A stretch of DNA of 63,190 bases, filler included, from Stramenopiles sp. TOSAG23-2 (Eukaryota): the NCBI GenBank assembly GCA_900128395.1. It is 8 parts of 8 records of this genome, joined end to end, with 100 filler letters (N's around TTAATTAATTAA, not from the genome) between each part and the next. Parts side by side here need not be neighbours in the genome. Positions count along the whole stretch, not along the records: positions 1 to 26,605 come from LT649431.1; 7 more parts are not named here. One strand, written 5' to 3'. The notes beneath the pieces are model-generated. The model saw only the letters and a list, made by a program, of their open reading frames with translations, had not been told where the DNA came from and ran no database searches. This document shows, one piece after another, positions 1-63,190 of the stretch (positions within the stretch are counted from its first letter, which is position 1; each line of letters begins with the position of its first letter). A program made the position numbers and the translations under genes.

Positions 1-151
1 TTTTTTTTTTGTTTTGACGTTGTAACATACTATATAATAAGACACACGCTCACACTCTCTTTTTTTGTTTTTTTGCTTTTTTTTTTCCTCTTCATTTCGT
101 TAAAACTTGATAACATTATATATAATCTAGAATATTTCATTCTTGTTCATT

Positions 152-2185
152 TTACTTCCTTTTTCCACCCATACGTAATTTCACATACGCAGGGATTTTA
201 AATACACGACCAGAGTCAAATTGTGTTTGATATTCACTACGGCCTTTCAATGGACGTATTAAATCTGGATACCTAGGTGCCATGGAAATAATACCAGCAG
301 CTTTTGGTTTATTTTTTTTAGCATCGTTATTAGAATTATTTTTTCTACCATTTTTACTTTTATTAAATTTCGCAATCGTACTTTTGTATTCAGATGTGCG
401 CAATGAACGTGGGATATCTAATATAGTGGAACGTTTTATCTTATTTACTGGTTTTTTTACCATTTTCTTTGATTGTGGTTTCTCTAACGCAACTTTAATA
501 ACTGTTGATGGTACTTTGAAATTGGAATCATATTCACTGATACCATACGCAGCTAAACCATCAGCAGGATATTTTTTAGCATCTTTTTTCGTAGCAAAGC
601 TTTTCCAAACGTTGTTAAAATTCCAATTGTATTCTGAAATTCCCCATGTTTTCGATTGGAATTCTTGTGGAGCAGCATCTTCTTTATCTACCATAATCCA
701 TTCATCATCTCCACCATCCGTTGGAGAGGCAGCTGCTGCTGCTGCTGCAGCAGCATCAACAGCTGCAGCACTAAAACGACGTTTATGCTCTTCATTTGCA
801 GTTGTTTTTTCAGCACCATATGCTTCCATGTATGATGATAATCTGTCTTCAGGGTGTGGGCGTTTGACTTTCTCCGGTACAACTTTATCGGTAGCTTCGG
901 TCCAATCCATCGCATTTGCAGTTCCTTCTGATTTCGTACTATCAATTTTAGATAATTCTGCCATAGCTGAAATATCATATGCTTTGAATTCAGTATGATT
1001 TTCTGATTCACCCCAACCAGTTTCGCTCACTTCTGGCTTGTTCACAACCGCATCTTCTTCATTGTCATCACCTTCCCATTCCATAGCAGCACTTGCACCA
1101 CCATCATTTACACCGCTTGGTAATCCAGCAATGATTTCATTTGCTTTTTTACCAAATCTGTTTGTATAATTACCATCATATTCCGATGTCCATGCATTAT
1201 TTTTATTATTACTACTACTACTACTATTAGTTGTTCCGTTAACAGCGGATATTTCCTGTTCCCAATCCATAGCACTTGATGCACCACCATCATTTACACC
1301 AGATGCAACACCGGCAATTTGAGTAGCGTTGACTTTACTATCATCAATATCTAAAAAATTTGCAACATATTCTGAACATTTACCACTTTTTCTTGCCAAT
1401 GACATGGATGCTAATTTAGCTGTTTGTACTGCTTTTTCCATTTCTCGTAAATATCCTGGCATTTTATATTTCGAATCGTATTCGGAGACATTTTCACCAT
1501 TTGCACGGTTGGATGATTTTGATGCCTTTTTCGTTTCCACCGTATTCATGTCGTTGCCAAACTTCTCTACAGCTGCTTTTGCAACCACAGCAGCAATAGG
1601 ATGCGGATCAGTCTCTTTATTTGCATGTTTTTCTGCATGAATTTCATTCATTTCTTTACCTTTCTCTTCCGCTTCTTGTAAAACATTTGCAAACGACCTG
1701 CGATGTACACGTCTTGCTGCTTCACGTGCAGCTTGGTGTCCAATATCTCCAGCTTTAGCAGGTGAAAATGGTGTTGCCCGCGACACTTTCTTTTTTTTCT
1801 TGCGTCGAGCTTCGATCGCCATTGGTACGTATTTATTATCATACTCACTTTCCCATCCAGTACTAGTTTGATCTGCGTATGGGCCAATATCTAATTTTGG
1901 ACCAGATTTCGTTTTCCTTGTAGTTAATTTATTATCTGTCATAGGTTCTTCCGTAATGTAGTTTGCATCGTATTCGGATATTCCACCAAATGTGTTGGAA
2001 CCAGAATCAATAGATAAAATGTTTGTTTTTGGCTTTGCAATTTTCAATACATCGTTATTAGAATCATAATTACTTGGCGTTGGTGTCGTAAAGGATGAAA
2101 CGTATTCAGAACATAATTTCGATAAGCCTTCTAACTGTGCCATACCTAACGCAAATTGTTCTCTGTCTTTTTGTGTATTCGACAT
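152..2185 (-). CDS. SEY-repeat protein, SAXO/MAP6/MDM1-like microtubule-binding candidate (677 aa)
   Basis: Intronless ORF with about 10 SEYxxx[F/Y] motifs (CSEYVSSF, ISEYDANY, ESEYDNKY, VSEYDSKY, CSEYVANF, TSEYDGNY, ISEYNWNF, ISEYDSNF, RSEYQTQF) in low-complexity spacers; family assignment is by motif resemblance only. Confidence 0.6.
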   Translation of the reverse strand: MSNTQKDREQFALGMAQLEGLSKLCSEYVSSFTTPTPSNYDSNNDVLKIAKPKTNILSIDSGSNTFGGISEYDANYITEEPMTDNKLTTRKTKSGPKLDIGPYADQTSTGWESEYDNKYVPMAIEARRKKKKKVSRATPFSPAKAGDIGHQAAREAARRVHRRSFANVLQEAEEKGKEMNEIHAEKHANKETDPHPIAAVVAKAAVEKFGNDMNTVETKKASKSSNRANGENVSEYDSKYKMPGYLREMEKAVQTAKLASMSLARKSGKCSEYVANFLDIDDSKVNATQIAGVASGVNDGGASSAMDWEQEISAVNGTTNSSSSSNNKNNAWTSEYDGNYTNRFGKKANEIIAGLPSGVNDGGASAAMEWEGDDNEEDAVVNKPEVSETGWGESENHTEFKAYDISAMAELSKIDSTKSEGTANAMDWTEATDKVVPEKVKRPHPEDRLSSYMEAYGAEKTTANEEHKRRFSAAAVDAAAAAAAAASPTDGGDDEWIMVDKEDAAPQEFQSKTWGISEYNWNFNNVWKSFATKKDAKKYPADGLAAYGISEYDSNFKVPSTVIKVALEKPQSKKMVKKPVNKIKRSTILDIPRSLRTSEYKSTIAKFNKSKNGRKNNSNNDAKKNKPKAAGIISMAPRYPDLIRPLKGRSEYQTQFDSGRVFKIPAYVKLRMGGKRK

Positions 2186-2401
2186 GTTGTGGTGTTTTGG
2201 TTGTTTGTATCGTTTTGATATATATATATATATAAATATATGAATTAATCAATCCTAATATTTTTATTACAAAATATGGATTATTTAATTAAATTGTACT
2301 GTTTTGTGGTCTCGTAATGATACAATAAATCAATACAAACTGAATAATTTGTTGTTCTTGTATAAAATATTTTTATCTATTAAAATGTTTTATAGAATAG
2401 A

Positions 2402-2597
2402 NNNNNNNNNNNNNNNNNNNNNNNNNNNNNNNNNNNNNNNNNNNNNNNNNNNNNNNNNNNNNNNNNNNNNNNNNNNNNNNNNNNNNNNNNNNNNNNNNNN
2501 NNNNNNNNNNNNNNNNNNNNNNNNNNNNNNNNNNNNNNNNNNNNNNNNNNNNNNNNNNNNNNNNNNNNNNNNNNNNNNNNNNNNNNNNNNNNNNNNN
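2402..2597. other. Scaffold gap (run of N)
   Basis: 196 N without the TTAATTAATTAA linker, i.e. an intra-scaffold gap. Confidence 0.95.
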
Positions 2598-3217
2598 TAA
2601 CGATTTATTATCTAGCATAATTAGCAGGAAGATATTACTGAACTGTACAGCACCTAGAGCACAGTCGTCTACAAAATATGCGCCCTCGTCGATATTCAGA
2701 ATACCTTAATTGTTTCTATGCTGTGTCCCCTTACCTCCAAATTTCGGGCTCTCTCTCTGCTCTCTGCTCACGCGTTTAAAATAAGTACGAAAACGTGCCG
2801 TAGCATTCACCACATCAGTTCGCCTATCATGTTGAACTGGTTCATTAGCACTCACACAGTATGGAGTTTTTTTCTATTTGGACCGATACACTTGTATCTA
2901 TAATATAGCAATAGTATTACAAACAACTATTATCATCCGAACGGTGAAAAAGAGAATCCGCTTTCGATAAGAAGATTATAGGTTACAGGTATTCCATCCA
3001 ACCACACCACCACCAACAATAATAATACCTGTATACCCATATATTATAATTTTTATACAGAATAATAATTTAATACATAGAATTATAATATTTTATATAT
3101 AATATTTTCATTTAACGAAAGGACAAAATATAGAAACAATTGTATTATAGTATATAATATCATCTGAAACAATTACCATCATCATTTCATTAAGTGTAAT
3201 AGAAAGAATAAAACACC

Positions 3218-6200
3218 ATGTCGCAAAAACAACAATTATTACCAACAATCAATGAAAACAAGAAAGCAGCTGTTGGTACTAGTATAATTCATGAAGATAA
3301 AAAACAAAATAATGATGATGATAATAATAGTAAGAAGAAAAATGTGGAACTACCATCAATCAATGAAAACAAGAAAGCAGCTGTTGGTACTACTAGTATA
3401 ATTCATGAAGATAAAAAACAAATTAATGATGATGATAATAATAGTAAGAAGAAAAATGTGGAACTGACTAATGTCCAAATAAATGAAAAAATAGTAGAAA
3501 ATAATAATGATAAAAAGGATGAAACATTAACGCCGCAAAAATCCATTAAATTATTAAAAAGTGAAACTGAAATGAATTATGAAACATGGAATTCAGCAGG
3601 TAATGATTTAATGACGGTGATGAATACAAGCGGTGGTCAACAAACTTGGAAAGATTACCGTGAACAAGTAGAAAATATATTAGAAATTGATAATAAATTA
3701 AAGAAACGAAGAGAAGGAGATTTTGCTCGTTGTTTCAACGAGCTACAATGTCGATTTATTACACTTGTCATCATTATCGCCTTTTTCGTCTTGGTTTCAC
3801 ACCTGTCGACGTATTTGATTCAAGTTACGATTCCATTTAAATATGACCCCGAATTAGGTTCCTTAACGATACGTGTTCGTGCTTGTGACGTTCGCGTTAG
3901 TAAGGTTAATAAAAATGATGCAAAGGCTGGTACAATTCAAGTTACACAATGGTCTTTAAGTGATACGAAAGTCAATGCAAATTATGGTCAATCAATTGAT
4001 GAAGATGCTGCTGATGGCAAATATGTGTTTCTACAGAAAAAGAAAACGATGGATTTAGAAGGAGCTGCAGGTACCGTGGGTGATTTATTGTCTTATTATA
4101 AAGAACAAGAAAATGAAGTTATAACATCACTAAGTGTTGAAAATGATCAAGGGTGCGACAATCCTATCAGTATTAATCATCATGGCTGCCACACACAATG
4201 TTTGGTACATATTTATGCCCCGGAGGATAAGCCTCTCAATGATTTATATATATGGCAATATGGAGATGATGCAACACCTTTGGTATTTGCAAACATAACG
4301 GCTCCTGGGATTGTTATTAATTCATTGACCGTTGAAGCGAAATCGATAGAAACACATGTTAATGGTATAATCAGCACGAAATTACTAAATGTAACGTCAG
4401 TTGAAGGTGCAATTTATATTAAAAATACATCCTTTACAAATGCATATTTACGATCAACGCGTAATTCTATATATTTGATCGATACGCATACAAGCAGTGA
4501 TCAAACGAATTTAGCTGTACATTACCGTTCCACTAATGAACTGGGTTGCATTCAAGCAGTCGGGATGAACCCTGCAACACCAGCATCATCTTGGTTATTA
4601 CATAATGAATATTCTGATCGTCCTGCTTTTAGACGTGGGATAAGCTGCGATCCAACTGGCATCAATGGCGATAGTGGCGCAGCTCGGGCTGTTTTGAATA
4701 TTTTTAATCCAAATAACGATGTGTTCATATCCCGTGATAATGTTATAAGTGGCTTAGCGAATTTAAAAAAGTGTGTTGGAGGGGCATGTCCACGTTTTGG
4801 CAATCCACAATCAGTTGCAGATTTGATTTTTCCGACAACTGCGTCTGCATACGTTGCTGGTGGTGCTGAGGATACTAATAGTAATAATAATGGATTTGTC
4901 AATTCACCAGCATATTCGTTAAATCATATACAATTTTTAAATCGTATCTCTGCTTTAAATGACAGTACAATGATCCCAGGGTGTGAAAGAGCAGTAACCG
5001 TCATACCACCATCGCATAATAGAAGCAAAAGCAAACCTTACAGACGCCTTCGAATGATAACTGATGAAGGGGAAGCAAGGGTTGTAACGATTGTAAATAA
5101 AAGTAATGTTGCTGTGAAACATACCATAGGAAATACAAGCTTCATAGCGACGCCAACAGCTGCTTTTAAAGATACTGGCCATTATTCTGGTTTGCGAATT
5201 TTGAAAAAAGATATAGATATGATTTACAAGCGCCTGCGCAATCCATATGGTAAAGCTGGGCAAGGAGATTTGGAAAATGATGTTTATGCAACTATAGACA
5301 TTGCTGCGTCACCTGGTATCCCATCAATGCGTTGGATTTATACAACACGTAAATATTATTTGCTTATGTCACCTGAATTTGTTTCGTTTATATCATTTGG
5401 CATGATAACACCTACAGAAATCATTCATTTGCGTATTCGGATGTTGAACGGAGATTGTGAAAATATTACAACTATTTTAGACAGTAAAACTAACAAACCC
5501 AATGCGCCATTATCACCAGGTGAGATAAACGATAATGTTGACATAACACCTGCATTTCTAGAGGAAGTATATCTTCGATTATGGAAAGTGTTAGTGCCAT
5601 GGCCACAAGAAGTGATTAATGGTGATTTAGTAGCATTGTTTTACAACCAAACATACTCTGATGTGGAGCGCCGGGTAACGATGGTTGCGTTTAGCCCATT
5701 CGCCTCAAACGGTGTACCAGGTAGATTGTTTTCATCCGGTATAGCCTTTGCCACGCATTTTTCGTACTTTGTGATTCTGCTTGGCAGCATAATTCTAGCT
5801 ACGCATCTTGTTCGGTTAGCGTCAAAAGCCACCATTAATTTTATTGTCAGGACTAAAGTGGATATTGAATTGAAAAGGAGACTTGTACTTTTTGAAACAG
5901 TGATAGCAGTTGGACAAAAGGTATCGCTAGAACAAAAAAAACGTAAACGGCAGACGCTTTTAAAACAAAAATCAGTTGATGTGAAAATTTTAGGCAATGA
6001 GATGATGGGCGCGCCATTGCCATCAGCATCCAAGAAGTATGACGAGAAAGAGAAAAGGATGAATGCGATTGAGAGAATGGAAAATTTCGAGGTGGATGAA
6101 GAACATGTTACAGCTGGTAATGAAAATTGTTGCGAACGATGCATTTCATCTATTAGAGGCAAGTGTTTTAGAAAAACTTTTTTCTTTCATGAAATGATTA

Positions 6201-8575
6201 AAATTTTCACCAATTCACTTGTCTCTGCACTAAAAGTTTCGTTGACGTCAGAGCAAAACACGTTTGAAAATTGCCTTGACGATTGCTTTAAATTTCAGCC
6301 TGACGTTCCTGAAACTGGAGGTAAATCTTTCTCTGCAAATATGAAACGATTTGGCAAACGTGTAAGAAAAAAACTGAGACAGTTTTGGTCGAAGGAGAAA
6401 AAACGAATCCGTGATAAACAGAAGAAAAAGGGAAAAAAAGTATACATCACTCCTTTTAAAAATGTTCTTGATGAATATCAAGATTATTGTTGGGAAAGAC
6501 AACTACCTTCATCATTAGGAAAAGAAGAAATAAAAGAGATTTTATTGTTTGAATATGATTGCTATTTAGAGACATACCGCCATTTTGAAATCCCACAATT
6601 GCAGTGGAGTTTTGATGTTAAAGATACGTCTGAAACGCTTAAAATGTTGAAAAGAATGATACTGAAAAAACAAAAGGATGATTTGCTTAAAGTCAATGGA
6701 GATGAAATCAAGTTAGAATTAGATATATTGACTTTATTCATAAACACCTACTGTGTTTGGAATTTGGATGGCAGAAATACGCTTAATGAGAATAGTTTCC
6801 ATCTTCAATATTTAAAAGAAGAAGCTGTGAACGTATATGATAATGAAGAGGAGGAAGATGAGCCTACCACAGCACGTAGGCAAACATCTTCTTCGCAAAT
6901 GGAATCATCTGTAGAAGAACGTTTAAAGTCAAATTTTTTTGTTACACGGTTTGAGGCCTGGATAGAAAAAAATGAAATTCCTTGGGAATTTGCAGATGCT
7001 TCGATAGAGGGACTTTCAAGACTAAATATTGGTGTGGACATTACTATGGTAACGAATGTCCTTGGTATTCGTAAACGATTGAAATCAAAATCCCATGATA
7101 CTGGATTTCTTAAAATTGTTTGCCAAACAAAAGGAAAACCGAAAAAGCGCAGGAATTATGCAACAAGACTTAAACGACATTTGCAACGTGTTCTTCTCAT
7201 ATCTGTTCAGGTTTTTTTGGATTTTTTTATAATTAATGTGGTCCCATTTATTTTTTTATATCTTGCTTGGAAAGCACATAGGGATTGGGCTAGATTATCT
7301 GGTCGGGAGAACGTTTTGACAACAGATACTCTTTTCAATGCAAACTTTGAAGAATTATTTAATTATGAAATCAATCCATGGGCTTTGGCAATATTGATTG
7401 GCATTACTTTGTTATTATTTTTTCATATTTTCCGTGTTTTCTTTGATTATGTAATTGAAGCATTGGAGAAACATAAAAGTATAATTTTAGAAGAACAAGT
7501 AGCAAATCGCCTTAAAAATGTTTTAACTGATACAAGTGAGCGTAGAAATATAGAACAGCATTTTTCTTCAGAGTATGTAACCGATGAAGATGTAGCATCT
7601 TACGAAAAAAAACATAGATGTCATTCTTGCTGTCGAAGCGCATCATATGCTTGTGTGAGCATGCATAATGTTATCGTTGCATTTGAATATACCATTTTTT
7701 TGATTTTGTTTCTTGTACAATTTTCCTATATTGTTGCAGGTACTATAGCGGATCCTAAGCGTAATTTATCAACAGGCGTTTTTGTTATAACTTCGGTAAT
7801 AGTTGCTTATTTGACATATAATAATATGTTGAGTGTGTATAGCCGTACAAAAACAAAAATGAAATATTATTTTCAACAATGTGTCAATAAAGGAATTGAT
7901 AGGTATTTAGGTTTGAAAATCAAACAAAATATACGTGAAAATGATGCTAAAGTTTTAACGCAAGAAACGACTGATGGCGCGAAAAAGAAGTTGATATTAA
8001 ATTTGAATAATGTGACTGATACCCCGGATGATGCTTCCCCTATATACGATGACGATAATTTACCAGATGCAACCGCTGAAAATATTTTTGATGCGCTTGT
8101 AATCGATTGCCGTGGTAAAAATACGCTAGATTACAAAGGCCTTTGTCATTTATTTGATAGATTGAATCTAAATTTACGAGAGGGTATGAAAAGGAAGATG
8201 TTTTCTCACTGTGATAAAGGAGGGGATGGAAGAGTCAATAAAAAAGAATTTGTTGATGCGTGGGAATGGTTGCAAGATGAACTGGCTGAAAGGATTGCCA
8301 ACGAGATGGGCGTAGGATATGATGCAGTTATCCAGACAGTTATCTACGTGTTGCTTTTCATGACATGTTTTTTCCTGTTTTTAGTATACCATTTACGTGT
8401 TTTTGTTGCAAATGGCGACTTTCAAAGCATTTTAACGTCATTGTTTGTGATTGGTTCTGGGATGGCAACTAAATTTTTCGAAAAAGCAGCACAAGGTGAT
8501 TATGCAGATAAAGAACAAGTTGATAAGAAAGTCAAAGTTATTGTCGGTAAAGAGTTGATGAAATCAGCTTTGTAG
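3218..8575 (+). CDS. Large multi-pass membrane protein with extracellular region and C-terminal EF-hand (1785 aa), function unknown
   Basis: Long intronless ORF with hydrophobic segments (FITLVIIIAFFVLV, FSYFVILLGSIILA, several near the C-terminus), EF-hand loop DKGGDGRVNKKEF and an imperfect N-terminal 37-38 aa duplication. Confidence 0.75.
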   Translation: MSQKQQLLPTINENKKAAVGTSIIHEDKKQNNDDDNNSKKKNVELPSINENKKAAVGTTSIIHEDKKQINDDDNNSKKKNVELTNVQINEKIVENNNDKKDETLTPQKSIKLLKSETEMNYETWNSAGNDLMTVMNTSGGQQTWKDYREQVENILEIDNKLKKRREGDFARCFNELQCRFITLVIIIAFFVLVSHLSTYLIQVTIPFKYDPELGSLTIRVRACDVRVSKVNKNDAKAGTIQVTQWSLSDTKVNANYGQSIDEDAADGKYVFLQKKKTMDLEGAAGTVGDLLSYYKEQENEVITSLSVENDQGCDNPISINHHGCHTQCLVHIYAPEDKPLNDLYIWQYGDDATPLVFANITAPGIVINSLTVEAKSIETHVNGIISTKLLNVTSVEGAIYIKNTSFTNAYLRSTRNSIYLIDTHTSSDQTNLAVHYRSTNELGCIQAVGMNPATPASSWLLHNEYSDRPAFRRGISCDPTGINGDSGAARAVLNIFNPNNDVFISRDNVISGLANLKKCVGGACPRFGNPQSVADLIFPTTASAYVAGGAEDTNSNNNGFVNSPAYSLNHIQFLNRISALNDSTMIPGCERAVTVIPPSHNRSKSKPYRRLRMITDEGEARVVTIVNKSNVAVKHTIGNTSFIATPTAAFKDTGHYSGLRILKKDIDMIYKRLRNPYGKAGQGDLENDVYATIDIAASPGIPSMRWIYTTRKYYLLMSPEFVSFISFGMITPTEIIHLRIRMLNGDCENITTILDSKTNKPNAPLSPGEINDNVDITPAFLEEVYLRLWKVLVPWPQEVINGDLVALFYNQTYSDVERRVTMVAFSPFASNGVPGRLFSSGIAFATHFSYFVILLGSIILATHLVRLASKATINFIVRTKVDIELKRRLVLFETVIAVGQKVSLEQKKRKRQTLLKQKSVDVKILGNEMMGAPLPSASKKYDEKEKRMNAIERMENFEVDEEHVTAGNENCCERCISSIRGKCFRKTFFFHEMIKIFTNSLVSALKVSLTSEQNTFENCLDDCFKFQPDVPETGGKSFSANMKRFGKRVRKKLRQFWSKEKKRIRDKQKKKGKKVYITPFKNVLDEYQDYCWERQLPSSLGKEEIKEILLFEYDCYLETYRHFEIPQLQWSFDVKDTSETLKMLKRMILKKQKDDLLKVNGDEIKLELDILTLFINTYCVWNLDGRNTLNENSFHLQYLKEEAVNVYDNEEEEDEPTTARRQTSSSQMESSVEERLKSNFFVTRFEAWIEKNEIPWEFADASIEGLSRLNIGVDITMVTNVLGIRKRLKSKSHDTGFLKIVCQTKGKPKKRRNYATRLKRHLQRVLLISVQVFLDFFIINVVPFIFLYLAWKAHRDWARLSGRENVLTTDTLFNANFEELFNYEINPWALAILIGITLLLFFHIFRVFFDYVIEALEKHKSIILEEQVANRLKNVLTDTSERRNIEQHFSSEYVTDEDVASYEKKHRCHSCCRSASYACVSMHNVIVAFEYTIFLILFLVQFSYIVAGTIADPKRNLSTGVFVITSVIVAYLTYNNMLSVYSRTKTKMKYYFQQCVNKGIDRYLGLKIKQNIRENDAKVLTQETTDGAKKKLILNLNNVTDTPDDASPIYDDDNLPDATAENIFDALVIDCRGKNTLDYKGLCHLFDRLNLNLREGMKRKMFSHCDKGGDGRVNKKEFVDAWEWLQDELAERIANEMGVGYDAVIQTVIYVLLFMTCFFLFLVYHLRVFVANGDFQSILTSLFVIGSGMATKFFEKAAQGDYADKEQVDKKVKVIVGKELMKSAL

Positions 8576-8641
8576 AGAGCAATACTTCCTATTAGAAAAT
8601 TTGAACGTCGTATCATATAATATTAATTTCGAGGTTTCATC

Positions 8642-10102
8642 ATGTCCTCCTCTGCATTACACGATTCGACTGGTGGTTTTAATCGTCGTGTGGAATATTT
8701 TTATGATCCAGACATAGGTAATTATTATTATGGTAGTGGACATCCAATGAAACCACATCGCGTACGGTTGACGCATCATTTATTATTGAATTATGGTCTG
8801 TATAGGCAAATGAATGTATTTAGGCCATTAAAAGCAACAAAAGAAGAGATGTCTATGTTTCACAAAAGTGACTATTTAGACTTTTTAAGAATTTGTACAC
8901 CTGATGAGGAGGAAAGGTATGCAAATCAAATGGAACGTTTTAATGTTGGACAAGCTGACTGTCCAATTTTTGGCGATTTATATGAATATTGCCAGGTATA
9001 TTCTGGCGCTAGCTTAAGCGCTGCGATGCGTTTAAATGCAAAACGAAGTGATATAGTAGTTAATTGGTCTGGTGGGATGCATCATGCAAAAAAAAGTGAA
9101 GCAAGTGGATTTTGTTATGTGAACGATATTGTATTGGCTATACTGGAACTGTTAAAATCGAAAGAAAGGGTTTTATATCTTGATATTGATATCCACCATG
9201 GGGATGGTGTCGAGGAAGCATTTTATAGTACAAATAGAGTCATGACATTGTCGTTCCATCAGTATGGCGATTTTTTTCCTGGCACTGGCACGGTGCAAGA
9301 TGATGGAAACAAAGACGGTAAAGGTTACGCATTGAATTTTCCATTGCAAGATGGTTTGACGAATCAATCATTCCGTACTGTTTTCAGGCCAGTCATTGAT
9401 GAAGTTATGGCTCGTTTCAGACCGGAAGCTGTTGTTATGTGTTGTGGCGCCGATTCTATAACTGGTGACAGGCTTGGTTGTTGGAATTTAACCATTAAAG
9501 GGCATGCGGAATGTATTGACTATGTAAAAGGTTTTGGCGTGCCGTTGATGTTATTAGGTGGTGGTGGGTATACCCCTCGGAACGTTGCAAGATGTTGGGC
9601 ATGGGAAACTGGTGTTGCCCTTGGTAAAACAGACATGTTGGATGATGAATTACCATTTAATGATTATTATGAATTTTTCAAGCCTGAAGGATATAAGTTG
9701 CATTTGCCTCCACAAAAGAATATTGAAAATTTCAATTCTACTAAAGAACTTCAAAATACTTTGCAGAAAGTCTTAAATATCTTGTACAAATTAGAATCAG
9801 CCCCCAGCGTACCAATTTACACAGGAAACATCGGTACGACGCAAATACCAAAAGCCGCACAAGATTTAGATGAAAGGGAAAAAATCCGTAATGAAAATGT
9901 TGATGCAGAGGTAAGAACAACGGCGGCATTTGAAGGTAGAAAAGCAAGTAACCTTGATGCTATAGCCCCTGAATCACGAGTGGAAAGTGATTTGAATAGC
10001 AACAATATTGGTAGCAGTAATAATAATAATTCAGTGATGGAAGAAGGTGTGACTGCATGGAAAGTTGCACCAAAGGAGGAGGAAGATGAAGAAGGATTGT
10101 AA
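8642..10102 (+). CDS. RPD3: Class I histone deacetylase (RPD3/HDAC1-3 family)
   Basis: GHPMKPHR, NWSGGMHHAKKSEASGFCYVND, DIDIHHGDGVEEAFY, GADSITGDRLG and GGGGYT motifs. Confidence 0.97.
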   Translation: MSSSALHDSTGGFNRRVEYFYDPDIGNYYYGSGHPMKPHRVRLTHHLLLNYGLYRQMNVFRPLKATKEEMSMFHKSDYLDFLRICTPDEEERYANQMERFNVGQADCPIFGDLYEYCQVYSGASLSAAMRLNAKRSDIVVNWSGGMHHAKKSEASGFCYVNDIVLAILELLKSKERVLYLDIDIHHGDGVEEAFYSTNRVMTLSFHQYGDFFPGTGTVQDDGNKDGKGYALNFPLQDGLTNQSFRTVFRPVIDEVMARFRPEAVVMCCGADSITGDRLGCWNLTIKGHAECIDYVKGFGVPLMLLGGGGYTPRNVARCWAWETGVALGKTDMLDDELPFNDYYEFFKPEGYKLHLPPQKNIENFNSTKELQNTLQKVLNILYKLESAPSVPIYTGNIGTTQIPKAAQDLDEREKIRNENVDAEVRTTAAFEGRKASNLDAIAPESRVESDLNSNNIGSSNNNNSVMEEGVTAWKVAPKEEEDEEGL

Positions 10103-10316
10103 AAAAAAAAAAAAGAATTGATTTGATGTTAAATCACCAAATATGTCCGAGATTTATATTTCATTATGATATGATAATAATTTTTATGGAAAGTTGCACC
10201 AAAGGAGGAGGAAGATGAAGAAGGATTGTAAAAAAAAAAAAAAGAATTGATTTGATGTTAAATCACCAAATATGTCCGAGATTTATATTTCATTATGATA
10301 TGATAATAATTTTTAT
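10057..10316 (+). repeat. Exact 129-nt tandem duplication of the HDAC 3' end (probable assembly artefact)
   Basis: atggaaagttgcacc...ataataattttt starts at 10057 and again at 10186. Confidence 0.85.
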
Positions 10317-10533
10317 ACAAAGCTTCGTACATTAATTCAATTAATGATGTATTATTATGACTCGAAGACCGAAGAGACGTTACGTTCGTATTTAAATATT
10401 TTAAAAAAAAATATATTCGTATTATTTTACGACTCGTACTACTTTTACGAATATAATTTTACCGCCGTGTATATTACCCTTCTGTCTCCTTACATGATAT
10501 AATTTCTACGAAGCCGTAAAATACTCTCCTTTA

Positions 10534-11718
10534 TTATTTCCACTCAATACAACTACTATCACCAATTGAGCGTTCCATACTCACATACCATTTTCTTAAC
10601 CTTTCATTTGTTTCCAATATTTCATTATACGTATCCATTCCTTTTAATGCACGAATGGTACCATATGTGTAAATATCTGCAATATCTGGTTGATTCCCAC
10701 CATGAAATGTACTATCATCACCAATTTCATTTAACCAAACATTTAATGCATCAAACAATGCCTCGCGTTCGTCCTCGATGCCATATTTCTTTTTGATCTT
10801 ACCTTGTGCAGCCCACATCGCTACTGGACCTAATACCCTGTTCATTGCACGTTGTGCAAAACTAAAGTGTGGAACATCATTGATGTAGGAAAATGCTTGC
10901 CAAGATTCTGAAAAATTACGGGTAATATTTGGAAATAAAAGTACAGCTAATGTTTTATTTGCCCAGCTTGCCCATTCCTTTGCTTTTTTGCCATCGTATA
11001 ATTTCTTCTCGCTGTTTGAAATCGAACCTGCTTTAGATAACATATCAATAATTTCATCGATGATATTCATGGAATCATTAATTTGAACTCCATCAATAGT
11101 TAATATTGGCACTTTTTTATATCCATCTATAGACCATGATTTTGTTTCTTCCTTTGACATTGGATTTACTTCCACACTTTTATATGGCACATTTTGATAA
11201 TCTAGAAGTGCCTTCACTGCATTGCAAAATGGGCATATTTTGTATTGATATAAAATAATTTCAGCTGTCTTGATATTACTATTTTCTGTCACAGGGGAAG
11301 TTGCAACAAGTATTTCTTCATTATTTCTTCCTTTTGTTGTTGTTGAAAATGCTGCTGCACTTCGTTTCATATTATTAGTAGTATTGGATGCCTCAGCACT
11401 ACTGTAGTAATAATTCATAGTGCCATAACTGCTTCCACATAATAATAAACCTGTTGATATGATATATGATGATTTTGTATTTGAATATTGATAATTACTT
11501 TTTTTACCATTTATTATATTATTGTTATTATTATCAGACAATATTGACATCCATTTCACTTGTTGATTCAATCTTGAATTATTATTATTATTATTATGAT
11601 TATTTTTACTACATCTTATTATATCACGTAAATAATTTTGTCGTCGATGATGATATTTGTTAATATTTCTCATGCATCCCTTCGCAATAACATTATTAAT
11701 CATCTTAGGTGCAATCAT
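10534..11718 (-). CDS. PTGES2: Prostaglandin E synthase 2-like glutaredoxin/GST protein
   Basis: LYQYKICPFC (CPFC motif), VEVNP, YKKVPIL, LFPNITR, FHGGNQPDIAD; long N-terminal targeting-like extension; first ATG at 11718. Confidence 0.9.
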   Translation of the reverse strand: MIAPKMINNVIAKGCMRNINKYHHRRQNYLRDIIRCSKNNHNNNNNNSRLNQQVKWMSILSDNNNNNIINGKKSNYQYSNTKSSYIISTGLLLCGSSYGTMNYYYSSAEASNTTNNMKRSAAAFSTTTKGRNNEEILVATSPVTENSNIKTAEIILYQYKICPFCNAVKALLDYQNVPYKSVEVNPMSKEETKSWSIDGYKKVPILTIDGVQINDSMNIIDEIIDMLSKAGSISNSEKKLYDGKKAKEWASWANKTLAVLLFPNITRNFSESWQAFSYINDVPHFSFAQRAMNRVLGPVAMWAAQGKIKKKYGIEDEREALFDALNVWLNEIGDDSTFHGGNQPDIADIYTYGTIRALKGMDTYNEILETNERLRKWYVSMERSIGDSSCIEWK

Positions 11719-11927
11719 CGTGATTATCACTCAATACGTATATATAGATATATTATGTTCCATCTTCTATACTTTCTATTTGTTTTGATTATCTTTATTC
11801 GAAAGAACAATTATTAATTAATGAAGTCTCGTCGCGGCGTGTATATAAAGTAAACTAATAATAATAATAAATAATTACTATACACTATATATAGAGAATA
11901 GTTGGAGGAAAATAAATACATTGAACA

Positions 11928-12392
11928 TACCTATAGAAGTAATAATAATAAAGCTGAAGAATCAATACCAAGTAACAACCATGCCGAAACGAAATTATGG
12001 ATTGTTAGACGTCGTCGCAGCGGTACGGGACATTAACCAACTGGGCGTTGGATATCGCGTTGCTAATTTATATGATATAGATTTGAAAACATATTTGTTT
12101 AAATTGCAAAAAAAAGATTGTCCTAAATTAACTTTGATTATGGAAAGTGGTGTACGGTTTACCTATAGAAGTAATAATAATAAAGCTGAAGAATCAATAC
12201 CAAGTAACAACCATGCCGAAACGAAATTATGGATTGTTAGACGTCGTCGCAGCGGTACGGGACATTAACCAACTGGGCGTTGGATATCGCGTTGCTAATT
12301 TATATGATATAGATTTGAAAACATATTTGTTTAAATTGCAAAAAAAAGATTGTCCTAAATTAACTTTGATTATGGAAAGTGGTGTACGGTTT
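11928..12392 (+). repeat. Exact 232-nt tandem duplication of the NEMF 5' end (probable assembly artefact)
   Basis: tacctatagaagt...tgtacggtt starts at 11928 and again at 12160; it creates a spurious truncated copy with ATG at 11981. Confidence 0.85.
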
Positions 12393-15300
12393 CATACGAC
12401 AAAATATGTACGTGAAAAGTCACCTGCTCCATCGCCGTTTTCAATGAAACTTAGGAAATATATCAGGACTAGGATATTATATTCATGCCAACAATTAGGT
12501 AGTGATCGAGTTGTTGATTTTTCATTTGGAAAAGGTGAAGCTTGTTATCATTTAATATTAGAAATGTATGACAAAGGTAATATTATATTGACTGATTATA
12601 CATATGAAATATTAGCTTTATTAAGATCGCATACATACGATGAAGAAACAAAGGTTGTTGTTGGTGGAATTTATCCTGTAGATAATTTAAAAGTTGTTCA
12701 AGACTCTTCTGGCAATAATAACGATTTGAAACCCCATAGCTCGCGATCAATAAAGGACGTAAATGAAACTCTTGTACAAGAATATCAAAAATGGTTATTA
12801 AAAATGAAAGCATATTATTTTGGTACTAATAATAATGACGATACTAACGGAGATAATAATAATAAGCTAAAGTTAGAAACAAAAGTTATTAATACACAAG
12901 AAATAGTTGATAATGATAAAAATAACAGTAAAGAAAGTAAAAATGGAGCGAAAAAACGTAGTGGTAGTGGACAGAAAAAGAAAAAAAATAAGAAGAAAAT
13001 TTCATTATTACAAATTCTTTTAAATCGTAATGATACATCATGTCCATATGAAATTGCTAAATATGGACCTGTTATTGTAGAACACTGCCTTCTGAGTGCA
13101 TCTATCGATGGTCGTATGGCAATCACAGGAGAATGGAATGGGTTAAATAGTGACGAATTAAATGGATCAACATCTCCAACAAAAACAAACTTACTAGATA
13201 ATGCTATTGGGGATAATAATGATATTAAAAATGAAAGGATTGAAATATATGACGAATTTTTGCCAATCTTATTGAAACAGCATGAGAACAAAACATATAA
13301 AACGTTTCCAACTTTTAACTCCGCTGTCGATGAATTTTTCAGTAAAAGCGAAGCGCAGAAAGCAGCTAAACGACATAATATGATTGAAGCTGCAGCAAAA
13401 TCAAAATTGGTCAAAATGAAAAAAGAGCAAGAAGACAGAATCCAAAGTTTAAAAGTCCAAGAGATATCATCAATTGAAAAAGCTCAAGCAATTGAAGCTA
13501 ATTATGATAATATTGATAAGGCACGTTTAGTAGTGAATTCCGCTATTGCAAATGGTATTGATTGGGAAGACTTGAAAGAATTGGTGAAGTTTGAGAAGTC
13601 AAGGAACAATCCGATTGCATCATTAATTGTGCAATTAAAATTGGACATAAATACTATTATATTAGATTTACCAGGTTGGGATGACGATGGCAATGAAAAA
13701 AAGATTCGTGTTCCTATAGATGTATCGATGACAGCTTATCAAAATGCACGTAAATATTACCAAACAAAGAAACAATTGAAAAAAAAAGTTATTAAAACTA
13801 AAGAAGCTGCAGAGTCATTTTTATCCAATGCAGAAGAAAATATTCAAAAAGAAATGGTACGAGCAAAGAATAAATTGGAATCTACTATAATACGACAAGC
13901 ACGAAAAATTTATTGGTTTGAAAAATTTGATTGGTTCATATCTAGTGAAAATTATCTCGTAGTGTTGGGGCGTGATATGCAACAAAATGAACAATTAGTG
14001 AAGCGGTACATGCGGAAAGGGGACGTGTATGTACACGCCGATGTTCATGGTGCCAGCTCATGTATTGTTCGAAATAATGATTTGAAAAAAGATATACCAC
14101 CATTAACATTGGAGGAAGCAGGGCATATGTGCATGTGTCGTAGTTCGGCGTGGAAAAGCAGAACAATAACTAGTGCATGGTGGGTCTACCACAATCAAGT
14201 CTCGAAAACAGCTCCAAGTGGTGAGTACTTGACTACTGGAAGTTTCATGATTCGTGGAAAAAAGAACTTTTTACGACCGTCACGGTTAGAAGTTGGATAT
14301 GGATTGCTATTTTGTGTTGATGAAGAGGATATACAACATCATGTAAAAGAACGGGTGGTGCGTGGATCTTTTGGCGCTGATAACGATGATGATGATGATG
14401 CAAGCGATGGGAATGGCAATGGTCAAAATAAGAAGCACGAACGTAATAATGACGACAATGAGAAAAATCACGCTGATAAATTACGTCGTTTTGAAAGAAA
14501 GCTGTTGCGAAAGCAACAAGAAGAGGAACAAGCAATACAAACAGCTGCAAATGAGGCGTATACTGAAAGTGTTGGTAATGATTCCAATGAGATAGATATA
14601 TCATCTATCGCTGGAATTAAAGATATAGAATTAAATGTTACCCCAGACGCAGATAATGCAAGTGATGGTAAAACTGAAAATATGGATTTTGAAACAGACA
14701 CTAAAAATAGTGTAGTTAACGAAATTTTAAATCGTAAACCTGGAATATCTAGATACCAACGTAAAGTAATGCGTGGAGAACGGAAGAAGAAGAAGAAGAC
14801 GAAAAGTAATGTTCTAGAAATCAATGATAATGACGAAGAAGAGGATGGTGATAATGATGATGATGGGGATCATTTGCTGGATGATTTGAAAAAAAGTAAA
14901 TCAAGAATCCACAAAAATTCTAATGTAAACGTTATAATTAAAAAGGAAAAAGTAAAAACGATACCTCGTGGGAAAAAAGGTAAATTGAAAAAAATTAAGA
15001 AGAAATATAAAGATCAAGATGAAGAGGAACGTCGTATTCGAATGAAAGCATTAGGAAATCCAATGCCAGAACCAAAGACCGAATCTGAGGTGAATTCCTC
15101 AATTGAAGTCGACGAGACAGGTGACAAAAAGAGAGTGGCAAAAGAATATAAAGATCAAGATGAAGAGGAACGTCGTATTCGAATGAAAGCATTAGGAAAT
15201 CCAATGCCAGAACCAAAGACCGAATCTGAGGTGAATTCCTCAATTGAAGTTGACGAGACAGGTGACAAAAAAGAGAGTGGCAAAAGTAAGAATAACAACG

Positions 15301-15758
15301 GGAAACGAAACAATAATCGTGTGAAACAATCAACAGTAAAGGTAGATGACAGCACGCCATTGGATTTACCTGAAGAACAGCTACGTGCCTTGACTGCGAC
15401 TCCTAGAGCAGAAGATACTATTCTATTTTGTCTACCTGTAAGCGCGCCATATTCCACGATGAGCAAATATAAATATAAAGTAAAATTAACACCAGGATCT
15501 CAACGGCGAGGTAGATCTTGCAAAGCTGTTTTGCAATATTTCTTACAAAATGTAAAAGAAGGAACAACAAAACGGGAGAAAGAATTGATAAGAGCAGTTA
15601 ATGATGCTGAAGCTATTGCTGCTATGGTAAGCGATGTTCAAATTAATACATCAAAAGCTGCTAAAATGTCTAAGAAAATGAACAAAGGAAAAAAACAGAA
15701 AGGTGGTGGTGGTGGTGGTAAAAAGAAAAAAAATGGTGGAAAGAAGAAGAAAAGGTAA
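12213..15758 (+). CDS. NEMF: NEMF/Rqc2 ribosome quality control subunit
   Basis: GYRVANLYD, ESGVRFH, FSMKLRKYIR, LILEMYDKGNIILTD, WFEKFDWFISSENYL, YVHADVHGASS, VSKTAPSGEYLTTGSFMIRGKKNFL, YKYKVKLTPG; start taken as MPKRNY at 12213. Confidence 0.95.
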   Translation: MPKRNYGLLDVVAAVRDINQLGVGYRVANLYDIDLKTYLFKLQKKDCPKLTLIMESGVRFHTTKYVREKSPAPSPFSMKLRKYIRTRILYSCQQLGSDRVVDFSFGKGEACYHLILEMYDKGNIILTDYTYEILALLRSHTYDEETKVVVGGIYPVDNLKVVQDSSGNNNDLKPHSSRSIKDVNETLVQEYQKWLLKMKAYYFGTNNNDDTNGDNNNKLKLETKVINTQEIVDNDKNNSKESKNGAKKRSGSGQKKKKNKKKISLLQILLNRNDTSCPYEIAKYGPVIVEHCLLSASIDGRMAITGEWNGLNSDELNGSTSPTKTNLLDNAIGDNNDIKNERIEIYDEFLPILLKQHENKTYKTFPTFNSAVDEFFSKSEAQKAAKRHNMIEAAAKSKLVKMKKEQEDRIQSLKVQEISSIEKAQAIEANYDNIDKARLVVNSAIANGIDWEDLKELVKFEKSRNNPIASLIVQLKLDINTIILDLPGWDDDGNEKKIRVPIDVSMTAYQNARKYYQTKKQLKKKVIKTKEAAESFLSNAEENIQKEMVRAKNKLESTIIRQARKIYWFEKFDWFISSENYLVVLGRDMQQNEQLVKRYMRKGDVYVHADVHGASSCIVRNNDLKKDIPPLTLEEAGHMCMCRSSAWKSRTITSAWWVYHNQVSKTAPSGEYLTTGSFMIRGKKNFLRPSRLEVGYGLLFCVDEEDIQHHVKERVVRGSFGADNDDDDDASDGNGNGQNKKHERNNDDNEKNHADKLRRFERKLLRKQQEEEQAIQTAANEAYTESVGNDSNEIDISSIAGIKDIELNVTPDADNASDGKTENMDFETDTKNSVVNEILNRKPGISRYQRKVMRGERKKKKKTKSNVLEINDNDEEEDGDNDDDGDHLLDDLKKSKSRIHKNSNVNVIIKKEKVKTIPRGKKGKLKKIKKKYKDQDEEERRIRMKALGNPMPEPKTESEVNSSIEVDETGDKKRVAKEYKDQDEEERRIRMKALGNPMPEPKTESEVNSSIEVDETGDKKESGKSKNNNGKRNNNRVKQSTVKVDDSTPLDLPEEQLRALTATPRAEDTILFCLPVSAPYSTMSKYKYKVKLTPGSQRRGRSCKAVLQYFLQNVKEGTTKREKELIRAVNDAEAIAAMVSDVQINTSKAAKMSKKMNKGKKQKGGGGGGKKKKNGGKKKKR
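15004..15286 (+). repeat. 141-nt near-exact tandem duplication inside NEMF (probable haplotype/overlap artefact)
   Basis: YKDQDEEERRIRMKALGNP...DETGDKK is encoded twice (15004 and 15145); copies differ by one C/T and one A in a homopolymer. Confidence 0.8.
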
Positions 15759-15920
15759 AAAAAGTTTGTACATCATATAATATATTTTTATAAATAATAT
15801 TGTGGGCATTATTAGAGAGGGGGTCGATAATATGCTTCATATGGTGTGTGTACTTTTAAAAAAAAATATGTATAATACTCCTCGTATATAATAAATGATG
15901 TACGTGATATATCTTCTTTA

Positions 15921-16262
15921 TTAAGTGGCGGCTGGTAAACACGTGCCGCCAGGATACTCCCATTGCGTTATTTTTAACTCTTCATTATAAAAATATGGAC
16001 GGCCACCTTGTGACGTATCTTTTTTCATAACCCATCCTTCCTTTAAGGGTGGGAATTGCAATTCTTGTCCTCTATTATTTGTGTTAAACCAAGTTTGCCA
16101 TGCAAATCCATCTTGTGAATTCATAAAGCCCGGCATATATTGTCCATACCACGCTATTACATTATCCCTATGTTTATAACCTTGTAAATGTTGTTTTCGG
16201 GATCCTTGTGAAGATTTCATTAAATACATATCACAAAAATCACAATAATATTTTTTCGGCAT
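15921..16262 (-). CDS. U1-C-type (matrin) zinc-finger protein with C-terminal WW domain
   Basis: MPKKYYCDFCDMYL...RKQH..G.KHRDNV..WY resembles U1 snRNP C; LKEGW...GRPYFYN...TQWEYP is a WW domain. Confidence 0.85.
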   Translation of the reverse strand: MPKKYYCDFCDMYLMKSSQGSRKQHLQGYKHRDNVIAWYGQYMPGFMNSQDGFAWQTWFNTNNRGQELQFPPLKEGWVMKKDTSQGGRPYFYNEELKITQWEYPGGTCLPAAT

Positions 16263-16739
16263 TTTTACTCGTTGTATATGATATATACACGTGCGCGTAA
16301 GTGTGTATATGTAGTATACGTATATGAATTAATTTATATATATATCGGGATAGGATGCTTCTACTATACATTAACTTTCATCATCACAATTATTATACTG
16401 ATTTATTGTTATTTTTTATTATTTTTAGGTGATGATTCTTCATTCAATCTCTGGCAACAATAAAAATAGATAAAAAATTATGTAATAATATTGGCTGGTA
16501 ATCTTTTTATGAGAGTGACAGTTAGGTTGCGGATTTATAGCATCTAAAAATTTAGTATAGTGAAGTATCTCCACCTGTCACTTAACATCTAATAGCATTG
16601 CACTCCCAAAATATATTACGTTTTGCCATTCGTAAATTATTAAAATTGGAATATACCATACAAATAAATTGACAAAATCGGATATTTAAATCATAAATTG
16701 CTATACTACTACTAATAATGTACCAAAATGGTCATTTTT

Positions 16740-19648
16740 TTAATCGCGTATTCTAAGCTCTTTTGCAACTGCTTTTCCTCTAATATTTTTATCACGATGT
16801 AATCGATGATAAAATATCTCTTGAATTTTTGATAATTTAGCTTTAATAGCATTTGTCATTTCTTTATTGATTTCGTGATAATATTTTTATCACGATGTAA
16901 TCGATGATAAAATATCTCTTGAATTTTTGATAATTTAGCTTTAATAGCATTTGTCATTTCTTTATTGATTTCGTGAATACGGAATTGTTTCGTTGACTTC
17001 TTAACAATATTTTGCTTCATACTATTTATATTTGCCAATGCATTTAAAATTTCAACATTATTCTCCATACTTTCAGTATCATCATCATTATTATTATTAT
17101 TATGGTCATCATCCTTCTCTTCCCCTACTATACCATGATCGAAATTGTATTGCTTTACTATTTTACTCAAAGCATTTGATACTAATGAAGACACCCAAAT
17201 AGCAGATATATTTGACACATATGCTTTTTCATTACCTTTAACTGGTGATTCAAGTATTGTATTCCATGGGGTATTGTTGCATATGTTTTGTATATATTCA
17301 ATATCTTGTTTCTGTTGTGTTATTGATGTATTAACAACAGATGCCAATTCTTCTTGTAATGATATAAGTTTCATGAAAGACATAGATTTGAACTGTTCCG
17401 CCTCATATAATTTGCTAACTCGATTACTTTCCATTTTTAAATTCTTGTTCGTTATTTGCAATTTAATCAGTTCATTTTTCATTTCTTTCATTTTTGGTAT
17501 TGTTTTAACGTTTAATTCCGTAGCTTGCTTCACCTTTTCCATATTTGCAACCATTTTTTCACTCATCTCACGCATTTGTTTATAACAAATCTCTTGCAAC
17601 TCTTCATAACTATTGTCTTTTTTAATAATTGCATTTTTAAAGTTTTCTATTTGTACATTCAAATTTTCAATTTCTTTTTTTTTATTTGACACGATATCTT
17701 CTAATTTTTGAATTTTTGTAGTAGCTGCATTCAGTTTGTCATCTAATTTCATGTTTGAATATTTTGCTTTGCTATATTCAGAATTCGTATCTCTCAGCTC
17801 CATGATAGCATCGTCGTATTTAGATTTTATAATGTCTGCTTCTTGTTTCAAGTTAGCTTTCGTGACGTCGCTTTCCACTAACGATTTTCGTAAGTTATTC
17901 TCACCAATGATAGATTGATTTAATTTCGTTGTTATATCGTTTTTCTCTTCGTTTAACGTTTCATTTACTTTTAAAGACGTATTTACTTTTTCAATTTCAG
18001 TTGCTAAGCTTTCCTCAACATTTTGTTTTGCCTTGTTCAGATTTTCAATACTTTCATTTAATCTTTCGATTTTGTTATTTTGAACTTTCATTTGAAGATT
18101 TTTTCTATCCACCGTTTCTTCAAGTACGGTTATATCCTTATTAGTTCTTTGTAAATGAGTTTGTAGTAGTAACACTTGTCGTTCCAATGCTTCCGCGCGT
18201 TGGGATTCCGTTGATCTATTGCGTATTTCTCTATCTAATTCTTTTTTCATTTCATTTTTCATAGATTTAATCGTACCAATTTCCATTTCCAATTTGTTCA
18301 TCATTGCCATTGCTCTTTGTTCTTTCCTCACGGCATCGTTTTTAATGCTTTTAAAGTCGCGTAATTGCGCACTTATATCCGCCCGTTTCATTTCCTCTTC
18401 TTTTATATCTAGTTTTAATTTTACTATGATATTCTCACTATCACGCAAATTGTTCACTGCAATTCTTTCACGTTTCCGTGCATTTAACATTTCTTCTTGT
18501 GCTACATCCAGCTCATTTTTCAAATGATCTATAGATCCTAAATGATACGTTATTTTACCATTTAAATTCTTAATTTCATCTATTTTGTTAACAAGCGTCT
18601 TATGTGTATCATCACGTTCATTTGTGCGTATTTGTAAATCAGATAATATTTTATCCCGAATGATTCCAGCATCGTGTAACCTACGTTCATATGATTTTAC
18701 TATAACCTCACGTTGTTCCACATAATCATGCTGTAGTGATGCAATCATTGTTTTATAGCCATCTCCTTCGCATTTTTCTAAAAGTGCATTAAAAACTTCC
18801 CAAATTTTTAATACTATTTTTCCACTACCACCTTGAATATTATTTGCACAATTATTACTAACTTCATCCAACATTTCATGAAAACCAAAACTATAGACAA
18901 ATAAAGCACGATAGACACGTTCTATTGTTTCATTAGATAAACCTGCTTTGCGTAAACTTTTTCGATCTAAACCAATTTTTTTTAAAAATTGTAAGTCATA
19001 TGATTCGGGTTGACTTTTAATTTTTTGTACCATGTTTTTTTCAATTGGTTTAATATCGGTTATTGCTTTATTAGCAAGCCATATTTCTGCTGCTTTGTCT
19101 TCATCCATTTTTTTATATTCATCAATAACATGTTTAGTGGCATATGAAACCCAACGTTCGTTTCCAACACCTACTGCAGATTGTTGCTGTTTCCTCTGAT
19201 CCACTAAATTAATTGCAGCATTATTCGTAAATAATCTTTCAATCGGTCTCTGTATTTGATTTTGTATTGCTGTGCTAACTTTTGCAAGTTCGTGTGGGTT
19301 TTTAGCTGAAGCTGGGCGTTTTTTTTTTGTCAATAGAAATCGTCCATACATACCACTAGCTTTTTCCTCAGCAACATTTCTATTATAATGTTTACTATTA
19401 TTATTGTTATTACTACGTGAAAATGTTTTGAAAGTTATATTTTTAGTTCTACGATTATTTTTTATACTAGACGAAGATTTTGGACGAGTTGGATTACGAA
19501 TGTTACTCTTTTTTTTCATTTTTTTAGACATATTGTTATTGTTTTCATATTCATTATTGTTTTTTTTTATGTGAACACCAAAAATTGGCAAAGTTGGATT
19601 TTCGTTTAATTTTGAGACAAAAGGATTTTTTCGTTGAGATGATGCCAT
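16740..19648 (-). CDS. Long coiled-coil protein of unknown function
   Basis: 930-aa ORF with extended heptad-rich region; removing the 98-nt duplication restores the end ...DKNIRGKAVAKELRIRD* with stop at 16740-16742. Confidence 0.75.
16781..16976 (+). repeat. Exact 98-nt tandem duplication (probable assembly artefact) frameshifting the coiled-coil gene end
   Basis: taatatttttatcacgatg...tttcgtga starts at 16781 and again at 16879. Confidence 0.85.
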
Positions 19649-20343
19649 CTGATAGAAGCAATCCTTTTGTAAAAATGTTATTAATTTTCTTTTTCTTCTG
19701 GGATTACGTGGTTGTGCGTTGATGTGCGCATGTGCAATGATACAAGTAGCTGTTAAAGTCTTTTTTCTTATTGTTTTAAGAATCCTAAGAAAGTCTTTGC
19801 GGTATAAATATGAAGTTGCAATAATAAGTTTAATGACTACACTGTAATATTTATATATTAATACTTTAACTTATAAAACAATTATAACTGCTTTTCAACG
19901 ACGACCAGCTGGCACTGCTGGACTGCATATAAAATCGGATATTCTGATATATTTTCAGCCAAAATACATTGGCCATTTTTGGATTTTTGGATTTCCATAT
20001 TATCGAATAACACCCCCTGTGTCTATACTATAATGCTATATACCTGCTATCAGAATCGCCGACTATAAGGCTGTGTGGTGTATTATAGTTATTACACCAC
20101 AAAGCTATAATAATAGTGGTGTCTCAGCCAGTCAGTCTAATACTTCTTCCTAATGTTGAATAAACAAACAAACAAACAACAACAACAACAAAAGGCAAAT
20201 TTTTAAATTCAAAAAAATAAGAAGCATATTACGGCGTGAATATCGTTGTAATTAACCAGATACAAAAGAATCATACCGAGAACAAGTAACATTTTCTAGC
20301 GGCTATAGTAGGAAAAGTATAGTATCTATAGTAGAATTGAATT

Positions 20344-23300
20344 ATGGCACAAGTAGTTGATAATGAGGGCGTTGTTCCTGGTGGGACAAAATATGATATT
20401 GAATATGATACACAAAATTTAAACAGTAAAAAAAAGTTTGAACCAAGCATTTGCTCGAAAATGTGTATAGCATGGCCTAGTCGATATATTATCAAAGGAT
20501 ATTATAATCCATTGAAAGCGGAGGATATGCCACCGTTATTTGATTCTCATAAAACACGAAGTACTTTACCAAAAGCATTTAAAGCATGGGACGCGCAAGT
20601 TGATACATGGAAAAAAAATAAAAAAAATGCATCAAGACCATCAGTACAAAAACTTATTTTAGGACAATTATCTTGGACTTTCTATGTTGGGGCTATATTT
20701 GGAATTTTTGCTGGGATATTGAATTGTGCTGGAAGACCAATACTTCTAAAATTGGTTATACAATGTTTCATGCCAAATTCCATTTATTCAGAACAAGACA
20801 TGATATATATATTAATTTTCTTTGCCTTTGCTGTTATTGGTGAAGGTTTTTGTAAGTAAAGTCTATATTCTCCCAATCCTAACAAGAAATTCTTCTCTAA
20901 CAAATTTCTCATAATTTCATACGCTACGCTTTACACAGGTAAAACTCAAGCTGTAAATCTCATTTCCACGGAAAGTGGAACCCAAACGTTATCATATATT
21001 TTCTCTTTGATAGAGAGGAAAACGGCAACTACCTCCAATGCACGACCAAGTAATGCGGAGAAAGAGCGTGAAAAACAACGACAAATGAAAAAAGTCCATG
21101 GATACCAAAATGCTCCAACAGGAGGTAGGTCTTCTGAAGCTAATTTAGTTGGTAATGATTGTTTGCAAACGTATGACAATATGAGATTTGCTGCATATTC
21201 ACCTAGTAATGTGAGTGGATTAGTTGCTGGGATTGTTGCATTATTTTATATATTAGGCCCTATACCGGCCTTAATTGGAATTAGTGTATTGACAGTATGT
21301 TTGATATTAAACCGTATACTTAGTAAATTTGCAGGGTATGCAGCAGACCGTGATTTAAAAGCTGCTGATTCACGATTAACAGTAATGAGAGAAGTTATTG
21401 AATCTATTGGGCCTGTGAAATTTATGTGTTGGGAACAACCTTATCTTGATACATTGAAGAAAAAGCGAGATGAAGAAGTGACGCATATTATGTGTTATAG
21501 ATTACTCAATATTATTTCATTGACTATAGCACGGACTTCACCAATTTTAGCTACGTGTTGTACATTTACCTATGTCGCATTGCAAGGATTGCCAATGACA
21601 CCTGATATTGTTTTCAGTGCGTTAGCTGCATATATGTCATTACGTTTGCCATTGATTGGTATACCAAATATGTTCATACAATACCAAGTAGTTAATATTT
21701 CATGTGATCGTATTGGTGATTATTTACTGAGGCCAGATTTTACGCCATTGCCAGAAAAAACTGATTTGAAAGGGTCGGGAAAGGACGATTTTGTCGTTGA
21801 TTTCCAAAATGCATATTTATCATGGAATCCAATCGACGATAGCGTGGATGGAAATGATAATAAAATTGCAACAAAAGAATCCACTGCAAAAGATGTTGAA
21901 TTGTGTATAATACGTGATTTGACATTGCAAGTCAAAGCTGGTGATTTGATCGGTGTATGTGGACGAGTTGGATGTGGAAAATCAACTTTATTAAATTCAT
22001 TGCTAGGTGAGACATATATTATAAAAGGTACTGGTGCTGCTAACAGGGATATTGGTTATGTTCCACAACGACCGTTTGTATTATCCGGCACGATTTTGGA
22101 AAATATAACAATGGGAAGACCATTTAATGCGATGCAAGTAGATGAGGCAATTAAAGCAGCTGCTTTTGATACAGACTTGGCATCTATGCCTGCCGGATTA
22201 AAGACGGAAATTGGCGAGAGAGGCACTACGTTGTCCGGTGGTCAAAAACAGCGATTAGCGATTGCGCGTGCAATTTACACAAATCCAACAATATTATACA
22301 TGGATGATGCTTTAGCTGCTGTAGATGGAAAAGTTGCCTCTGTAATATGGAACAATGTTTTGTTGGCAAGGAAAAAAAAAAACTTAGCGACAGTGATTTC
22401 CTTAAATCAGATTCAGTTTCTACCAGAATGTGATAAAATTGTCTTTTTACGTACCGATGAACCTGCACTTATAGGTAGATTTGATCATTTAGAAGACATA
22501 AATGCTGAATTTAAAGAGAAGCAGCTGGTGGATATCCTTTAATAGGCCTTTATTTGCTGATTATGCTTTCGACGTATGCATGTTTTTGTTTAACTGATAT
22601 TTGGTTGGCAGGATGGGTATCAGTAAATAATACATTATCATTGGAGACGCGATTGGTAGGTTACATCTGCTTTTCGGTTGGACAAGCTCTTTTAATGGGG
22701 ATTGCATCGACTCAAGAGGCATATATGGCGAAAAGAGCATCTAGTAATGTTCATGAAATGCTCTTGCATAGGTTACTTCACGCACCATCTTCATGGTTCG
22801 AAGCTACGCCAAGTGGGGAAATAATTAGTCGCTTTAGTGGGTAGGTAAAATTCTATTCCTCTAAACTTAAAGAAGGATATCCTTTCTAACACATCACTCA
22901 TTCATACGCTACGCTCCACAGTGACCTTGCAACAATGGATAAAATGTTTCCTTTATTTCTTGATCACCTATGCCATATGTTTATGAATATATTTGCATTA
23001 TCTATTACGATTAGTATTATTATTCCGACTTTAATCCCGGTATTGTTTGTTGGTCTATTTGTTTATCAATTTCAAATTGATGCGGTGGATAGATCCAATC
23101 GAATGGCAAAACGACAAACTATAGCAGCACTTTCGCCCATCATGACCACATTAGTTGAAACAGCAAATGGCCGTACAGTTATTCATGCAATGAATTTCCA
23201 ATCATTTTTTTGTAAAAAACAGTACAAAAATATCGATCGTTGGAGCAATTTCAATCACTTTTCAAGCAGCACGTTTAATTGGGGTATATGGATGACTCAA

Positions 23301-24356
23301 ATCCTAGCAGTTTTCTTTTCTATTGGCGCAGTCGTGTTAATTGCTGTTCAAAAAGAAAATTACACAGATGTTGCGTTAATTGGTGTTGCGTTGAATTATT
23401 CGTTTTTGCTTCCATATTTCCTTGCATTTTTCAGCCAAAATAGTATGATGGTTAGGATGTTCTTCACTGCTGTTGAACGTTTGATGAAGTATGACGAGTC
23501 TACTATGCCACAAGAACCTGATTGGGTATTGAAAACGGATCCTAAGAAAGGTACGTGGCCAACGAATGGTACATTGGAATTTAAAAACGTCGAAATGGCG
23601 TATCGGGAAGGTTTACCACCAGCTATTAGAGATGTAAATGTTAATATTGATAGTGGAAAACATATTGGTATTGTCGGGCGAACAGGTGCAGGCAAAACGT
23701 CATTCATTGTGGTCTTGTTCCGTATAGTGGATTGTCAAAAAGGTAGCATTAAATTAGATGGAAAGGAATTAGATAAATTAGGGTTGCACACTGTACGTAG
23801 AGCACTTGCTATTATTCCACAAACTCCATTATTAATACCTGGTACATTAGCACATAATTTAGACCCATTCGATAAATATTCTGAAAATAAATTGATCGAA
23901 GTGGTTGAGAAAGTTGGTTTAAAAGCCAATGGATTAAAAGAAAAAGCATCAGAACTTAGTGTTGGTCAACAACAATTGATGGCATTGGCAAGATTGTTGT
24001 TACGGGAAGGTTCTGATCGCCCGAAGGTCATTGTCATGGATGAACCAACTGCTAATATCGACGCGCAAACAGATGAAATATTGCAAAAAGTAATAAATGA
24101 GGAATTTAAAGGTATTACTATGTTGACAATTGCACACCGTTTGAATACAGTAATTGGATCTGACGCTATGATGGTAATGGACAGTGGTTTGGTGAAAGAA
24201 TACGACTCGGCTCATAATTTATTGCAAAAGGATAAAAGTCTGTTGGCAACTATGGTAGATGCTTTAGGTAATGGTGTATCTAATTCATTAAAAAGTCTTG
24301 CAAAGGAAGCTGCAGATGAGACAAAAAGAAAGTATAAAAGGGAAATGATGATTTAA
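20344..24356 (+). CDS. ABCC/MRP-type full ABC transporter; exons 20344-20851, 20939-22840, 22922-24356; frameshift or deletion near 22518
   Basis: TMD1, NBD1 (GRVGCGKS, LSGGQKQR, YMDD), TMD2 (SRFSGDLATMD across intron 2) and NBD2 (GRTGAGKT, LSVGQQQL, VMDEPTA, TIAHRL). Splicing both GT-AG introns keeps frame. The NBD1-TMD2 linker is missing and the frame shifts between EFKE and AAGG. Confidence 0.9.
20852..20938 (+). mobile_element. Spliceosomal intron, Introner-like family copy 1 (87 nt, phase 1)
   Basis: gtaagt...ctctaac...cacag; removal gives GEGFCKTQAVNL in frame; sequence is similar to introns at 22841 and 54832. Confidence 0.8.
22841..22921 (+). mobile_element. Spliceosomal intron, Introner-like family copy 2 (81 nt, phase 2)
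   Basis: gtaggt...ttctaac...ccacag; removal gives SRFSGDLATMD; shares ttcatacgctacgct with copy 1. Confidence 0.8.
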
Positions 24357-24613
24357 AGTGCTTGAGTATTTGATTAAATATCACTATATTAAATGAATAT
24401 TAAAAAATAAAAATGTAAAACAAAATTAATATGATACTCGTACGAACAGTCGTATGATATTAAAAATATATATCATATCATACGACGTATATTTGAAAAG
24501 ATTTTTTATCTTCATATATATCATATAATTTATTTTTTATAGTGTTTTTAAATACACGATACGTTCGTAATATTTTATATAAACAACTCTTACTAATGAA
24601 TTTAAATAATACT

Positions 24614-26506
24614 CTACTCTATCTTTTGCCTTTTTGATTTTCCAGGTCTGCCTTTTTGGTATTTCATCATTTTCTTCATTTCAACTTCATTTTTACCACT
24701 TCCACTTGCTAATAACATATTTTTATCAATAATAATAACACATTCTTCGCGATGTATTGCATCATACACTTTATTTAAACTAACCCGTTCATATCTTTGG
24801 TTATTGATACATAAAATCAAATTTTTAAAACTTTTGTTTGATGGTCTTGTTTTCATGTTTGTATAAAACCAAATACGAATCCAAAATTCTGTATTATTGT
24901 AATTTGATTGGAAAAAATTGTCTTTATTTATATTTAATTGTATGATTTCTTTTTCAATATTTTCCTCTTCTTCTTCTTCCGATTTATTTGCAAACGTAAC
25001 ATTGCAACCACCATTTTTATACCATGATTCAAAAAATTCATGCCATTGACTACTTAACATTTTAGTATATTGAACATATAAATACAATCCTTTTAATATT
25101 TTATCATCAAATTGATTTATTTGCGGTATCAATATATCCCTCATTTTGCCTCTTCCACTCCAATCTGGTGTTGAATCAACTAAATGTGGTATTTCAAAAC
25201 CATCTGCATGTGTAAATATCATTGTTTTATTCATCTCTAACATTGGTCGTACCAATTGTATATTTTCATCTTCGATACTTATATTATTCATAGCAATCAA
25301 GTCATCGTAATGAATATTTTTACTTAGATTACTGAAAATATTTTCAAAACAATCATTTTGATTATGCCCTAAAACAATAGGGCATTGAAAGTGCTTATAA
25401 AATGCAAATCTAATTCTTCGCGTTATATCTTCATATACAGCACGAAATGAACTACTACGTTCACGCTTGATTTCATCTATAAATCGTATATACAATTTGC
25501 AGTTCAATTTATTTGCCCAATACTTCAGTAGTTCAACCTCCTTTTGTACGCAAGAGCGATTGTTGTAACATATATGTAACATGATCATTTCATAATTGTT
25601 ATCTTCTTCTTTGCATATTTCATTGATAATTAAACTTGCTAACATGGAATCCACGCCTCCAGAAATACTAACAGCTATTTTATTATTTACAATTGTTGAT
25701 TGCTTTATCATATTTAATGTTTTCCTAAATTCTGATTTTAAAATTTTCATATATTTCGTTTTTTCATTTACAGTATATACAGGATACTTCGGTTTTTCTA
25801 ATATTTCAGGATATTGAGCAGGTGCGGCAATCTGATTTGACATTGTTGCTGACGGCGATGATGGCATCAATTGCTCCTCCGAAAATGGTGATGGTTGTGC
25901 TAAATCGTTATATCCAATATTTTTTTCTTTAAATTCATTAATATCTAATATTGTTGCTTTTAAAAATCTTAAATACAAAGCATTTGTAGGATTTATTTCC
26001 AATAATTGATATAATTTTTTCAATGCAAACATTTTTAACTTTAAATTTTTGTTATGGCGTATGGCTAATAAAACAAATACTTTTTTCCATGGTTCTGATT
26101 TTTCATAAGCTGCAAAATTAGCATGTAAAATATGAAATGCAATATGTGTCGCGAAACGAAATGCTAATTTTTTGTGAAATGTATTATTCGATATTTTTTC
26201 ACATGGATGTCGATAAATTTGATCATAGTGTAACAATAAAGATAAATTAATATTGATATCATGAGGTTGATACGTTAATTTTGTATTTGTTGAAATCGGA
26301 AAGGTATCAATACGCTGATGGCTAAACCAACCTTTTTTATTATTACCCCAATATTCAATGATAGATTCCAACAACCATATTCCTTGGTTGTGTATTGTGT
26401 TACTGCTCTTGTTGTTATTATTATCAACTATTTGATTGTAGTATACAATTGAATAAAAATTTTGCAACATTGAATGGTGCAATGTGTTATTATTAATAGT
26501 AGCCAT
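24614..26506 (-). CDS. TilS/MesJ-like PP-loop tRNA-modifying ATPase with N-terminal DUF924-like domain
   Basis: SISGGVDSM PP-loop, HICYNNR, YEDITRRIRF, LGHNQNDCFEN, LVRPML, DSTPDWSGRGKMRD; the N-terminal WFS...YDQIYRH...LAIRH pattern resembles DUF924. Confidence 0.8.
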   Translation of the reverse strand: MATINNNTLHHSMLQNFYSIVYYNQIVDNNNNKSSNTIHNQGIWLLESIIEYWGNNKKGWFSHQRIDTFPISTNTKLTYQPHDININLSLLLHYDQIYRHPCEKISNNTFHKKLAFRFATHIAFHILHANFAAYEKSEPWKKVFVLLAIRHNKNLKLKMFALKKLYQLLEINPTNALYLRFLKATILDINEFKEKNIGYNDLAQPSPFSEEQLMPSSPSATMSNQIAAPAQYPEILEKPKYPVYTVNEKTKYMKILKSEFRKTLNMIKQSTIVNNKIAVSISGGVDSMLASLIINEICKEEDNNYEMIMLHICYNNRSCVQKEVELLKYWANKLNCKLYIRFIDEIKRERSSSFRAVYEDITRRIRFAFYKHFQCPIVLGHNQNDCFENIFSNLSKNIHYDDLIAMNNISIEDENIQLVRPMLEMNKTMIFTHADGFEIPHLVDSTPDWSGRGKMRDILIPQINQFDDKILKGLYLYVQYTKMLSSQWHEFFESWYKNGGCNVTFANKSEEEEEENIEKEIIQLNINKDNFFQSNYNNTEFWIRIWFYTNMKTRPSNKSFKNLILCINNQRYERVSLNKVYDAIHREECVIIIDKNMLLASGSGKNEVEMKKMMKYQKGRPGKSKRQKIE

Positions 26507-26516
26507 AATGAATATT

Positions 26517-26555
<39 letters not shown>

Positions 26556-26605
26556 CCAAGATAATGAAAGAAATTTATAACGCACGGCAATAGATAAAAC
26601 AGGTA

Positions 26606-26705
26606 NNNNNNNNNNNNNNNNNNNNNNNNNNNNNNNNNNNNNNNNNNNNTTAATTAATTAANNNNNNNNNNNNNNNNNNNNNNNNNNNNNNNNNNNNNNN
26701 NNNNN
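26606..26705. other. Artificial contig linker (44 N + TTAATTAATTAA + 44 N)
   Basis: Six-frame stop 12-mer embedded in N runs. Confidence 0.97.
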
Positions 26706-26709
26706 ACCT

Positions 26710-27063
26710 AACGCATCACGTATCATATTTAGATACATACAAATATGTTTGAATGATTGTTTTGTGTAACGTATGTATGATTTATTAAATGTGTACTCAC
26801 TTTTGACAAATACAATTAGTATATAAGTAGCATTATGATGTTAGGATCAGAATAGCATTGTAAATCATGTATATTGAGTTTGCTACTTTTAGGTTTATAA
26901 AAAGGTAAAGTATGCAATTCAAACATTACAATATTCCAAAATAGGTTTGTATGTATCTAAATATGATACGTGATGCGTTGTATTGATGTAAACATTGTTC
27001 CAAAATAGGTTTGTATGTATCTAAATATGATACGTGATGCGTTGTATTGATGTAAACATTGTT
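26710..27063. repeat. 34-bp inverted repeat plus 64-nt tandem duplication at contig start
   Basis: aacgcatcacgtatcatatttagatacatacaaa (26710-26743); its reverse complement occurs at 26946-26979 and 27010-27043. Confidence 0.8.
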
Positions 27064-27734
27064 TACATACATGTTTTATACGTATGTATGTGTAGATGTA
27101 CCATTTTCAAATAGCATAGTAATAGCATTACGGATAAAAGTCAGGTAATATAGATATATAGGTAATTATAACACACTAACACTACAACAAGTACCTTGGG
27201 GATTTTGCTTGGGGATGGACCACCCATCCCCAAGTGAGCTTGGGGATTAAGGATATTTTTCAGGATTCCGACTACACTCTCTTTAGTGATGATGTATGCT
27301 GGCCCAGCTGGTACAATAAATATATAATAAAATAATGTAAAACGAAAAAGTCTCAGCTATTAGAGCTATATCCAGGCTATGTACCACCACCACACCTATA
27401 CTTGAGTAGCTCTAGGCCTATACCAGCGAGCTCTAGCTCTAGCTGGGCTATAGCTACCTCGGAATCTCGGAATAGCTATAAGCTAAAGGCTATATATACG
27501 ACTACAATTAGTATATACGCTCATCGTACTACTATGTGGCCATCGATGCTAGACGACTCCTCGTACTATACAGTAGTACTGTTGTATAGAGAGCTACGAT
27601 ACGAGGAGAGGGGCCAATCATAGTGTACACTGTCTATTAGCTTGACTAGAAAAAACATATATATAATAGGTTGATTTAAATATAATAAGAGATAATAAAA
27701 AGTATTTTCCACAACAAAAGATCACCGTTTGAAC

Positions 27735-29933
27735 ATGGATACTATTAATTTATCAGCGATGCTTGGTATGCAATCAGGTGTTGTTACCACAGTTACAGAA
27801 CCAATACAAGATGAAAACCCATTAGATCATCTCACACTACCATCACATATTAAATACAAATTTAGAAATCGTAAAAGGGATCAAAAAAATAATTTATGGA
27901 GGAAGTATCATAATCCAAATCGATTACAAGATCGATTAAAGTTGAGAGTTAAATCACAATTAGGTAATGTTAAAGACGATGCGGCTAGTTTTCTGTGGGG
28001 CCCGGCAAAATTATCTGCCGCAGCTATTGCATGGGAAAAGCGACAAAATGAAAAAAGAAGATTAGCAAAATTGCACAAGGATCGTATGGAATTTGCAGCA
28101 TTGACTTTACCAAGATTTGCTGAGAGAATGGCACAAATTAGGGAAGAGCGGTTATTAGCTTTAGCAAATATTTTATGTGTAAATTTATTTGCAGGATGGA
28201 AAGTATATGCACGGCAACAAAGAATTGTAAGAATCATGTTTGGAAAAAATATCAATGAAAGGTTATCAGAGATGATTCAAGAATGGCGACATACTGCAAA
28301 AACAATACGTCATTTTCGACTGATGGTTCAACGAGCAAATACGGCTAAAGTTGCATCGATGTTTATACCATGGAAAAAATATACTAAATACATTGCTAAG
28401 AGAAGGCGATATGCATATGCCATTTATATTGCATCTAATGTGTATGAGAAGAATATGACGACTTTAGCAAATATTATTCATAAATGGTTCAATTATTCCC
28501 ATACACAAATACTTTTACGAAAAAGTATCAGAAGAATACAATTAAAAGTGGTATGGCCATCATTTAATAGCTGGCATTTGTATACAACGAGACAAGTAAA
28601 AGTGAAAATGATGCTAAAGCGGCATTTAGGCAATGTATTAATATATTATTTTCAATGTTGGGGAAATGCCATTCAAAACATAAAAAAAGATAGAGCCAGA
28701 AAAGTCAAACAGTTTGCTGCACGTATGAAAGCATCTCGATTATTACCTGGGTGGAATGCATGGATTTATTTACATAGCATGCATAAAATTGCAAGGTATT
28801 GCCAAAGTCATTATCGTGGTAATAGAAGTAGAAAAATTACAGATCCCTATATCAACAATCTACTAAAATATGAAAAAGAACGGGTAAAATTAGAAGAAAA
28901 TTATTTAAAAATAAAGATGAAAACGGTACACTGGAAGTATTATTTTTCGCCCCGTATTCGATCTGCATACCATATAAACAAAAAACAACGTCGTATGAAA
29001 TATGTAGAACGCAGTAAAGCAATTAAGGATATAATAAAGGCAAATGTTAATACAAAGTATGACGGTGATGCAAATAAAGACGACCACAAATATATTAATG
29101 AAGTTAAATTAAATTTAAAAAATATATTTACTACATTTATATTGGATCCACGCCATGGCATTGATAAGAAGTATGAAGTTGTAGGAGTTAAACATTTGAA
29201 ATTAGTTTTGAAAGAGTGTGGTTTAAATTTGTCAAAAGTTAGATTTGAAATCTTTCTAAATAGAATTGGCTTAGATGTTATTAGAGGACAGGAAACAGTA
29301 TCGTTCGATGACTTTTATGCTGGTCTACAAAAAATGAAGTTATTACCAAAATCGATGAATTTTTATTTAAAAAGCCATTACGCATTTAGACATTATAGCG
29401 GTTCAAGGTATACAATACCATCTCGTTTGCTAAAACGTCACATGGCACGATCCCAAATGAGAAAAGATTTGCTCGAAAAATATCGTTTATCAAGTGGGAA
29501 AAAACCATTGCACACTTGCGAACATTGCCATAGAGGTTTTTTGTTATACACGGCACTATATAAACATCAACAAGAATCTCCAAATGGTTGCGAGGCAATG
29601 ACATTAGATCACAAATCGGCTACTGATATACCACATTTCGATGTTAACGAGATGGTGCAAGGTAAAATGCGTAACAGTCGTGAAAAGGCTTATTTACAGG
29701 AACTTATAGACGAAATCCAACAAGAAAAACAAGAAAGAATATTACATCCGTCAGAAACTCTAAATTTTGCCGCGACTGAGATCCAAAAAATCGTTCGTGG
29801 GTGGAATGTAAGAAAGAAACCACTGCTCATGAAAATGATGGAGTGGTATGAGTTTTCCTCAACACCAAGCAGCAATGCTGATTGTAATAGTTCCATCTCA
29901 AGTAATAACTATGATGATGAGAGTATTGTGTAA
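27735..29933 (+). CDS. Sfi1-like repeat / IQ-motif / zinc-finger-like protein (centrin- or calmodulin-binding candidate)
   Basis: Periodic F/L-x-x-W motifs (LFAGWK, MIQEWR, MFIPWK, IIHKWF, SFNSWH, YFQCWG); IQ-like CQSHYRGNRSRK and IQKIVRGWNVRK; CEHCHRGF...YKH finger; first ATG at 27735. Confidence 0.7.
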   Translation: MDTINLSAMLGMQSGVVTTVTEPIQDENPLDHLTLPSHIKYKFRNRKRDQKNNLWRKYHNPNRLQDRLKLRVKSQLGNVKDDAASFLWGPAKLSAAAIAWEKRQNEKRRLAKLHKDRMEFAALTLPRFAERMAQIREERLLALANILCVNLFAGWKVYARQQRIVRIMFGKNINERLSEMIQEWRHTAKTIRHFRLMVQRANTAKVASMFIPWKKYTKYIAKRRRYAYAIYIASNVYEKNMTTLANIIHKWFNYSHTQILLRKSIRRIQLKVVWPSFNSWHLYTTRQVKVKMMLKRHLGNVLIYYFQCWGNAIQNIKKDRARKVKQFAARMKASRLLPGWNAWIYLHSMHKIARYCQSHYRGNRSRKITDPYINNLLKYEKERVKLEENYLKIKMKTVHWKYYFSPRIRSAYHINKKQRRMKYVERSKAIKDIIKANVNTKYDGDANKDDHKYINEVKLNLKNIFTTFILDPRHGIDKKYEVVGVKHLKLVLKECGLNLSKVRFEIFLNRIGLDVIRGQETVSFDDFYAGLQKMKLLPKSMNFYLKSHYAFRHYSGSRYTIPSRLLKRHMARSQMRKDLLEKYRLSSGKKPLHTCEHCHRGFLLYTALYKHQQESPNGCEAMTLDHKSATDIPHFDVNEMVQGKMRNSREKAYLQELIDEIQQEKQERILHPSETLNFAATEIQKIVRGWNVRKKPLLMKMMEWYEFSSTPSSNADCNSSISSNNYDDESIV

Positions 29934-30373
29934 ATTTGTTTTGCACTTTTGTGATTACATACATAAATTATTATTCACTTTTTTTTTCTAATAAAAATCG
30001 GATACCAATATTATCAAAATAAAATTAATAAAGCTGTGCCGAGATATTTTTGCGCTCTCTTTTCGTATGTTTAAATGACATACATATATAATTAAAATGA
30101 AAAATTTATTTCTAAAATGTGCAAGATACTGTAGGGTCCACTATTCAAAAATCCAATTTCCCGTTGACCAGGGTTTACACTTCGTATGTTGATTCTATCA
30201 TACTATATACACAAACCGTCGCATCTGTATTTTTGTACAGTAATATATTTGTACAAACTGTTCGATTATATAAAATTTTTAAAACTTTAATATTATAATA
30301 TTTAATAATTAAATATTAAATAATTTCAAATAAAAATATTTCTTCAGTGTTTTCATTCAGTGCTGTGAATGTT

Positions 30374-31363
30374 TCATTCTAATTCATCCGCAATTCTATC
30401 ACACGCAGGGAGATAAAATACTAAAGTACCAACTTTATTAAAGATGGCTACATATACTACACAAACTTCATCAGATGTTAAACAGAATAAAATACGATCA
30501 TGTCTTACCGTGGTGCATTTCAATGCTTGCGACAATTGTTTGGAATCGACAATAACAGTTGATTCATTTTTATTTTTATTTTCATTTTCATAATTTGTGT
30601 TATTACCGACACTATTATTTACAATATTGCTATTTTCGTAAGTGTTGTTATTAATAAAGCCATTCCCACTACTACTATTATTACTACTACTATCATTGTA
30701 AACATTAGCTGTATTGCTGCCAGCGATACCTCTTTTAGCTTGTAACCCATCATATATTGTTCTAATATTTACAGCATCAGTTTGTGCTTTTAACTGCAAT
30801 CGGCCGTTTAAACTTCCTGTTATATTGACAAATTTACCAAACATTTTTAACTTATCAACAACAGAACGTATACTTGATACATCTTTTGGTGCCATAATAC
30901 GGATTTCTGGGGCGTTCATAACCGGTTCGTTTGTCCTTTGGAATTCATCCTCTTTCAACACTCGAACTGGTACATCTTGTATTACTTTAACTCCATTAAT
31001 CATAGTAGCTTCTAAAGTGATACGTGCAGTTGATTGTTTTTTAGTTAATTTCAAGACGACTTCAGGTGCATCTTTCACAGATCTAGAAGCTCTTAACAAT
31101 TGTATTGGATCACATTCTACACATATTTCATTATTTGCACGAGATTCAACAAGATATTCAAAAAATAATATATCAGCAGCATTGAACTTTGCGAAAGTTG
31201 GCACTACATCACTACTTTTTCCAGCACCAGTATTATTCACAATAACATGTAAAAATTTTCTAGTAAATTTTAAGCATAAAAACTCTCCTTGTTTATACAT
31301 CGCTTGTATAACATCGGTTATTAATTGGTATTGGTCCGCTCCGACTCTAGCTCTAAAACGCAT
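30374..31363 (-). CDS. HUS1: HUS1, 9-1-1 checkpoint clamp subunit
   Basis: MRFRA start, F.EY.VES.ANNEI, LKLTKK, VIQDVPVRVL, EP...PE, C-terminal LVFYLPA. Confidence 0.9.
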   Translation of the reverse strand: MRFRARVGADQYQLITDVIQAMYKQGEFLCLKFTRKFLHVIVNNTGAGKSSDVVPTFAKFNAADILFFEYLVESRANNEICVECDPIQLLRASRSVKDAPEVVLKLTKKQSTARITLEATMINGVKVIQDVPVRVLKEDEFQRTNEPVMNAPEIRIMAPKDVSSIRSVVDKLKMFGKFVNITGSLNGRLQLKAQTDAVNIRTIYDGLQAKRGIAGSNTANVYNDSSSNNSSSGNGFINNNTYENSNIVNNSVGNNTNYENENKNKNESTVIVDSKQLSQALKCTTVRHDRILFCLTSDEVCVVYVAIFNKVGTLVFYLPACDRIADELE

Positions 31364-32072
31364 GATGGTTGTAATAATTTGTCCTTTTTATTGTTTATTT
31401 GAAGTGTTAACTTTGTATCCAATCTTGATCTAGCCTGTCTTATTATTTGTTTCTCTGCATGTGATGATTAGAAGAAAACCATGTATTGATACTTATACTA
31501 AAAGTATTAAAAGAATTATTTGTATTTATTTTAATTATTTTATGAAAAAATATTATTATTATTATGCACACCACAGTTGTGCAGCAGCAGATTACCAGGA
31601 TTACCGCTATTAATAATAGTAGTAAGATGTTTGTTGCCATGTTTGAAATTACAAATTACTACATGTATATAATTTTATTTTATCATTCCTCTTATAAACT
31701 ACCAAGTATAGCAATAGCTATTATACTATACCTGGTACGCGCAGGTGCGCAGGTACTTGCATTTTGGTCTATTAGTGTCTAATTAGCAACAACGACGCAA
31801 CGACGCAGCATTATTTTAGCCAGAAGAAGATTGTTGATGATGAGCACACACATCTGTAGTGTTATTTATTATTAATCACGACGTGAACTAATGCATTATA
31901 TATATACATTATTCGAATAATAAGATTATATAAAAAACATGTTCATTTATATCATAATAAAAGAAAGGAACAAAAGTTAAATAATATTGTTGATCTCTTT
32001 TATTTTATTTAAATTTTTCTTCTTATAATTTTTTTTCTTAATCAGTAAAATAATAATATACCACTATTAAGT

Positions 32073-32897
32073 ATGTCCGACTCTGAGTCTGATATGGAGG
32101 AGGAGGATAATAGCAGTGATCCTATGGAACATGATGATGATGAAATTGAAGAAGCAGTACATATAGAAGATGACATTGGTAAACAACGTGATTTTGCTGT
32201 GCCATCTCATTTGTGGAATTTACAGGCAAAGCGTGCTATACCATTAAGTAAGACAAAATATTTAAATGATTTGATTATGGACTATCTAATAATTGAAGGG
32301 GAAGAGTTAGCTGCGCGTACCTTTGTAAATGAAAGCGGGATAACGCCTATAGTAGATTTAGACACAATCGAAGCGAGGCAAACCGTGCGGCGAAACATTC
32401 TGGAAGGAAAATGTAGTGTTGCAATTGAAAAAATAAATAAATTAGACATTAATATTTTGAATTCAAAGGAGAAAGGACTAAAATTATTGTTTAAATTGAA
32501 GAAACAAATTTTAATAGAAATGATACGTGACAAAAATATTAATGGCGCGTTAGACTATGTACAAAGTGATATTGAGCCCATTATGAAATCCATGCCAAAT
32601 TTAATAGAAAAGATGGAGGACGTGCTATTGTTAATGGCATTTGATAATTTGGATGTAGCTCCAAAAGCATGTCGAAATTTAATGAACTTGAAACAACGTG
32701 GTTATATAGCAAATGAGGTTAATTCGATCATATTAAATTATTTTAATCAAACTACAATTAATCAAATTACAATGATAGAAAAAGAAAGGAAATGGATTGA
32801 AAACAAATTGCTTGATTGGGAAACGAGTGGCATCCCATATGTTAATAATAATACCAAAAATAGTAATAATAGTGAAAGAAATAGTCCATCGGTATGA
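32073..32897 (+). CDS. GID8: GID8/TWA1-like LisH-CTLH-CRA protein
   Basis: LNDLIMDYLIIEG (LisH), IEARQTVRRNILEG...AIEKIN (CTLH), LLFKLKKQILIEMIR, QRGYIANEVNSIIL (CRA). Confidence 0.88.
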   Translation: MSDSESDMEEEDNSSDPMEHDDDEIEEAVHIEDDIGKQRDFAVPSHLWNLQAKRAIPLSKTKYLNDLIMDYLIIEGEELAARTFVNESGITPIVDLDTIEARQTVRRNILEGKCSVAIEKINKLDINILNSKEKGLKLLFKLKKQILIEMIRDKNINGALDYVQSDIEPIMKSMPNLIEKMEDVLLLMAFDNLDVAPKACRNLMNLKQRGYIANEVNSIILNYFNQTTINQITMIEKERKWIENKLLDWETSGIPYVNNNTKNSNNSERNSPSV

Positions 32898-33750
32898 AGC
32901 ACGGTATGGTATAGTTTGAAAAAAAATAAAAGCTGCGCCATATTATTTAAAAAAATATGATATCATACTATTTTAATTGTGAGATATGAGATAAGATGTA
33001 ATTATGATATCGTCCAGCACGTTCAACGAAGGAGTATGGAAGGATAGAAACCTACTTGTGCTTGTAGAGTATTAGAGTGCAGACGTGCATTACAACTTTC
33101 CTACATAGTGTAGGATTAACTCCATTTCTGAGATACAGTATTGAGCATAGTATTTACAGCAGGAAGGAGAATATTGACATACTATTGTGCGAAATACATA
33201 CATTATTGCCTCAGTTACAGTATTTCTTTTGGAGAGTATAGGAATTATCATTTTTGAGTATGATTAAATACTGCAAGTTGACACCGTCTATTTACCTTCA
33301 TAATTGGTATTCTCTTTTTTTATTCTCTTTTTTTATAAAATATACGAAGCGTAAGAAATATCAACATCCTAGTGTGAGATATGATAGATATTTATTGCCT
33401 GTGGGATGGTTAAAATCTAAGTTATTAATACTACACACGCTTAAATACTCAATCTCAGGAAATAATATATCATATATATTTGTTAATATTCTCTCAATCT
33501 AAGAAAAGGATTTACTCCTACACTATTAATAAAGCTCTCATGCGCCGCCGCAAGCTACGAGCACAAGTAGGTCTGAATCCAGCATAACACACTCGATGAA
33601 AGTGATGTAAAATATGCGTAAATTTAATTATATTTGATAATATCTATGATAGTGTTCCCACATCATATAAAATAAATATACATATAATAGTAAAAGAGAA
33701 TTTTTTATATATATATATAGTATAATTAGATTTTAACCATATATATAGTA

Positions 33751-34084
33751 TAATTAATGCATAACTTATTTTTTAATTTACTCATGATAATTCCTACTCT
33801 CCAGAAAGAATATATGATACAATAACTGAGACAATAATATCTATCTCACTAAACTGTTCCCATTATAATATGATATGATATCATATCATATCATTTTTAA
33901 TATATAATATACGAACGTATAATATTGACACACTCTGTGGATTTCAATGAACTCTATCGCAATGTTACGATTTATTGTCCATCTTTCAGTTTAGTGAGAT
34001 AGATTTGTCTCAGTTATTGTATTCTTTCTGGAGAGTAGGAATTATCATATGAGTAAATTAAAAAATAAGTTAATGCATTAATTA
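33751..34084. mobile_element. MITE-like foldback with about 100-bp imperfect inverted arms (dispersed repeat family A)
   Basis: Left arm 33751-33856 (taattaatgc...gataattcctactctccagaaagaata...cactaaactg) is the reverse complement of right arm 33987-34084, apart from small indels. Confidence 0.75.
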
Positions 34085-34199
34085 ATATTTAATTTAAAAA
34101 TATTATAAATATTTTTATAAAATTTAACCATACTAAATAATATTAACATTAAAAATATCATATCATGTAATTATGATGCACCTCAATAATAATATACAT

Positions 34200-34910
34200 T
34201 TATTTACCTTTAACTCGACGCCGCATTAAATTTTCACAATCTTTCGGTGTATATCGTATATTAGAAGGTAAAGGCAACCCTTTACACATTTTTTCGCACT
34301 TATGTGTACTAAAAAATGCTTCAATTCCAACCATACCACAATCTAACTCTCCAAAAGGTTCACCAAAACCTTCCCCACTATGTATAGCTGGATCAGTCAA
34401 TATATATTTGTCGTTTCTACGTTCACCTTGTAAATCAACTATCATAAATTTTTGTTTGGATTTCCAATATGACCAATGTGCAAAACACGATAAAGTCCCA
34501 TGAAAGAGCAATGTTCCATTGTTTGATATAAATTTTTCATATTTCCCATTGATTTTTTCCTCCACTGTAACAACATCGCCTAACCTAACAGAAGTATATA
34601 ACCAACTAACCATGGCAACTTTGGATACAATTGCAACTTTTGGTAATAAAAACACTAGTGGGCGCTCAATTTTTTCCAACTTATTAAAATCAGCTGCAAG
34701 TTTCCTAGCGATTCTTGTTATTCTTACAGTATTCCCATTTTTGAATGCCGCATCTGCGCTCTTGAAAACTTTAACAATGCACTGTTGCCCAGTATTTGCC
34801 CCAGATATATATTGACCAACATGCGCAGTTTTATATTCACCCCTGCCAAAAATAGATGGGTCATACTTTACAATATCGCCATTTTTTAGTTTACATTCAT
34901 TTTGTCCCAT
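34200..34910 (-). CDS. Stand-alone alpha-kinase (eEF2K/MHCK family catalytic domain)
   Basis: FGRGEYK, IVKVFK, VEEKINGKYEKFISN, FAHWSY, MIVDLQG, LTDPAIH, DCG.VGI..FF..HKC...C. Confidence 0.92.
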   Translation of the reverse strand: MGQNECKLKNGDIVKYDPSIFGRGEYKTAHVGQYISGANTGQQCIVKVFKSADAAFKNGNTVRITRIARKLAADFNKLEKIERPLVFLLPKVAIVSKVAMVSWLYTSVRLGDVVTVEEKINGKYEKFISNNGTLLFHGTLSCFAHWSYWKSKQKFMIVDLQGERRNDKYILTDPAIHSGEGFGEPFGELDCGMVGIEAFFSTHKCEKMCKGLPLPSNIRYTPKDCENLMRRRVKGK

Positions 34911-35559
34911 ATTTTCCCTTTCATTTAATTATATTTGATCGCAAATTTATTTTGTGTTATTAGCCACGTGTCATAGTGCGCGATTGGCATTATTATTTAT
35001 TGTCTTTTCTCTTGAAGTCACTAGTCTCTCTCTCTCTCTGTGATGTGTTTTGAGTATTGAATAAATGATGTAGAAGACGACTATAATAATAATAATAATT
35101 TATTGTTTTTTTTTTAGTATGGTGCAAAACAAGAAAAAAGTCTGTTGTCGTCTGCCAGGTCTGCCAGTCTGCCAGTCAGTCTGCTGCGTCTGGTGCGATC
35201 CTGATGGCTGTCATATTATTATTAAGGTTATATAATGTATCTATATCCATATTTATATTTTAGTTGTTATCGGTATAAAATATTTGTACAGAAGAATACA
35301 GAGAGTAGCCAGTAAAATATGATACAGCAGAATATTACCAATTTGAAAACCGACCAGTTATATTTTTAAATTGTTAAATAGAGTGCCAAATAATAATAAA
35401 GCAAGCGGCAGTGTCAAATTATATTAAGAAATATTTATCATGTGTGAGAGTAAAATTTAAAAAATGATTTTAATGTCAGTAAGAGAAAAACAATTTTTAT
35501 TTTAAAAATTACGACCCGTATATTTTCGTACGGAGTTCGTATGTATGATACACGATTGA

Positions 35560-35692
35560 GCAATGTTACGATTCATTGCCCATCTTTCAGTTTAGTGAAA
35601 GATAGATATTATTTGTCTCAGTTATTGTATTCTTTCTGGAGAGTAGGAATTATCATGAGTAAATTAAAAAATAAGTTAATGCGCAATTAATT
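35560..35692 (+). repeat. Repeat family A copy (matches 33959-34084)
   Basis: gcaatgttacgatt...ggagagtaggaattatcatgagtaaattaaaaaataagttaatgc. Confidence 0.85.
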
Positions 35693-35740
35693 TTAATTAA
35701 TAATTATATACGGACGTATATCGATATACTGTCGCGGTAT

Positions 35741-36284
35741 TTATTCTTCCTGTTTTCTCACAAATGCAATAACAAATTTATCAGTAAGCATTGTCATTTC
35801 ATCATGGCGTTCACCATATACATCTTCAAAACATAATATTTCATCATCAGATTCTATATCGCTGCAATCGCAAGTAGTCGGTATATAATGTTTAAATCCA
35901 ATGTCTTCAAATGCTTTATATAATATATTGACATCCACAGAACGCAACTGAAAGGAAACTAAAAATTGTGCATTCAAATTTGTTTTATCTAATAAATGAT
36001 CAACAGTTTTGGCTAATAATTTACATTTTGTTTCAGCACCATCGCGTTCATATACAACATCAGATGCAAGAATTAAAGAGAATCCATGACCATGAGGTGT
36101 TTGATTCAGTAATTTCAACATTTCAAATTCATCACCCCACCACAAAATTTGATGAAATACATTTTTACAATCAGTTAGAAGAAAATTTTCTTTTGCACAT
36201 GCTATACATCGCTTTAGAACATCTTTATTTCCATCCGTCAATACAACAATAGGCGAGTCGTTTGATGCTACTTGCTGGTTATTT

Positions 36285-36317
<33 letters not shown>

Positions 36318-36784
36318 TCTAATATTGACGTTGATGATGATGCGTTCACTAATAATACATCATCATCGTTTTCTGTTATTACATGTTTATTCTTATTTCT
36401 ATTTTTATGAAGAGTGTTAGAAGAATTTTTATTATAATCATTTCTCACATTCGAGGAACCAATTTTCGCTGCACAAATAGCACCCAATAGACCCAAGCCA
36501 CAACCTAGTTCTAAAACTGTATTCCCGTGAATTTTAACATCAAAATGTTGTGATAAATAATCTGCTAATAAAGTACAACAAGGCCAAATTGCTTCACCTG
36601 TTGCTTTTTCATATAGAGTTAGATCTACAAGTCCTTTCATATCAATACCACAAAATGATAATGTACGATCCATTTGTGTTTTTGGATTAAAAAAAGTATA
36701 TGTATGATTAACAGTAGCAAATTCTTTCTTCTTTATCACTTGATTTACTGAAGATTCAGTATTGTTGGTTAATAACGATGCCAT
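35741..36784 (-). CDS. Methyltransf_16 (METTL21/EEF1AKMT-like) protein lysine methyltransferase
   Basis: TGEAIWP, VLELGCGLGL, VVLTDG, LWWG, ILASDVVY. Confidence 0.88.
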
Positions 36785-37645
36785 TTTTTTGTGTTTCTTT
36801 ATTTTTGCTAAATATTGTGTGTGTGTGTGTGTGTGTGTATTATGTAATTACACTGAACCAAATCAATGAGAGAGAAAAGTTGTTACTACTCCTGGACTCC
36901 ATATTATTCGAATTGTACAATTATTCTTTCTTCTTTCTTTTGTACCTGTATTGATTGCAATTATTATTATTATTGAAATTATATTAAGTGCTTATATGGC
37001 CAGCCGGGCTAATAGGTGGGCTGGTGGGCTAGTGGGTGTGCATAGAGCCGAAGATCCAATTTCTCGAGTGTATGAAAGCAAAACAAAATTAAAAATTATC
37101 ATAAAATATTATAGTAAATAAAACATAAAATAATGATTAAAATTAATATTTAATTAATTAAATTGGATTTAAATTTATAAATTAAAAATGAAAAATTAAT
37201 ATTAAATAATTTATTTTAGCTATTATAATATATTTATACCTAAATACACTCTAAAAAACATTAAATAGCATTTTTTTAATAATATGTTTTTATGTTTTTT
37301 TTTATATTTTTAAACTTTATTATGACCTTAATAAATTACTAAAAAAGGAAAAAATAGATATAAATTTAATTTTAAGTATTCATACTAAAAAATTCTTACT
37401 AAACAATTATTAGTACCGAATGTCATAGCACCATCCATATTGTCAAAATAATATACCTGGTAATGTATATTATATATAATATTTTTTTTTCTCGTTATTA
37501 TTATTATTATTATTATATATTTATTATTATTATATATTGTAAATAAATTAGATTAATAAATAATTTTTAAATGCAATGAAATTACATACTATACACAGAT
37601 TTAAAAATACTTACGATTCAATCACAACTTTGACGATTATTAAAA

Positions 37646-40600
37646 ATGGCACATAATGATTTAAGTTGGACAGTTTCTGACGATGAAGTTTCAAATGATG
37701 GAGATGATGAAAACAATAACATTGATATTATTATTGATAAAGATTATAATAATAACAATATATATATTGGTGAAGAAGAAATGGTCAAGTCGAAATCACC
37801 TTTACGAGTTGATATTCAACCAGGCAATACGGTAGATAGCAAACCTAGGTTAACGCTGCCTCATTCGACAGTACCGGGTGGTGCTGTACCATCGTCTTCA
37901 CCTTTTCCATCATCACAAACAACTGCACTACCTATCGTAGGGCCACCGCCACCACCACCAGTAGCAGCGTATTTTAGTGGAAATTTTCAACAGCAGCAGC
38001 ACCACCACATGATGATGATGCCACCACCGCTGCCACCACCAACATATTATCACCAGACACTTACGCCAACGATGCAACAACAATATTTTAACCATTTACA
38101 CAATAATCAAGCTGCTGGAAGTATGAATGCGGGTGCGCAACAACCATACCCTTCGCCGCACCAGCAGCAGCATCCAACAACAACAACGTTACATCATAGC
38201 ATAGCTGCTGATTCACCTATATCTGAGTCTGGTGAAAATGAACTTGAAGCTAGTACAAGATATGTTAGTAAATGGAGTCCAAGCTTATTTAACACTAGTA
38301 TATCCAGTGATCGAAAAGCAACAACTTTAATATCCCCTTTACCAATGCAATACCAAGACAATAATAATAACAAGAAAAAGAAGGAGACTGTTGGCAGCAA
38401 TTCGAAAGAATCATCAGTCATTTTTCTACCACAACAAACAATAGGTGATGCAGATGCCATATCTTCCATGGAATCATATTATCAAGCAGAAATTGAACGT
38501 TTGAAATCTCAATTGGAAACCAAGTCGAGAAGCAGCAATTTGAAAGAATCGGCAAATAGAGTTATCCTGGATAATTCCATCGACAGTGAAGATGTTTTAG
38601 AAACTAGCATTCCCATGGCGGCGGCGGCGGATCATCAGATCAATCAACTAGAATCTAAAATACGCTTTTTACAAGAAGAACAAGAAAATAAATATATATT
38701 ATATGAGAAAGAAAAAAATAATTTACAACATTTATTAGACGAGTCACGCCAAACTATTGCAAATTTAAAAGCAGCTGCTGCCGAAGACACAGAAGAATCT
38801 TCTATAAAAAACAGAAACGTTATGGAAAAGCTAGAAGATACATTTCGTAAACGTGAAGAAAGTTTAGAAAGTTCAATGAAAGATCAAGGAATTGCATTGC
38901 AAAAAGCACTTGCAAATGAAGTACGTTCAATTATTTATTTATATTTTTTTGCCTTTATTCTTCTTTTTACCATCACCAAAAACAAAAACTAACAAACATT
39001 TTCAATTATACATTTTTCTATATTTTATTTATGACTTCCTACCTTTTCTTCTTTGCGTCATATTTATACACTTGAAAATAGGCAACTGTACAAGCAGCAT
39101 TTAATTCATTGAAATTAGAAAAAGATAAATTAGAAAACGAAGTCAACAAATGGAGCAGTTTAACAAATCGTTTTCGCATGGAACGTGATGATTTAGCTGA
39201 GCAAAATACTGAATTGAAACGGCAATTGAATTTAGATTCAACAAATTTATCTCAAACAGAATATTTAAATCAAAAATTACAAAATGAAATAACAAATTAC
39301 AAGTCTATACTAGAGCAAAACGAACGTATTTTACGAACAGCAATGGACAAAGAAGAAACCTTAAGAGGTACTGTTTACAAGCTGCAAGAGCAAAATAAAG
39401 AATTAGAAACGGTAATATTGAATTTGCGTCGTAATTATGATATGAACATACGCAATCAAGAAATGAATGATAATTACAGCTTTAATCATTCATCTCAAAT
39501 GGATTATCAACTGCAACACCACCACCAGCGGCAGCTGTACGATGCAAAAAAACAGCTCCAACAATCCACACAACCACCACGGCAGCAAGCGAACCATCTA
39601 TCTTTATCCCCATCATCAATTACCAATCGCAAAGATTTAAAGCAACGATCTACAACAAATTTACTATATCATCATGAACATCAAGCATCGACACGCAAAA
39701 ATTATCAAAATGATAACGAGATTGGAAATGACAACAATGGTAGGAGAAACAATAACGATATGCGAAATGCATATGATCGTAGAAACAATATCGGTGGTGG
39801 TGTTATGGGGCGTGAATTTAGTGAAAACAACCGATACAATGCAATATCACCAAGTGGAAATTCCATGGTGAGTGTATTAGGGAAAAAATCCCTTCGTGAC
39901 TCTTCGCCACAACAATTTAGAAATCGTGGAAAAGTATCTGCGAAAGTAGCGACTGGTGGTAAACGAACAAATGATAGAATTTTTCCATCCTCATTAATTA
40001 ATAATATTTCTGCCACTAATACTATTAGTAATAAAAATAAAAATATCAATGGTACTGCTACTGATAATAAAGCAATAAAGCAAAACAAGTCAATTATAGA
40101 ATCAAGTATTTTCCCAATTGGTAGCTATCATATTGAAGATAGTAATACTGATTTAAACCATCAAAATAAAAACGAAGAGGCACATAGGAATGCAACAGAT
40201 GCTACAACTACCACTACATTAACACTAAAAAGTGAGAAAGAACTTATTGAAGAAGAAGCGCACGGTGCTGCCGTAAAAAATAGCAAAGATAACACTGCCA
40301 ACGTGAACGTGAATATACAACCTTCATCTTCTATAATCTCATTTCAAGAAGCTATGGAAAATGCTAGAAGAAAAAAAGCTGCTATTGCTAGTGCTGCTAT
40401 ACCTAGCGGCGAACGATCTTCTTCCTCATTTTCAATATCAACACCACGGAAGCAAGCAGCTACATTCGCAGCAAAACAAAATCGTCCAAATTTTAAAATC
40501 GAAGATCCTAAATCTTCAAGAGTAAAACCAATTGCATTGTTAACAGAAGAAGACAAACGCCAAGTGCGTTTACAACGCGTAAAACGGGCAGAGGCGGCAC

Positions 40601-40842
40601 CATTCGCTACGGAACATTCGTTAAATTTGCAAAAAAAACAAATGTCTGAAATTGAAAATCAATTAATAAAATTAGGTCTTGAAAAGACAATGTTGGAAAC
40701 AGAATTGATGAAAAATGAAAGTCTAGCTAGAAAGCGGATGGATGCTAGACATAAACAAAAAAGATTAGAGAATCGACTTGGAGAAATTGTAATGTTATCA
40801 AGTAAATTGAGACAGAAATTGAAACATGTTGAAGGTCGTTAG
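37646..40842 (+). CDS. Pro-rich/coiled-coil protein; exons 37646-38920 and 39082-40842
   Basis: Phase-0 intron 38921-39081 (gtacgt...actaac...aatag) joins ALANE to ATVQAAFNSLKLE in frame; C-terminal coiled coil. Confidence 0.75.
38921..39081 (+). other. Ordinary AT-rich spliceosomal intron (161 nt), unrelated to the Introner-like family
   Basis: GT-AG ends and in-frame joining of two ORFs; no similarity to the ABCC introns beyond splice signals. Confidence 0.75.
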
Positions 40843-41930
40843 TAAATGTATACGAGTGTGTGAAAACCTGGTACTCTCTATATCATAGAAAGGAGATAGA
40901 TTGCCGGATAGCAAGGAATGCTATTAGTTGAAACTGGTGCCTAACTTCTAAAATTAATTATATTTTTGTTGTACAGGTGTGTATTGTATGCATAAAGCCT
41001 ATGCATTCGTATAATATATCATAATAACTAGATATAGTAGTGTCTCTCCTTGAACTTTCAAGAAGTAACTCGCACCACAAACCACAAAATAAAATCAATC
41101 TCAATCTAAATATTTAAAAAATACAGTAACTTAATCTTTTGTTTATTAAAATATATTATGCATATCATAAAATCTTAAGGGCTTGAAATAATGCAACAAA
41201 AAATCGGCATTTTGACATTTCGCAGCTTTCTGGCTTTCCAAATAGTTTTTTTTTGATTGCTAAAAGGCGACACTATCGATAATAGTACTGTAGTAACTGT
41301 ACTGTATGTAGATAGCCACCCCACCCACTATACACTATGTACACTACAAGGAAGGCTAATCAGTATTCCTGGTATTCTGGTATTCTGGTATTCTCGTTTC
41401 ATTGCGTAGCTACACACTATCTAATAGCTACGTACCATGAATCAATCAAAAGAAAATGTTCATAATGCTATTTCTATATAAAATAATGGAGAACTTTCCT
41501 CATGCAATGGTATGGTCATGCTATTTGGTTCTCTTTCAAAACTACTAAAACCAACAATTTATTTAATACGTTGCACTTTCTTCTACTTGATTTCTTAAAT
41601 TAGTATTGTTAATGTGATTCCATGTCCTAATAAGATGTTCTTAGTTGTTAGTTCCAGTATCATGCATATGTTTGTACTACAGGCAAACGCTCGATTAAAT
41701 AACATGCACATACTATTATAGAAACAACAAACTAAAATATATATATGTATGACAAGTAGAAACAAACTTAATAATATGTTGAAACAATATACATATATCA
41801 AAGAAAAGACAAAACAATAGAAACAATCATTACAAAGTAAGTCAACAGAAACATTAACAATAACCACGCAGAATAAGCAGCATATATAGATATATATACA
41901 TATACAAATACATATATTATTCAAGTAATC

Positions 41931-42290
41931 ATGTCATTTAAACAAAAACATGCGTTTGAAAAACGTAAAGATGAAGCACACCGTATATTACAAAAATACC
42001 CAGAAAGAATACCAGTAATTTGTGAAAAGGATCCAAGAAGCCGTGATATACCAGATATCGATCGAAAAAAATACCTTGTACCAGCGGATTTGTCCATTGC
42101 TAACTTTATGTATGTAATCCGTAAGCGAATAAAGATTTCTCCTGAGAAATCTATTTATCTTTTTGTTGACAATACAGTTATGCCAGCAACTGCACAGTTG
42201 CTATCTGCATTATATGAAGAACATAAAGACCAAGATGGTTTCTTGTATATTACTTATGCCGGAGAGAGCACTTTTGGTGGGATGAATTAA
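41931..42290 (+). CDS. ATG8: ATG8/GABARAP autophagy protein
   Basis: [44 protein letters not shown] with the conserved C-terminal Gly. Confidence 0.98.
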
Positions 42291-43157
42291 AAAAGGATTA
42301 TAAATCAGTAGAAAAATTGTAGTTGATTTTTCTAGGGAACCTTGACTGTAAAATATACAAAGCGGAAAATTAACGAAAGCAAACAAAGGCTTGTTGTACA
42401 TTGGTACCTATGATATGAATGAAAAAATGCTTGCATGAAAAAATGTAAACAAGAAAGAAAAATATTAATATTATATAAATGAAAAAAATTTGGGTTTACC
42501 TCATTAGGGAGATGTTGTACAATCATACTTTTATATAATATGTGTGTGTAGAAATGGAATTTAGTTTTATATATTTAATATCATTATATAATACCATATA
42601 TGGTATCATATTCATATGATATATATATAGCATGATGAGATAGATATTATTGCCTCGGTTATCATATATAATGATATGATATGATATGATATGTCATACA
42701 TCATTCTTTTGAAGAAGTATCATTATATTTATATTTTAATATATAAATAAGGATAACATATATCATAATTCCTACTCATGACAATTCCTACTACGAACTC
42801 GTATATATAATGCATATATATGCATATGACATATCATATGATATGAACGCATCGTAGGAATTATCATGTGTGTGAGTAAAGTGCTATCATAAAAATTGGC
42901 CATCAAAAATTAAATTATATAATAATGACCCGGTTTATCTGACCCGAAGCACCTAATGGACAAAAAAACATATTATATAGGTAAATATTTCTAGTATACA
43001 ACTACTCCATACTTAGACCAGAGATTTCAGGTTTGATAGTAAAATATGTGTAATTTGTACTCATTAGTATACTTAAATTATTAATCAACTGGAAGTCTCT
43101 CTCAAGAAAAACCGGGTCATATATGATATAAATAAAAAAATATAAAAATAATATAAT

Positions 43158-43293
43158 TTTTACTCAACGATAATTCCTACTCTCCAAAAGAATAAAAATG
43201 TAACTCAATAATCTGTCTGCTCACACTATGCATAGTGTTAGTGTGTCAATACTCTCCATATAGAAGAGAAATACCAATGGAGGTAAATAGATG
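43158..43293 (-). repeat. Repeat family A copy (diverged); further fragments at about 33167-33315 and 42636-42868
   Basis: gataattcctactctccaaaagaata and ataccaatggaggtaaatagat match the copies at 33781 and 52488-52640. Confidence 0.7.
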
Positions 43294-43357
43294 GGTATAT
43301 ATATTTATATCAACGTACATTATATACGCGAATATATAAATATGAATATCATGTCCT

Positions 43358-44539
43358 TTAAACTTGTAAAACTCTTGCTAATTTTTGTATACGGTTTAAC
43401 AAGGCATCGCCATCTTTTAAAGTATTTTGATATTGTGAATTTTTCGCATCTGGTCTATTTGTTTCAATAATTCCAGCTACTTTATCAATTTTCGCCTCTA
43501 ATCTACCCATGGTAATAAAACGAAATAATTCTTGATCGATGAAACTTACTTTGACACCAAACATAGCTGCCATGCTTTCCAATGTTACACTTTTATAACT
43601 TGCTAAGAATTGCTTATATGCAGCAACACGCATTTCTTTAATATAGTAATGCGTATGCTCAGCAAAGTAGCGGCTCCGTTGAATATGGTCGTGTACTGCA
43701 GTAAATGAGCGTATATAACCTTTGTAATCACAATCATACATTGCATTTAAAAATACACCTATTTCTGGCAATTCACGGATAACTGTTAATACGTCAGGGG
43801 AGTCAATGATTTTTTTTTTCAAATCTCCACGTTTTAATGTAAGCATACCTAAAAGGACAGCATACGACACGAAGGTGTTATAAGTCATGACTTCATAGCA
43901 TGTAAACGTAGCAATGCTACTCATTAAATTTTCTGACGCACCCTCAAAATCACGCATGATCATTTGGTACGAAGCTTCATATATTTTCAAACGATTTCTA
44001 CGTTCCCAATCACCACCCTTTTCAATTAACGTTTTTGCTTTTGCAATATTTTGTTTTAAAATATCTTTATCCATATGAAAAAGTCCAACTCGTATATGCT
44101 TCAAAACGGCATCAATTTTAGTACCAGTCGACATACTTTCCACTGGAATTTCATCAATTGCCTCCACGGATTTTGATTTATCGCCTATTAAAAAATAAAA
44201 ATCTGCCTTTGCAGTTCTTGCATCTAGAATTTCAACTTCACCTTCAGATTCTTTTGCCTTTTCAAGTTGTTCAGCTAATTCCTTTAACTTTTCCTCGTTA
44301 GCTTTTTTCATAGTATTCAAAAATGTTTGATCTACGTTCCATCCAAGTTTTGAACAGCATTCTTCATAAAAAACACTCATATTATTTTCCTTGATGCCAT
44401 CCATCAATTCTCGCTTCAACTTTATTTTTTCATCTGGTGGCACGATGCTATCTGGACGCTGCAATAGGAACCGCTTATCGGCCAACGCCATATGCCTACC
44501 AGCTTTTAAATCCTCTTCTGCAGCTGCAACTAAAGACAT
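43358..44539 (-). CDS. RPN7: 26S proteasome lid subunit RPN7/PSMD6
   Basis: EKGGDWERRNRLKIY, SIATFT, EMRVAAYKQFLASYKSVTL, IDKVAGIIETNRPD.KN..YQ...K.GD.LLNRIQKL. Confidence 0.97.
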   Translation of the reverse strand: MSLVAAAEEDLKAGRHMALADKRFLLQRPDSIVPPDEKIKLKRELMDGIKENNMSVFYEECCSKLGWNVDQTFLNTMKKANEEKLKELAEQLEKAKESEGEVEILDARTAKADFYFLIGDKSKSVEAIDEIPVESMSTGTKIDAVLKHIRVGLFHMDKDILKQNIAKAKTLIEKGGDWERRNRLKIYEASYQMIMRDFEGASENLMSSIATFTCYEVMTYNTFVSYAVLLGMLTLKRGDLKKKIIDSPDVLTVIRELPEIGVFLNAMYDCDYKGYIRSFTAVHDHIQRSRYFAEHTHYYIKEMRVAAYKQFLASYKSVTLESMAAMFGVKVSFIDQELFRFITMGRLEAKIDKVAGIIETNRPDAKNSQYQNTLKDGDALLNRIQKLARVLQV

Positions 44540-45202
44540 GTTTTGAAAAAAGTAGATATAATTGTTATAAGTATATACGTATACGATGTATATTACTACA
44601 ACGCGATCTCAATTTACCTGTATATATTTGTCACTATATATAATTGCTATTTAGATATCTTTTTTTTTTCTCCTCTTGATGTACGCTAATATAATATAAT
44701 ATATTTCTATTCTTATGTTACGTTTCAACATATATTTTAAATATAATTAATTAATGTATACATATATATATTTAACAAAAAAATAAATACCATTCTTATT
44801 AGTGTTATTATTTCGTCTTCATCTCACGTCGTCGTCGATCATTGATTCAATATTTTATGTGATTCTAGAATACTTGGTATGAAGAATGATAAGAAATTCA
44901 TTATTGAAATTTATGGTGCTATGGTGCTATGCTGCTATTCTAGAATTTTTTTTTATTTGAATTTCGTAGCGGCAACAGAGAGAATTCTCTCTGGTTACAA
45001 TATAGATAGTAGAATAGTGTAAAGCACTAAAGTCTATATTTAGGATTTAAGGACGAGGACAGGGTTTTCGTAGATACAGATGTACGTAAAAGCCCTATAT
45101 ACGCTATATTCTATATTAAGGTAAAAGTCAAAAGTCATGGTATTTTTTTTTTATAACAACATGCGGCGCTTTGACTGCTAGCTGGCTAGCCCAGGCTAGC
45201 TA

Positions 45203-46915
45203 TTAGCTCGCCATGAAAAAAACACCGACTAAAAAAAATGTACCAAATATATCACCAAGCGCAGTTAACCACGGCGTTGCATAATTATCTGGATCTATTT
45301 CACAGCGAAACAATATACGAGTGATTTTTGTTATAAATAATAACACCAAAACAATTTGCAATGTACTTGCCAATATATATAAACCAATGATTAGCCAATT
45401 TATTTTAACATGGCCAAGATTCAAAAAATAAACAACCATTAAAAAAATACCTTGTAATGGCAAATTAGCAAACAGCAAGGATAGACAAATTTTTAACTCC
45501 TCTTCCGTTTTACCAGTATGCAGTGACGAACACAGACGACTTGCATATACAGCACCAAGGTTTCCACCGATGCCATTGATATATGGTATTAAAACCGCAA
45601 TGCCTTTATAACGCATTACATTTTGTTCTAATATTACACCGGCTATTTGGCTCAAGGCTAAGCTGGATACTAGTGGCAACCAGCCGGTTTTCAAAACAGG
45701 ACGACAAAGTTCTTCTCGTTTTGCAACATTCCAAAACAAAGGCAATAAAATCAAATGAACAAATATGATCAGTGGCGACCAGTAAATCCCTAAAATGTCA
45801 CTTTTATCTAGTGATAGATCATAAAAAAATGTTCCAAAAAGTGCTAAAAGTCCAGTAGTACATGCATCACCAAAGCTACTAACAATTGGCGTGACAATAT
45901 TATCAGGGTCAATATCATATGCCACAGAACAGGTAATTAAATAAGCAGTCAATGACCCTAAGACAAATGCAGCACTTGACATCGTTATTAAAATAGATGC
46001 CAACATGACAAGATTTGGTAAAAATAAAAAGACACCATTGGATATACTACTTATAATAATGGAACCAACGGCGGTTATCAAGGCACATATGATTGCTTGT
46101 ACTTGAACAAGTGCTAAACTTGAAATTATAATTTCACGCGTCCGTTGTTTATCATCCATGTAACCTGAATGTGCAGCTGTTGCAAGCCGCGATGCAAGCG
46201 TCATATCTAAACTTCCTTTCAAACCCAACAACATCGGTATGGCCATGAAATACGCCGTGTTTGACTCAAACACGGGCCAATGTTGCGTAATATCTAGAAC
46301 ATACCCAGATAAAAATAACCCGAACGCTGCTATAACTAAGGCAGGTAACACTTGAGAGCCATCTTTAATTAAATTAAACTTATTCACGTTACTTGGTATT
46401 TCCATGGATTGAAACACTGGAACACTTTTTTTCTTCCCGCGTCTGCCTTTTTTTCCATTTCTTTGACTCGACACTTTCTTGCTCATTTTTAACATACTCT
46501 GTGGACGCAAAGACCCATCAGATTCACCTGGTTTTTCCCACGGTGGTGGTAAATCCAATGCGTGTGTAAGACTTTCTTTATGGTGGTTATGAGCATGAGT
46601 ATTATTATTATTTCTATTTTCAATATTATCATTCGCAACTTGAGTCATCTCTACATCAACACTGACAGTTTCTGGACCTCTCCTTATTTTTATTTTTTTG
46701 AGATTATTGTTGCTTTCATCATTCCAAGCAAATTTAACTTCATGTTGAATTTGTTTTCCATCTGTTTTCTTATTTTTCAAATCTTCAGTTTTATTATCAT
46801 TTTCCTCTCCCGACTCATCGCCCATCTGGTCATCTTCATTATTATCATACTCAACATCATCCACTTTCCTATATGGACTTTGCACCGATCCGAACGATTT
46901 TAATATTTTGAACAT
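45203..46915 (-). CDS. SLC41/MgtE-type divalent cation transporter
   Basis: PMLLGLKGSLDMTLASRL, DPDNIVTPIVSSFGD, GIGGNLGAVYASR, DPDNYATPWLTALGD (two MgtE repeats). Confidence 0.92.
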   Translation of the reverse strand: MFKILKSFGSVQSPYRKVDDVEYDNNEDDQMGDESGEENDNKTEDLKNKKTDGKQIQHEVKFAWNDESNNNLKKIKIRRGPETVSVDVEMTQVANDNIENRNNNNTHAHNHHKESLTHALDLPPPWEKPGESDGSLRPQSMLKMSKKVSSQRNGKKGRRGKKKSVPVFQSMEIPSNVNKFNLIKDGSQVLPALVIAAFGLFLSGYVLDITQHWPVFESNTAYFMAIPMLLGLKGSLDMTLASRLATAAHSGYMDDKQRTREIIISSLALVQVQAIICALITAVGSIIISSISNGVFLFLPNLVMLASILITMSSAAFVLGSLTAYLITCSVAYDIDPDNIVTPIVSSFGDACTTGLLALFGTFFYDLSLDKSDILGIYWSPLIIFVHLILLPLFWNVAKREELCRPVLKTGWLPLVSSLALSQIAGVILEQNVMRYKGIAVLIPYINGIGGNLGAVYASRLCSSLHTGKTEEELKICLSLLFANLPLQGIFLMVVYFLNLGHVKINWLIIGLYILASTLQIVLVLLFITKITRILFRCEIDPDNYATPWLTALGDIFGTFFLVGVFFMAS

Positions 46916-47252
46916 ATTTGTATTGGACCTTGTATCGCATGGATTAATATGAGTAATAACAATTGAAATACTATTAATAAGTATATATATATCACATCAA
47001 CTATTAACTTTTTATTTATTTTTTAAATAATAATAATATTTTTTTTTTTATTTTAATAAAAAACTTTACCCCAGGTCCCAGGTAAACCTTTTTTTATATA
47101 TAGTACCAGGTACTACAGGTAATATAATAATAATAAGTGCATACCAGGCATACTAAAATACCAGCGCACCAGCCCGCCAGGTAAAATTTTTCAAAAAAAA
47201 AAGGTTTTTTTTAAGGTACTACGGTGGTGTGATGTTTTGAACCCTAGGGGCG

Positions 47253-47450
47253 TACTTGTTTGTAGTCTCCGTGGCGGCGTTTTCTGAAATCGCAATGGAA
47301 AACGCATCGTTAGCAGGTGTTTAGAAGGTAATCCGTTTTCCATCACGAAAGTCATTTCGGCGGCTGGACCACCAATATGACCCAGAATAGTCGATCCTTA
47401 AAATCGACGGCTAGCGATCCAAGAGAGATGTCGAAAGACTACAACAAGTA
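47253..47450 (+). ncRNA. Predicted multi-stem structured RNA or ssDNA (left end of YR island)
   Basis: Closing stem 47253-47268/47436-47450 (one bulge); stems 47277-47284/47298-47305 and 47306-47314/47410-47418 (one G.U); hairpins 47346-47359 and 47390-47408. Folded by eye; expression unknown. Confidence 0.5.
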
Positions 47451-47483
47451 TAGAAACTACTAGAATTTATTTTTTATTGTACA

Positions 47484-47634
47484 ACCATACCAAGAGACTA
47501 TGACCGTCATAGGGTCCCAGTGCTGTGTGTATGCTTACAGACAAATCTCATGCAAACCCACCACCATACCAAGAGACTATGACCGTCATAGGGTCCCGGT
47601 GCTGTGTGTATGGACTCCGACAAATCTCATGCAA
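47484..47634. repeat. Two 72-nt direct repeats (period 79) with internal palindrome CTATGAC-C-GTCATAG
   Basis: accataccaagagactatgaccgtcatagggtccc[a/g]gtgctgtgtgtatg...gacaaatctcatgcaa at 47484 and 47563. Confidence 0.92.
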
Positions 47635-47676
47635 TTTGAAAATAGCTTATAAAATTATTTTATAATTTTTATTTTA

Positions 47677-47910
47677 TTATTTACCCACCACACCTCGAGG
47701 GTTTTCCACTGTTTGCTTTGGCACCATACCGGGTTTGAGTCTTACAATCCACTCCATAACATTCACATTATCACGCTCAGCCAAAGCTGCCCCCTGTGTT
47801 GGATTCAAACCTTTTTTATTGGTTCTATTAATATCCGCTTGTGCACCGTGATTATAAAGATATTTCATAATATCCAAATAACCTCCCACCGCCGCGTTTT
47901 GTAAACATGT
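47677..47910 (-). pseudogene. 5'-truncated ankyrin-repeat fragment
   Basis: Open frame TCLQNAAVGGYLDIMKYLYNHGAQADINRTNKKGLNP... fits the ankyrin consensus; directly preceded by an in-frame TAA, with no ATG ahead of the repeat. Confidence 0.65.
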
Positions 47911-47940
47911 TTAGCATGTGAATAGTATTAAAATGTTAAG

Positions 47941-48082
47941 TGTAAAGCTTTTTAAAAAGATTATAAAAACATATAAACAAATTATATTTATACAATTGGA
48001 AATATCCCAGAAACCTTTACACCTTTACAACAATGCTGTCGCATGCTAATCGAGCTTTACATACCTTTACAAAACCTTTACA
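47941..48082. repeat. Cluster of A[C/G]CTTTACA 9-mers next to an AT-rich tract
   Basis: Copies at 48013, 48021, 48053, 48063 and 48074; inverted tgtaaagct at 47941. Confidence 0.75.
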
Positions 48083-48172
48083 CCCAAACCCGTCATAGGG
48101 ATCCTAAACCGCGGTTTGGAGTACATAAAAATGGTAATCTCTCCGAGTACATAGAACTCTCATTCCTTGTAC

Positions 48173-48973
48173 TCAATCCAAATATTGCGCAATATCGGTA
48201 CCATCACTAAAGATATAGGTGTTGGTCGTTGTGATCGAAACATGACCCAAACGATCCCTACACGCGGCGAGAGGCGCCCCTGCTGCAAGTAAATGCGAGC
48301 AATGAGCGTGTCGCATCCAATGGCACGATACTTGTGTGTACCCAACGCGATTACAGATTCGTTTCATCATTTTGTGGATCCCTGACTTGGATATGGGACC
48401 GCCAAACCGTCCTTTGAAAATAAACCCGTTTGGGATGGCATCCAATAGTGGTTTGATATATATCGATTTGGACTTGGATAACGGCACGGTTCGCGTTTTA
48501 TTACCTTTTCCCGTTACTGTAAAGTGAAAACAACCTTGTTTATCAACAATATCGCGTTTTTTTAGCAGACGAACCTCGTCTTTGCGGACCCCTAGATAAT
48601 ACAATAATGTAACAAGTACACGCTCGCTGTTTGTACTTGCAGCTCGTATCAATTCTTGAACACCTTCCCTATTCATTTCGCGTTTTACCTTAATTGGTGT
48701 TTTCTTGGGCACCTGTAATACTCTACCTACATTTTCTTGAATATACCCATTGTTAAACATGAATTTGAACAGTGATTTCACACACGCAATCCTCCTACGC
48801 GCGCCTGGAGCGTGTTTGGTATCCTTTTGGTAGGTTTTAAGCTGTTGAAGGGTCATCCCTCGTATATCGTTGACCCCCATATACTGCTGAAAGGAGCGGA
48901 TATCGCAACGATAGCAATACCTTGTCTCCGCGGAACCAAATTGGTTGATAAATTCGTTCAAAATGCTCTGCAT
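48173..48973 (-). CDS. XerC/D-like tyrosine recombinase/integrase (266 aa)
   Basis: Core-binding-like N-terminus (SAETRYCY..DI..F, VKSLFKFM) and complete catalytic set: GVRKDE (R), GKGNK (K), HWMRH (H-x-x-R), LGH (H), TTNTY (Y). Intronless. Confidence 0.93.
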   Translation of the reverse strand: MQSILNEFINQFGSAETRYCYRCDIRSFQQYMGVNDIRGMTLQQLKTYQKDTKHAPGARRRIACVKSLFKFMFNNGYIQENVGRVLQVPKKTPIKVKREMNREGVQELIRAASTNSERVLVTLLYYLGVRKDEVRLLKKRDIVDKQGCFHFTVTGKGNKTRTVPLSKSKSIYIKPLLDAIPNGFIFKGRFGGPISKSGIHKMMKRICNRVGYTQVSCHWMRHAHCSHLLAAGAPLAACRDRLGHVSITTTNTYIFSDGTDIAQYLD

Positions 48974-49148
48974 AAATCGTAAAAACTATGATTTCGCGTT
49001 CTTTGGGTTTTCTACAGCGTTTGACCAAGTTACAGCGTCCAAAGGCTTCTAGATAAAGAATATTGTTGTTTTCGTAAGTTTAAAAATGGACATCCACTTG
49101 TATATGTTAGCATATGTGTGTATATCTGCGTGATGGGAGCGTGGTGGA

Positions 49149-49359
49149 CCTATCAAAATACATTTAAGGGGTTTGACCCGTAACATTTTATTCCCAGGCG
49201 TGTGAGCATCCTAAACGGTTTGGGGTGCTGTGACCGTGCTAGAGATCCGCTACTCACACTGTCACGATCCTTTAGTTTATTTGATAGGCGAGGTTTTCAC
49301 ACTTGCACGTCTCATGTGCCAGTGTGTGTAAAATGGCCGGCCCATTTCTACTTATAGAA
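49149..49359 (+). ncRNA. Predicted nested rod-like structured RNA or ssDNA plus terminal hairpins (right end of YR island)
   Basis: Nested stems 49149-49160/49278-49288, 49165-49172/49267-49274 (two G.U), 49174-49177/49261-49264, 49200-49206/49253-49259; inner hairpin catcctaaa-cgg-tttggggtg; hairpins at 49298-49326 and 49331-49347. Confidence 0.5.
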
Positions 49360-49766
49360 CTTACAGTGTAGACAAAGTACAAGATTGTAGCTAACTGGAT
49401 GTATTATACTTAGATCTACTGTATGCTGTATGTATATCGGCACCTGTATATAGGACAGACAGTACAGACAGAGTATACGTATACTTTATGCCATATATAT
49501 TTTATAATATGTGGACATAGAGAGATACTATATATATATATATAATTGAAATCATGTCATAGATGTAATAAATGCATAAATGATAAGCCTTTTTACAAGG
49601 TAATAAAAACGATTTGGTTAATCAATTATAATAAATAACAAACATTCAATGCACCGTTCAACAACATATATCACTAAAACTGCTTTAGAACACCATATAT
49701 TTTGTATGATACGATAAAATGAAATTCATAAATGTATGGGCAATATTATTAATATCAATAGCAATA

Positions 49767-50177
49767 TCAGTCAATGCTGATATAACAAAATTTGTCGCGC
49801 CTTGTAATGCTTTCTTCGGCAGACAATTTTGATAAATGATGTAAATGCCGACGATGTCGATGAAGGTTTTGTCTTTTCTTTCTTTTCATTTCTTTCCTCC
49901 AGAAGTAATAATCACTATCCTTGTTTTGATGATGGTGATCATGCAATTCATATGTATCGGAAATTTCTGAATCGTCATCACTATCATCTTCAACAATATT
50001 ATGCAGAGATGATGTCTTTCTTACAATTGCTATTGCTCTGAGTAAATATTCTGTACAACTAGTTGGAAAAGAATGATGATATTCTGGAATAAAATTAGGT
50101 AGAGGTGCTGGTGATAATTCTAATGATTCAAACAAAATATTTGATACTAAAGAGAATGTTTCCTTTATGAATAGCAA
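49767..50177 (-). CDS. Hypothetical small protein or gene fragment
   Basis: 136-codon frame with host-like low-complexity runs, but no ATG near its 5' end and no recognisable domain. Confidence 0.25.
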   Translation of the reverse strand: MLFIKETFSLVSNILFESLELSPAPLPNFIPEYHHSFPTSCTEYLLRAIAIVRKTSSLHNIVEDDSDDDSEISDTYELHDHHHQNKDSDYYFWRKEMKRKKRQNLHRHRRHLHHLSKLSAEESITRRDKFCYISID

Positions 50178-50706
50178 TATACATTGTAGTTTTGTAAGGA
50201 ATAATTCTCATGTTTTTTTGTGAATTCTCATATTATAATATTATTTTGAGGTATAACGGTTTTTCAATAGATAGGAAAAATATACTAATTATATACTACA
50301 TATATGTACTTTTATTGCACATAAATATTTAAGAACTTATTTATCCTTATTTAAACCAATATTTGCACCTTAGAGAGATCCCAGAGAAATCACGAGATCT
50401 AAAAAGCTTATGTGGCGAGAAGCACCACATATATATAATAATATGTCACATTATTGAAATTATTCCTGAATAATAATAATTTCAATAATAATAAATATAA
50501 TATAATTCTAATAATATAATGAACAACATATAATTTCGAAATAATATTATTATGTACCGACCTGATATGTTACAACAACGAATTCAATCATAAAATAGAA
50601 ATGCATTTATAAACATATTCAATAAAACATCGTGATATCATAGAAGCAAGGGAGAATATCAGAGCCAGCAATATAGTAATTATAATAATTACAAAAAAAA
50701 TACATT

Positions 50707-52242
50707 ATGTCGAACGTGGACCCGTTAACATTGTTTCAAAATAGTAATAATATTGAAGGATTACAATCTAGAAATAAAAATAATTTCAAGAGTCAAAAAC
50801 GGCCAAGGGGGGAATATGATCAAGATAAAAATATTGATGTAGAGAAAGAATCTAATAAAAAAATGAGAAAAGAATGGAAAAAGAAAAGAAAAAAGTTAGA
50901 AAAAAAGTTGAAAAAACGTGCTAAGAAAAAAGCTAAAAAAGAGAAAAAGAAGGCTAAGAAAAAGGCAAAAAAATTGAAAAAGAAACGTCGCAGTAAAACC
51001 AATTCCTCCTCCTCTTCTTCCTCGTCCTCATCTGAACCCGATGATGGCATATCCGATGAAGAAGAAGAAATTTATGTAGGGAAATGGGATGAAAATGTAT
51101 TTAATGTGACTGTTTTGGATATATTGAAAAAGAATATCAGAATGCATGGCGCACTGCAACAAGTTTTTGGTGCATTGGATGCTGGACAAGGCATTGTGCT
51201 TGGTGGAATCGAAAATGCGGATGTCAAAAATACACTGCAACATGTTTTCAATGTCTTACCAATTGTAAAACATCTTAATGGTGAACAATCTTTGTATAGA
51301 AAATCAGACATTAATTTGAAGTCATTGCTCCAGAAACTATATGAACAAATTCAAAAAATGAAAGCAGATAATCTTATGCAAAATTATAATGTCGATACGA
51401 AGAATCAAACAATAAAGAAGAATAATTATAATAATAACAATAATAATAATACATCCTCATCGACTATAATCTCTAGTAATAATGACGTAGATCAAATAAA
51501 TCAAGAAATAAGCAGTAGCGATGATGATGATTTTGGGCCACAAATCGCAAATTCATCGAAGGTGCGAGGGGCACATCGTGATTTCACCGAGGATGAAATA
51601 ATGCGTACTAAAAAATATTCTAAATCAAAAAGTCAATCAAACACATCAAACACTGTTGGAAAGTCCAAACGTGGAGATTGGATGACACAATTACCGGAAG
51701 GTCGAAACATTTTCACTCAAATGCAAGCAAGTACTGGTCCGAGAAAATTTTTGAAGACAAGCGTTGATCGGAAATTAGCATCGGATGGTGGCATAAATTT
51801 ATGGACTGCGACACCAGAGCAGCGATTAAAGATACAAAGAGATAAAGCAAATAAAAAGTTATTAGGCTATGACAGTAATTTCAATACTACAAATAACAAC
51901 AAACAAGTAACCAGTGGAGGAATTGTTGGAAAAATAAATTTACCACAATCAACGAATAGTCGTAAAAATATTGTTATACGACAACCTGTACAAAATAATA
52001 ATGATGGAACTCCAACATTATCATTATTAGAGGATCATCGTTTGAGGAACCAAAGTAAAAACAACAAGAACGGGTATGATGGAAAAAAAGGCGATGATAC
52101 TAGAAAGCGTAATGAACAGGAACAGAATGGTTCTTGGAGGGAAAGGGAATTACTTCAAGGAGCAGTTGATAAATCGCATTTAAAAAGTATTATAAGTGGA
52201 GCAAAAAATATGACTAATCGATTTTCATCTGGGAAAATGTAA
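50707..52242 (+). CDS. GPALPP1/DUF3752-like protein
   Basis: DDDDFGP, RGDWMTQLP, LWTATPEQR, SLLEDH, WRERELL and terminal NRFSSG match the DUF3752 pattern; Lys-rich N-terminus. Confidence 0.75.
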   Translation: MSNVDPLTLFQNSNNIEGLQSRNKNNFKSQKRPRGEYDQDKNIDVEKESNKKMRKEWKKKRKKLEKKLKKRAKKKAKKEKKKAKKKAKKLKKKRRSKTNSSSSSSSSSSEPDDGISDEEEEIYVGKWDENVFNVTVLDILKKNIRMHGALQQVFGALDAGQGIVLGGIENADVKNTLQHVFNVLPIVKHLNGEQSLYRKSDINLKSLLQKLYEQIQKMKADNLMQNYNVDTKNQTIKKNNYNNNNNNNTSSSTIISSNNDVDQINQEISSSDDDDFGPQIANSSKVRGAHRDFTEDEIMRTKKYSKSKSQSNTSNTVGKSKRGDWMTQLPEGRNIFTQMQASTGPRKFLKTSVDRKLASDGGINLWTATPEQRLKIQRDKANKKLLGYDSNFNTTNNNKQVTSGGIVGKINLPQSTNSRKNIVIRQPVQNNNDGTPTLSLLEDHRLRNQSKNNKNGYDGKKGDDTRKRNEQEQNGSWRERELLQGAVDKSHLKSIISGAKNMTNRFSSGKM

Positions 52243-52487
52243 ACAAAAGAAGAACTGCACGCGAGATATTCCGCTTAAAATTTTTAAGCGCACCTGTGTG
52301 TGTGTGATTGCAGAGTGTGTAAAAATATGAAGCGTACATAGTAATTTATATTTTATAAAATAATAAAAATACACTCTTTTGCAAAAGTGAAATTTTCAAC
52401 AAGACTCTCTCCATCTCGGTTTAGACTCTTTCGTATATGTGTTTTTCTCTTACTCATATATGTTATATCATATCATATATAATATAA

Positions 52488-52640
52488 TTTAATTTACGCA
52501 TAATTTATTTTTAATTTACTCATGATAATTCCTACTCTTCAAAAGAATAAAATAACTGAAATAATCTATCTCACACAAGTGTGTTGATATTCTCATAATC
52601 GAAAATACCAATGAAGGTAAATAGATAGTATCAACTACTC
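52488..52640 (-). repeat. Repeat family A copy
   Basis: gcataatttattttttaatttactcatgataattcctactc...ctatctcac...ataccaatgaaggtaaatagat. Confidence 0.8.
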
Positions 52641-52821
52641 ATAATAGCTGATGGAAAATGGGCATCATAGGAAGGCGGAGAATAAATATAAATATATCAT
52701 ATGACCCACCGGCGATAAGATCCGTACGATTTGGGTAAATACCTTAATATTAATAGGGGGTATCCCTTGATATTACCGATATTTTCGTATACTAATTACC
52801 TATTATTTAGTATAACATGTG

Positions 52822-53295
52822 TTTTACTCCCTTTTCCTGTACTCAAAGACCCAAGAAGATTACCAGCACCTATCCAATACTGTAAAAAATAACCAAAAAA
52901 TTTCTTCTGCTAAATTTTTTACGTAAATTTTATTTTTGTCCAAAAAAATTTCACGAGATGATTTTTAACATGCCAGGTTATGCAATCTGAGACAAGGCGA
53001 GACAAAATGCAATCACACGAGCAATGAAAAAGTTTTGGGAAGTCACAAGAAAAAAATATTTTTTTTTTTGGAACTGGTGGTCCATGCGCATCCTTGTGAA
53101 ATAAAATTTTTTCCATTTTCAGTTTTTCCGACCTACACACTGCATAACCTGGAATAAGAGCTTTTCTATACTCGAACCTCAGGTTCAGACGACACCAGGA
53201 AGTGGATTTATTTAGCAGAAGAAATTTTTTGGTTCCATTTTACAGTGTCTACTAAATTTCCGTAGACTTTGAGTACAGGAAAAGGGTAGTAAAAA
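52822..53295. mobile_element. Non-autonomous TIR element (MITE), TA-flanked, Tc1/mariner/Stowaway-like ends
   Basis: ttttactcccttttcctgtactcaaag vs ctttgagtacaggaaaagggtagtaaaa, plus an inner inverted block actgtaaaa..aaccaaaaaatttcttctgctaaat (52879-52915 vs 53210-53246); no convincing ORF. Confidence 0.75.
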
Positions 53296-53296
53296 T

Positions 53297-53396
53297 NNNN
53301 NNNNNNNNNNNNNNNNNNNNNNNNNNNNNNNNNNNNNNNNTTAATTAATTAANNNNNNNNNNNNNNNNNNNNNNNNNNNNNNNNNNNNNNNNNNNN
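53297..53396. other. Artificial contig linker; identical linkers at 54948-55047, 56599-56698, 58248-58347, 59896-59995, 61544-61643
   Basis: Same N44-TTAATTAATTAA-N44 layout; the contigs that follow are 1551, 1551, 1549, 1548, 1548 and 1547 nt, i.e. length-sorted. Confidence 0.97.
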
Positions 53397-53451
53397 TTAT
53401 ATACTTCTTTTTATCAATTTGGGAATATAAATTATAAATTAAATATCCAAA

Positions 53452-54947
53452 ATGAATAATAATAATAATAATACATTTAATAACGGAACGGTATCCCCTT
53501 CATCAGTTGGTATAAATTCTTTCATTGATACTTTTTGTGCCGTGAATCAATATTCATCGCTAGGAAACGAAGAATCACGTGGTATTTCATTTTCATTGGA
53601 AAAATTTACGCCATGTTTTAATGATTTGATTGTTATTGGAGGTAGTGATATCTTTGTTATTATTTTTGGCATTGTTCGTTTGTATTATTTATATTCAAAC
53701 AAATTTAAAAAATATAAAATGAAACAGCCAACAAAAACTTTCCAAATTTTAAAAATTGTTTTATCGTTTATCGCAGCAATGGTATCATTAGTGCAATTGA
53801 GTGGTCGTATTGGTGCTACAGAGCAGACGCTTGCGCCATATGAATACGTTTCATTTGCACTTAGTTTATTTGCATTTCTATTTTTAGGTATTTTATATTT
53901 AATTGAATTGCAACAAATTGAATTAAGGGGTGCATGGATGTTGAATTTTGTTGTACTCCTTGAACTAGCAGGCCACACCGTGAAGTTGTATTATTTAATA
54001 GAATTGCTGGAAAAGAAAAGTAATAATACATCTGCTACTATTTATTTTACTGGTGTATTTATCTTGAAATACATTTGCGTTGCTGTTTTAGGATTACTTG
54101 CATTGTGTTACATTCCATCTGATAAACAATTTACAGAAATTTTCAATTTGGATGGAAATCGTTTAACCGAGGCAAATAATGAGAATGATTTACTTGTTGA
54201 TGATGAAGGTTTTACGAAGCATGTATGTCCAGAACAAAATGCAAATATTTGTTCCCGTTTGACATTTAAATGGATGGGCCCATTAATGAAACTTGGGCAT
54301 GAAAGGCCTTTAGAAAAAGAAGATGTATGGATGCTACCACAAAAACAATCTGCGCAAGTATTACAAGATGCATTTTTAAGAAATTGGAAATATGAGCAAC
54401 AATTTACAGAAAAACCATCATTATTCCGTGCATTGCGAAAAACATATATTAAACCATTTATTGTAGCTGGTTTTTTTAAGATTTTTAATGATGCCTCTCA
54501 ATTTGTTGGGCCATTGTTTATCGGATTGTTCATACAATTTATTGCAAGTCAAAGTACAGATACACCTATGCCCCAATCATTGGGTTATGTTTATTCTTTT
54601 TGTATTTTTGGTGGCCAATTAATTGGTGCATTAGCGGAAAATCAATATTTTCAAACAATTATGACAACTGGTCTCAATGTAAGATCGGTTTTGATATCCT
54701 CTATATTTAAAATTGCTTTGACATTAAGTGCAAAAGGTCGACATGGTAGAAGCGCTGGAAAAATGGTAAATTTAATGAGTAGCGATGCGGAAGGGTTGCA
54801 ATCCGCTGTTCAAGGGTTATGGAATGCATGGGTACGTAAAAGTCTATTTCCCTAAACCTAAAAAAAAGTATCCTCTCTAACACACATCACCTCCACAGTC
54901 TGCGCCTATACGTATCATTGTAGCACTTATATTATTATATAGCCAAC
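53452..54947 (+). CDS. Second ABCC/MRP transporter, long form with TMD0; 3'-partial; intron 54832-54898
   Basis: TPCFND, CPEQNANICSRLTFKWMGPLMKLG.ERPL.KEDVW, FKIFNDASQFVGP, ENQYFQ, GKMVNLMSSDAE; after splicing WSAPIRIIVALILLYSQ. Confidence 0.92.
54832..54898 (+). mobile_element. Spliceosomal intron, Introner-like family copy 3 (67 nt, phase 0)
   Basis: gtacgtaaaagtctatttccctaaacctaa...tatcctctctaacacacatcacctccacag; removal restores the conserved W-SAP motif. Confidence 0.8.
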
Positions 54948-55113
54948 NNNNNNNNNNNNNNNNNNNNNNNNNNNNNNNNNNNNNNNNNNNNTTAATTAAT
55001 TAANNNNNNNNNNNNNNNNNNNNNNNNNNNNNNNNNNNNNNNNNNNNCACTAAACATTTTGTCTAAGGCAACAGCTGTAAAAATAAAAAGAAAAAAAAAC
55101 CAAGTCATCATCC

Positions 55114-56400
55114 TTGTTGCTTCAACTTAATAGAATTCTACTTGAACAAAGTGAAAAAGTAGATGATGACCCTGCGGAAGATACAGATGATGATGAAGAA
55201 AAACTTACAAATAGTGAAAGTAACTCCACAGCAAATGAGCCTTCACCACTATGTGCAACACAGTGTATTATTTCTTGTAATTCAAAGTGGCATAATATTC
55301 ATAGTTGTTTCAAAACCAAATGGGGTTGTTTCCAAGGTTGTGATCGAGCTTGTAAAGGAGATGCAACTTGTCCAAATAAATGTATGGCACAGTTGGATTG
55401 GGAAAGATGCACCCGTGAAGCATGTAAATTGGGTTGTTTTCTAGGTTCGTCTGTCGAAGCTCGATTTCCTTTAGCTACCGAAGATGGTCCTAACGATCCA
55501 ATAATTGACGATCCAATTCCAGGTCCAACACCAAATGGACCAAGCCCTTCACCGAATGATGATCCATCGCCAGGACCAACGCCAAATGATCCAGAACCTA
55601 CTCCGGGACCAACGCCAAGTGGACCAACGCCAAGTGGCCCAACACCAAGTCCGGGACCACGAAGCTGTACTGAAGATGGTATTGTTTGTATGAAGGATGA
55701 TCAAAAACAAGTCAAAGAATGTATTTTAAACCAAGGCAATATAAAGCAAGTCAGACCTCCAAATCCAAATTCGAAATCGAGGCAAATTCAATGTTGTGGA
55801 GTGGAAGAGTGTATGGAGGAATACAATCCCCCAACACCTGGACCAACGCCAAGCAATGGTCCAAGTCCATCTAACGGCCCTACACCAAGTGATGGACCTA
55901 CACCGAGTGATGAACCTACGCCATCTAATGGCCCAAGTCCAGGACCAAGTGAAGATCCTGATCCATCGGGTGCAAGTGGTGGAGAAGATACAGGGCCATC
56001 TGGTAACACAGGACCAAGTGGTGGTGAAGATGAGAAATGTGAACCTGAATGTTTAATGCAGCATGCGAAGACGTTATATGAATGTTTCCAGGATGATTAT
56101 CCATTATATCAAGAAAAAATCAGCAAAATGTTTAAATTACCAAATACAAAAACGGCCGAAGCAAATACAGATCTACTAAACGCGTGGAAAAAATGTAGTG
56201 AATCCCCTTCTACATATTGCGAAGGGTTGGAACCGGGAGACATGGAGGAAAACTGCAAAAAGTGGGAGGCACAACAAAATGAAGAGAAACATAAACAAGA
56301 AAAGCATATTAGAAATAGTCAATTAATTGCTTCTTCAGAGGAAAAAAAAAAGAAGAGTGACGGACAGTATCAAGCATTACGTATAAACAAAAAAATATAA
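55114..56400 (+). CDS. Cys-rich, PTPS/GP-repeat surface or secreted protein (probably 5'-partial)
   Basis: CxxxC-type blocks alternate with GPTPS/GPSPS mucin-like linkers; start not resolved near the contig edge. Confidence 0.65.
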   Translation: MLLQLNRILLEQSEKVDDDPAEDTDDDEEKLTNSESNSTANEPSPLCATQCIISCNSKWHNIHSCFKTKWGCFQGCDRACKGDATCPNKCMAQLDWERCTREACKLGCFLGSSVEARFPLATEDGPNDPIIDDPIPGPTPNGPSPSPNDDPSPGPTPNDPEPTPGPTPSGPTPSGPTPSPGPRSCTEDGIVCMKDDQKQVKECILNQGNIKQVRPPNPNSKSRQIQCCGVEECMEEYNPPTPGPTPSNGPSPSNGPTPSDGPTPSDEPTPSNGPSPGPSEDPDPSGASGGEDTGPSGNTGPSGGEDEKCEPECLMQHAKTLYECFQDDYPLYQEKISKMFKLPNTKTAEANTDLLNAWKKCSESPSTYCEGLEPGDMEENCKKWEAQQNEEKHKQEKHIRNSQLIASSEEKKKKSDGQYQALRINKKI

Positions 56401-57014
56401 AGAAAACAGTATATGACCCACGGCAGATAAAATCAGTATTCATACCGCGATTTTGGAAAAAACACTAAAAAATGATATATGAAATTTCCTATATAAAAAA
56501 TTCTCTTATATTTATAAAGTTAAAGATTTTATTTTACTCATAATGTGTTATATTCACTATATATGTGTAATTACCAGAAATAATTAATACTATTACCTNN
56601 NNNNNNNNNNNNNNNNNNNNNNNNNNNNNNNNNNNNNNNNNNTTAATTAATTAANNNNNNNNNNNNNNNNNNNNNNNNNNNNNNNNNNNNNNNNNNNNTG
56701 AGGAAGGATATTTTCCAAGTGAATTACATCGATCTGGGATATTACAATGATATATGTATCATAATTAATTACGCACACACAACACATCACACAACACGAA
56801 TTACAACACACATTCTAATGTTAACCAGTTCCCATCAACCACAAAACTTATATACATTTTTTTATACCCACATCACCACAAAGATTACGAAATTCGCGTT
56901 TAAAAAAACAAAAATATTTCCTTTAATGAGAGATGATATAATGTGAGAAATACTACGACTTCGTAAAAAGCTACGAAGTAAAACTTAAGATTTTTAAATA
57001 TTACACACATTTTT

Positions 57015-58247
57015 TTAACATGATGTACCAAGGTAAAATGGAACCCATCGTCGTAATACGGATAACCATGCTACTTTCGAAGCTTCATCTAATGCTTTTA
57101 AACAATATATTCTCTGCGTGGAGTCATCATCATAATTGCCGTTACTATTATTATTATTAGTAGTAGTAGATGGTCGTAATATGAAATTAAGATCACTAGC
57201 AGATTCTTCAGCTTCAACCGTATAATTCTTTAAAAATATTGGTTCACCACGTTTTGTTGCAGTCCCCATTCTCCGATATTTTTCTTCACTATCATAATAT
57301 TTTAATGTCGCAGCATCTTTTGTTTGTGTTAATACAAAATAACGTTTTTTAAATTTTTTATTGCCAAACATTCCAGCGCCACTTCCTTTTTTAAATAAGA
57401 TGCCAGCATACGCTGTTGGTGAAAAGCGCGTCATAATATGATCTAAACATTGCGTACTAGCTTTGAAGTCTTCAAATTCAGCATCATTTTCATCGATTGG
57501 ACAACATGGTATTGCTTTTTGCGCTTTGTATACAGAACCGCTCTTTCTTTGATATTTACTTTGTGTGCCATTTATCATGGCATTTGATCCAAAACTTTTG
57601 CGTCTAGAATCCTTTGTATAGAAATCACGCAATGCACTGTGTGTTGATTTTCGCCTTAGAGGCGGTAAATTTCCACTAAGAGATGCCCATCCATGTAACT
57701 TTTGCCCCATAGTTGAATGTAAATTTCCATATGGATCATCATCAAGCTTTTGATAGTATTGATTTATTCTATTTACACGAACAAAACCTGATATAATTGA
57801 ATTGTTGCCTTCATTTTTTTGTTTACTTCCTTTCTTATTGATTTGCAAAGAGAATCGTGAATTATAATCATTTTCATCTCGACTAGCTGCGATACAATTA
57901 GCTAATGGGAAAGTACAATATCCAATCTTATCATGTGAACCAACTTTATCCCAATCATAACCAACAAATATCAAATGACAACGCATCAAGTCTTCAATTT
58001 TTGATAATCTTGTCGTAAACATAAAGGTTTCAGTAGCCCATGTTGGGTTTAATGTATTCTTGCAAGTTGGTGTGGTGATAAATGTTTTACTAGCACCACC
58101 AGTAACCATTTTTTTAGACGATTTAGATAGCCTATTTGACTTTGTTTTCTGATTGCTTTCAGAATTGACATTATTATTATTATTATTATTATTATCATAA
58201 TCATCATCTTCTACATGACCAACCGTATCTACGGAATTGCCAGGACT
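57015..58247 (-). CDS. C2-domain plus PH-domain protein (5'-partial)
   Basis: KNTLNPTW, YDWDKVGSHDKIG (C2); GILFKKG...FKKRYFVL...LKYY...AWLSVL (PH); frame stays open to the contig end at 58247. Confidence 0.85.
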   Translation of the reverse strand, partial: SPGNSVDTVGHVEDDDYDNNNNNNNNVNSESNQKTKSNRLSKSSKKMVTGGASKTFITTPTCKNTLNPTWATETFMFTTRLSKIEDLMRCHLIFVGYDWDKVGSHDKIGYCTFPLANCIAASRDENDYNSRFSLQINKKGSKQKNEGNNSIISGFVRVNRINQYYQKLDDDPYGNLHSTMGQKLHGWASLSGNLPPLRRKSTHSALRDFYTKDSRRKSFGSNAMINGTQSKYQRKSGSVYKAQKAIPCCPIDENDAEFEDFKASTQCLDHIMTRFSPTAYAGILFKKGSGAGMFGNKKFKKRYFVLTQTKDAATLKYYDSEEKYRRMGTATKRGEPIFLKNYTVEAEESASDLNFILRPSTTTNNNNSNGNYDDDSTQRIYCLKALDEASKVAWLSVLRRWVPFYLGTSC

Positions 58248-58347
58248 NNNNNNNNNNNNNNNNNNNNNNNNNNNNNNNNNNNNNNNNNNNNTTAATTAAT
58301 TAANNNNNNNNNNNNNNNNNNNNNNNNNNNNNNNNNNNNNNNNNNNN

Positions 58348-58388
58348 GTTGGTTTTACTTTTGCAGGTGTCGAGTTTCCCGATCCCAT
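58348..58388 (-). CDS. Probable first codons of a gene (MGSGNSTPAKVKP; myristoylation-type start), truncated by contig end
   Basis: ATG at 58388 after an A-rich leader; MGxxxS pattern. Confidence 0.35.
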
Positions 58389-59184
58389 AGTTGGTTTATT
58401 ATGATATTGTTTTGTTTATGTTTAATGTATATTGGAATGTAAAATGGTTCTTGTTTTTATTGTATGTATTGAGAACATTTATATTTACTGTATATCGATA
58501 TTCCCGTTCGTTTCATTCAGTTTTACTTGTAACTTCTTTTGCTATAATACCTCCTGGTGGTATAGAAGAAGATCCAAATCTCCCCTCACTTTTTCTTTAA
58601 TTTCATATTCTAATTGCTACGTAAATCTATCATGTATATATATCTAATACATTTTATATAATGATACAAGATGCATTTACATTGTCTATTTCGATGTTAA
58701 TATTCTTTATAGATGCCTTAACAAATATATGTTCTCATATTAGTACATTGCTTTATTTCCATGCTGTACGTTAATATATGTGTATAAGTTATTTTTATAC
58801 TAAGGATATGTGAAAAACACTGTGAGCTGGTGTGTAAATAGTAAAACCCTATCATTAACACCATCTCGCCCCCTATTTTATCAATAATTTTTGGACAGTT
58901 TCTTTGTTTCATTTTCAATCTGCATTTTGTACACATTTTCTTCAGAGAAAACATATATATTGAAAATAGATTTTGTAAAATTTCAAAAATATTTTATATG
59001 TACATCGATGTCTTTGTAAAAAGAAATTGAATAATTGAATTATAGTATTGTACGGATTAATGTTTGTATAACTTTCATTTTCTTTTTATTTTGTTACATT
59101 TTGTAAATTTAAAATCATTAAGTAGATTATATAGTGCATTCTAACGAAAGAAAAAAGGTATAAAAAACGTTAAAAAAAAAAGTC

Positions 59185-59320
59185 ATGAAAGTAAATGTAT
59201 ATATATTGATGGTCTTGGTGCCATTCTTTTTCCTATTGTCAGATATTGCTTTGTCAGTTAGATGCGGCGATGGTATATGCCATACAGATGCAGGTGAATC
59301 GTGGGAAACATGTTCACATG
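59185..59320 (+). CDS. Possible first exon of a small secreted Cys-rich protein
   Basis: Signal-peptide-like MKVNVYILMVLVPFFFLL then CGDGIC..E..TC; followed by donor-like gtaggt at 59321; downstream exon not resolved. Confidence 0.4.
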
Positions 59321-59578
59321 GTAGGTATAATCAGTTCATCTCTCTCTATATGAAATATACAATCACGTATGTAAGTTGAAACGATCATTACCAATGTTAC
59401 TTACATCTTTATCATTCACATCTTTTGTTACTGCTAATATATGATGGTGGATTTTGTACTGAACAAGATATAGTTCTGTGCTGTGTAGCTTCTGTTTCAT
59501 GCAATGGTAGCCTATCATGATTTCTTCCCCTATATATATATTTACATAATTTGGAAAATTTACACTAGCCGTGTCATT

Positions 59579-59880
59579 ATGCTATTTACCTGTTAGCCTG
59601 TTAGGTGATATCTCCCTACTATAATATAATGTCAAAAATTTATTCTACATTTTCAGTGCTATTTACCTGTTAGGTTAATATCTTTTCAATGTATAGTGCT
59701 ATTTACCTGTTAGGTAGTGATATCTCCATACTAATATCTTATATACAATCTCAAAATTCTGTTTCTGTTTGCTGTTATGTACTATGATTAATGATTAATG
59801 ATATCTCCCTACTAATATAATCCAAAATTATAAGGCTGTGTATAAGATCTCAAAGATATATAGTGCTGTGTACCTGTTAA
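59579..59880 (+). repeat. Degenerate tandem repeat (gtgctatttacctgttag / gatatctccctacta units)
   Basis: Four tgct[a/g]t[t/g]tacctgtta copies and three gatatctcc.tacta copies in about 300 nt. Confidence 0.7.
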
Positions 59881-60327
59881 TCCTAAAAAAATCTCNNNNN
59901 NNNNNNNNNNNNNNNNNNNNNNNNNNNNNNNNNNNNNNNTTAATTAATTAANNNNNNNNNNNNNNNNNNNNNNNNNNNNNNNNNNNNNNNNNNNNTAGAC
60001 AAATAATACCTAAAATACGATTCCACTTTTCCAGCCTCAGCCAATAGCAATAATATTGTGCAATAGACGTACAGACGACTATATCCTTAAGCACATATTA
60101 TGCTCCTCTAAAAAAAAAACGTTATTTTTATTTCTTTTTCTTTAAAATGTATTATATATTGATGTTGATGATCACCCATCTGTTAATACATGAGAAATCA
60201 ACTTTACATCTAATTCTTATAAACACGTACGTATAATAATACATTGTAGATACATATAATTGAATAGAAGAAAAGATCTTTTTAATTAATACGATTTTTT
60301 TGGTAATTTATTTCAACCTATCATATT

Positions 60328-61543
60328 ATGAAACGAGCAGCTGATACTTCATCGTCTCTCAACAATAGTCATAATAAAAAAAAACGAGTGTACAGCCCTG
60401 CGCCAACAGGACAAACAATTGAAAGGCCAATCCCACCATCAATTCGAAATATTACATCGAAGCATTCAAATATTGTTAATCGACTATTCAATCGACAAAC
60501 TTCGCAAACAAAAAAAAGAAATTTTCAAGAAAATGAATTAACTTTTGCTGCTTTTTCTTCGTCAATAACTACCAGAAAGAATTATAAAAGCAAACATAAA
60601 ATTATTGGTGAGCTAGATACACATGATCCTAGGGCACTAGCAAAGCAAAAGCTCTCCTTTTTAATGCACCGTTCCCCTATTGTTGAAATTATTTCATCGA
60701 ATAACATAATATTTACATTGACGCAAAGTGGAATATGTATAGCATTTGATCGTTTTACCATGAAACGTATATGTTTTTTAAATGTTAGTGCAGACGAAGT
60801 TGTACGTTCATTGTTTTATAATAAAACGAATCAATCCATAATAACAGTTTCTGTCTATCGAAGTGACCAGTATAGCTCCTTGAGATGTCGCACAACGCCA
60901 ATTGAATATATTAAACGCAATACACCAAAAAACGGATTTAATCTATTTGAAAATGAACCATTAAAATGGCCTGGCTTTGTTGAATTTGATGATGTTAATG
61001 GTAAAGTTATGACATATTCAGCTGAAACAAAATTATATAAGGTATGGGATTTGAAAAATTATGATCTTTTATATGAAATATTAAATAATAGTATACAAGA
61101 AATCAAAATATCACCGGGCATCATGTTAATCATACAAGAAATCCATGTTGAAAATAGGAATGACAACGATGATCAAAATACGGATGTTATTAGAAGCAGC
61201 AACAACAGTGAAAACAAAGATATAAACATTAATGATATAAGCAATAATGACATGTTGCGCATTACTAATAATAGTAATATTAATAATAACAATATGAATG
61301 ACAATAATCATCCGGTACAGCAACAACGATCTTGCTATTTACCATTTAAACTGATTAATGTAAAAAATGGTAAAATTATTAAAGATTTTCGCTTGTTATT
61401 AAAACCAAATAAAAAATTAGAATTAGTTGAACAATTTGATGAGAAAATATTGGTTAAACAAGAACATGAAAAACTAATTATGTATGATGTACGAAATGAT
61501 ACACAGATTATGGTTGACTTCCGAACACCTTCTGCCTTTACAC
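60328..61543 (+). CDS. Conserved uncharacterised beta-propeller-like protein (3'-partial)
   Basis: RICFLNVSADEVVRSLFYNK, ITVSVY, SSLRCR, LKWPGFVEFDDVNGKV resemble a conserved plant/protist family recalled from memory; truncated at the linker. Confidence 0.7.
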
Positions 61544-61643
61544 NNNNNNNNNNNNNNNNNNNNNNNNNNNNNNNNNNNNNNNNNNNNTTAATTAATTAAN
61601 NNNNNNNNNNNNNNNNNNNNNNNNNNNNNNNNNNNNNNNNNNN

Positions 61644-62672
61644 ATGTTAAGTCCGCGTACGAAAAAATTAGCATTAGCGCATGGTATGAAAGTGAAGACT
61701 AAAACGCCGCGATATAAAGCTTCCGATATGGATCAAAATTTTGCAGCAACGATTGTTCAATGTGCATATCGATGTTATAGATCACGAAAAATATCAATTG
61801 CACACGCGCAACAAGTGTATCAAAAAGGATATGATCCAGAAGCTGATTGTTTCTTCTATTTTAATACTCGAACAAATAGTAGCCAATGGCACAAGCCTTC
61901 ATTTTTACATTCTGCAGATGTAGATTTAACACCAAGATCGTTTATTGGTGCAAGAAGAGCTGGACATGTTGTTACACGTCAACGTAAATCTAGACATAAA
62001 GCGGAAAATTTAACAAAAGATCAAGCACAGACTATTATTGCATCGTGGTGGCGTGGGCATATGGGAAGGACAAATGTCATATCACATATTTCATCCTTGA
62101 TATATAAAGGTTATGATTTGGAATCAGGTAGCTTTTATTGGCATAATTTGAAAACAGGTGAAAGTAGATGGACACGGCCTTGGTTTTTACATCATCTACC
62201 GTTGGATCAAGGTAGTTTGCCATTGACAGCACGTACAGCTATGCATGCATTGCAAGGTAAAATGAGTAGATTATCAAAACGTAAAGTTAGAAAGAAAGCA
62301 CATGAAATGACAAGGTACGAAGCTGCATTTAAAATTCAAGGAATGTATAAAGCATGGAAAGCACGTAAAGTGATGATTCAAATGGTTCAATCAATGTATG
62401 AAAAATTATATGATGCAGAACGAGGTGCATATTATTATCATAATAAATTGAGTGGTGCTTCAAGTTGGTATAAACCTGCAATATTAGGCAAAAAAGATTT
62501 ACGACGATCCTTTATACATACTGGAAGTTTAACTGCAAAAGAAGCTGGTATTAAAGCAGCAAGAGCTGCACGTTTAAATGGATATACATTGGGGGAGCAA
62601 ATGTTAAATATGATGGATGATGAAGCTGTTGAAGAATATAAAAATGGTACAGCAACATCATTGTATGAGTAA
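61644..62672 (+). CDS. IQ-WW repeat protein (probably 5'-partial)
   Basis: Three IQ-like motifs (IVQCAYRCYRSRK, IIASWWRGHMGR, KIQGMYKAWKARK), each followed by a WW-like unit (FFYFNTRT..SQWHKP, FYWHNLKTGESRWTRP, YYYHNKLSG.SSWYKP). Confidence 0.85.
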   Translation: MLSPRTKKLALAHGMKVKTKTPRYKASDMDQNFAATIVQCAYRCYRSRKISIAHAQQVYQKGYDPEADCFFYFNTRTNSSQWHKPSFLHSADVDLTPRSFIGARRAGHVVTRQRKSRHKAENLTKDQAQTIIASWWRGHMGRTNVISHISSLIYKGYDLESGSFYWHNLKTGESRWTRPWFLHHLPLDQGSLPLTARTAMHALQGKMSRLSKRKVRKKAHEMTRYEAAFKIQGMYKAWKARKVMIQMVQSMYEKLYDAERGAYYYHNKLSGASSWYKPAILGKKDLRRSFIHTGSLTAKEAGIKAARAARLNGYTLGEQMLNMMDDEAVEEYKNGTATSLYE

Positions 62673-63149
62673 ATATATTATATATATACATATAACTTTC
62701 TCACATCAAAAACATGTAAATATGAAATGAATTTGTAATTCAGTTTTGTTATTATTTTGAGAGAGAGAGAGGTATGAGGAGGGTATGTGTGTTTATTTTT
62801 AAATAATTTTTTTAACATGAACATGACAACATTTATTTTTTTTACAAAATACAATACCAAAGTAATTGTGATATTTTACCCTCTTTGATTCCGCCTTCTC
62901 GAAATATTACTGTATAGCATGCAAATAGCAGGCCGTTATCCTTCATTTCAGCCCAAAAATATCATCTCAATATTACCTCACCACAAATCGAATAAATCTA
63001 AATCACATAACACTATATACAGGTAAGATATATAATTAATTTAAAGAAGTAGAGATCATCGAATGTATATAGATAAGTATAGAGCAATATAAACAAAGTA
63101 AACAAACAAGAACACCAATACTGATATATACAAATATAAATATACAACC

Positions 63150-63190
63150 ATGGGCACTTGTTTCACATGTTGCGTGAAAGATGCATCGCA
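63150..63190 (+). CDS. Probable gene start MGTCFTCCVKDAS (myristoylation/palmitoylation-type), truncated at window end
   Basis: ATG in acaaccATGG context after an A-rich leader; MGxCxxCC. Confidence 0.4.
   Translation, partial: MGTCFTCCVKDAS

Follow-up and report, generated by a model that had tools for sequence, protein, structure and literature searches.

The window, by which we mean the whole 63,190-nucleotide stretch of DNA from Stramenopiles sp. TOSAG23-2 that was analyzed, consists of eight contigs with N spacers between them and contains two genes for ABCC transporters that are interrupted by three introns of related sequence, here called I1, I2 and I3 (Table 1). Gene 1 carries I1 after residue 169.33 and I2 after residue 892.67, with 266 nt of its second exon missing from the window at position 22519, while gene 2, on another contig, carries I3 after residue 461. 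I3 is also present in a further contig (L071), where a four-intron gene model gives a stop-free ABCC protein of 1681 aa. An earlier note on this DNA had placed the three introns at these coordinates, in phases 1, 2 and 0 and with the third on a separate contig, all of which proved correct, and each of them begins with GT and finishes with AG. The intron at 38921, which the same note had considered unrelated, is indeed a stranger to the family model. The family provides three of the four to five introns seen in the window, in a genome that is otherwise intron-poor.

Table 1. Positions in the window of the ABCC exons, the family introns, the signals of I2 and the comparator intron
Feature	Position	Strand	Remarks	Family model score (bits)
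ABCC gene 1, exon 1	20344..20851	+		
Family intron I1	20852..20938	+	87 nt, phase 1, ABCC gene 1	48.9
ABCC gene 1, exon 2	20939..22840	+	TMD1, NBD1, start of TMD2	
Family intron I2	22841..22921	+	81 nt, phase 2, ABCC gene 1	80.3
Extended donor site of I2	22841..22849	+	GTAGGTAAA (family: GTAAGTAAA)	
Branch-site motif of I2	22885..22891	+	TCTAACA	
3' motif of I2	22902..22915	+	TCATACGCTACGCT, family-specific	
ABCC gene 1, exon 3	22922..24356	+	Remainder of TMD2, NBD2	
Comparator, non-family intron	38921..39081	+	161 nt, phase 0	no match
ABCC gene 2, exon 1	53452..54831	+	TMD0, start of TMD1	
Family intron I3	54832..54898	+	67 nt, phase 0, ABCC gene 2, other contig	50.1
ABCC gene 2, exon 2 (start)	54899..54947	+	Truncated by contig end	

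The three introns can be aligned lengthwise over 87 columns at a mean column identity of 76%, and the motif reported as common to the first two is exact over 14 bases. They are clearly more alike than random introns, since local alignment among them gives scores of 27–34, against a maximum of 15 with eleven non-family introns (33 pairs) and of 16 with 1200 shuffles. After the donor, acceptor and branch motif had been stripped, the three introns still scored 15–22 mutually, the corresponding values against non-family introns being a mean of 9.0 and a maximum of 15. Moreover, a pattern composed of the donor, TCTAT and branch site has exactly three matches in the window, compared with 0/100 shuffles, and a family model (an HMM built from 67 copies, with which the window was scored with filters off) ranks I2, I3 and I1 first, with no other position exceeding 8.3 bits. 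Three donor-like matches, at 27062, 45082 and 48056, were judged not to be introns, and a weak match of an HMM made from the three introns at 33486–33559 (E 0.038) was rejected as intergenic repeat DNA without a GT start. An Rfam search found nothing within the window.

Comparison with public metagenome contigs places these introns in a much larger set. The pattern scan returned at least 119 loci; among the 119 listed, 90 have full-length family copies and 29 are non-family, about a dozen of the latter representing another repeat in a single metagenome. The family HMM gave 114 matches in 91 of 120 sources (the 90 loci and the window), corresponding to at least about 84 distinct family sites, 69 of them with resolved ends and about 15 judged by eye from HMM matches. 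The earlier claim of an introner-like family is in this way both upheld and extended, to introns of about 80 nt at this number of sites in unrelated genes. Single contigs contain up to four or five copies (L013; four in L021), compared with three in the window across its eight contigs. The copies were drawn from metagenome contigs pooled over near-identical populations rather than from one assembled genome, and the primary ones were chosen by a pattern that requires intact donor and branch motifs, which biases the sample against decayed and unselected (intergenic) copies; about 21 matches are free of this bias. Copy density is similar in the window, an unselected sample (3 in 63 kb), and in the locus flanks (21 secondary copies in 535 kb). 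As a control, the selecting pattern was run over prokaryote genomes totalling 596 billion bases, where it found 9 matches, and over viral contigs, where it found 1; these reached at most 11.1 bits on the family HMM, against 16–76 bits for family matches. Independent evidence of multiple copies comes from two public runs, with 20 DNA contigs in run X3 and 39 in run X14 matching up to exactly 22921, the 3' end of I2, and then continuing into unlike sequence; in 17 X14 contigs the match begins at the I2 branch motif. Another of the non-family pattern matches (L075) may contain a short intron of related sequence that belongs to an organism richer in GC.

Gozashti et al. 2022 (PMC9860276) recognize introners by similarity that reaches each intron boundary to within about 5 bases on the exon side or 10 on the intron side, in non-paralogous hosts, with at least four such introns per genome that are real, spliced introns. 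Here, conservation among 67 aligned copies runs the full length of the intron, first and last base included, at a mean identity to the consensus of 0.82. The flanks of the copies show neither a consensus nor a target motif, similar flanking proteins occur in just 15 of 2211 site pairs (mostly overlapping windows of one gene), and a single pair only, I2 and the copy in contig L081, has its exact site in common. I2 lies near the consensus (identity 0.90), I1 is a diverged copy (0.71), and I3 (0.64) is without the 14-base 3' motif. The core CTAAC of the branch site is invariant across the 67 aligned copies, with the caveat that TCTAACA belonged to the selecting pattern; the TCATACGCTACGCT motif, about 70–90% conserved, is not a splice signal and was absent from that pattern.

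The distribution of the copies is strongly tied to coding sequence. All 69 resolved sites and 20 further matches lie between sense-strand ORFs, with both flanks open for at least 27 codons at 67 of the 69, the exceptions being L008 and L011, in which the acceptor is mutated and the 3' end uncertain. Removal of the copies at ORF-flanked sites restores the reading frame exactly, with phases 0, 1 and 2 represented 20, 18 and 29 times among 67 copies. Antisense or intergenic copies amount to 0 of the 114 matches, a count that includes the approximately 21 unbiased ones, most of the others being pattern-selected, even though ORFs of at least 120 codons leave 21% of the examined 541,807 bases uncovered. 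Family introns are mostly 71–96 nt long (median about 83), and the eleven non-family introns sampled, of 87–161 nt, coexist with them on the same contigs or in the same genes and give no match to the model.

The earlier note had taken all three sequences to be introns, and RNA data bear this out for I2. Two metatranscriptome runs from separate studies (X15 and X16) each contain one RNA contig from which precisely its 81 bases (GT..AG) have been spliced out, compared with 0 DNA contigs. Removal of I1 leaves a frame open for 149+/150+ codons, with a junction that aligns gap-free to gene 2; frame restoration together with gap-free alignment to paralogues suggests that I1 and I3 are spliced as well. 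For the other family copies, exact frame restoration points to their being real introns. A protein search from gene 1 exon 2 and gene 2 exon 1 returned no spliced forms, only ORFs that read into the intron (P0121, P0124 and P0125). Annotators should be aware that ORF-based gene calls on these contigs terminate within family introns, as in P0121 and P0124.

We consider it probable, at roughly 85%, that I1, I2 and I3 all stem from a single introner-like element, an intron cassette roughly 80 nt long that is complete in itself. Its three signals are an extended donor (GTAAGTAAA), the acceptor CACAG and, some 30 nt ahead of the latter, a branch site of the CTAAC type (TCTAACA). The cassette has been copied to many unrelated protein-coding positions in an uncultured marine protist whose genome is AT-rich and intron-poor. 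The spliceosome excises I2 whole and leaves the mRNA unchanged, and the exact restoration of the frame suggests that the same holds for the rest. Once in place, copies decay as ordinary introns do, I1 and I3 being the older or more decayed of the three and I3 having parted with its 3' motif.

The earlier report of no terminal inverted repeats (TIRs) and no consistent target-site duplication (TSD) holds over 67 sites: direct repeats of k = 2–8 at any offset match the shuffled expectation, the consensus ends are not complementary by eye, and there is no consensus pairing. The GTAA noted beside the first copy is a one-off. The copies are also less structured than their shuffles (mean MFE -2.9 kcal/mol, mean z +0.77, z < -2 in 0/67 copies, empty alifold consensus), and the "compensated mini-palindrome" described in the first two does not survive wider sampling, all six of its pairs occurring in just 8 of 67 copies, no better than controls slid by 1–3 columns. 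If the family is real, we would put the odds that it spread by an RNA-level route at about even, and somewhat favor this inference over DNA transposition. In such a model, the excised intron would be reverse spliced into a transcript, a cDNA would be made from the product, and this cDNA would recombine into the gene. This route would explain jointly the absence of TSDs, the absence of terminal repeats, the sense-only orientation and the lack of intergenic copies.

The alternative that fares best, and which we regard as a serious if lesser possibility, is that the same family spreads as DNA, in the form of a very short non-autonomous transposon without TSDs or terminal repeats. Insertion would then occur anywhere and in either orientation, selection would spare only the sense copies in exons, and rapid decay or deletion would clear the rest from a compact genome. 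Most introner families outside the ascomycetes are described in the 2022 survey as having at least one DNA-transposon signature, and families with neither signature exist, for example in Micromonas pusilla (PMC9860276); furthermore, our selecting pattern works against the decayed intergenic copies that this model would leave behind. The window itself contains a MITE-like inverted repeat, separate from the family, in intergenic DNA at 33784–34048, which suggests that DNA elements are active in this genome. Nevertheless, no antisense or intergenic copy was seen among the 114 matches despite the fifth of the sequence lying outside long ORFs, and the want of a TSD at k = 2–8, of a TIR by eye and of a target motif in the flanks all speak against transposition as DNA.

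The age of the sites bears on a further possibility, namely that young sequences fill intron positions of long standing, with existing introns overwritten or homogenized by gene conversion or by re-insertion at exon junctions. The recent gain that had been proposed for the family stands in part: no intron interrupts the I1 site in L081, the nearest paralogue at 46% identity, or in the relative P0122 (44%), but L081 has a family copy at the same site and in the same phase as I2, in proteins that are 46% identical, so that recent gain may not apply to every copy. This coincidence is what overwriting would produce, and it has company in two sulfatase-like paralogues with family copies 6 alignment columns apart, in distant relatives whose ORFs end about one codon ahead of the I3-equivalent site (P0128) or 5 codons past the I2-equivalent site (P0122), and in one orthologous pair whose intron is 96% identical between exon flanks of 89%. 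Conversely, the intron-free I1 site in L081 and P0122, the complete lack of intron sites in common between genes 1 and 2, and the absence of any excess of phase 0 are difficult to accommodate in this way. Copies in the same gene are also no more alike than random pairs (0.696 vs 0.716, permutation p ~0.82), a result that gives no sign of local hopping either, and at another site the intron differs by 8–12% between alleles whose exons are 99.8–100% identical, so that introns are not generally held constant. In addition, fungi are reported to show parallel introner-like gains at occupied positions (PMC4457414). We consider overwriting improbable. Mobility itself is deduced from the pattern of copies, since no intron-less DNA allele was found: the fetched contigs spanned 0 of the 69 spliced junctions, and two DNA runs yielded 0 such contigs for I2. 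Among other proteins compared, the best named relatives of RPN7 are only about 47–54% identical and include a EukProt entry, oomycetes and plants; closer relatives (P0002–P0004) reach 74–90% identity.

A more ambitious version of the RNA-level route, which we offer tentatively and think unlikely to hold in full, is that of an RNA-propagated intron outside the fungi that also re-occupies the same exon junctions in paralogues, as might be expected of a reverse reaction that naturally acts on such junctions. If true, it would account for the sense-strand, genic distribution, the missing DNA-transposon hallmarks and the site common to I2 and L081, and some intron positions that look "conserved" would, through re-occupation, hold young sequence.

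It is very unlikely that no mobile element is involved and that the likeness reflects splicing signals that are uncommonly strict and extended in a genome with few introns. As this explanation would have it, donor and branch motifs show strong conservation and introns are scarce; against it, similarity extends beyond the signals and takes in a 14-base 3' motif unused in selection, the stripped introns retain their mutual similarity over non-family introns, and the eleven other introns on the same contigs are without family sequence. Duplication of ABCC genes together with their introns, suggested by the ABCC identity of both host genes in the window, is refuted for the three window copies by their non-homologous sites when the two genes are aligned colinearly (28% identity), the introns falling at different residues as previously claimed, by exon flanks that are unrelated as DNA and by the occurrence of the family in dozens of unrelated genes, and has a place only in relating I2 to the copy in L081.

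The origin of new spliceosomal introns is a long-standing open question, and introners are, to our knowledge, the sole known source of new introns on a genome scale. The family described here provides a clean test case for the disputed matter of RNA versus DNA routes of introner spread, being very small, self-contained and without the DNA-transposon hallmarks that were tested. Moreover, its host is common in the seawater metagenomes and metatranscriptomes of many studies, and the presence or absence of single copies should therefore be trackable over ocean populations without culture.

Among known systems, short introns with conserved donor and branch sites are typical of the strict splicing signals of intron-poor picoeukaryotes, whereas here the likeness spans the entire intron. 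The MITE-like introners of Micromonas pusilla, Aureococcus, Symbiodinium and Chrysochromulina are likewise multi-copy intron makers in marine picoeukaryotes that leave the mRNA unaltered after insertion and splicing. However, they are described with TSDs of 3–9 bp and/or TIRs, one splice site often being derived from the TSD (PMC9860276), whereas in the present family both splice sites lie inside the element and there is no TSD. Closer in this respect are the non-ascomycete families that have neither TSD nor TIR, including some in M. pusilla, which are also introns similar from end to end without transposon hallmarks; the survey relates such introners to "direct insertion" as drawn for Alternaria (PMC9860276), and no known feature sets the present family apart from them. 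That survey took in 520 Tara Oceans genomes (PMC9860276), and the present family may be among those surveyed; among the papers listed by a literature search on MAST and stramenopiles, none mentioned introners. The introner-like elements (ILEs) of Dothideomycetes resemble it in several ways, in that the whole intron is the element and contains all splice signals, TSDs and TIRs are absent, gene bias is strong and copies come to look like ordinary introns as they decay; they also undergo parallel gains at positions that are occupied in relatives, and a reverse-splicing RNA route has been put forward for them (PMC9860276, PMC3609843, PMC4457414). Conversely, those elements are described as exceeding regular introns in length and as folding into stable predicted structures, whereas the present copies, at about 80 nt, fall below the eleven non-family introns and are less structured than shuffles, and the host is a marine protist instead of an ascomycete. 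Overall, the family fits an introner or introner-like element, a known kind of mobile element that is found here in compact form.

The three window introns begin with GT and end with AG at the coordinates first claimed for them, and they are alike from end to end, aligning with a mean column identity of 76%. A pattern of extended donor, TCTAT box and branch motif matches these three alone in the window and none of 100 shuffles. Scored with filters off against a model of the wider family, I2, I3 and I1 reach 80.3, 50.1 and 48.9 bits, and the runner-up place in the window just 8.3 bits. The possibility raised in the earlier note, that the likeness is no higher than between random introns of this genome, was not borne out: local alignments among the three score 27-34, compared with a maximum of 15 across 33 pairings with 11 non-family introns of the same organism and of 16 against 1200 shuffles. 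Stripped of donor, acceptor and branch motif, they still score 15-22 with one another, against a mean of 9.0 and a maximum of 15 with the non-family introns.

Contigs from two DNA runs and from two RNA runs of different studies were mapped onto 6606-26605. Each RNA run has one contig that skips exactly the 81 bases of I2, from GT to AG; removal of I2 was seen in none of the DNA contigs. Protein searches at I1 and I3 matched only ORFs reading into these introns. We infer that both are spliced, because the frame is restored and their junctions, like that of I2, align without a gap between the two ABCC genes.

Features of the window, with intron sites given by residue of the gene models
Feature	Position	Description
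ABCC gene 1	20344-24356	ABCC transporter without TMD0
I1	20852-20938	87 nt; after residue 169.33, gene 1
I2	22841-22921	81 nt; after residue 892.67, gene 1
ABCC gene 2	from 53452	ABCC transporter with TMD0
I3	54832-54898	67 nt, on another contig than I1 and I2; after residue 461, gene 2
Candidate second non-family intron	60227-60368	142 nt, GTACGT...AATAG, branch-like motif; directly upstream of DUF7899 ORF 60328-61599

Both genes are present on longer public contigs, L076 (97-99% identical to the window) for gene 1 and L071 (99%) for gene 2, and the spliced models built from these are stop-free, with 1363 and 1681 residues. The two proteins align colinearly at 28% identity, and this alignment places the three introns at non-homologous sites, as had been proposed. 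Gene 2 has three further introns, all non-family. Gene 1 in the window lacks 266 nt at 22519 (between 22518 and 22520), hence the apparent frameshift and stop at 22542. The piece, present in L076 and in a second metagenome contig, L109, codes for the NBD1-TMD2 linker and has short direct repeats on both sides; all mapped RNA and DNA contigs likewise break there. The gap probably arose by deletion during assembly or amplification rather than marking a pseudogene.

The window itself (63,190 bases; eight contigs with N spacers between them) has a G+C content of 33%, dense genes and long, uninterrupted ORFs. The stretch 20300-24400 recurs in many seawater and marine metagenome runs and in six marine metatranscriptome runs from several studies, so the host is a widespread and apparently uncultured marine eukaryote. 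Among named relatives of its RPN7 protein, the best, which include a EukProt entry, oomycetes and plants, are just ~47-54% identical. The upstream frame of the candidate second non-family intron is open for just 57 codons. A ~60-nt direct tandem duplication at 26940-27062 (minus strand, intergenic), adjoining a donor-like GTATGTAAA, is not an intron.

The family extends well beyond the window. In DNA runs X3 and X14, 20 and 39 contigs respectively cease to match precisely where I2 ends and continue into dissimilar sequence; in 17 X14 contigs the match begins at the I2 branch motif, and the depth of the bin at I2 is several-fold above that of adjoining bins. A pattern scan of public metagenome contigs gave at least 119 loci. 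An HMM of the three window introns matches 85 of the 119 listed at full length (101 matches), and one built from family copies has 114 matches in 91 of 120 sources, these being the listed loci and the window. The 29 listed loci that lack a family copy are chance pattern matches or another repeat; in one metagenome, about a dozen contigs (L005, L010, L017, L061, L062, L066, L090-L093, L102) hold a different conserved repeat that fits the pattern and has no relation to the family. Control searches with the pattern gave nine matches in a prokaryote genome collection and one in viral contigs, none of them above 11.1 bits on the family HMM. With copies of one site merged across samples, the loci listed hold at least 69 distinct sites with resolved ends, and an eye count of family-HMM matches among them adds ~15. 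Several copies can share a contig (4-5 on L013, 4 on L021) with different flanks. The window, with 3 copies in 63 kb, has about the density of the locus flanks, where 535 kb hold 21 secondary copies; by extrapolation, this would give on the order of a thousand copies if the genome is tens of megabases. Contig L075 (45% G+C) has a 58-nt intron-like GT..AG stretch with the family donor, TCTAT box and branch motif, which may represent a related family in another organism.

The element is the entire intron, with its own donor, branch site and acceptor. Nearly all positions of its 80-nt consensus are 70-99% conserved, including those outside the selecting pattern. Mean identity to consensus is 0.82 (I2 0.90, I1 0.71, I3 0.64), and the 3' 14-base motif is missing from I3. 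The element has no inverted repeats at its ends, and when direct repeats of 2-8 bases were counted at all offsets across 67 sites, shuffled pairings gave them at least as often. Both results agree with the earlier note, which had seen no TIR or consistent TSD; its GTAA flank at I1 is a one-off. The mini-palindrome it described in I1 and I2 is not a family feature, being complete in 8 of 67 copies and pairing no better than slid controls. Folding predicts less structure for family RNA than for shuffles, with a mean MFE of -2.9 kcal/mol and a mean z of +0.77, and a search for a consensus RNA structure in family copies found none.

At some sites, alleles with exons 99.8-100% identical have introns that differ by 8-12%, so copies degenerate as ordinary introns do. 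Several introns classed as "non-family" resemble copies that have decayed or been interrupted. Two family copies were altered after insertion: the one at L042:4779-4928 has ~70 nt inserted mid-element, giving a 150-nt intron, and the one at L096:849-925 (same site on L100 and L113) has lost its donor and apparently uses a new one ~150 nt upstream, giving a 230-nt intron. In a single case, one site in two lineages (L070:325-404 and L068:3501-3580), the introns are 96% identical and the exon flanks 89%, the intron being better kept than its synonymous-rich flanks.

When copies are cut out precisely, a long sense-strand frame is restored at 69 sites among the loci listed, both flanks being open for at least 27 codons at 67 of these; at the other two, on L008 and L011, the acceptor is mutated and the 3' end uncertain. 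Twenty further family matches likewise lie between sense ORFs. No antisense or intergenic copy occurs among the matches listed in the 541,807 bases examined, 21% of which lie outside ORFs of at least 120 codons. Phases 0, 1 and 2 account for 20, 18 and 29 of 67, no flank consensus was found around family sites, and flanking proteins are similar in just 15 of 2211 site pairs, mostly overlapping windows of one gene. The likeness between copies within a gene does not exceed that of random pairs (0.696 vs 0.716, p ~0.82), so there is no sign of local hopping.

That copies are sense-only, genic-only, exact and hallmark-free we read as pointing to an RNA-level route, in which reverse splicing would be followed by reverse transcription and then recombination. 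The pattern by which copies were fetched favours those whose splice signals are intact. A possible alternative is a DNA element without hallmarks, with selection at work and neutral copies being lost fast. On balance we lean towards the RNA route. A MITE-like element in the window (33784-34048, also 33206-33270; intergenic) is unrelated to the intron family; its near-perfect inverted arms (29 nt at 100% and 26 nt at 88%) lie ~150-200 nt apart, with a third, diverged arm copy ~800 nt upstream.

The earlier note's proposal of recent gain is only partly borne out. The ABCC paralogue on L081 (1450 residues, 46% identical to gene 1) is intron-free at the I1 site, and relative P0122 (44% identity) is uninterrupted there, so that I1 seems to have been gained in gene 1 specifically. 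The only intron of the L081 gene, a family copy at 1781-1863 (minus strand), occupies the exact site and phase of I2. Judged from these comparisons, I2 would either have been gained in parallel or occupy an old position with renewed sequence; in fungi, introner-like elements are reported to have been gained in parallel at positions already occupied (PMC4457414). Two sulfatase-like paralogues carry family copies six alignment columns apart. P0122 also runs across the I2 site, its ORF breaking five codons after, and P0128 ends ~1 codon before the I3-equivalent site, where its close relative P0127 is continuous; the source of all three proteins may be DNA or RNA. No intron-less DNA allele was seen among DNA contigs mapped at I2 or fetched loci, and hence no insertion event was caught.

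A full-text literature search for "introner" with MAST or stramenopile terms gave no paper containing "introner" among those listed. The family may already be catalogued in a 2022 survey (PMC9860276), since this took in 520 Tara Oceans genomes. An introner family, as that survey defines it, has four or more copies that are similar from end to end and lie in non-paralogous hosts; the median lengths it gives are 30-654 nt. Ours fits this definition except in the copy count, which is pooled over contigs and does not come from one genome. End-to-end similar copies, unrelated flanks, non-paralogous hosts and the splicing of I2 support the earlier identification of the window introns as a family of this known kind of element. 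Algal MITE-like introners carry TSD and TIR marks, whereas the window family has neither. Fungal introner-like elements are, in the abstract of PMC3609843, longer than regular introns and structured, unlike the window family, with which they have in common the absence of TSD and TIR and a bias towards genes.

Follow-up and report, generated by a model that had tools for sequence, protein, structure and literature searches.

The window analyzed here, a 63,190-nucleotide stretch (filler included) of the genome of Stramenopiles sp. TOSAG23-2 (GCA_900128395.1), consists of contigs with N/TTAATTAATTAA linkers between them, indicating a fragmentary assembly. It contains a GC-richer island of ~2.1 kb (approximately 47215 to 49360), with limits set by composition alone: 400-nt windows over 47200 to 47800 and 48000 to 49400 have GC contents of 0.41 to 0.46, compared to 0.27 to 0.29 immediately beyond the edges, and two AT-rich sub-blocks within the island have GC contents of 0.33 to 0.34. 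Pfam searches identified the flanking genes as an MgtE/SLC41-like gene on the minus strand (45203 to 46915) and a DUF3752 gene on the plus strand (50707 to 52242). The initial annotation had placed a GC-rich island between SLC41 and GPALPP1-like genes on one contig, and this was confirmed, as an N-free block of 26.6 kb (26706 to 53296) contains the island and both of these host genes. The spacing of ~3.8 kb between the flank genes is the widest gap among the ORFs of 150 aa or more in the window. Self-comparison detected no second copy of the island in the 63-kb window, searches of the island ends and flanks for terminal direct or inverted repeats gave nothing beyond the level of shuffles, and neither a target duplication nor an empty site was seen. 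The island looks like foreign DNA inserted into the divergent intergenic region between the MgtE/SLC41-like and DUF3752 genes.

The sole intact gene of the island, as previously annotated, is an intronless tyrosine recombinase (YR) gene on the minus strand (48173 to 48973), whose 266-aa product comprises a core-binding domain at the N terminus and a catalytic domain. The absence of reverse transcriptase (RT), capsid and replication partner genes had also been claimed and was borne out: no remnant of an RT, capsid, packaging, polymerase or primase gene was detected in the six frames of 47000 to 49700. There was no RNase H or methyltransferase ORF in or adjoining the island and no DNA similarity of the island to plasmid or phage records. 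The only other island ORF with a family match is a truncated ankyrin-repeat fragment on the minus strand (47677 to 47910), of 70 aa from a GTG start or 77 aa from stop to stop, with E values of 7e-4 to 4e-3 for Ank_5, Ank_4 and Ank, all below the Pfam cut-offs. This fragment starts in the middle of a repeat, has a GC3 of 0.35 and is probably a piece of a pseudogene; a search among proteins of similar length, excluding longer forms, found no homologue. No tRNA was found, and a scan for sigma-70 promoters and terminators gave signals no richer than those in shuffles.

A Pfam search of the window YR at an E value of ≤0.01 matched PF00589 and PF02899 alone. The PF00589 match covered residues 101 to 254 with 92.9 bits (cut-off, 27.1; E = 2.6e-26), while PF02899 scored 18.1 bits, below its cut-off of 22.3. 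Residues R130, K156/K159 (the lysines of GKGNK), H218, R221, H244 and Y253 were invariant or at least 90% conserved among 14 family sequences and, in the family profile, aligned with the matching motifs of XerD, on the catalytic residue numbers that we assume for XerD; the earlier statement that all catalytic residues are present was, therefore, correct. The family profile aligned with XerD over the full length (residues 13 to 284; E = 5e-43) and also with XerA and XerH. An AlphaFold model of the window YR had a mean pLDDT of 87.6, with a helical N-domain at residues 2 to 85 (pLDDT, 85 to 95), and its closest solved folds were XerA and XerH (E of ~1e-10), IntI, Tn1549 Int and lambda Int. Structural matches to this model in BFVD were nearly all phage integrases, with two entomopoxvirus YRs at ranks 11 and 47, and the protein also matched the phrog_1 integrase (2.5e-39). 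As the protein begins at the core-binding domain, there is no room for an arm-binding domain; at the other end, it stops 13 residues past the catalytic Tyr, without a C-terminal extension. Judged by its combination of PF00589 and a core-binding domain, the window YR is a two-domain "simple" enzyme of the Xer/phage-integrase type. The label of XerC/D type given in the initial annotation is, hence, appropriate for the class but not as orthology, with the window YR reaching only one third to one half of the NCBIfam equivalog cut-offs for XerC (120 versus 335.15 bits), XerD (115.4 versus 329.6 bits) and XerA (114.9 versus 220 bits); orthology to all three was rejected. Codon use of the gene is foreign, with a GC3 of 0.44 versus 0.17 to 0.29 in 22 host ORFs and a CAI-like index of 0.515 versus 0.655 to 0.753 in 22 host ORFs.

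Close relatives of the window YR were detected at 87 to 91%, 61% and 39 to 46% identity, all of them unnamed proteins of ~260 to 270 aa (range, 259 to 272 aa), and the next relatives past this family were phage and bacterial integrases at 25 to 33% identity. Searching with the family profile gave scores of 407 to 162 bits for proteins of 203 to 272 aa and then a drop to a plateau of ~150 bits. Family ORFs were intact and the catalytic residues conserved over an identity range of 30 to 90%. The nearest 90% cluster comprised 10 different proteins, six of which were full length (266 aa) and shared 92 to 98% identity with one another and 87 to 91% with the window YR, while a second subfamily, 61% identical to the window YR, included at least 10 intact 270-aa variants. 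Decayed copies were also observed. Two were in the nearest cluster, namely, P0020, which is truncated to 102 aa and lies on a contig of 383 kb, and P0027, a doubly damaged, frameshifted copy on a 39.5-kb contig; a third, P0178, lacked the segment bearing the catalytic Arg. In the P0029 gene model, the YR was joined to an ATG22-like transporter and not to MgtE. Most relatives were on contigs of ~1 to 3 kb, and some members of the wider family had small-particle fraction labels (0.22 to 0.45 and 0.22 to 3 μm) and contigs of up to 80.6 kb. On this sequence similarity, the window YR is a member of a small, so far undescribed family of ~260- to 270-aa proteins found in relatives of this protist and in environmental assemblies. 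In the portions of the full-text literature available to us, no account was found of YR elements of the Xer type in the nuclei of protists.

The exact sequence of the window YR was absent from a collection of 15 billion proteins, in which the exact neighboring RPN7 host protein was present on 58 contigs, a difference consistent with a silent gene or with a copy that is rare or confined to a strain. RPN7, a single-copy host gene, had 29 cluster members with divergence steps of 92, 90 and 73%, roughly parallel to the YR steps of 87 to 91 and 61%. The YR protein variants may represent alleles from separate strains or species and not paralogues, and the pattern also fits vertical descent. Named proteins closest to the window RPN7 were from oomycetes, plants and animals, at ~47 to 50% identity, and ESM Atlas matches of RPN7 did not resolve its taxonomy. 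In a quick maximum-likelihood tree of 92 rows, including named XerC and XerD, the 17 family rows formed one side of a branch with an SH-aLRT of 85, away from XerC and XerD, and the named XerC and XerD rows lay across a branch with an SH-aLRT of 98. A metagenome scan with the window YR detected no close relative, and one with P0002 as the query detected one locus at 26% identity. Among GTDB genomes, 13 loci were matched at 25 to 30% identity, mostly alphaproteobacterial, and matches in the ESM Atlas were to generic integrase clusters only. IMG/VR searches (queries A1, P0179, P0177, A3 and a 22-nt motif) returned distant phage integrases or nothing, with a best identity of about 33 to 37%, the best match being in a tailed phage that encodes a terminase and a portal protein. 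The proposal of a viral satellite found no backing: nothing linked the island to a virus, and the nearest viral relatives were tailed-phage integrases of no more than 33% identity.

The rest of the island had been described as organized, with two large folds and palindromic repeats. The left GC-rich noncoding block (47215 to 47465; 45% GC) has a predicted multistem fold on the minus strand only, with a fold z of −3.92 there compared to −1.09 for the plus strand. In the host background of 40000 to 47000, a z of −3.2 or lower was reached by 6/114 window-strands, with a minimum of −4.27; the fold of the left block is within the host background. For the right GC-rich noncoding block, which lies upstream of the YR gene (48974 to 49360; 42% GC) and presumably holds the YR promoter and 5′ leader, z values of −0.45 and −0.58 were obtained over 49090 to 49370, no better than shuffles. 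Rfam gave no match in the whole window at gathering scores and, at an E value of ≤5, two weak matches at chance level (ES003 and SCARNA7), neither of which was in the left block. Neither of the large folds was, therefore, sustained. Perfect palindromes of at least 7 nt were likewise not enriched, with the exception of an AT-rich cluster at 47647 to 47672 and of one borne by a tandem duplication. This duplication, on the plus strand at 47481 to 47634, was detected by both repeat search and self-comparison and has a 79-nt unit (75 nt aligned at 91% identity), with the palindrome CTATGAC-C-GTCATAG in each copy.

Two features of this remainder did prove real, namely, the 79-nt duplication and an imperfect inverted repeat with an associated CTTTACA cluster. 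The inverted repeat (47900 to 48061) has arms of ~52 nt at 47900 to 47951 and 48011 to 48061, with 39/49 aligned bases matching, separated by an AT-rich spacer of 59 nt. Its score of 26 compares to 16.1 ± 2.6 in 500 shuffles (maximum, 28). Fold z values for 47880 to 48130 were −5.87 for RNA of the plus strand, −4.13 for DNA and −2.87 for RNA of the minus strand, and the top window of a fold scan of the island, with a z of −6.25, was located at this repeat. The repeat lies ~110 nt 3′ of the YR gene and is internal to the island rather than terminal. A cluster of CTTTACA and CCTTTACA motifs (48014 to 48086) is located in the right arm and immediately past it; five same-strand copies of CTTTACA are present in 48015 to 48082 versus eight in the remainder of the window, counting both strands. 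The 3′ flank of the YR gene (minus strand, 48081 to 48172) contains the palindrome AAACCGCGGTTT and CCGTCATAGGG, which occurs three times in the window, always within the island. The read-through tail of P0027 aligned, in another frame, to 48194 to 48081 of the window, with 50% identity over 40 aa (E = 2e-4); by this translated comparison, the 3′ flank of the YR gene is conserved in a second, frameshifted copy. A second ATCCTAAAC..GGTTTGG motif is present in the right block (49208 to 49226), but its comparison with 48101 to 48122 was not significant (score of 24 versus 19.2 ± 2.6 in shuffles), and an att-like reading of the pair at 48101 and 49208 was dropped because this score is within ~2 standard deviations of shuffles.

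The eukaryotic elements known to carry a tyrosine recombinase are Cryptons (YR-only DNA transposons of the groups F, S, A and I), DIRS-like retroelements, Starships and viruses that integrate. Crypton groups are characterized by GCR1_C (CryptonF), a DUF3504-like YR (CryptonA line) or a conserved C-terminal region (CryptonS). The island resembles Cryptons in residing in a eukaryotic nuclear genome with a YR as the only enzyme and no RT, and in having no long terminal repeats and edges that are hard to discern in a single copy. It differs in the compact, bacterial-type, two-domain form of its 266-aa enzyme, which has a strong PF00589 match, XerD-wide similarity and no GCR1_C, DUF3504-like domain or C-terminal extension, a separation drawn on domain content. 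One Crypton study (PMC3212892) describes boundaries that are difficult to see from one copy and a model of excision as a circle, and also 4- to 6-bp terminal direct repeats and several copies with defined termini. For the family of the window YR, the protein variants hint at more than one copy. The window YR shares its two-domain architecture, length and catalytic residues with Xer recombinases (XerC, XerD, XerA and XerH) and small phage integrases, but its gene is flanked by eukaryotic genes on a eukaryotic chromosome, it falls on a branch separate from XerC and XerD, and it is at most 33% identical to any phage or prokaryote sequence. DIRS, Ngaro and VIPER are also eukaryotic elements encoding a YR, and DIRS-like elements carry inverted or complementary repeats; the island, in contrast, has no RT, RNase H or methyltransferase and, at ~2.1 kb, is far too small. 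Polinton-like viruses, virophages and giant viruses likewise have YRs on DNA integrating into protist genomes, but the island lacks capsid and packaging genes, and its IMG/VR relatives reach about 33 to 37% at best. Starships are large cargo-bearing elements headed, at the 5′ end, by a DUF3435-type recombinase (the Captain YR), whereas the window YR has no DUF3435 match and the island is ~2.1 kb.

The explanation that we favor, with about as much doubt as confidence, is that the island is a very small, YR-only, Crypton-like integrative mobile element or a recent remnant of one. The recombinase would bind inverted-repeat sites on the element and excise it as a double-stranded circle, which would then be reinserted by conservative site-specific recombination, a process requiring neither polymerase, RT nor capsid; the lifestyle would be similar to those of Cryptons or of integrative elements in bacteria. 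Mobility, the circle, the identity of the recombination-site motifs and the element ends are what we infer here. The family gives indirect support in that its swarm of intact variants, the decay of P0020 and P0027, and the position of P0029 beside a different host gene would be expected of mobile DNA. Also in favor of this explanation are the intact enzyme, its distinct lineage, the foreign composition, the host flanks in one N-free block with the widest gap of the window, the absence of the exact YR from the protein collection and the significant inverted repeat 3′ of the gene; against it are the single copy in the window, the lack of terminal repeats, target duplication and empty site, the nonsignificant motif pair flanking the gene and the possibility that the variants are alleles. 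Of the earlier suggestion of a minimal YR transposon, the transposon itself is consistent with the foreign codon use, the coexistence of intact variants with decayed copies, and the different neighbor gene, while its ends are undefined. The accompanying suggestion, that the island ends fold as structured RNA or single-stranded DNA to serve as recombinase substrates, fared worse, and we regard it as very unlikely. One strong fold does exist at 47880 to 48130 (z of −5.9 for RNA and −4.1 for DNA), and for the left block the gene strand gives the better fold (z of −3.9), but the strong structure is internal rather than at an end, no ends are definable, and the left and right folds and the Rfam searches described above were unsupportive. 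Enzymes of this fold, moreover, act on double-stranded inverted-repeat core sites, with integron integrases as the known exception; the structural matches of the window YR model include both duplex-site recombinases and an integron integrase (IntI).

A gene resident in the host rather than an element could also account for parts of these data: a phage or bacterial integrase would have been acquired in one ancestral horizontal transfer and would now be inherited vertically, possibly domesticated, as a single-copy gene with the noncoding blocks as regulatory DNA. Consistent with this are the grouping of the family on one branch with divergence steps roughly parallel to those of RPN7, the intact ORFs and retained catalytic residues over 30 to 90% identity, and the lack of terminal repeats and of a second window copy. 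Since the closest relatives in prokaryotes and phages are just 25 to 33% identical, any transfer must be old. An old transfer should, however, have shifted the codons toward those of the host, and the GC3 has stayed outside the host range; furthermore, decayed copies (P0020, P0027 and P0178) coexist with intact ones, on long contigs, one related copy adjoins a different host gene, and the exact YR is unseen in a collection where the neighboring host protein is on 58 contigs. We consider host residence unlikely. It is improbable as well that the island derives from a longer integrated element (for example, a polinton-like virus, a virophage, a giant-virus fragment or a plasmid) that deletions have reduced to an integrase, an ankyrin fragment and noncoding DNA. 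The truncated ankyrin ORF and repeat debris beside the YR would suit such a history, as would the location of the YR ~390 nt from the right compositional edge, given that an integrated element usually has its integrase at one end, and the occurrence of wider-family members in small-particle fractions and on contigs of up to 80.6 kb. Against it are the lack of any capsid, packaging, polymerase or primase trace in six frames and of any phage or plasmid DNA match, the distance of the best IMG/VR relatives (about 33 to 37% identity, with a tailed phage as the top match) and the steady length of relatives (259 to 272 aa), which are mostly on contigs of ~1 to 3 kb. As the ankyrin fragment has no relative of similar length, it gives no evidence of having traveled with the YR. 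An assembly chimera or contaminant, with bacterial or phage DNA misjoined into a protist contig, appears extremely improbable. The linkers between contigs and the unlike composition of the island could suggest such an artifact, but the island is within one N-free piece of 26.6 kb with host genes on each side, so that a chimera would require two independent false joins; in addition, another protist data set contains gene models in which related YRs are fused to eukaryotic genes, and the AT-rich spacers in the island resemble host intergenic DNA.

If truly resident in protist nuclei, the YR-only element that we favor would be a new and unusually simple form of eukaryotic mobile DNA, with a bacterial-style, two-domain recombinase of 260 aa, and would document the transfer of a whole recombination system from phage to eukaryote. 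Compact single-protein recombinases working in a eukaryotic nucleus would be of practical interest for genome engineering. Should the gene instead prove to be fixed in the host, a bacterial-type recombinase would have been retained, still intact, by a eukaryote to serve some cellular function.

A more far-reaching form of the mobile-element reading is offered tentatively, as possible but rather doubtful. The island would be one copy of an unnamed superfamily of minimal (~1- to 2-kb) YR-only transposons, with a compact phage/Xer-type rather than Crypton-type recombinase, which would reside, still active, in the nuclear genomes of several protist lineages and would have a wide distribution in marine assemblies, and for which the inverted-repeat/palindrome region just 3′ of the gene would act as the recombination site.

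The composition island (approximately 47215-49360) had a GC content of 0.41 to 0.46 at 47200-47800 and 48000-49400, as against 0.27 to 0.29 immediately outside, and contained two AT-rich sub-blocks. As the genes for RPN7 (43358-44539) and a MgtE/SLC41-type transporter (45203-46915) lie to the left and that for a DUF3752 protein (50707-52242) to the right, the GC-richer island between host genes described in the initial annotation was borne out. The GC3 of its tyrosine recombinase (YR) gene was 0.44 and the CAI-like index 0.515, compared with 0.17 to 0.29 and 0.655 to 0.753, respectively, in host ORFs (n = 22); host RPN7 had at most ∼50% identity to any named protein. The whole island is contained in an N-free piece (26706-53296), so that the sequence runs uninterrupted across each junction with the host; the difference in composition might raise the suspicion of an assembly artefact, which we consider scarcely credible. 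Just outside the GC-rich island, between A/T runs upstream of the MgtE gene, was a cluster of CCAGGT/ACCAGG(T/C) motifs (47068-47185; four CCAGGT copies in ∼110 nt), which may represent a promoter element of the host or belong to the junction. A 136-aa ORF (49767-50177, minus strand) located between the island and the DUF3752 gene has a high content of His, Asp and Ser and could correspond to a small gene of the host.

The YR is encoded by an ORF of 266 aa at 48173-48973 on the minus strand. It matched the Pfam Phage_integrase domain at 92.9 bits (cut-off, 27.1) and, weakly, the N-terminal SAM-like domain (18.1 bits, below the cut-off of 22.3). The family profile aligned residues 13-284 of solved XerD over nearly the full profile length (E = 5e-43), as well as solved structures of XerA, an archaeal XerC-like protein, IntI4 and XerH. 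An AlphaFold model generated with 14 family sequences as input had a mean pLDDT of 87.6, and its best matches among solved structures were XerA, XerH, IntI, Tn1549 Int, lambda Int, XerD and Cre. The protein belongs to the Xer/phage-integrase class with a simple two-domain layout. Residues R130, K156/K159, H218, R221, H244 and Y253, which represent the catalytic Arg, Lys, His-x-x-Arg, His and Tyr, were invariant or at least 90% conserved in the 14 family sequences, which have only 30 to 87% identity to the window YR. Judged from this retention of catalytic residues across a divergent family, the enzyme looks functional, and the proposal of a 266-aa recombinase with a full catalytic set was upheld. 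Orthology to XerC, XerD or XerA was ruled out by NCBIfam scores of 115 to 120 bits against cut-offs of 220 to 335. In a multiple alignment (A1), window residues 143-150, a strand-turn preceding FTVTGKGNK, occurred in two alternative versions (e.g., KLQGGSL and VDKQGCF), both recurring in the 87-91% and 61% identity subfamilies, a pattern suggestive of sequence exchange among copies or of a contact surface that varies.

Among the 342 candidates of a word-indexed protein search, 18 proteins had E ≤ 1e-3. Five were close relatives, namely, P0001 (266 aa, 87% identity), P0002 (270 aa, 61%), P0003 and P0004 (partial, ∼61%) and P0005 (partial, 46%), the other matches being bacterial Xer-like proteins with 23 to 39% identity. 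When 1.84 billion representatives were searched exhaustively with a profile, 201 matches at E ≤ 1e-30 were obtained, with a clear step in score: P0003 and P0177-P0186, all of 203 to 272 aa, scored 407 to 162 bits and were followed by a plateau near 150 bits. The relatives came from ENA, Logan, JGI, 'eukprot', one 'merc' record and two marine-survey records (size fractions, 0.22-3 and 0.22-0.45 μm), mostly on contigs of ∼1 to 3 kb with others reaching 39.5, 80.6 and 383 kb. A quick maximum-likelihood tree was built from 92 rows, comprising the window protein, 16 family rows, 55 representatives of 240 to 330 aa from P0187-P0262, 8 proteins from the word-indexed search and 12 ORFs from phage, IMG/VR and GTDB loci; family labels were fixed beforehand by score and length, and P0178, P0003 and P0004 were omitted as partial. 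The 17 family rows formed one side of a branch (SH-aLRT, 85) with P0192 as neighbor (94), and named XerC and XerD were placed apart from the window YR. Matches of low identity were present in 1,043 phage records (best, 32.9%) and at 13 loci of GTDB genomes (25 to 30%). The wider set P0177-P0190 (∼251 to 276 aa, 30 to 39% identity to the window protein) included 90% clusters of up to 61 variants each, mostly on ∼1-kb contigs, and the reading frame of three longer forms (P0339, P0341 and P0343) continued through a conserved upstream leader of low complexity.

Membership among DIRS-like elements, among PLVs, virophages and NCLDVs or among Starships was rejected, as a defining feature of each is missing. 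The island fits the general features of Cryptons as described previously (PMC3212892), i.e., a YR only, no long terminal repeats and boundaries that are hard to see; however, the window YR did not match the group-specific parts of Crypton proteins in Pfam. At the level of titles and abstracts, the literature yielded no description of Xer-type YR elements in protist nuclei.

The initial annotation had considered the remainder of the island to be organized, with two large folds, palindromic repeats and a motif cluster. This stood for a tandem duplication of a 79-nt unit (47481-47634; copies 91% identical), each copy containing the palindrome CTATGAC-C-GTCATAG, and for an imperfect inverted repeat (arms 47900-47951 and 48011-48061; 39 of 49 aligned bases matching) with a score of 26 as against 16.1 ± 2.6 in 500 shuffles (maximum, 28). 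The inverted repeat accounts for the cluster of CTTTACA, which has five same-strand copies in 48015-48082 compared with eight on both strands of the remaining window. It was also the strongest island fold (z of −5.9 for plus-strand RNA, −4.1 for DNA and −2.9 for minus-strand RNA), reaching −6.25 in the island fold scan, beyond the background minimum of −4.27. The two large folds did not survive: the left GC-rich block folded on the minus strand only (z = −3.9), which is not above background (z of −3.2 or lower in 6 of 114 window-strands at 40000-47000), and the right block did not exceed shuffles (−0.45 and −0.58). No Rfam matches were found, nor any terminal direct or inverted repeats or flanking repeat pair exceeding shuffles. 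That the ends act as structured RNA or folded single-stranded DNA, as originally proposed, is thus very unlikely in our estimation, the one strong fold being internal. Host intergenic windows serving as fold background, 42750-42999 (minus strand) and 44875-45124 (both strands), themselves folded well beyond shuffles (−4.27, −4.15 and −3.24) and may represent hairpin-rich DNA or undescribed RNA genes.

Signs of mobility were indirect. The nearest 90% cluster had 10 different members, of which the six full-length ones shared 92 to 98% mutual identity and 87 to 91% with the window YR. P0020, on the 383-kb contig, is an internal fragment of 102 aa, and P0178 no longer has the segment with the catalytic Arg. 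P0027, on the 39.5-kb contig, is missing its first 31 residues and has a frameshift close to its end. The read-through tail of P0027 still aligned, although in another frame, to positions 48194-48081, immediately 3′ of the window stop codon (E = 2e-4), indicating that the 3′ flank up to the inverted-repeat edge is part of the conserved unit. In P0029, a 746-aa 'eukprot' gene model, a 61%-subfamily YR is joined to an ATG22-like transporter unrelated to MgtE, a different neighbor in another protist data set. The exact window YR was absent from a collection of 15 billion proteins, whereas exact RPN7, 3.6 kb away, was on 58 contigs. Against mobility, the window contained no second copy, and neither island ends nor a target duplication or an empty site was observed.

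In the best-supported reading, which has an even chance of being correct, the island is an integrative element of very small size with a YR as its only enzyme, or a copy that ceased to move recently. The mode of action of such an element would resemble that of Cryptons or bacterial integrative elements: it would be excised as a duplex circle, which would then be conservatively reinserted by the phage/Xer-type recombinase, with the palindrome and the inverted-repeat region adjoining the YR gene as candidate sites. RPN7, a single-copy host gene, had 29 cluster members with divergence steps of 99.5-100%, 92%, 90% and 73%, not unlike those of the YR, and much of the variation among the YR proteins could thus reflect alleles of different strains and species. 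A gene that was acquired by horizontal transfer long ago and has since become fixed in the host is an improbable but serious alternative, to be set against the decayed copies and the P0029 neighbor. It is equally improbable that the island is all that is left of a larger virus or plasmid that had integrated: the best IMG/VR match (33% identity) was a tailed phage carrying terminase and portal genes, and a six-frame reading gave no second gene in the island, the sole other coding-like piece being an ankyrin fragment of 70 to 77 aa that begins mid-repeat, falls below Pfam cut-offs and yielded no relative of similar length.

Most ORFs of the window were unbroken; an apparent spliceosomal intron of ∼75 nt (GTACGT...CACAG, 54838-54910) in an ABC transporter gene indicates that the host has introns. 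Seven linkers, each of 44 N, TTAATTAATTAA and 44 N, were located at 26606-26705, at 53297-53396 and then every ∼1,650 nt to 61544-61643, with a separate 196-N gap at 2402-2597. The first two pieces were nearly equal (26,605 and 26,591 nt), while those between the last six linkers (1,548 to 1,551 nt, ∼1.55 kb) held unrelated gene fragments, including an ABC transporter N terminus cut at a linker, a C2/PH protein, DUF7899 and a WW/IQ protein, indicating that the window consists, towards its right end, of short contigs in series rather than a stretch of chromosome.

Follow-up and report, generated by a model that had tools for sequence, protein, structure and literature searches.

Does the segment at positions 47253-47450 of a 63,190-nucleotide stretch of DNA from Stramenopiles sp. 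TOSAG23-2 (GenBank assembly GCA_900128395.1; the entire stretch, filler included, is called the window below) encode a functional structured RNA, and if so, on which strand and of what kind? An earlier note, made from the sequence alone, had described a multi-branched fold at this locus and read it as a functional RNA on the strand opposite a neighbouring recombinase gene. Computational analysis indicated that a functional structured RNA is plausible on the predicted folding of the minus strand, which is the strand of the recombinase; the strand, the conformational switch and the loop matches proposed in the earlier note were not upheld, and their correction and removal is the main result of this work. 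As to the kind of RNA, the preferred reading, held with a probability of roughly 0.4, is a stand-alone Pol III-type non-coding RNA of about 200-250 nt, transcribed from the minus strand and acting as a protein-binding scaffold.

Genomic setting and anatomy of the fold

The window is eukaryotic, with profile matches to ATG8, RPN7, an MgtE/SLC41-type transporter and a DUF3752 protein around the fold. Its GC content is 32%, while that of the fold is 45.5%, that of the repeats 48.7%, that of the recombinase 43.6% and that of the host genes 33-36%; GC at third codon positions was 44% in the GC-rich island and 27-29% in host genes. The GC-richer island (42-49%) runs from 47215 to about 49400 and contains, from left to right, the fold, two repeats with a 79-bp period, an ankyrin fragment and a tyrosine recombinase (Table 1). 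The fold had been described as a left end and is at most a putative one, as the ankyrin fragment (35 of 36 residues, or 97%, identical to EukProt P0249) and both repeats intervene before the recombinase. Parts of the window were found in marine sequencing runs, 20 of the 21 listed runs matching parts of a 2.8-kb stretch; the matches are to assembled contigs, in which strand and ends are invisible, and do not count as evidence here. Two of the 20 runs may be the source of the sequence, and the other 18, two of which are RNA runs, have shares of 0.05-0.18.

Two further features of the surroundings were recorded. A cluster of CCAGG/CAGGTA motifs at 47068-47185, upstream of the MgtE gene, contains 4 of the 18 plus-strand CAGGTA motifs of the window, one cluster motif forming a 9-bp palindrome that is perfect around a 1-bp centre; the cluster may represent subterminal repeats or a series of binding sites for a protein. 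A 136-codon frame at 49767-50177 on the minus strand, which has acidic and basic tracts and is without a Pfam match, is possibly an exon of an unannotated gene.

Table 1. Positions of the features at the locus, counted along the window
Feature	Position	Strand	Basis
Whole predicted RNA: P1, 27-nt single strand, P2, Y-shaped P3/P4/P5 domain, 13-nt single strand	47253-47450	-	z -6.28
P1, 5' strand; 15-bp closing stem, strand-symmetric, TA at both ends	47436-47450	-	predicted fold
P1, 3' strand, with one-base bulge	47253-47268	-	predicted fold
P2 hairpin, six Watson-Crick pairs and one U.G	47390-47408	-	pair probability 0.91-0.95
Y-shaped domain, closed by 5-bp P3 (47383-47387/47282-47286)	47282-47387	-	z -5.74; local scan z -5.7
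P4 hairpin, 13-14 bp, two internal G.U, one A.A mismatch	47350-47382	-	core 0.94-1.0, end pairs 0.71 and 0.87
P5 hairpin, 15+3 bp, two internal G.U	47290-47348	-	pair probabilities 0.86-1.0
P5 loop, 21 nt, two imperfect 10-11-nt copies	47309-47329	-	read off sequence
A-box-like motif, weak (consensus from general knowledge)	47361-47371	-	motif match
B-box-like motif, 10 nt 3' of fold (consensus from general knowledge)	47234-47242	-	1 of 6 matches in window
Ten-T run (T10), candidate Pol III terminator	47193-47202	-	sequence
79-bp-period repeat, copy 1, imperfect palindrome	47481-47555		91% identity to copy 2 over 75 nt
79-bp-period repeat, copy 2, 12-bp arms, 7-bp spacer, 8/12 complementary	47560-47634		sequence
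Ankyrin-repeat gene fragment (captured or decayed)	47692-47910	-	Pfam Ank_5 E 4.9e-4, below cut-off
Left half of repeat core, then direct-repeat copy 1	48090-48119	+	sequence comparison
Intact 266-aa XerC/D-like tyrosine recombinase	48173-48973	-	PF00589 E 2.6e-26
Direct-repeat copy 2, then right half of repeat core	49208-49232	+	sequence comparison
MgtE/SLC41-type cation transporter gene, host	45203-46915	-	PF01769 E 3.8e-39

The 15-bp closing stem with one bulge was found as the earlier note had drawn it and is purely Watson-Crick (P1 in Table 1). On the minus strand, P3 is predicted to open a three-way junction with P4 and P5. The motifs on which the earlier argument had been built, atggaaaacg (47295-47304), cgttttccat (47334-47343), gtcat (47351-47355) and tatgacc (47376-47382), are all present at those positions.

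Strength and strand of the fold

The folding energy of the whole region was better than that of every one of 200 shuffles on either strand, with a z-score of -6.28 on the minus strand and -3.15 on the plus. The plus-strand value is attributable to the closing stem, since its interior alone lies near the shuffles: over the inner 167 nt, 30 of 200 shuffles folded as well on the plus strand (z -1.13) and 4 of 200 on the minus (z -2.94). A 108-nt core gave z -5.74 on the minus strand (0/200 shuffles) and -1.98 on the plus. When the closing stem was held fixed, the minus strand was matched by 0 of 300 shuffles and the plus strand by 57 of 300; the difference of -7.9 kcal/mol between the strands was moderately rare, being reached by 8 of 300.

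The asymmetry involves G.U pairs, which make up 10 of 64 pairs on the minus strand and 5 of 64 on the plus. With G.U disallowed, both strands folded at -51 kcal/mol, and the gain on admitting it was 18.5 kcal/mol (minus) and 10.3 kcal/mol (plus). On the minus strand, P4 and P5 are lengthened by four internal G.U pairs and are free of internal A.C mismatches, and on the plus strand the same four pairs become A.C mismatches. The minus strand contains 43 G and 47 C, and the gain is not due to richness in G. The stem with a G.U pair that had been cited for the plus strand does form there (probability about 0.9), although the minus strand is the richer of the two in such pairs. Ensemble diversity was 21 on the minus strand and 35 on the plus, P1-P5 were the same at 15, 25 and 37 C, and the minus-strand helix probabilities of 0.86-1.0 persisted in a 590-nt context. 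With DNA parameters the minus strand retained the same helices (-35.2 vs -30.7 kcal/mol), and folding therefore does not separate RNA from single-stranded DNA. Taken on these models, a structured RNA is favoured on the minus strand, that of the recombinase, over the plus.

The switch fared no better than the strand. The segment atggaaaacg had been said to pair either with 47277-47284 or with cgttttccat; 47277-47284 could pair with it in a slightly shifted register (partner 47298-47305), and the probability of the rival helix was about 0.06 on the plus strand and 0.0 on the minus, at a cost of 2.2 and 6.2 kcal/mol respectively. Of 2000 conditional shuffles given the long helix, 17.7% produced a competing 7-mer. 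A two-state switch RNA from the plus strand, antisense to the recombinase, could still draw on the z-score of -3.15, the stable G.U stem, the small energy gap of 2.2 kcal/mol to the rival fold, a T6 run of its own at 47470-47475 (20 nt past the fold) and two C-GAAA-G motifs on that strand; with an interior matched by 30 of 200 shuffles (57 of 300 with the stem fixed) and a rival helix at 6%, of a kind expected by chance in 18% of shuffles, it is considered highly improbable. The gtcat/atgac segments, read earlier as loop motifs, pair at the base of minus-strand P4, with probabilities of 0.94-1.0.

These values have to be read against the background of the window, in which 19 non-overlapping local folds reached z -5.0 or lower, the present fold ranking sixth, and in which 13 inverted repeats of at least 15 bp were counted, compared to 0-3 per window in five block-shuffled windows. 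Several of the other strong local folds are MITE-like inverted repeats. The frequency of strong folds, borders that were set by the closing stem, the lack of a homologue or Rfam match and a mosaic neighbourhood that includes a gene fragment would all suit a chance fold without function in a GC-rich, decayed mosaic of mobile DNA. Such an origin is judged unlikely, given five helices at 0.86-1.0 on one strand, the 0 of 300 shuffles with P1 fixed, and a B-box-like motif with T10 directly downstream. A 68-codon frame overlies the fold; a protein search with it returned one candidate and none at E 10 or lower, an exact look-up was negative, and as the frame is without a homologue there is no coding signal over the fold.

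The fold might also be a small non-autonomous DNA transposon (MITE), with terminal inverted repeats of 13-15 bp and a duplicated TA target; its inner fold would then be either incidental or left over, possibly from a scaffold of the omega-RNA type. P1 is compatible with this in being Watson-Crick and strand-symmetric and in having TA at both ends of each arm, though TA is its own complement. Other MITE-like inverted repeats are present in the window. Fanzor 'ghost' loci, as described in the available portion of PMC10432273, are inverted-repeat elements carrying only an RNA scaffold, and the fold is like Fanzor omega-RNAs and ghosts in that a structured RNA lies at an end bounded by inverted repeats and shares its strand with a mobility gene next to it (PMC10432273; PMC3627910, both in excerpt). 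It differs from the ghosts, which in the same portion of PMC10432273 are multi-copy, about 550 nt long, and have 30-nt repeats and a 75-nt scaffold, and no Fanzor gene was seen here. Against a MITE, there was no second copy of the fold in the 63-kb window, the interior alone beats chance on one strand only, six-frame translations were without a Fanzor or TnpB frame, and CpG observed/expected was 1.47 in the fold interior and 0.45 in the adjacent repeats (small counts). The MITE reading is accordingly rated as improbable.

Other inverted-repeat structures were noted in passing. An AT-rich MITE-like family with long terminal inverted repeats (33780-34070, 42760-42885 and 43170-43190; z -11.7), whose end sequence is common to the three places, is unrelated to the fold; long inverted repeats at 26710-26979 and 42925-43120 (34 bp and 15 bp) are probably other small mobile elements.

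Candidate transcription signals and comparison with RNA families

The preferred reading of a Pol III-type RNA takes its signals from the minus strand, on which T10 begins 31 bases after the B-box-like motif. Among the six B-box matches in the window, two have T6 or more within 80 nt, and in one case an A-box match upstream accompanies the T6. Only 0.09% of window positions have the start of a B box with T6 after it in the next 60 nt downstream, the test having been picked post hoc. The A-box match sits in P4, 80 nt into the fold and at a distance of 129 nt from the B box. The combination is not distinctive, since another of the window's B-box matches likewise has an A-box match 129 nt upstream. 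Many motif types were screened, so that one good match is expected, and two T4 runs lie within the minus-strand RNA. In the available text of PMC8362101, type 2 (A/B-box) promoters drive tRNA, VA and SINE genes, T runs terminate transcription, and the B box of yeast U6 is functional in either orientation; because of this freedom of orientation in yeast U6, and because the plus strand has a T6 run of its own, the motifs do not fix the strand.

Under the Pol III reading, a stand-alone gene for a minus-strand RNA of about 200-250 nt would be transcribed by Pol III, with TFIIIC binding the B-box-like motif just 3' of the fold, a start at or inside the AT-rich linker near 47455-47475 and a stop within the T10 run. 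The RNA would adopt one dominant shape, its ends clamped by P1, and P2, the Y-shaped P3/P4/P5 domain and the 21-nt twin-repeat loop may together form a scaffold for protein. It would act in the manner of small viral and mobile-element RNAs made by Pol III (VA, EBER, SINE) or of a host RNP RNA, rather than as a switch or guide.

VA and EBER RNAs have a closing stem with a branched interior, a shape like that of the minus-strand fold. The size class, B box and T run of the fold are likewise those of small Pol III RNAs with type 2 or hybrid promoters (VA1/VA2, EBER, SINE, 7SL, vault), as listed in the part of PMC8362101 available; in contrast to the RNAs covered in that part, the fold is without a sequence or Rfam match, its B box lies 3' of the closing stem, and its A box is weak and 129 nt away. 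No protist RNA with a downstream B box was found in a literature search.

A regulatory role in cis was considered because of the neighbouring transporter. The MgtE/SLC41 gene could have a long 5' leader that is spliced and contains the fold. In this model a pyrimidine tract and a CTAAC resembling a branch point (47312-47316) would be hidden in P5, P3 would overlap an acceptor at 47284, and the rival helix would expose them, perhaps in response to Mg2+. The fold lies on the same strand as the transporter, 338 nt upstream of its start; the sequence contains CTAAC, TTTCAG as acceptor and, in repeat 1, GTAAGC as donor, CTAAC precedes the acceptor in two introns of the window, and bacterial mgtE is under the control of the M-box riboswitch. 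Since Rfam gave no match to the M-box, forcing the alternative fold on the minus strand takes 6.2 kcal/mol, CTAAC occurs 66 times in the window, and T10 and several upstream ATGs lie between the fold and the gene, a leader structure is thought very unlikely.

Screening of the window against Rfam 15 (4227 covariance models) returned no match at gathering threshold; the best E-values, 0.053 in the repeat and 1.5 in the fold, were all far below gathering. An 18-mer of the fold had 0 matches among viral contigs, where a two-arm pattern was found at 3 loci and a repeat 17-mer at 1, and a 25-mer of the fold had 0 matches in GTDB genomes. The fold was likewise unmatched in phages and plasmids and in a BLAST search against 88 loci, in which the repeat gave only 17-nt matches. 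These collections are mostly prokaryotic or viral, and the absence of fold homologues from them says little.

Individual families were examined in turn. Telomerase RNAs of Diaphoretickes, for which a Blastocystis candidate has been reported, are Pol III-type and pair their extreme 5' and 3' ends (PMC8287931, in the portion available); the fold is similar in its paired ends and differs from the RNAs described there in missing a template and pseudoknot. No minimal template for five common telomere repeats lies inside the fold on either strand, the only TTAGGG-type 7-mer (at 47240, plus) being outside P1, with the proviso that five motifs were tried and the organism's own repeat may differ; the longest pairing of unpaired bases that could make a pseudoknot was 5 bp (minus strand). 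The plus strand carries GAAAGUC after a long helix, like the 5' strand of helix P4 in RNase MRP/P RNA as presented in the available part of PMC1796607, with no 3' partner and no Rfam match. No 3' partner for that helix was found within two deviations of consensus, the best candidates having 3 deviations and 2 broken pairs, 5 and 1, or 7 deviations.

Using motifs from general knowledge, no SRP54-binding motif of SRP RNA helix 8 was seen on either strand, the CUGAnGA core of the hammerhead ribozyme was without a match in 47050-47640, and a CTAG beside the fold lacked the following T of a Helitron end. Neither an Sm site nor a C box was present in the fold, with one CTGA on the plus strand, which speaks against a spliceosomal snRNA or box C/D snoRNA in contiguous form, again on motifs from general knowledge. 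ARAGORN predicted 0 tRNA or tmRNA genes in the window. Resemblances to U1, U3 and U11 fragments, the yeast RNase P P3 loop, retron and HDV folds, drawn by eye from general knowledge, were short, on mixed strands and without Rfam support. A sigma-70 scan was at chance and is not applicable to a eukaryote. By this analysis the RNA would be a member of no tested family and would most resemble a Pol III RNA of the VA/EBER/SINE type. On the strength of a single sequence with a well-defined branched shape, 47253-47450 may be regarded as a credible orphan RNA candidate.

The recombinase, its repeats and the meaning of the locus

The recombinase has the catalytic residues R130, K156, H218, R221, H244 and Y253, invariant in a 14-row alignment. 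It scored below all Xer cut-offs (120 vs 335 and 115 vs 330 bits for NCBIfam XerC/XerD equivalogs) and far below the integron-integrase cut-off (58 vs 265 bits). Relatives with 87% and 61% identity were found in ENA and EukProt, within a wider set of 258-272-aa relatives from ENA, JGI, Logan and EukProt that includes many near-identical variants; with these relatives the recombinase formed a compact Xer-like clade of 16 of 48 rows with an SH-aLRT support of 100, in a quick tree in which one of the 16 had previously been labelled 'other'. The gene model of EukProt P0029 fuses a relative of the recombinase to a different transporter, which suggests that relatives occupy other loci. Loci of close relatives were found in 0 of 6 and 0 of 5 viral stretches and 0 of 172 in GTDB; metagenome loci of relatives numbered 4 of 417, all 26-30% identical, and a broad recombinase alignment yielded 80 phage-type loci at 27-34% identity.

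The lone tyrosine recombinase gene between short direct repeats, at different loci, is reminiscent of Cryptons (PMC3212892) and of bacterial XerC/XerD. Compared to what the available portion of PMC3212892 describes, the recombinase here is compact (266 aa), Xer-like and without the C-terminal domains of CryptonF/S, and the direct repeats are of 16-19 bp, as against 4-6 bp in Cryptons, for which that portion does not mention a structured RNA.

The direct repeat of 16-19 bp flanks the recombinase at 48101 and 49208, and 21 of 1000 shuffles were as good. When the cassette was removed in silico, the modelled empty site scored higher against the repeat than all of 4759 random joins under a long-gap scoring picked post hoc, and was reached by 17 of 4752 under standard scoring; the cassette thus looks as if it sat inside a third, split copy of the repeat core. 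In the read-through homologue P0027, the DNA 3' of the recombinase is conserved to about 48081 (50% over 40 codons), so the left core half may be inside the element. From the sequence arrangement the repeats may be part of the recombinase system, as sites that it targets or binds.

Repeat-type palindromes are frequent (16 in 2.65 kb, 233 in the window) and alone are not distinctive. Each 79-bp repeat forms a G.U-rich hairpin on the minus strand, one difference between the copies turning U.G into C-G, and single copies folded no better than shuffles (z -0.3 and -0.8). Four copies of CCTTTACA lie in iteron-like fashion at 48014-48082, just 3' of the recombinase, and 47896-48076 folds at z -5.7 on the plus strand. 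Imperfect palindromes with 10/12 complementary arms are found on both sides of the recombinase (49297-49327 and 48145-48174), and a perfect 14-bp palindrome at 49472-49485; all three are candidate alternative binding sites.

It appears doubtful that the fold serves the recombinase element as a functional component, as an RNA or folded single-stranded end that helps to choose or regulate recombination sites, although the fold has the recombinase strand and a common GC-rich island in its favour, as well as repeats that start 30 nt from the fold and whose core is split around the recombinase (the post hoc comparison above). Five 7-mers are common to the fold and the 79-bp repeat where 1.5 are expected, a marginal excess (49/1000 shuffles). 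The match to the repeat palindrome reported in the earlier note was, in contrast, at or near chance, a best local score of 16 being reached by 400 of 1000 shuffles, and a part in recognising sites finds no support. The direct repeats enclose no more than 48101-49223, at a distance of about 650 nt from the fold; no RNA-guided tyrosine recombinase was found in a literature search; and the integron-integrase score is far too low. Non-coding RNA genes are GC-rich in AT-rich genomes in any case, and the GC content of the fold counts in favour of the preferred Pol III-type gene also. The fold is tied to the recombinase by nearness, strand and GC content only, and the odds are judged about even between a proposed RNA gene that came in together with the recombinase island and one that is a neighbouring gene of the host.

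It is a long shot that a compact Xer-like recombinase clade of marine protists carries its own Pol III RNA to steer the recombinase. In that event the steering could fall to the single-stranded segment UCUCUUGG and the 5' strand of P4, which between them are complementary to the 79-bp repeat in three places, and the twin-repeat loop of P5 could contact a protein or the donor; if true, it would amount to a eukaryotic tyrosine recombinase assisted by RNA. If the fold is transcribed, it would constitute an RNA of no catalogued family from an uncultured marine protist. Should that RNA travel with the Xer-like clade, it would join a eukaryotic tyrosine-recombinase element to a structured RNA, a pairing not found in the literature search, and would make RNA help in tyrosine recombination directly testable.
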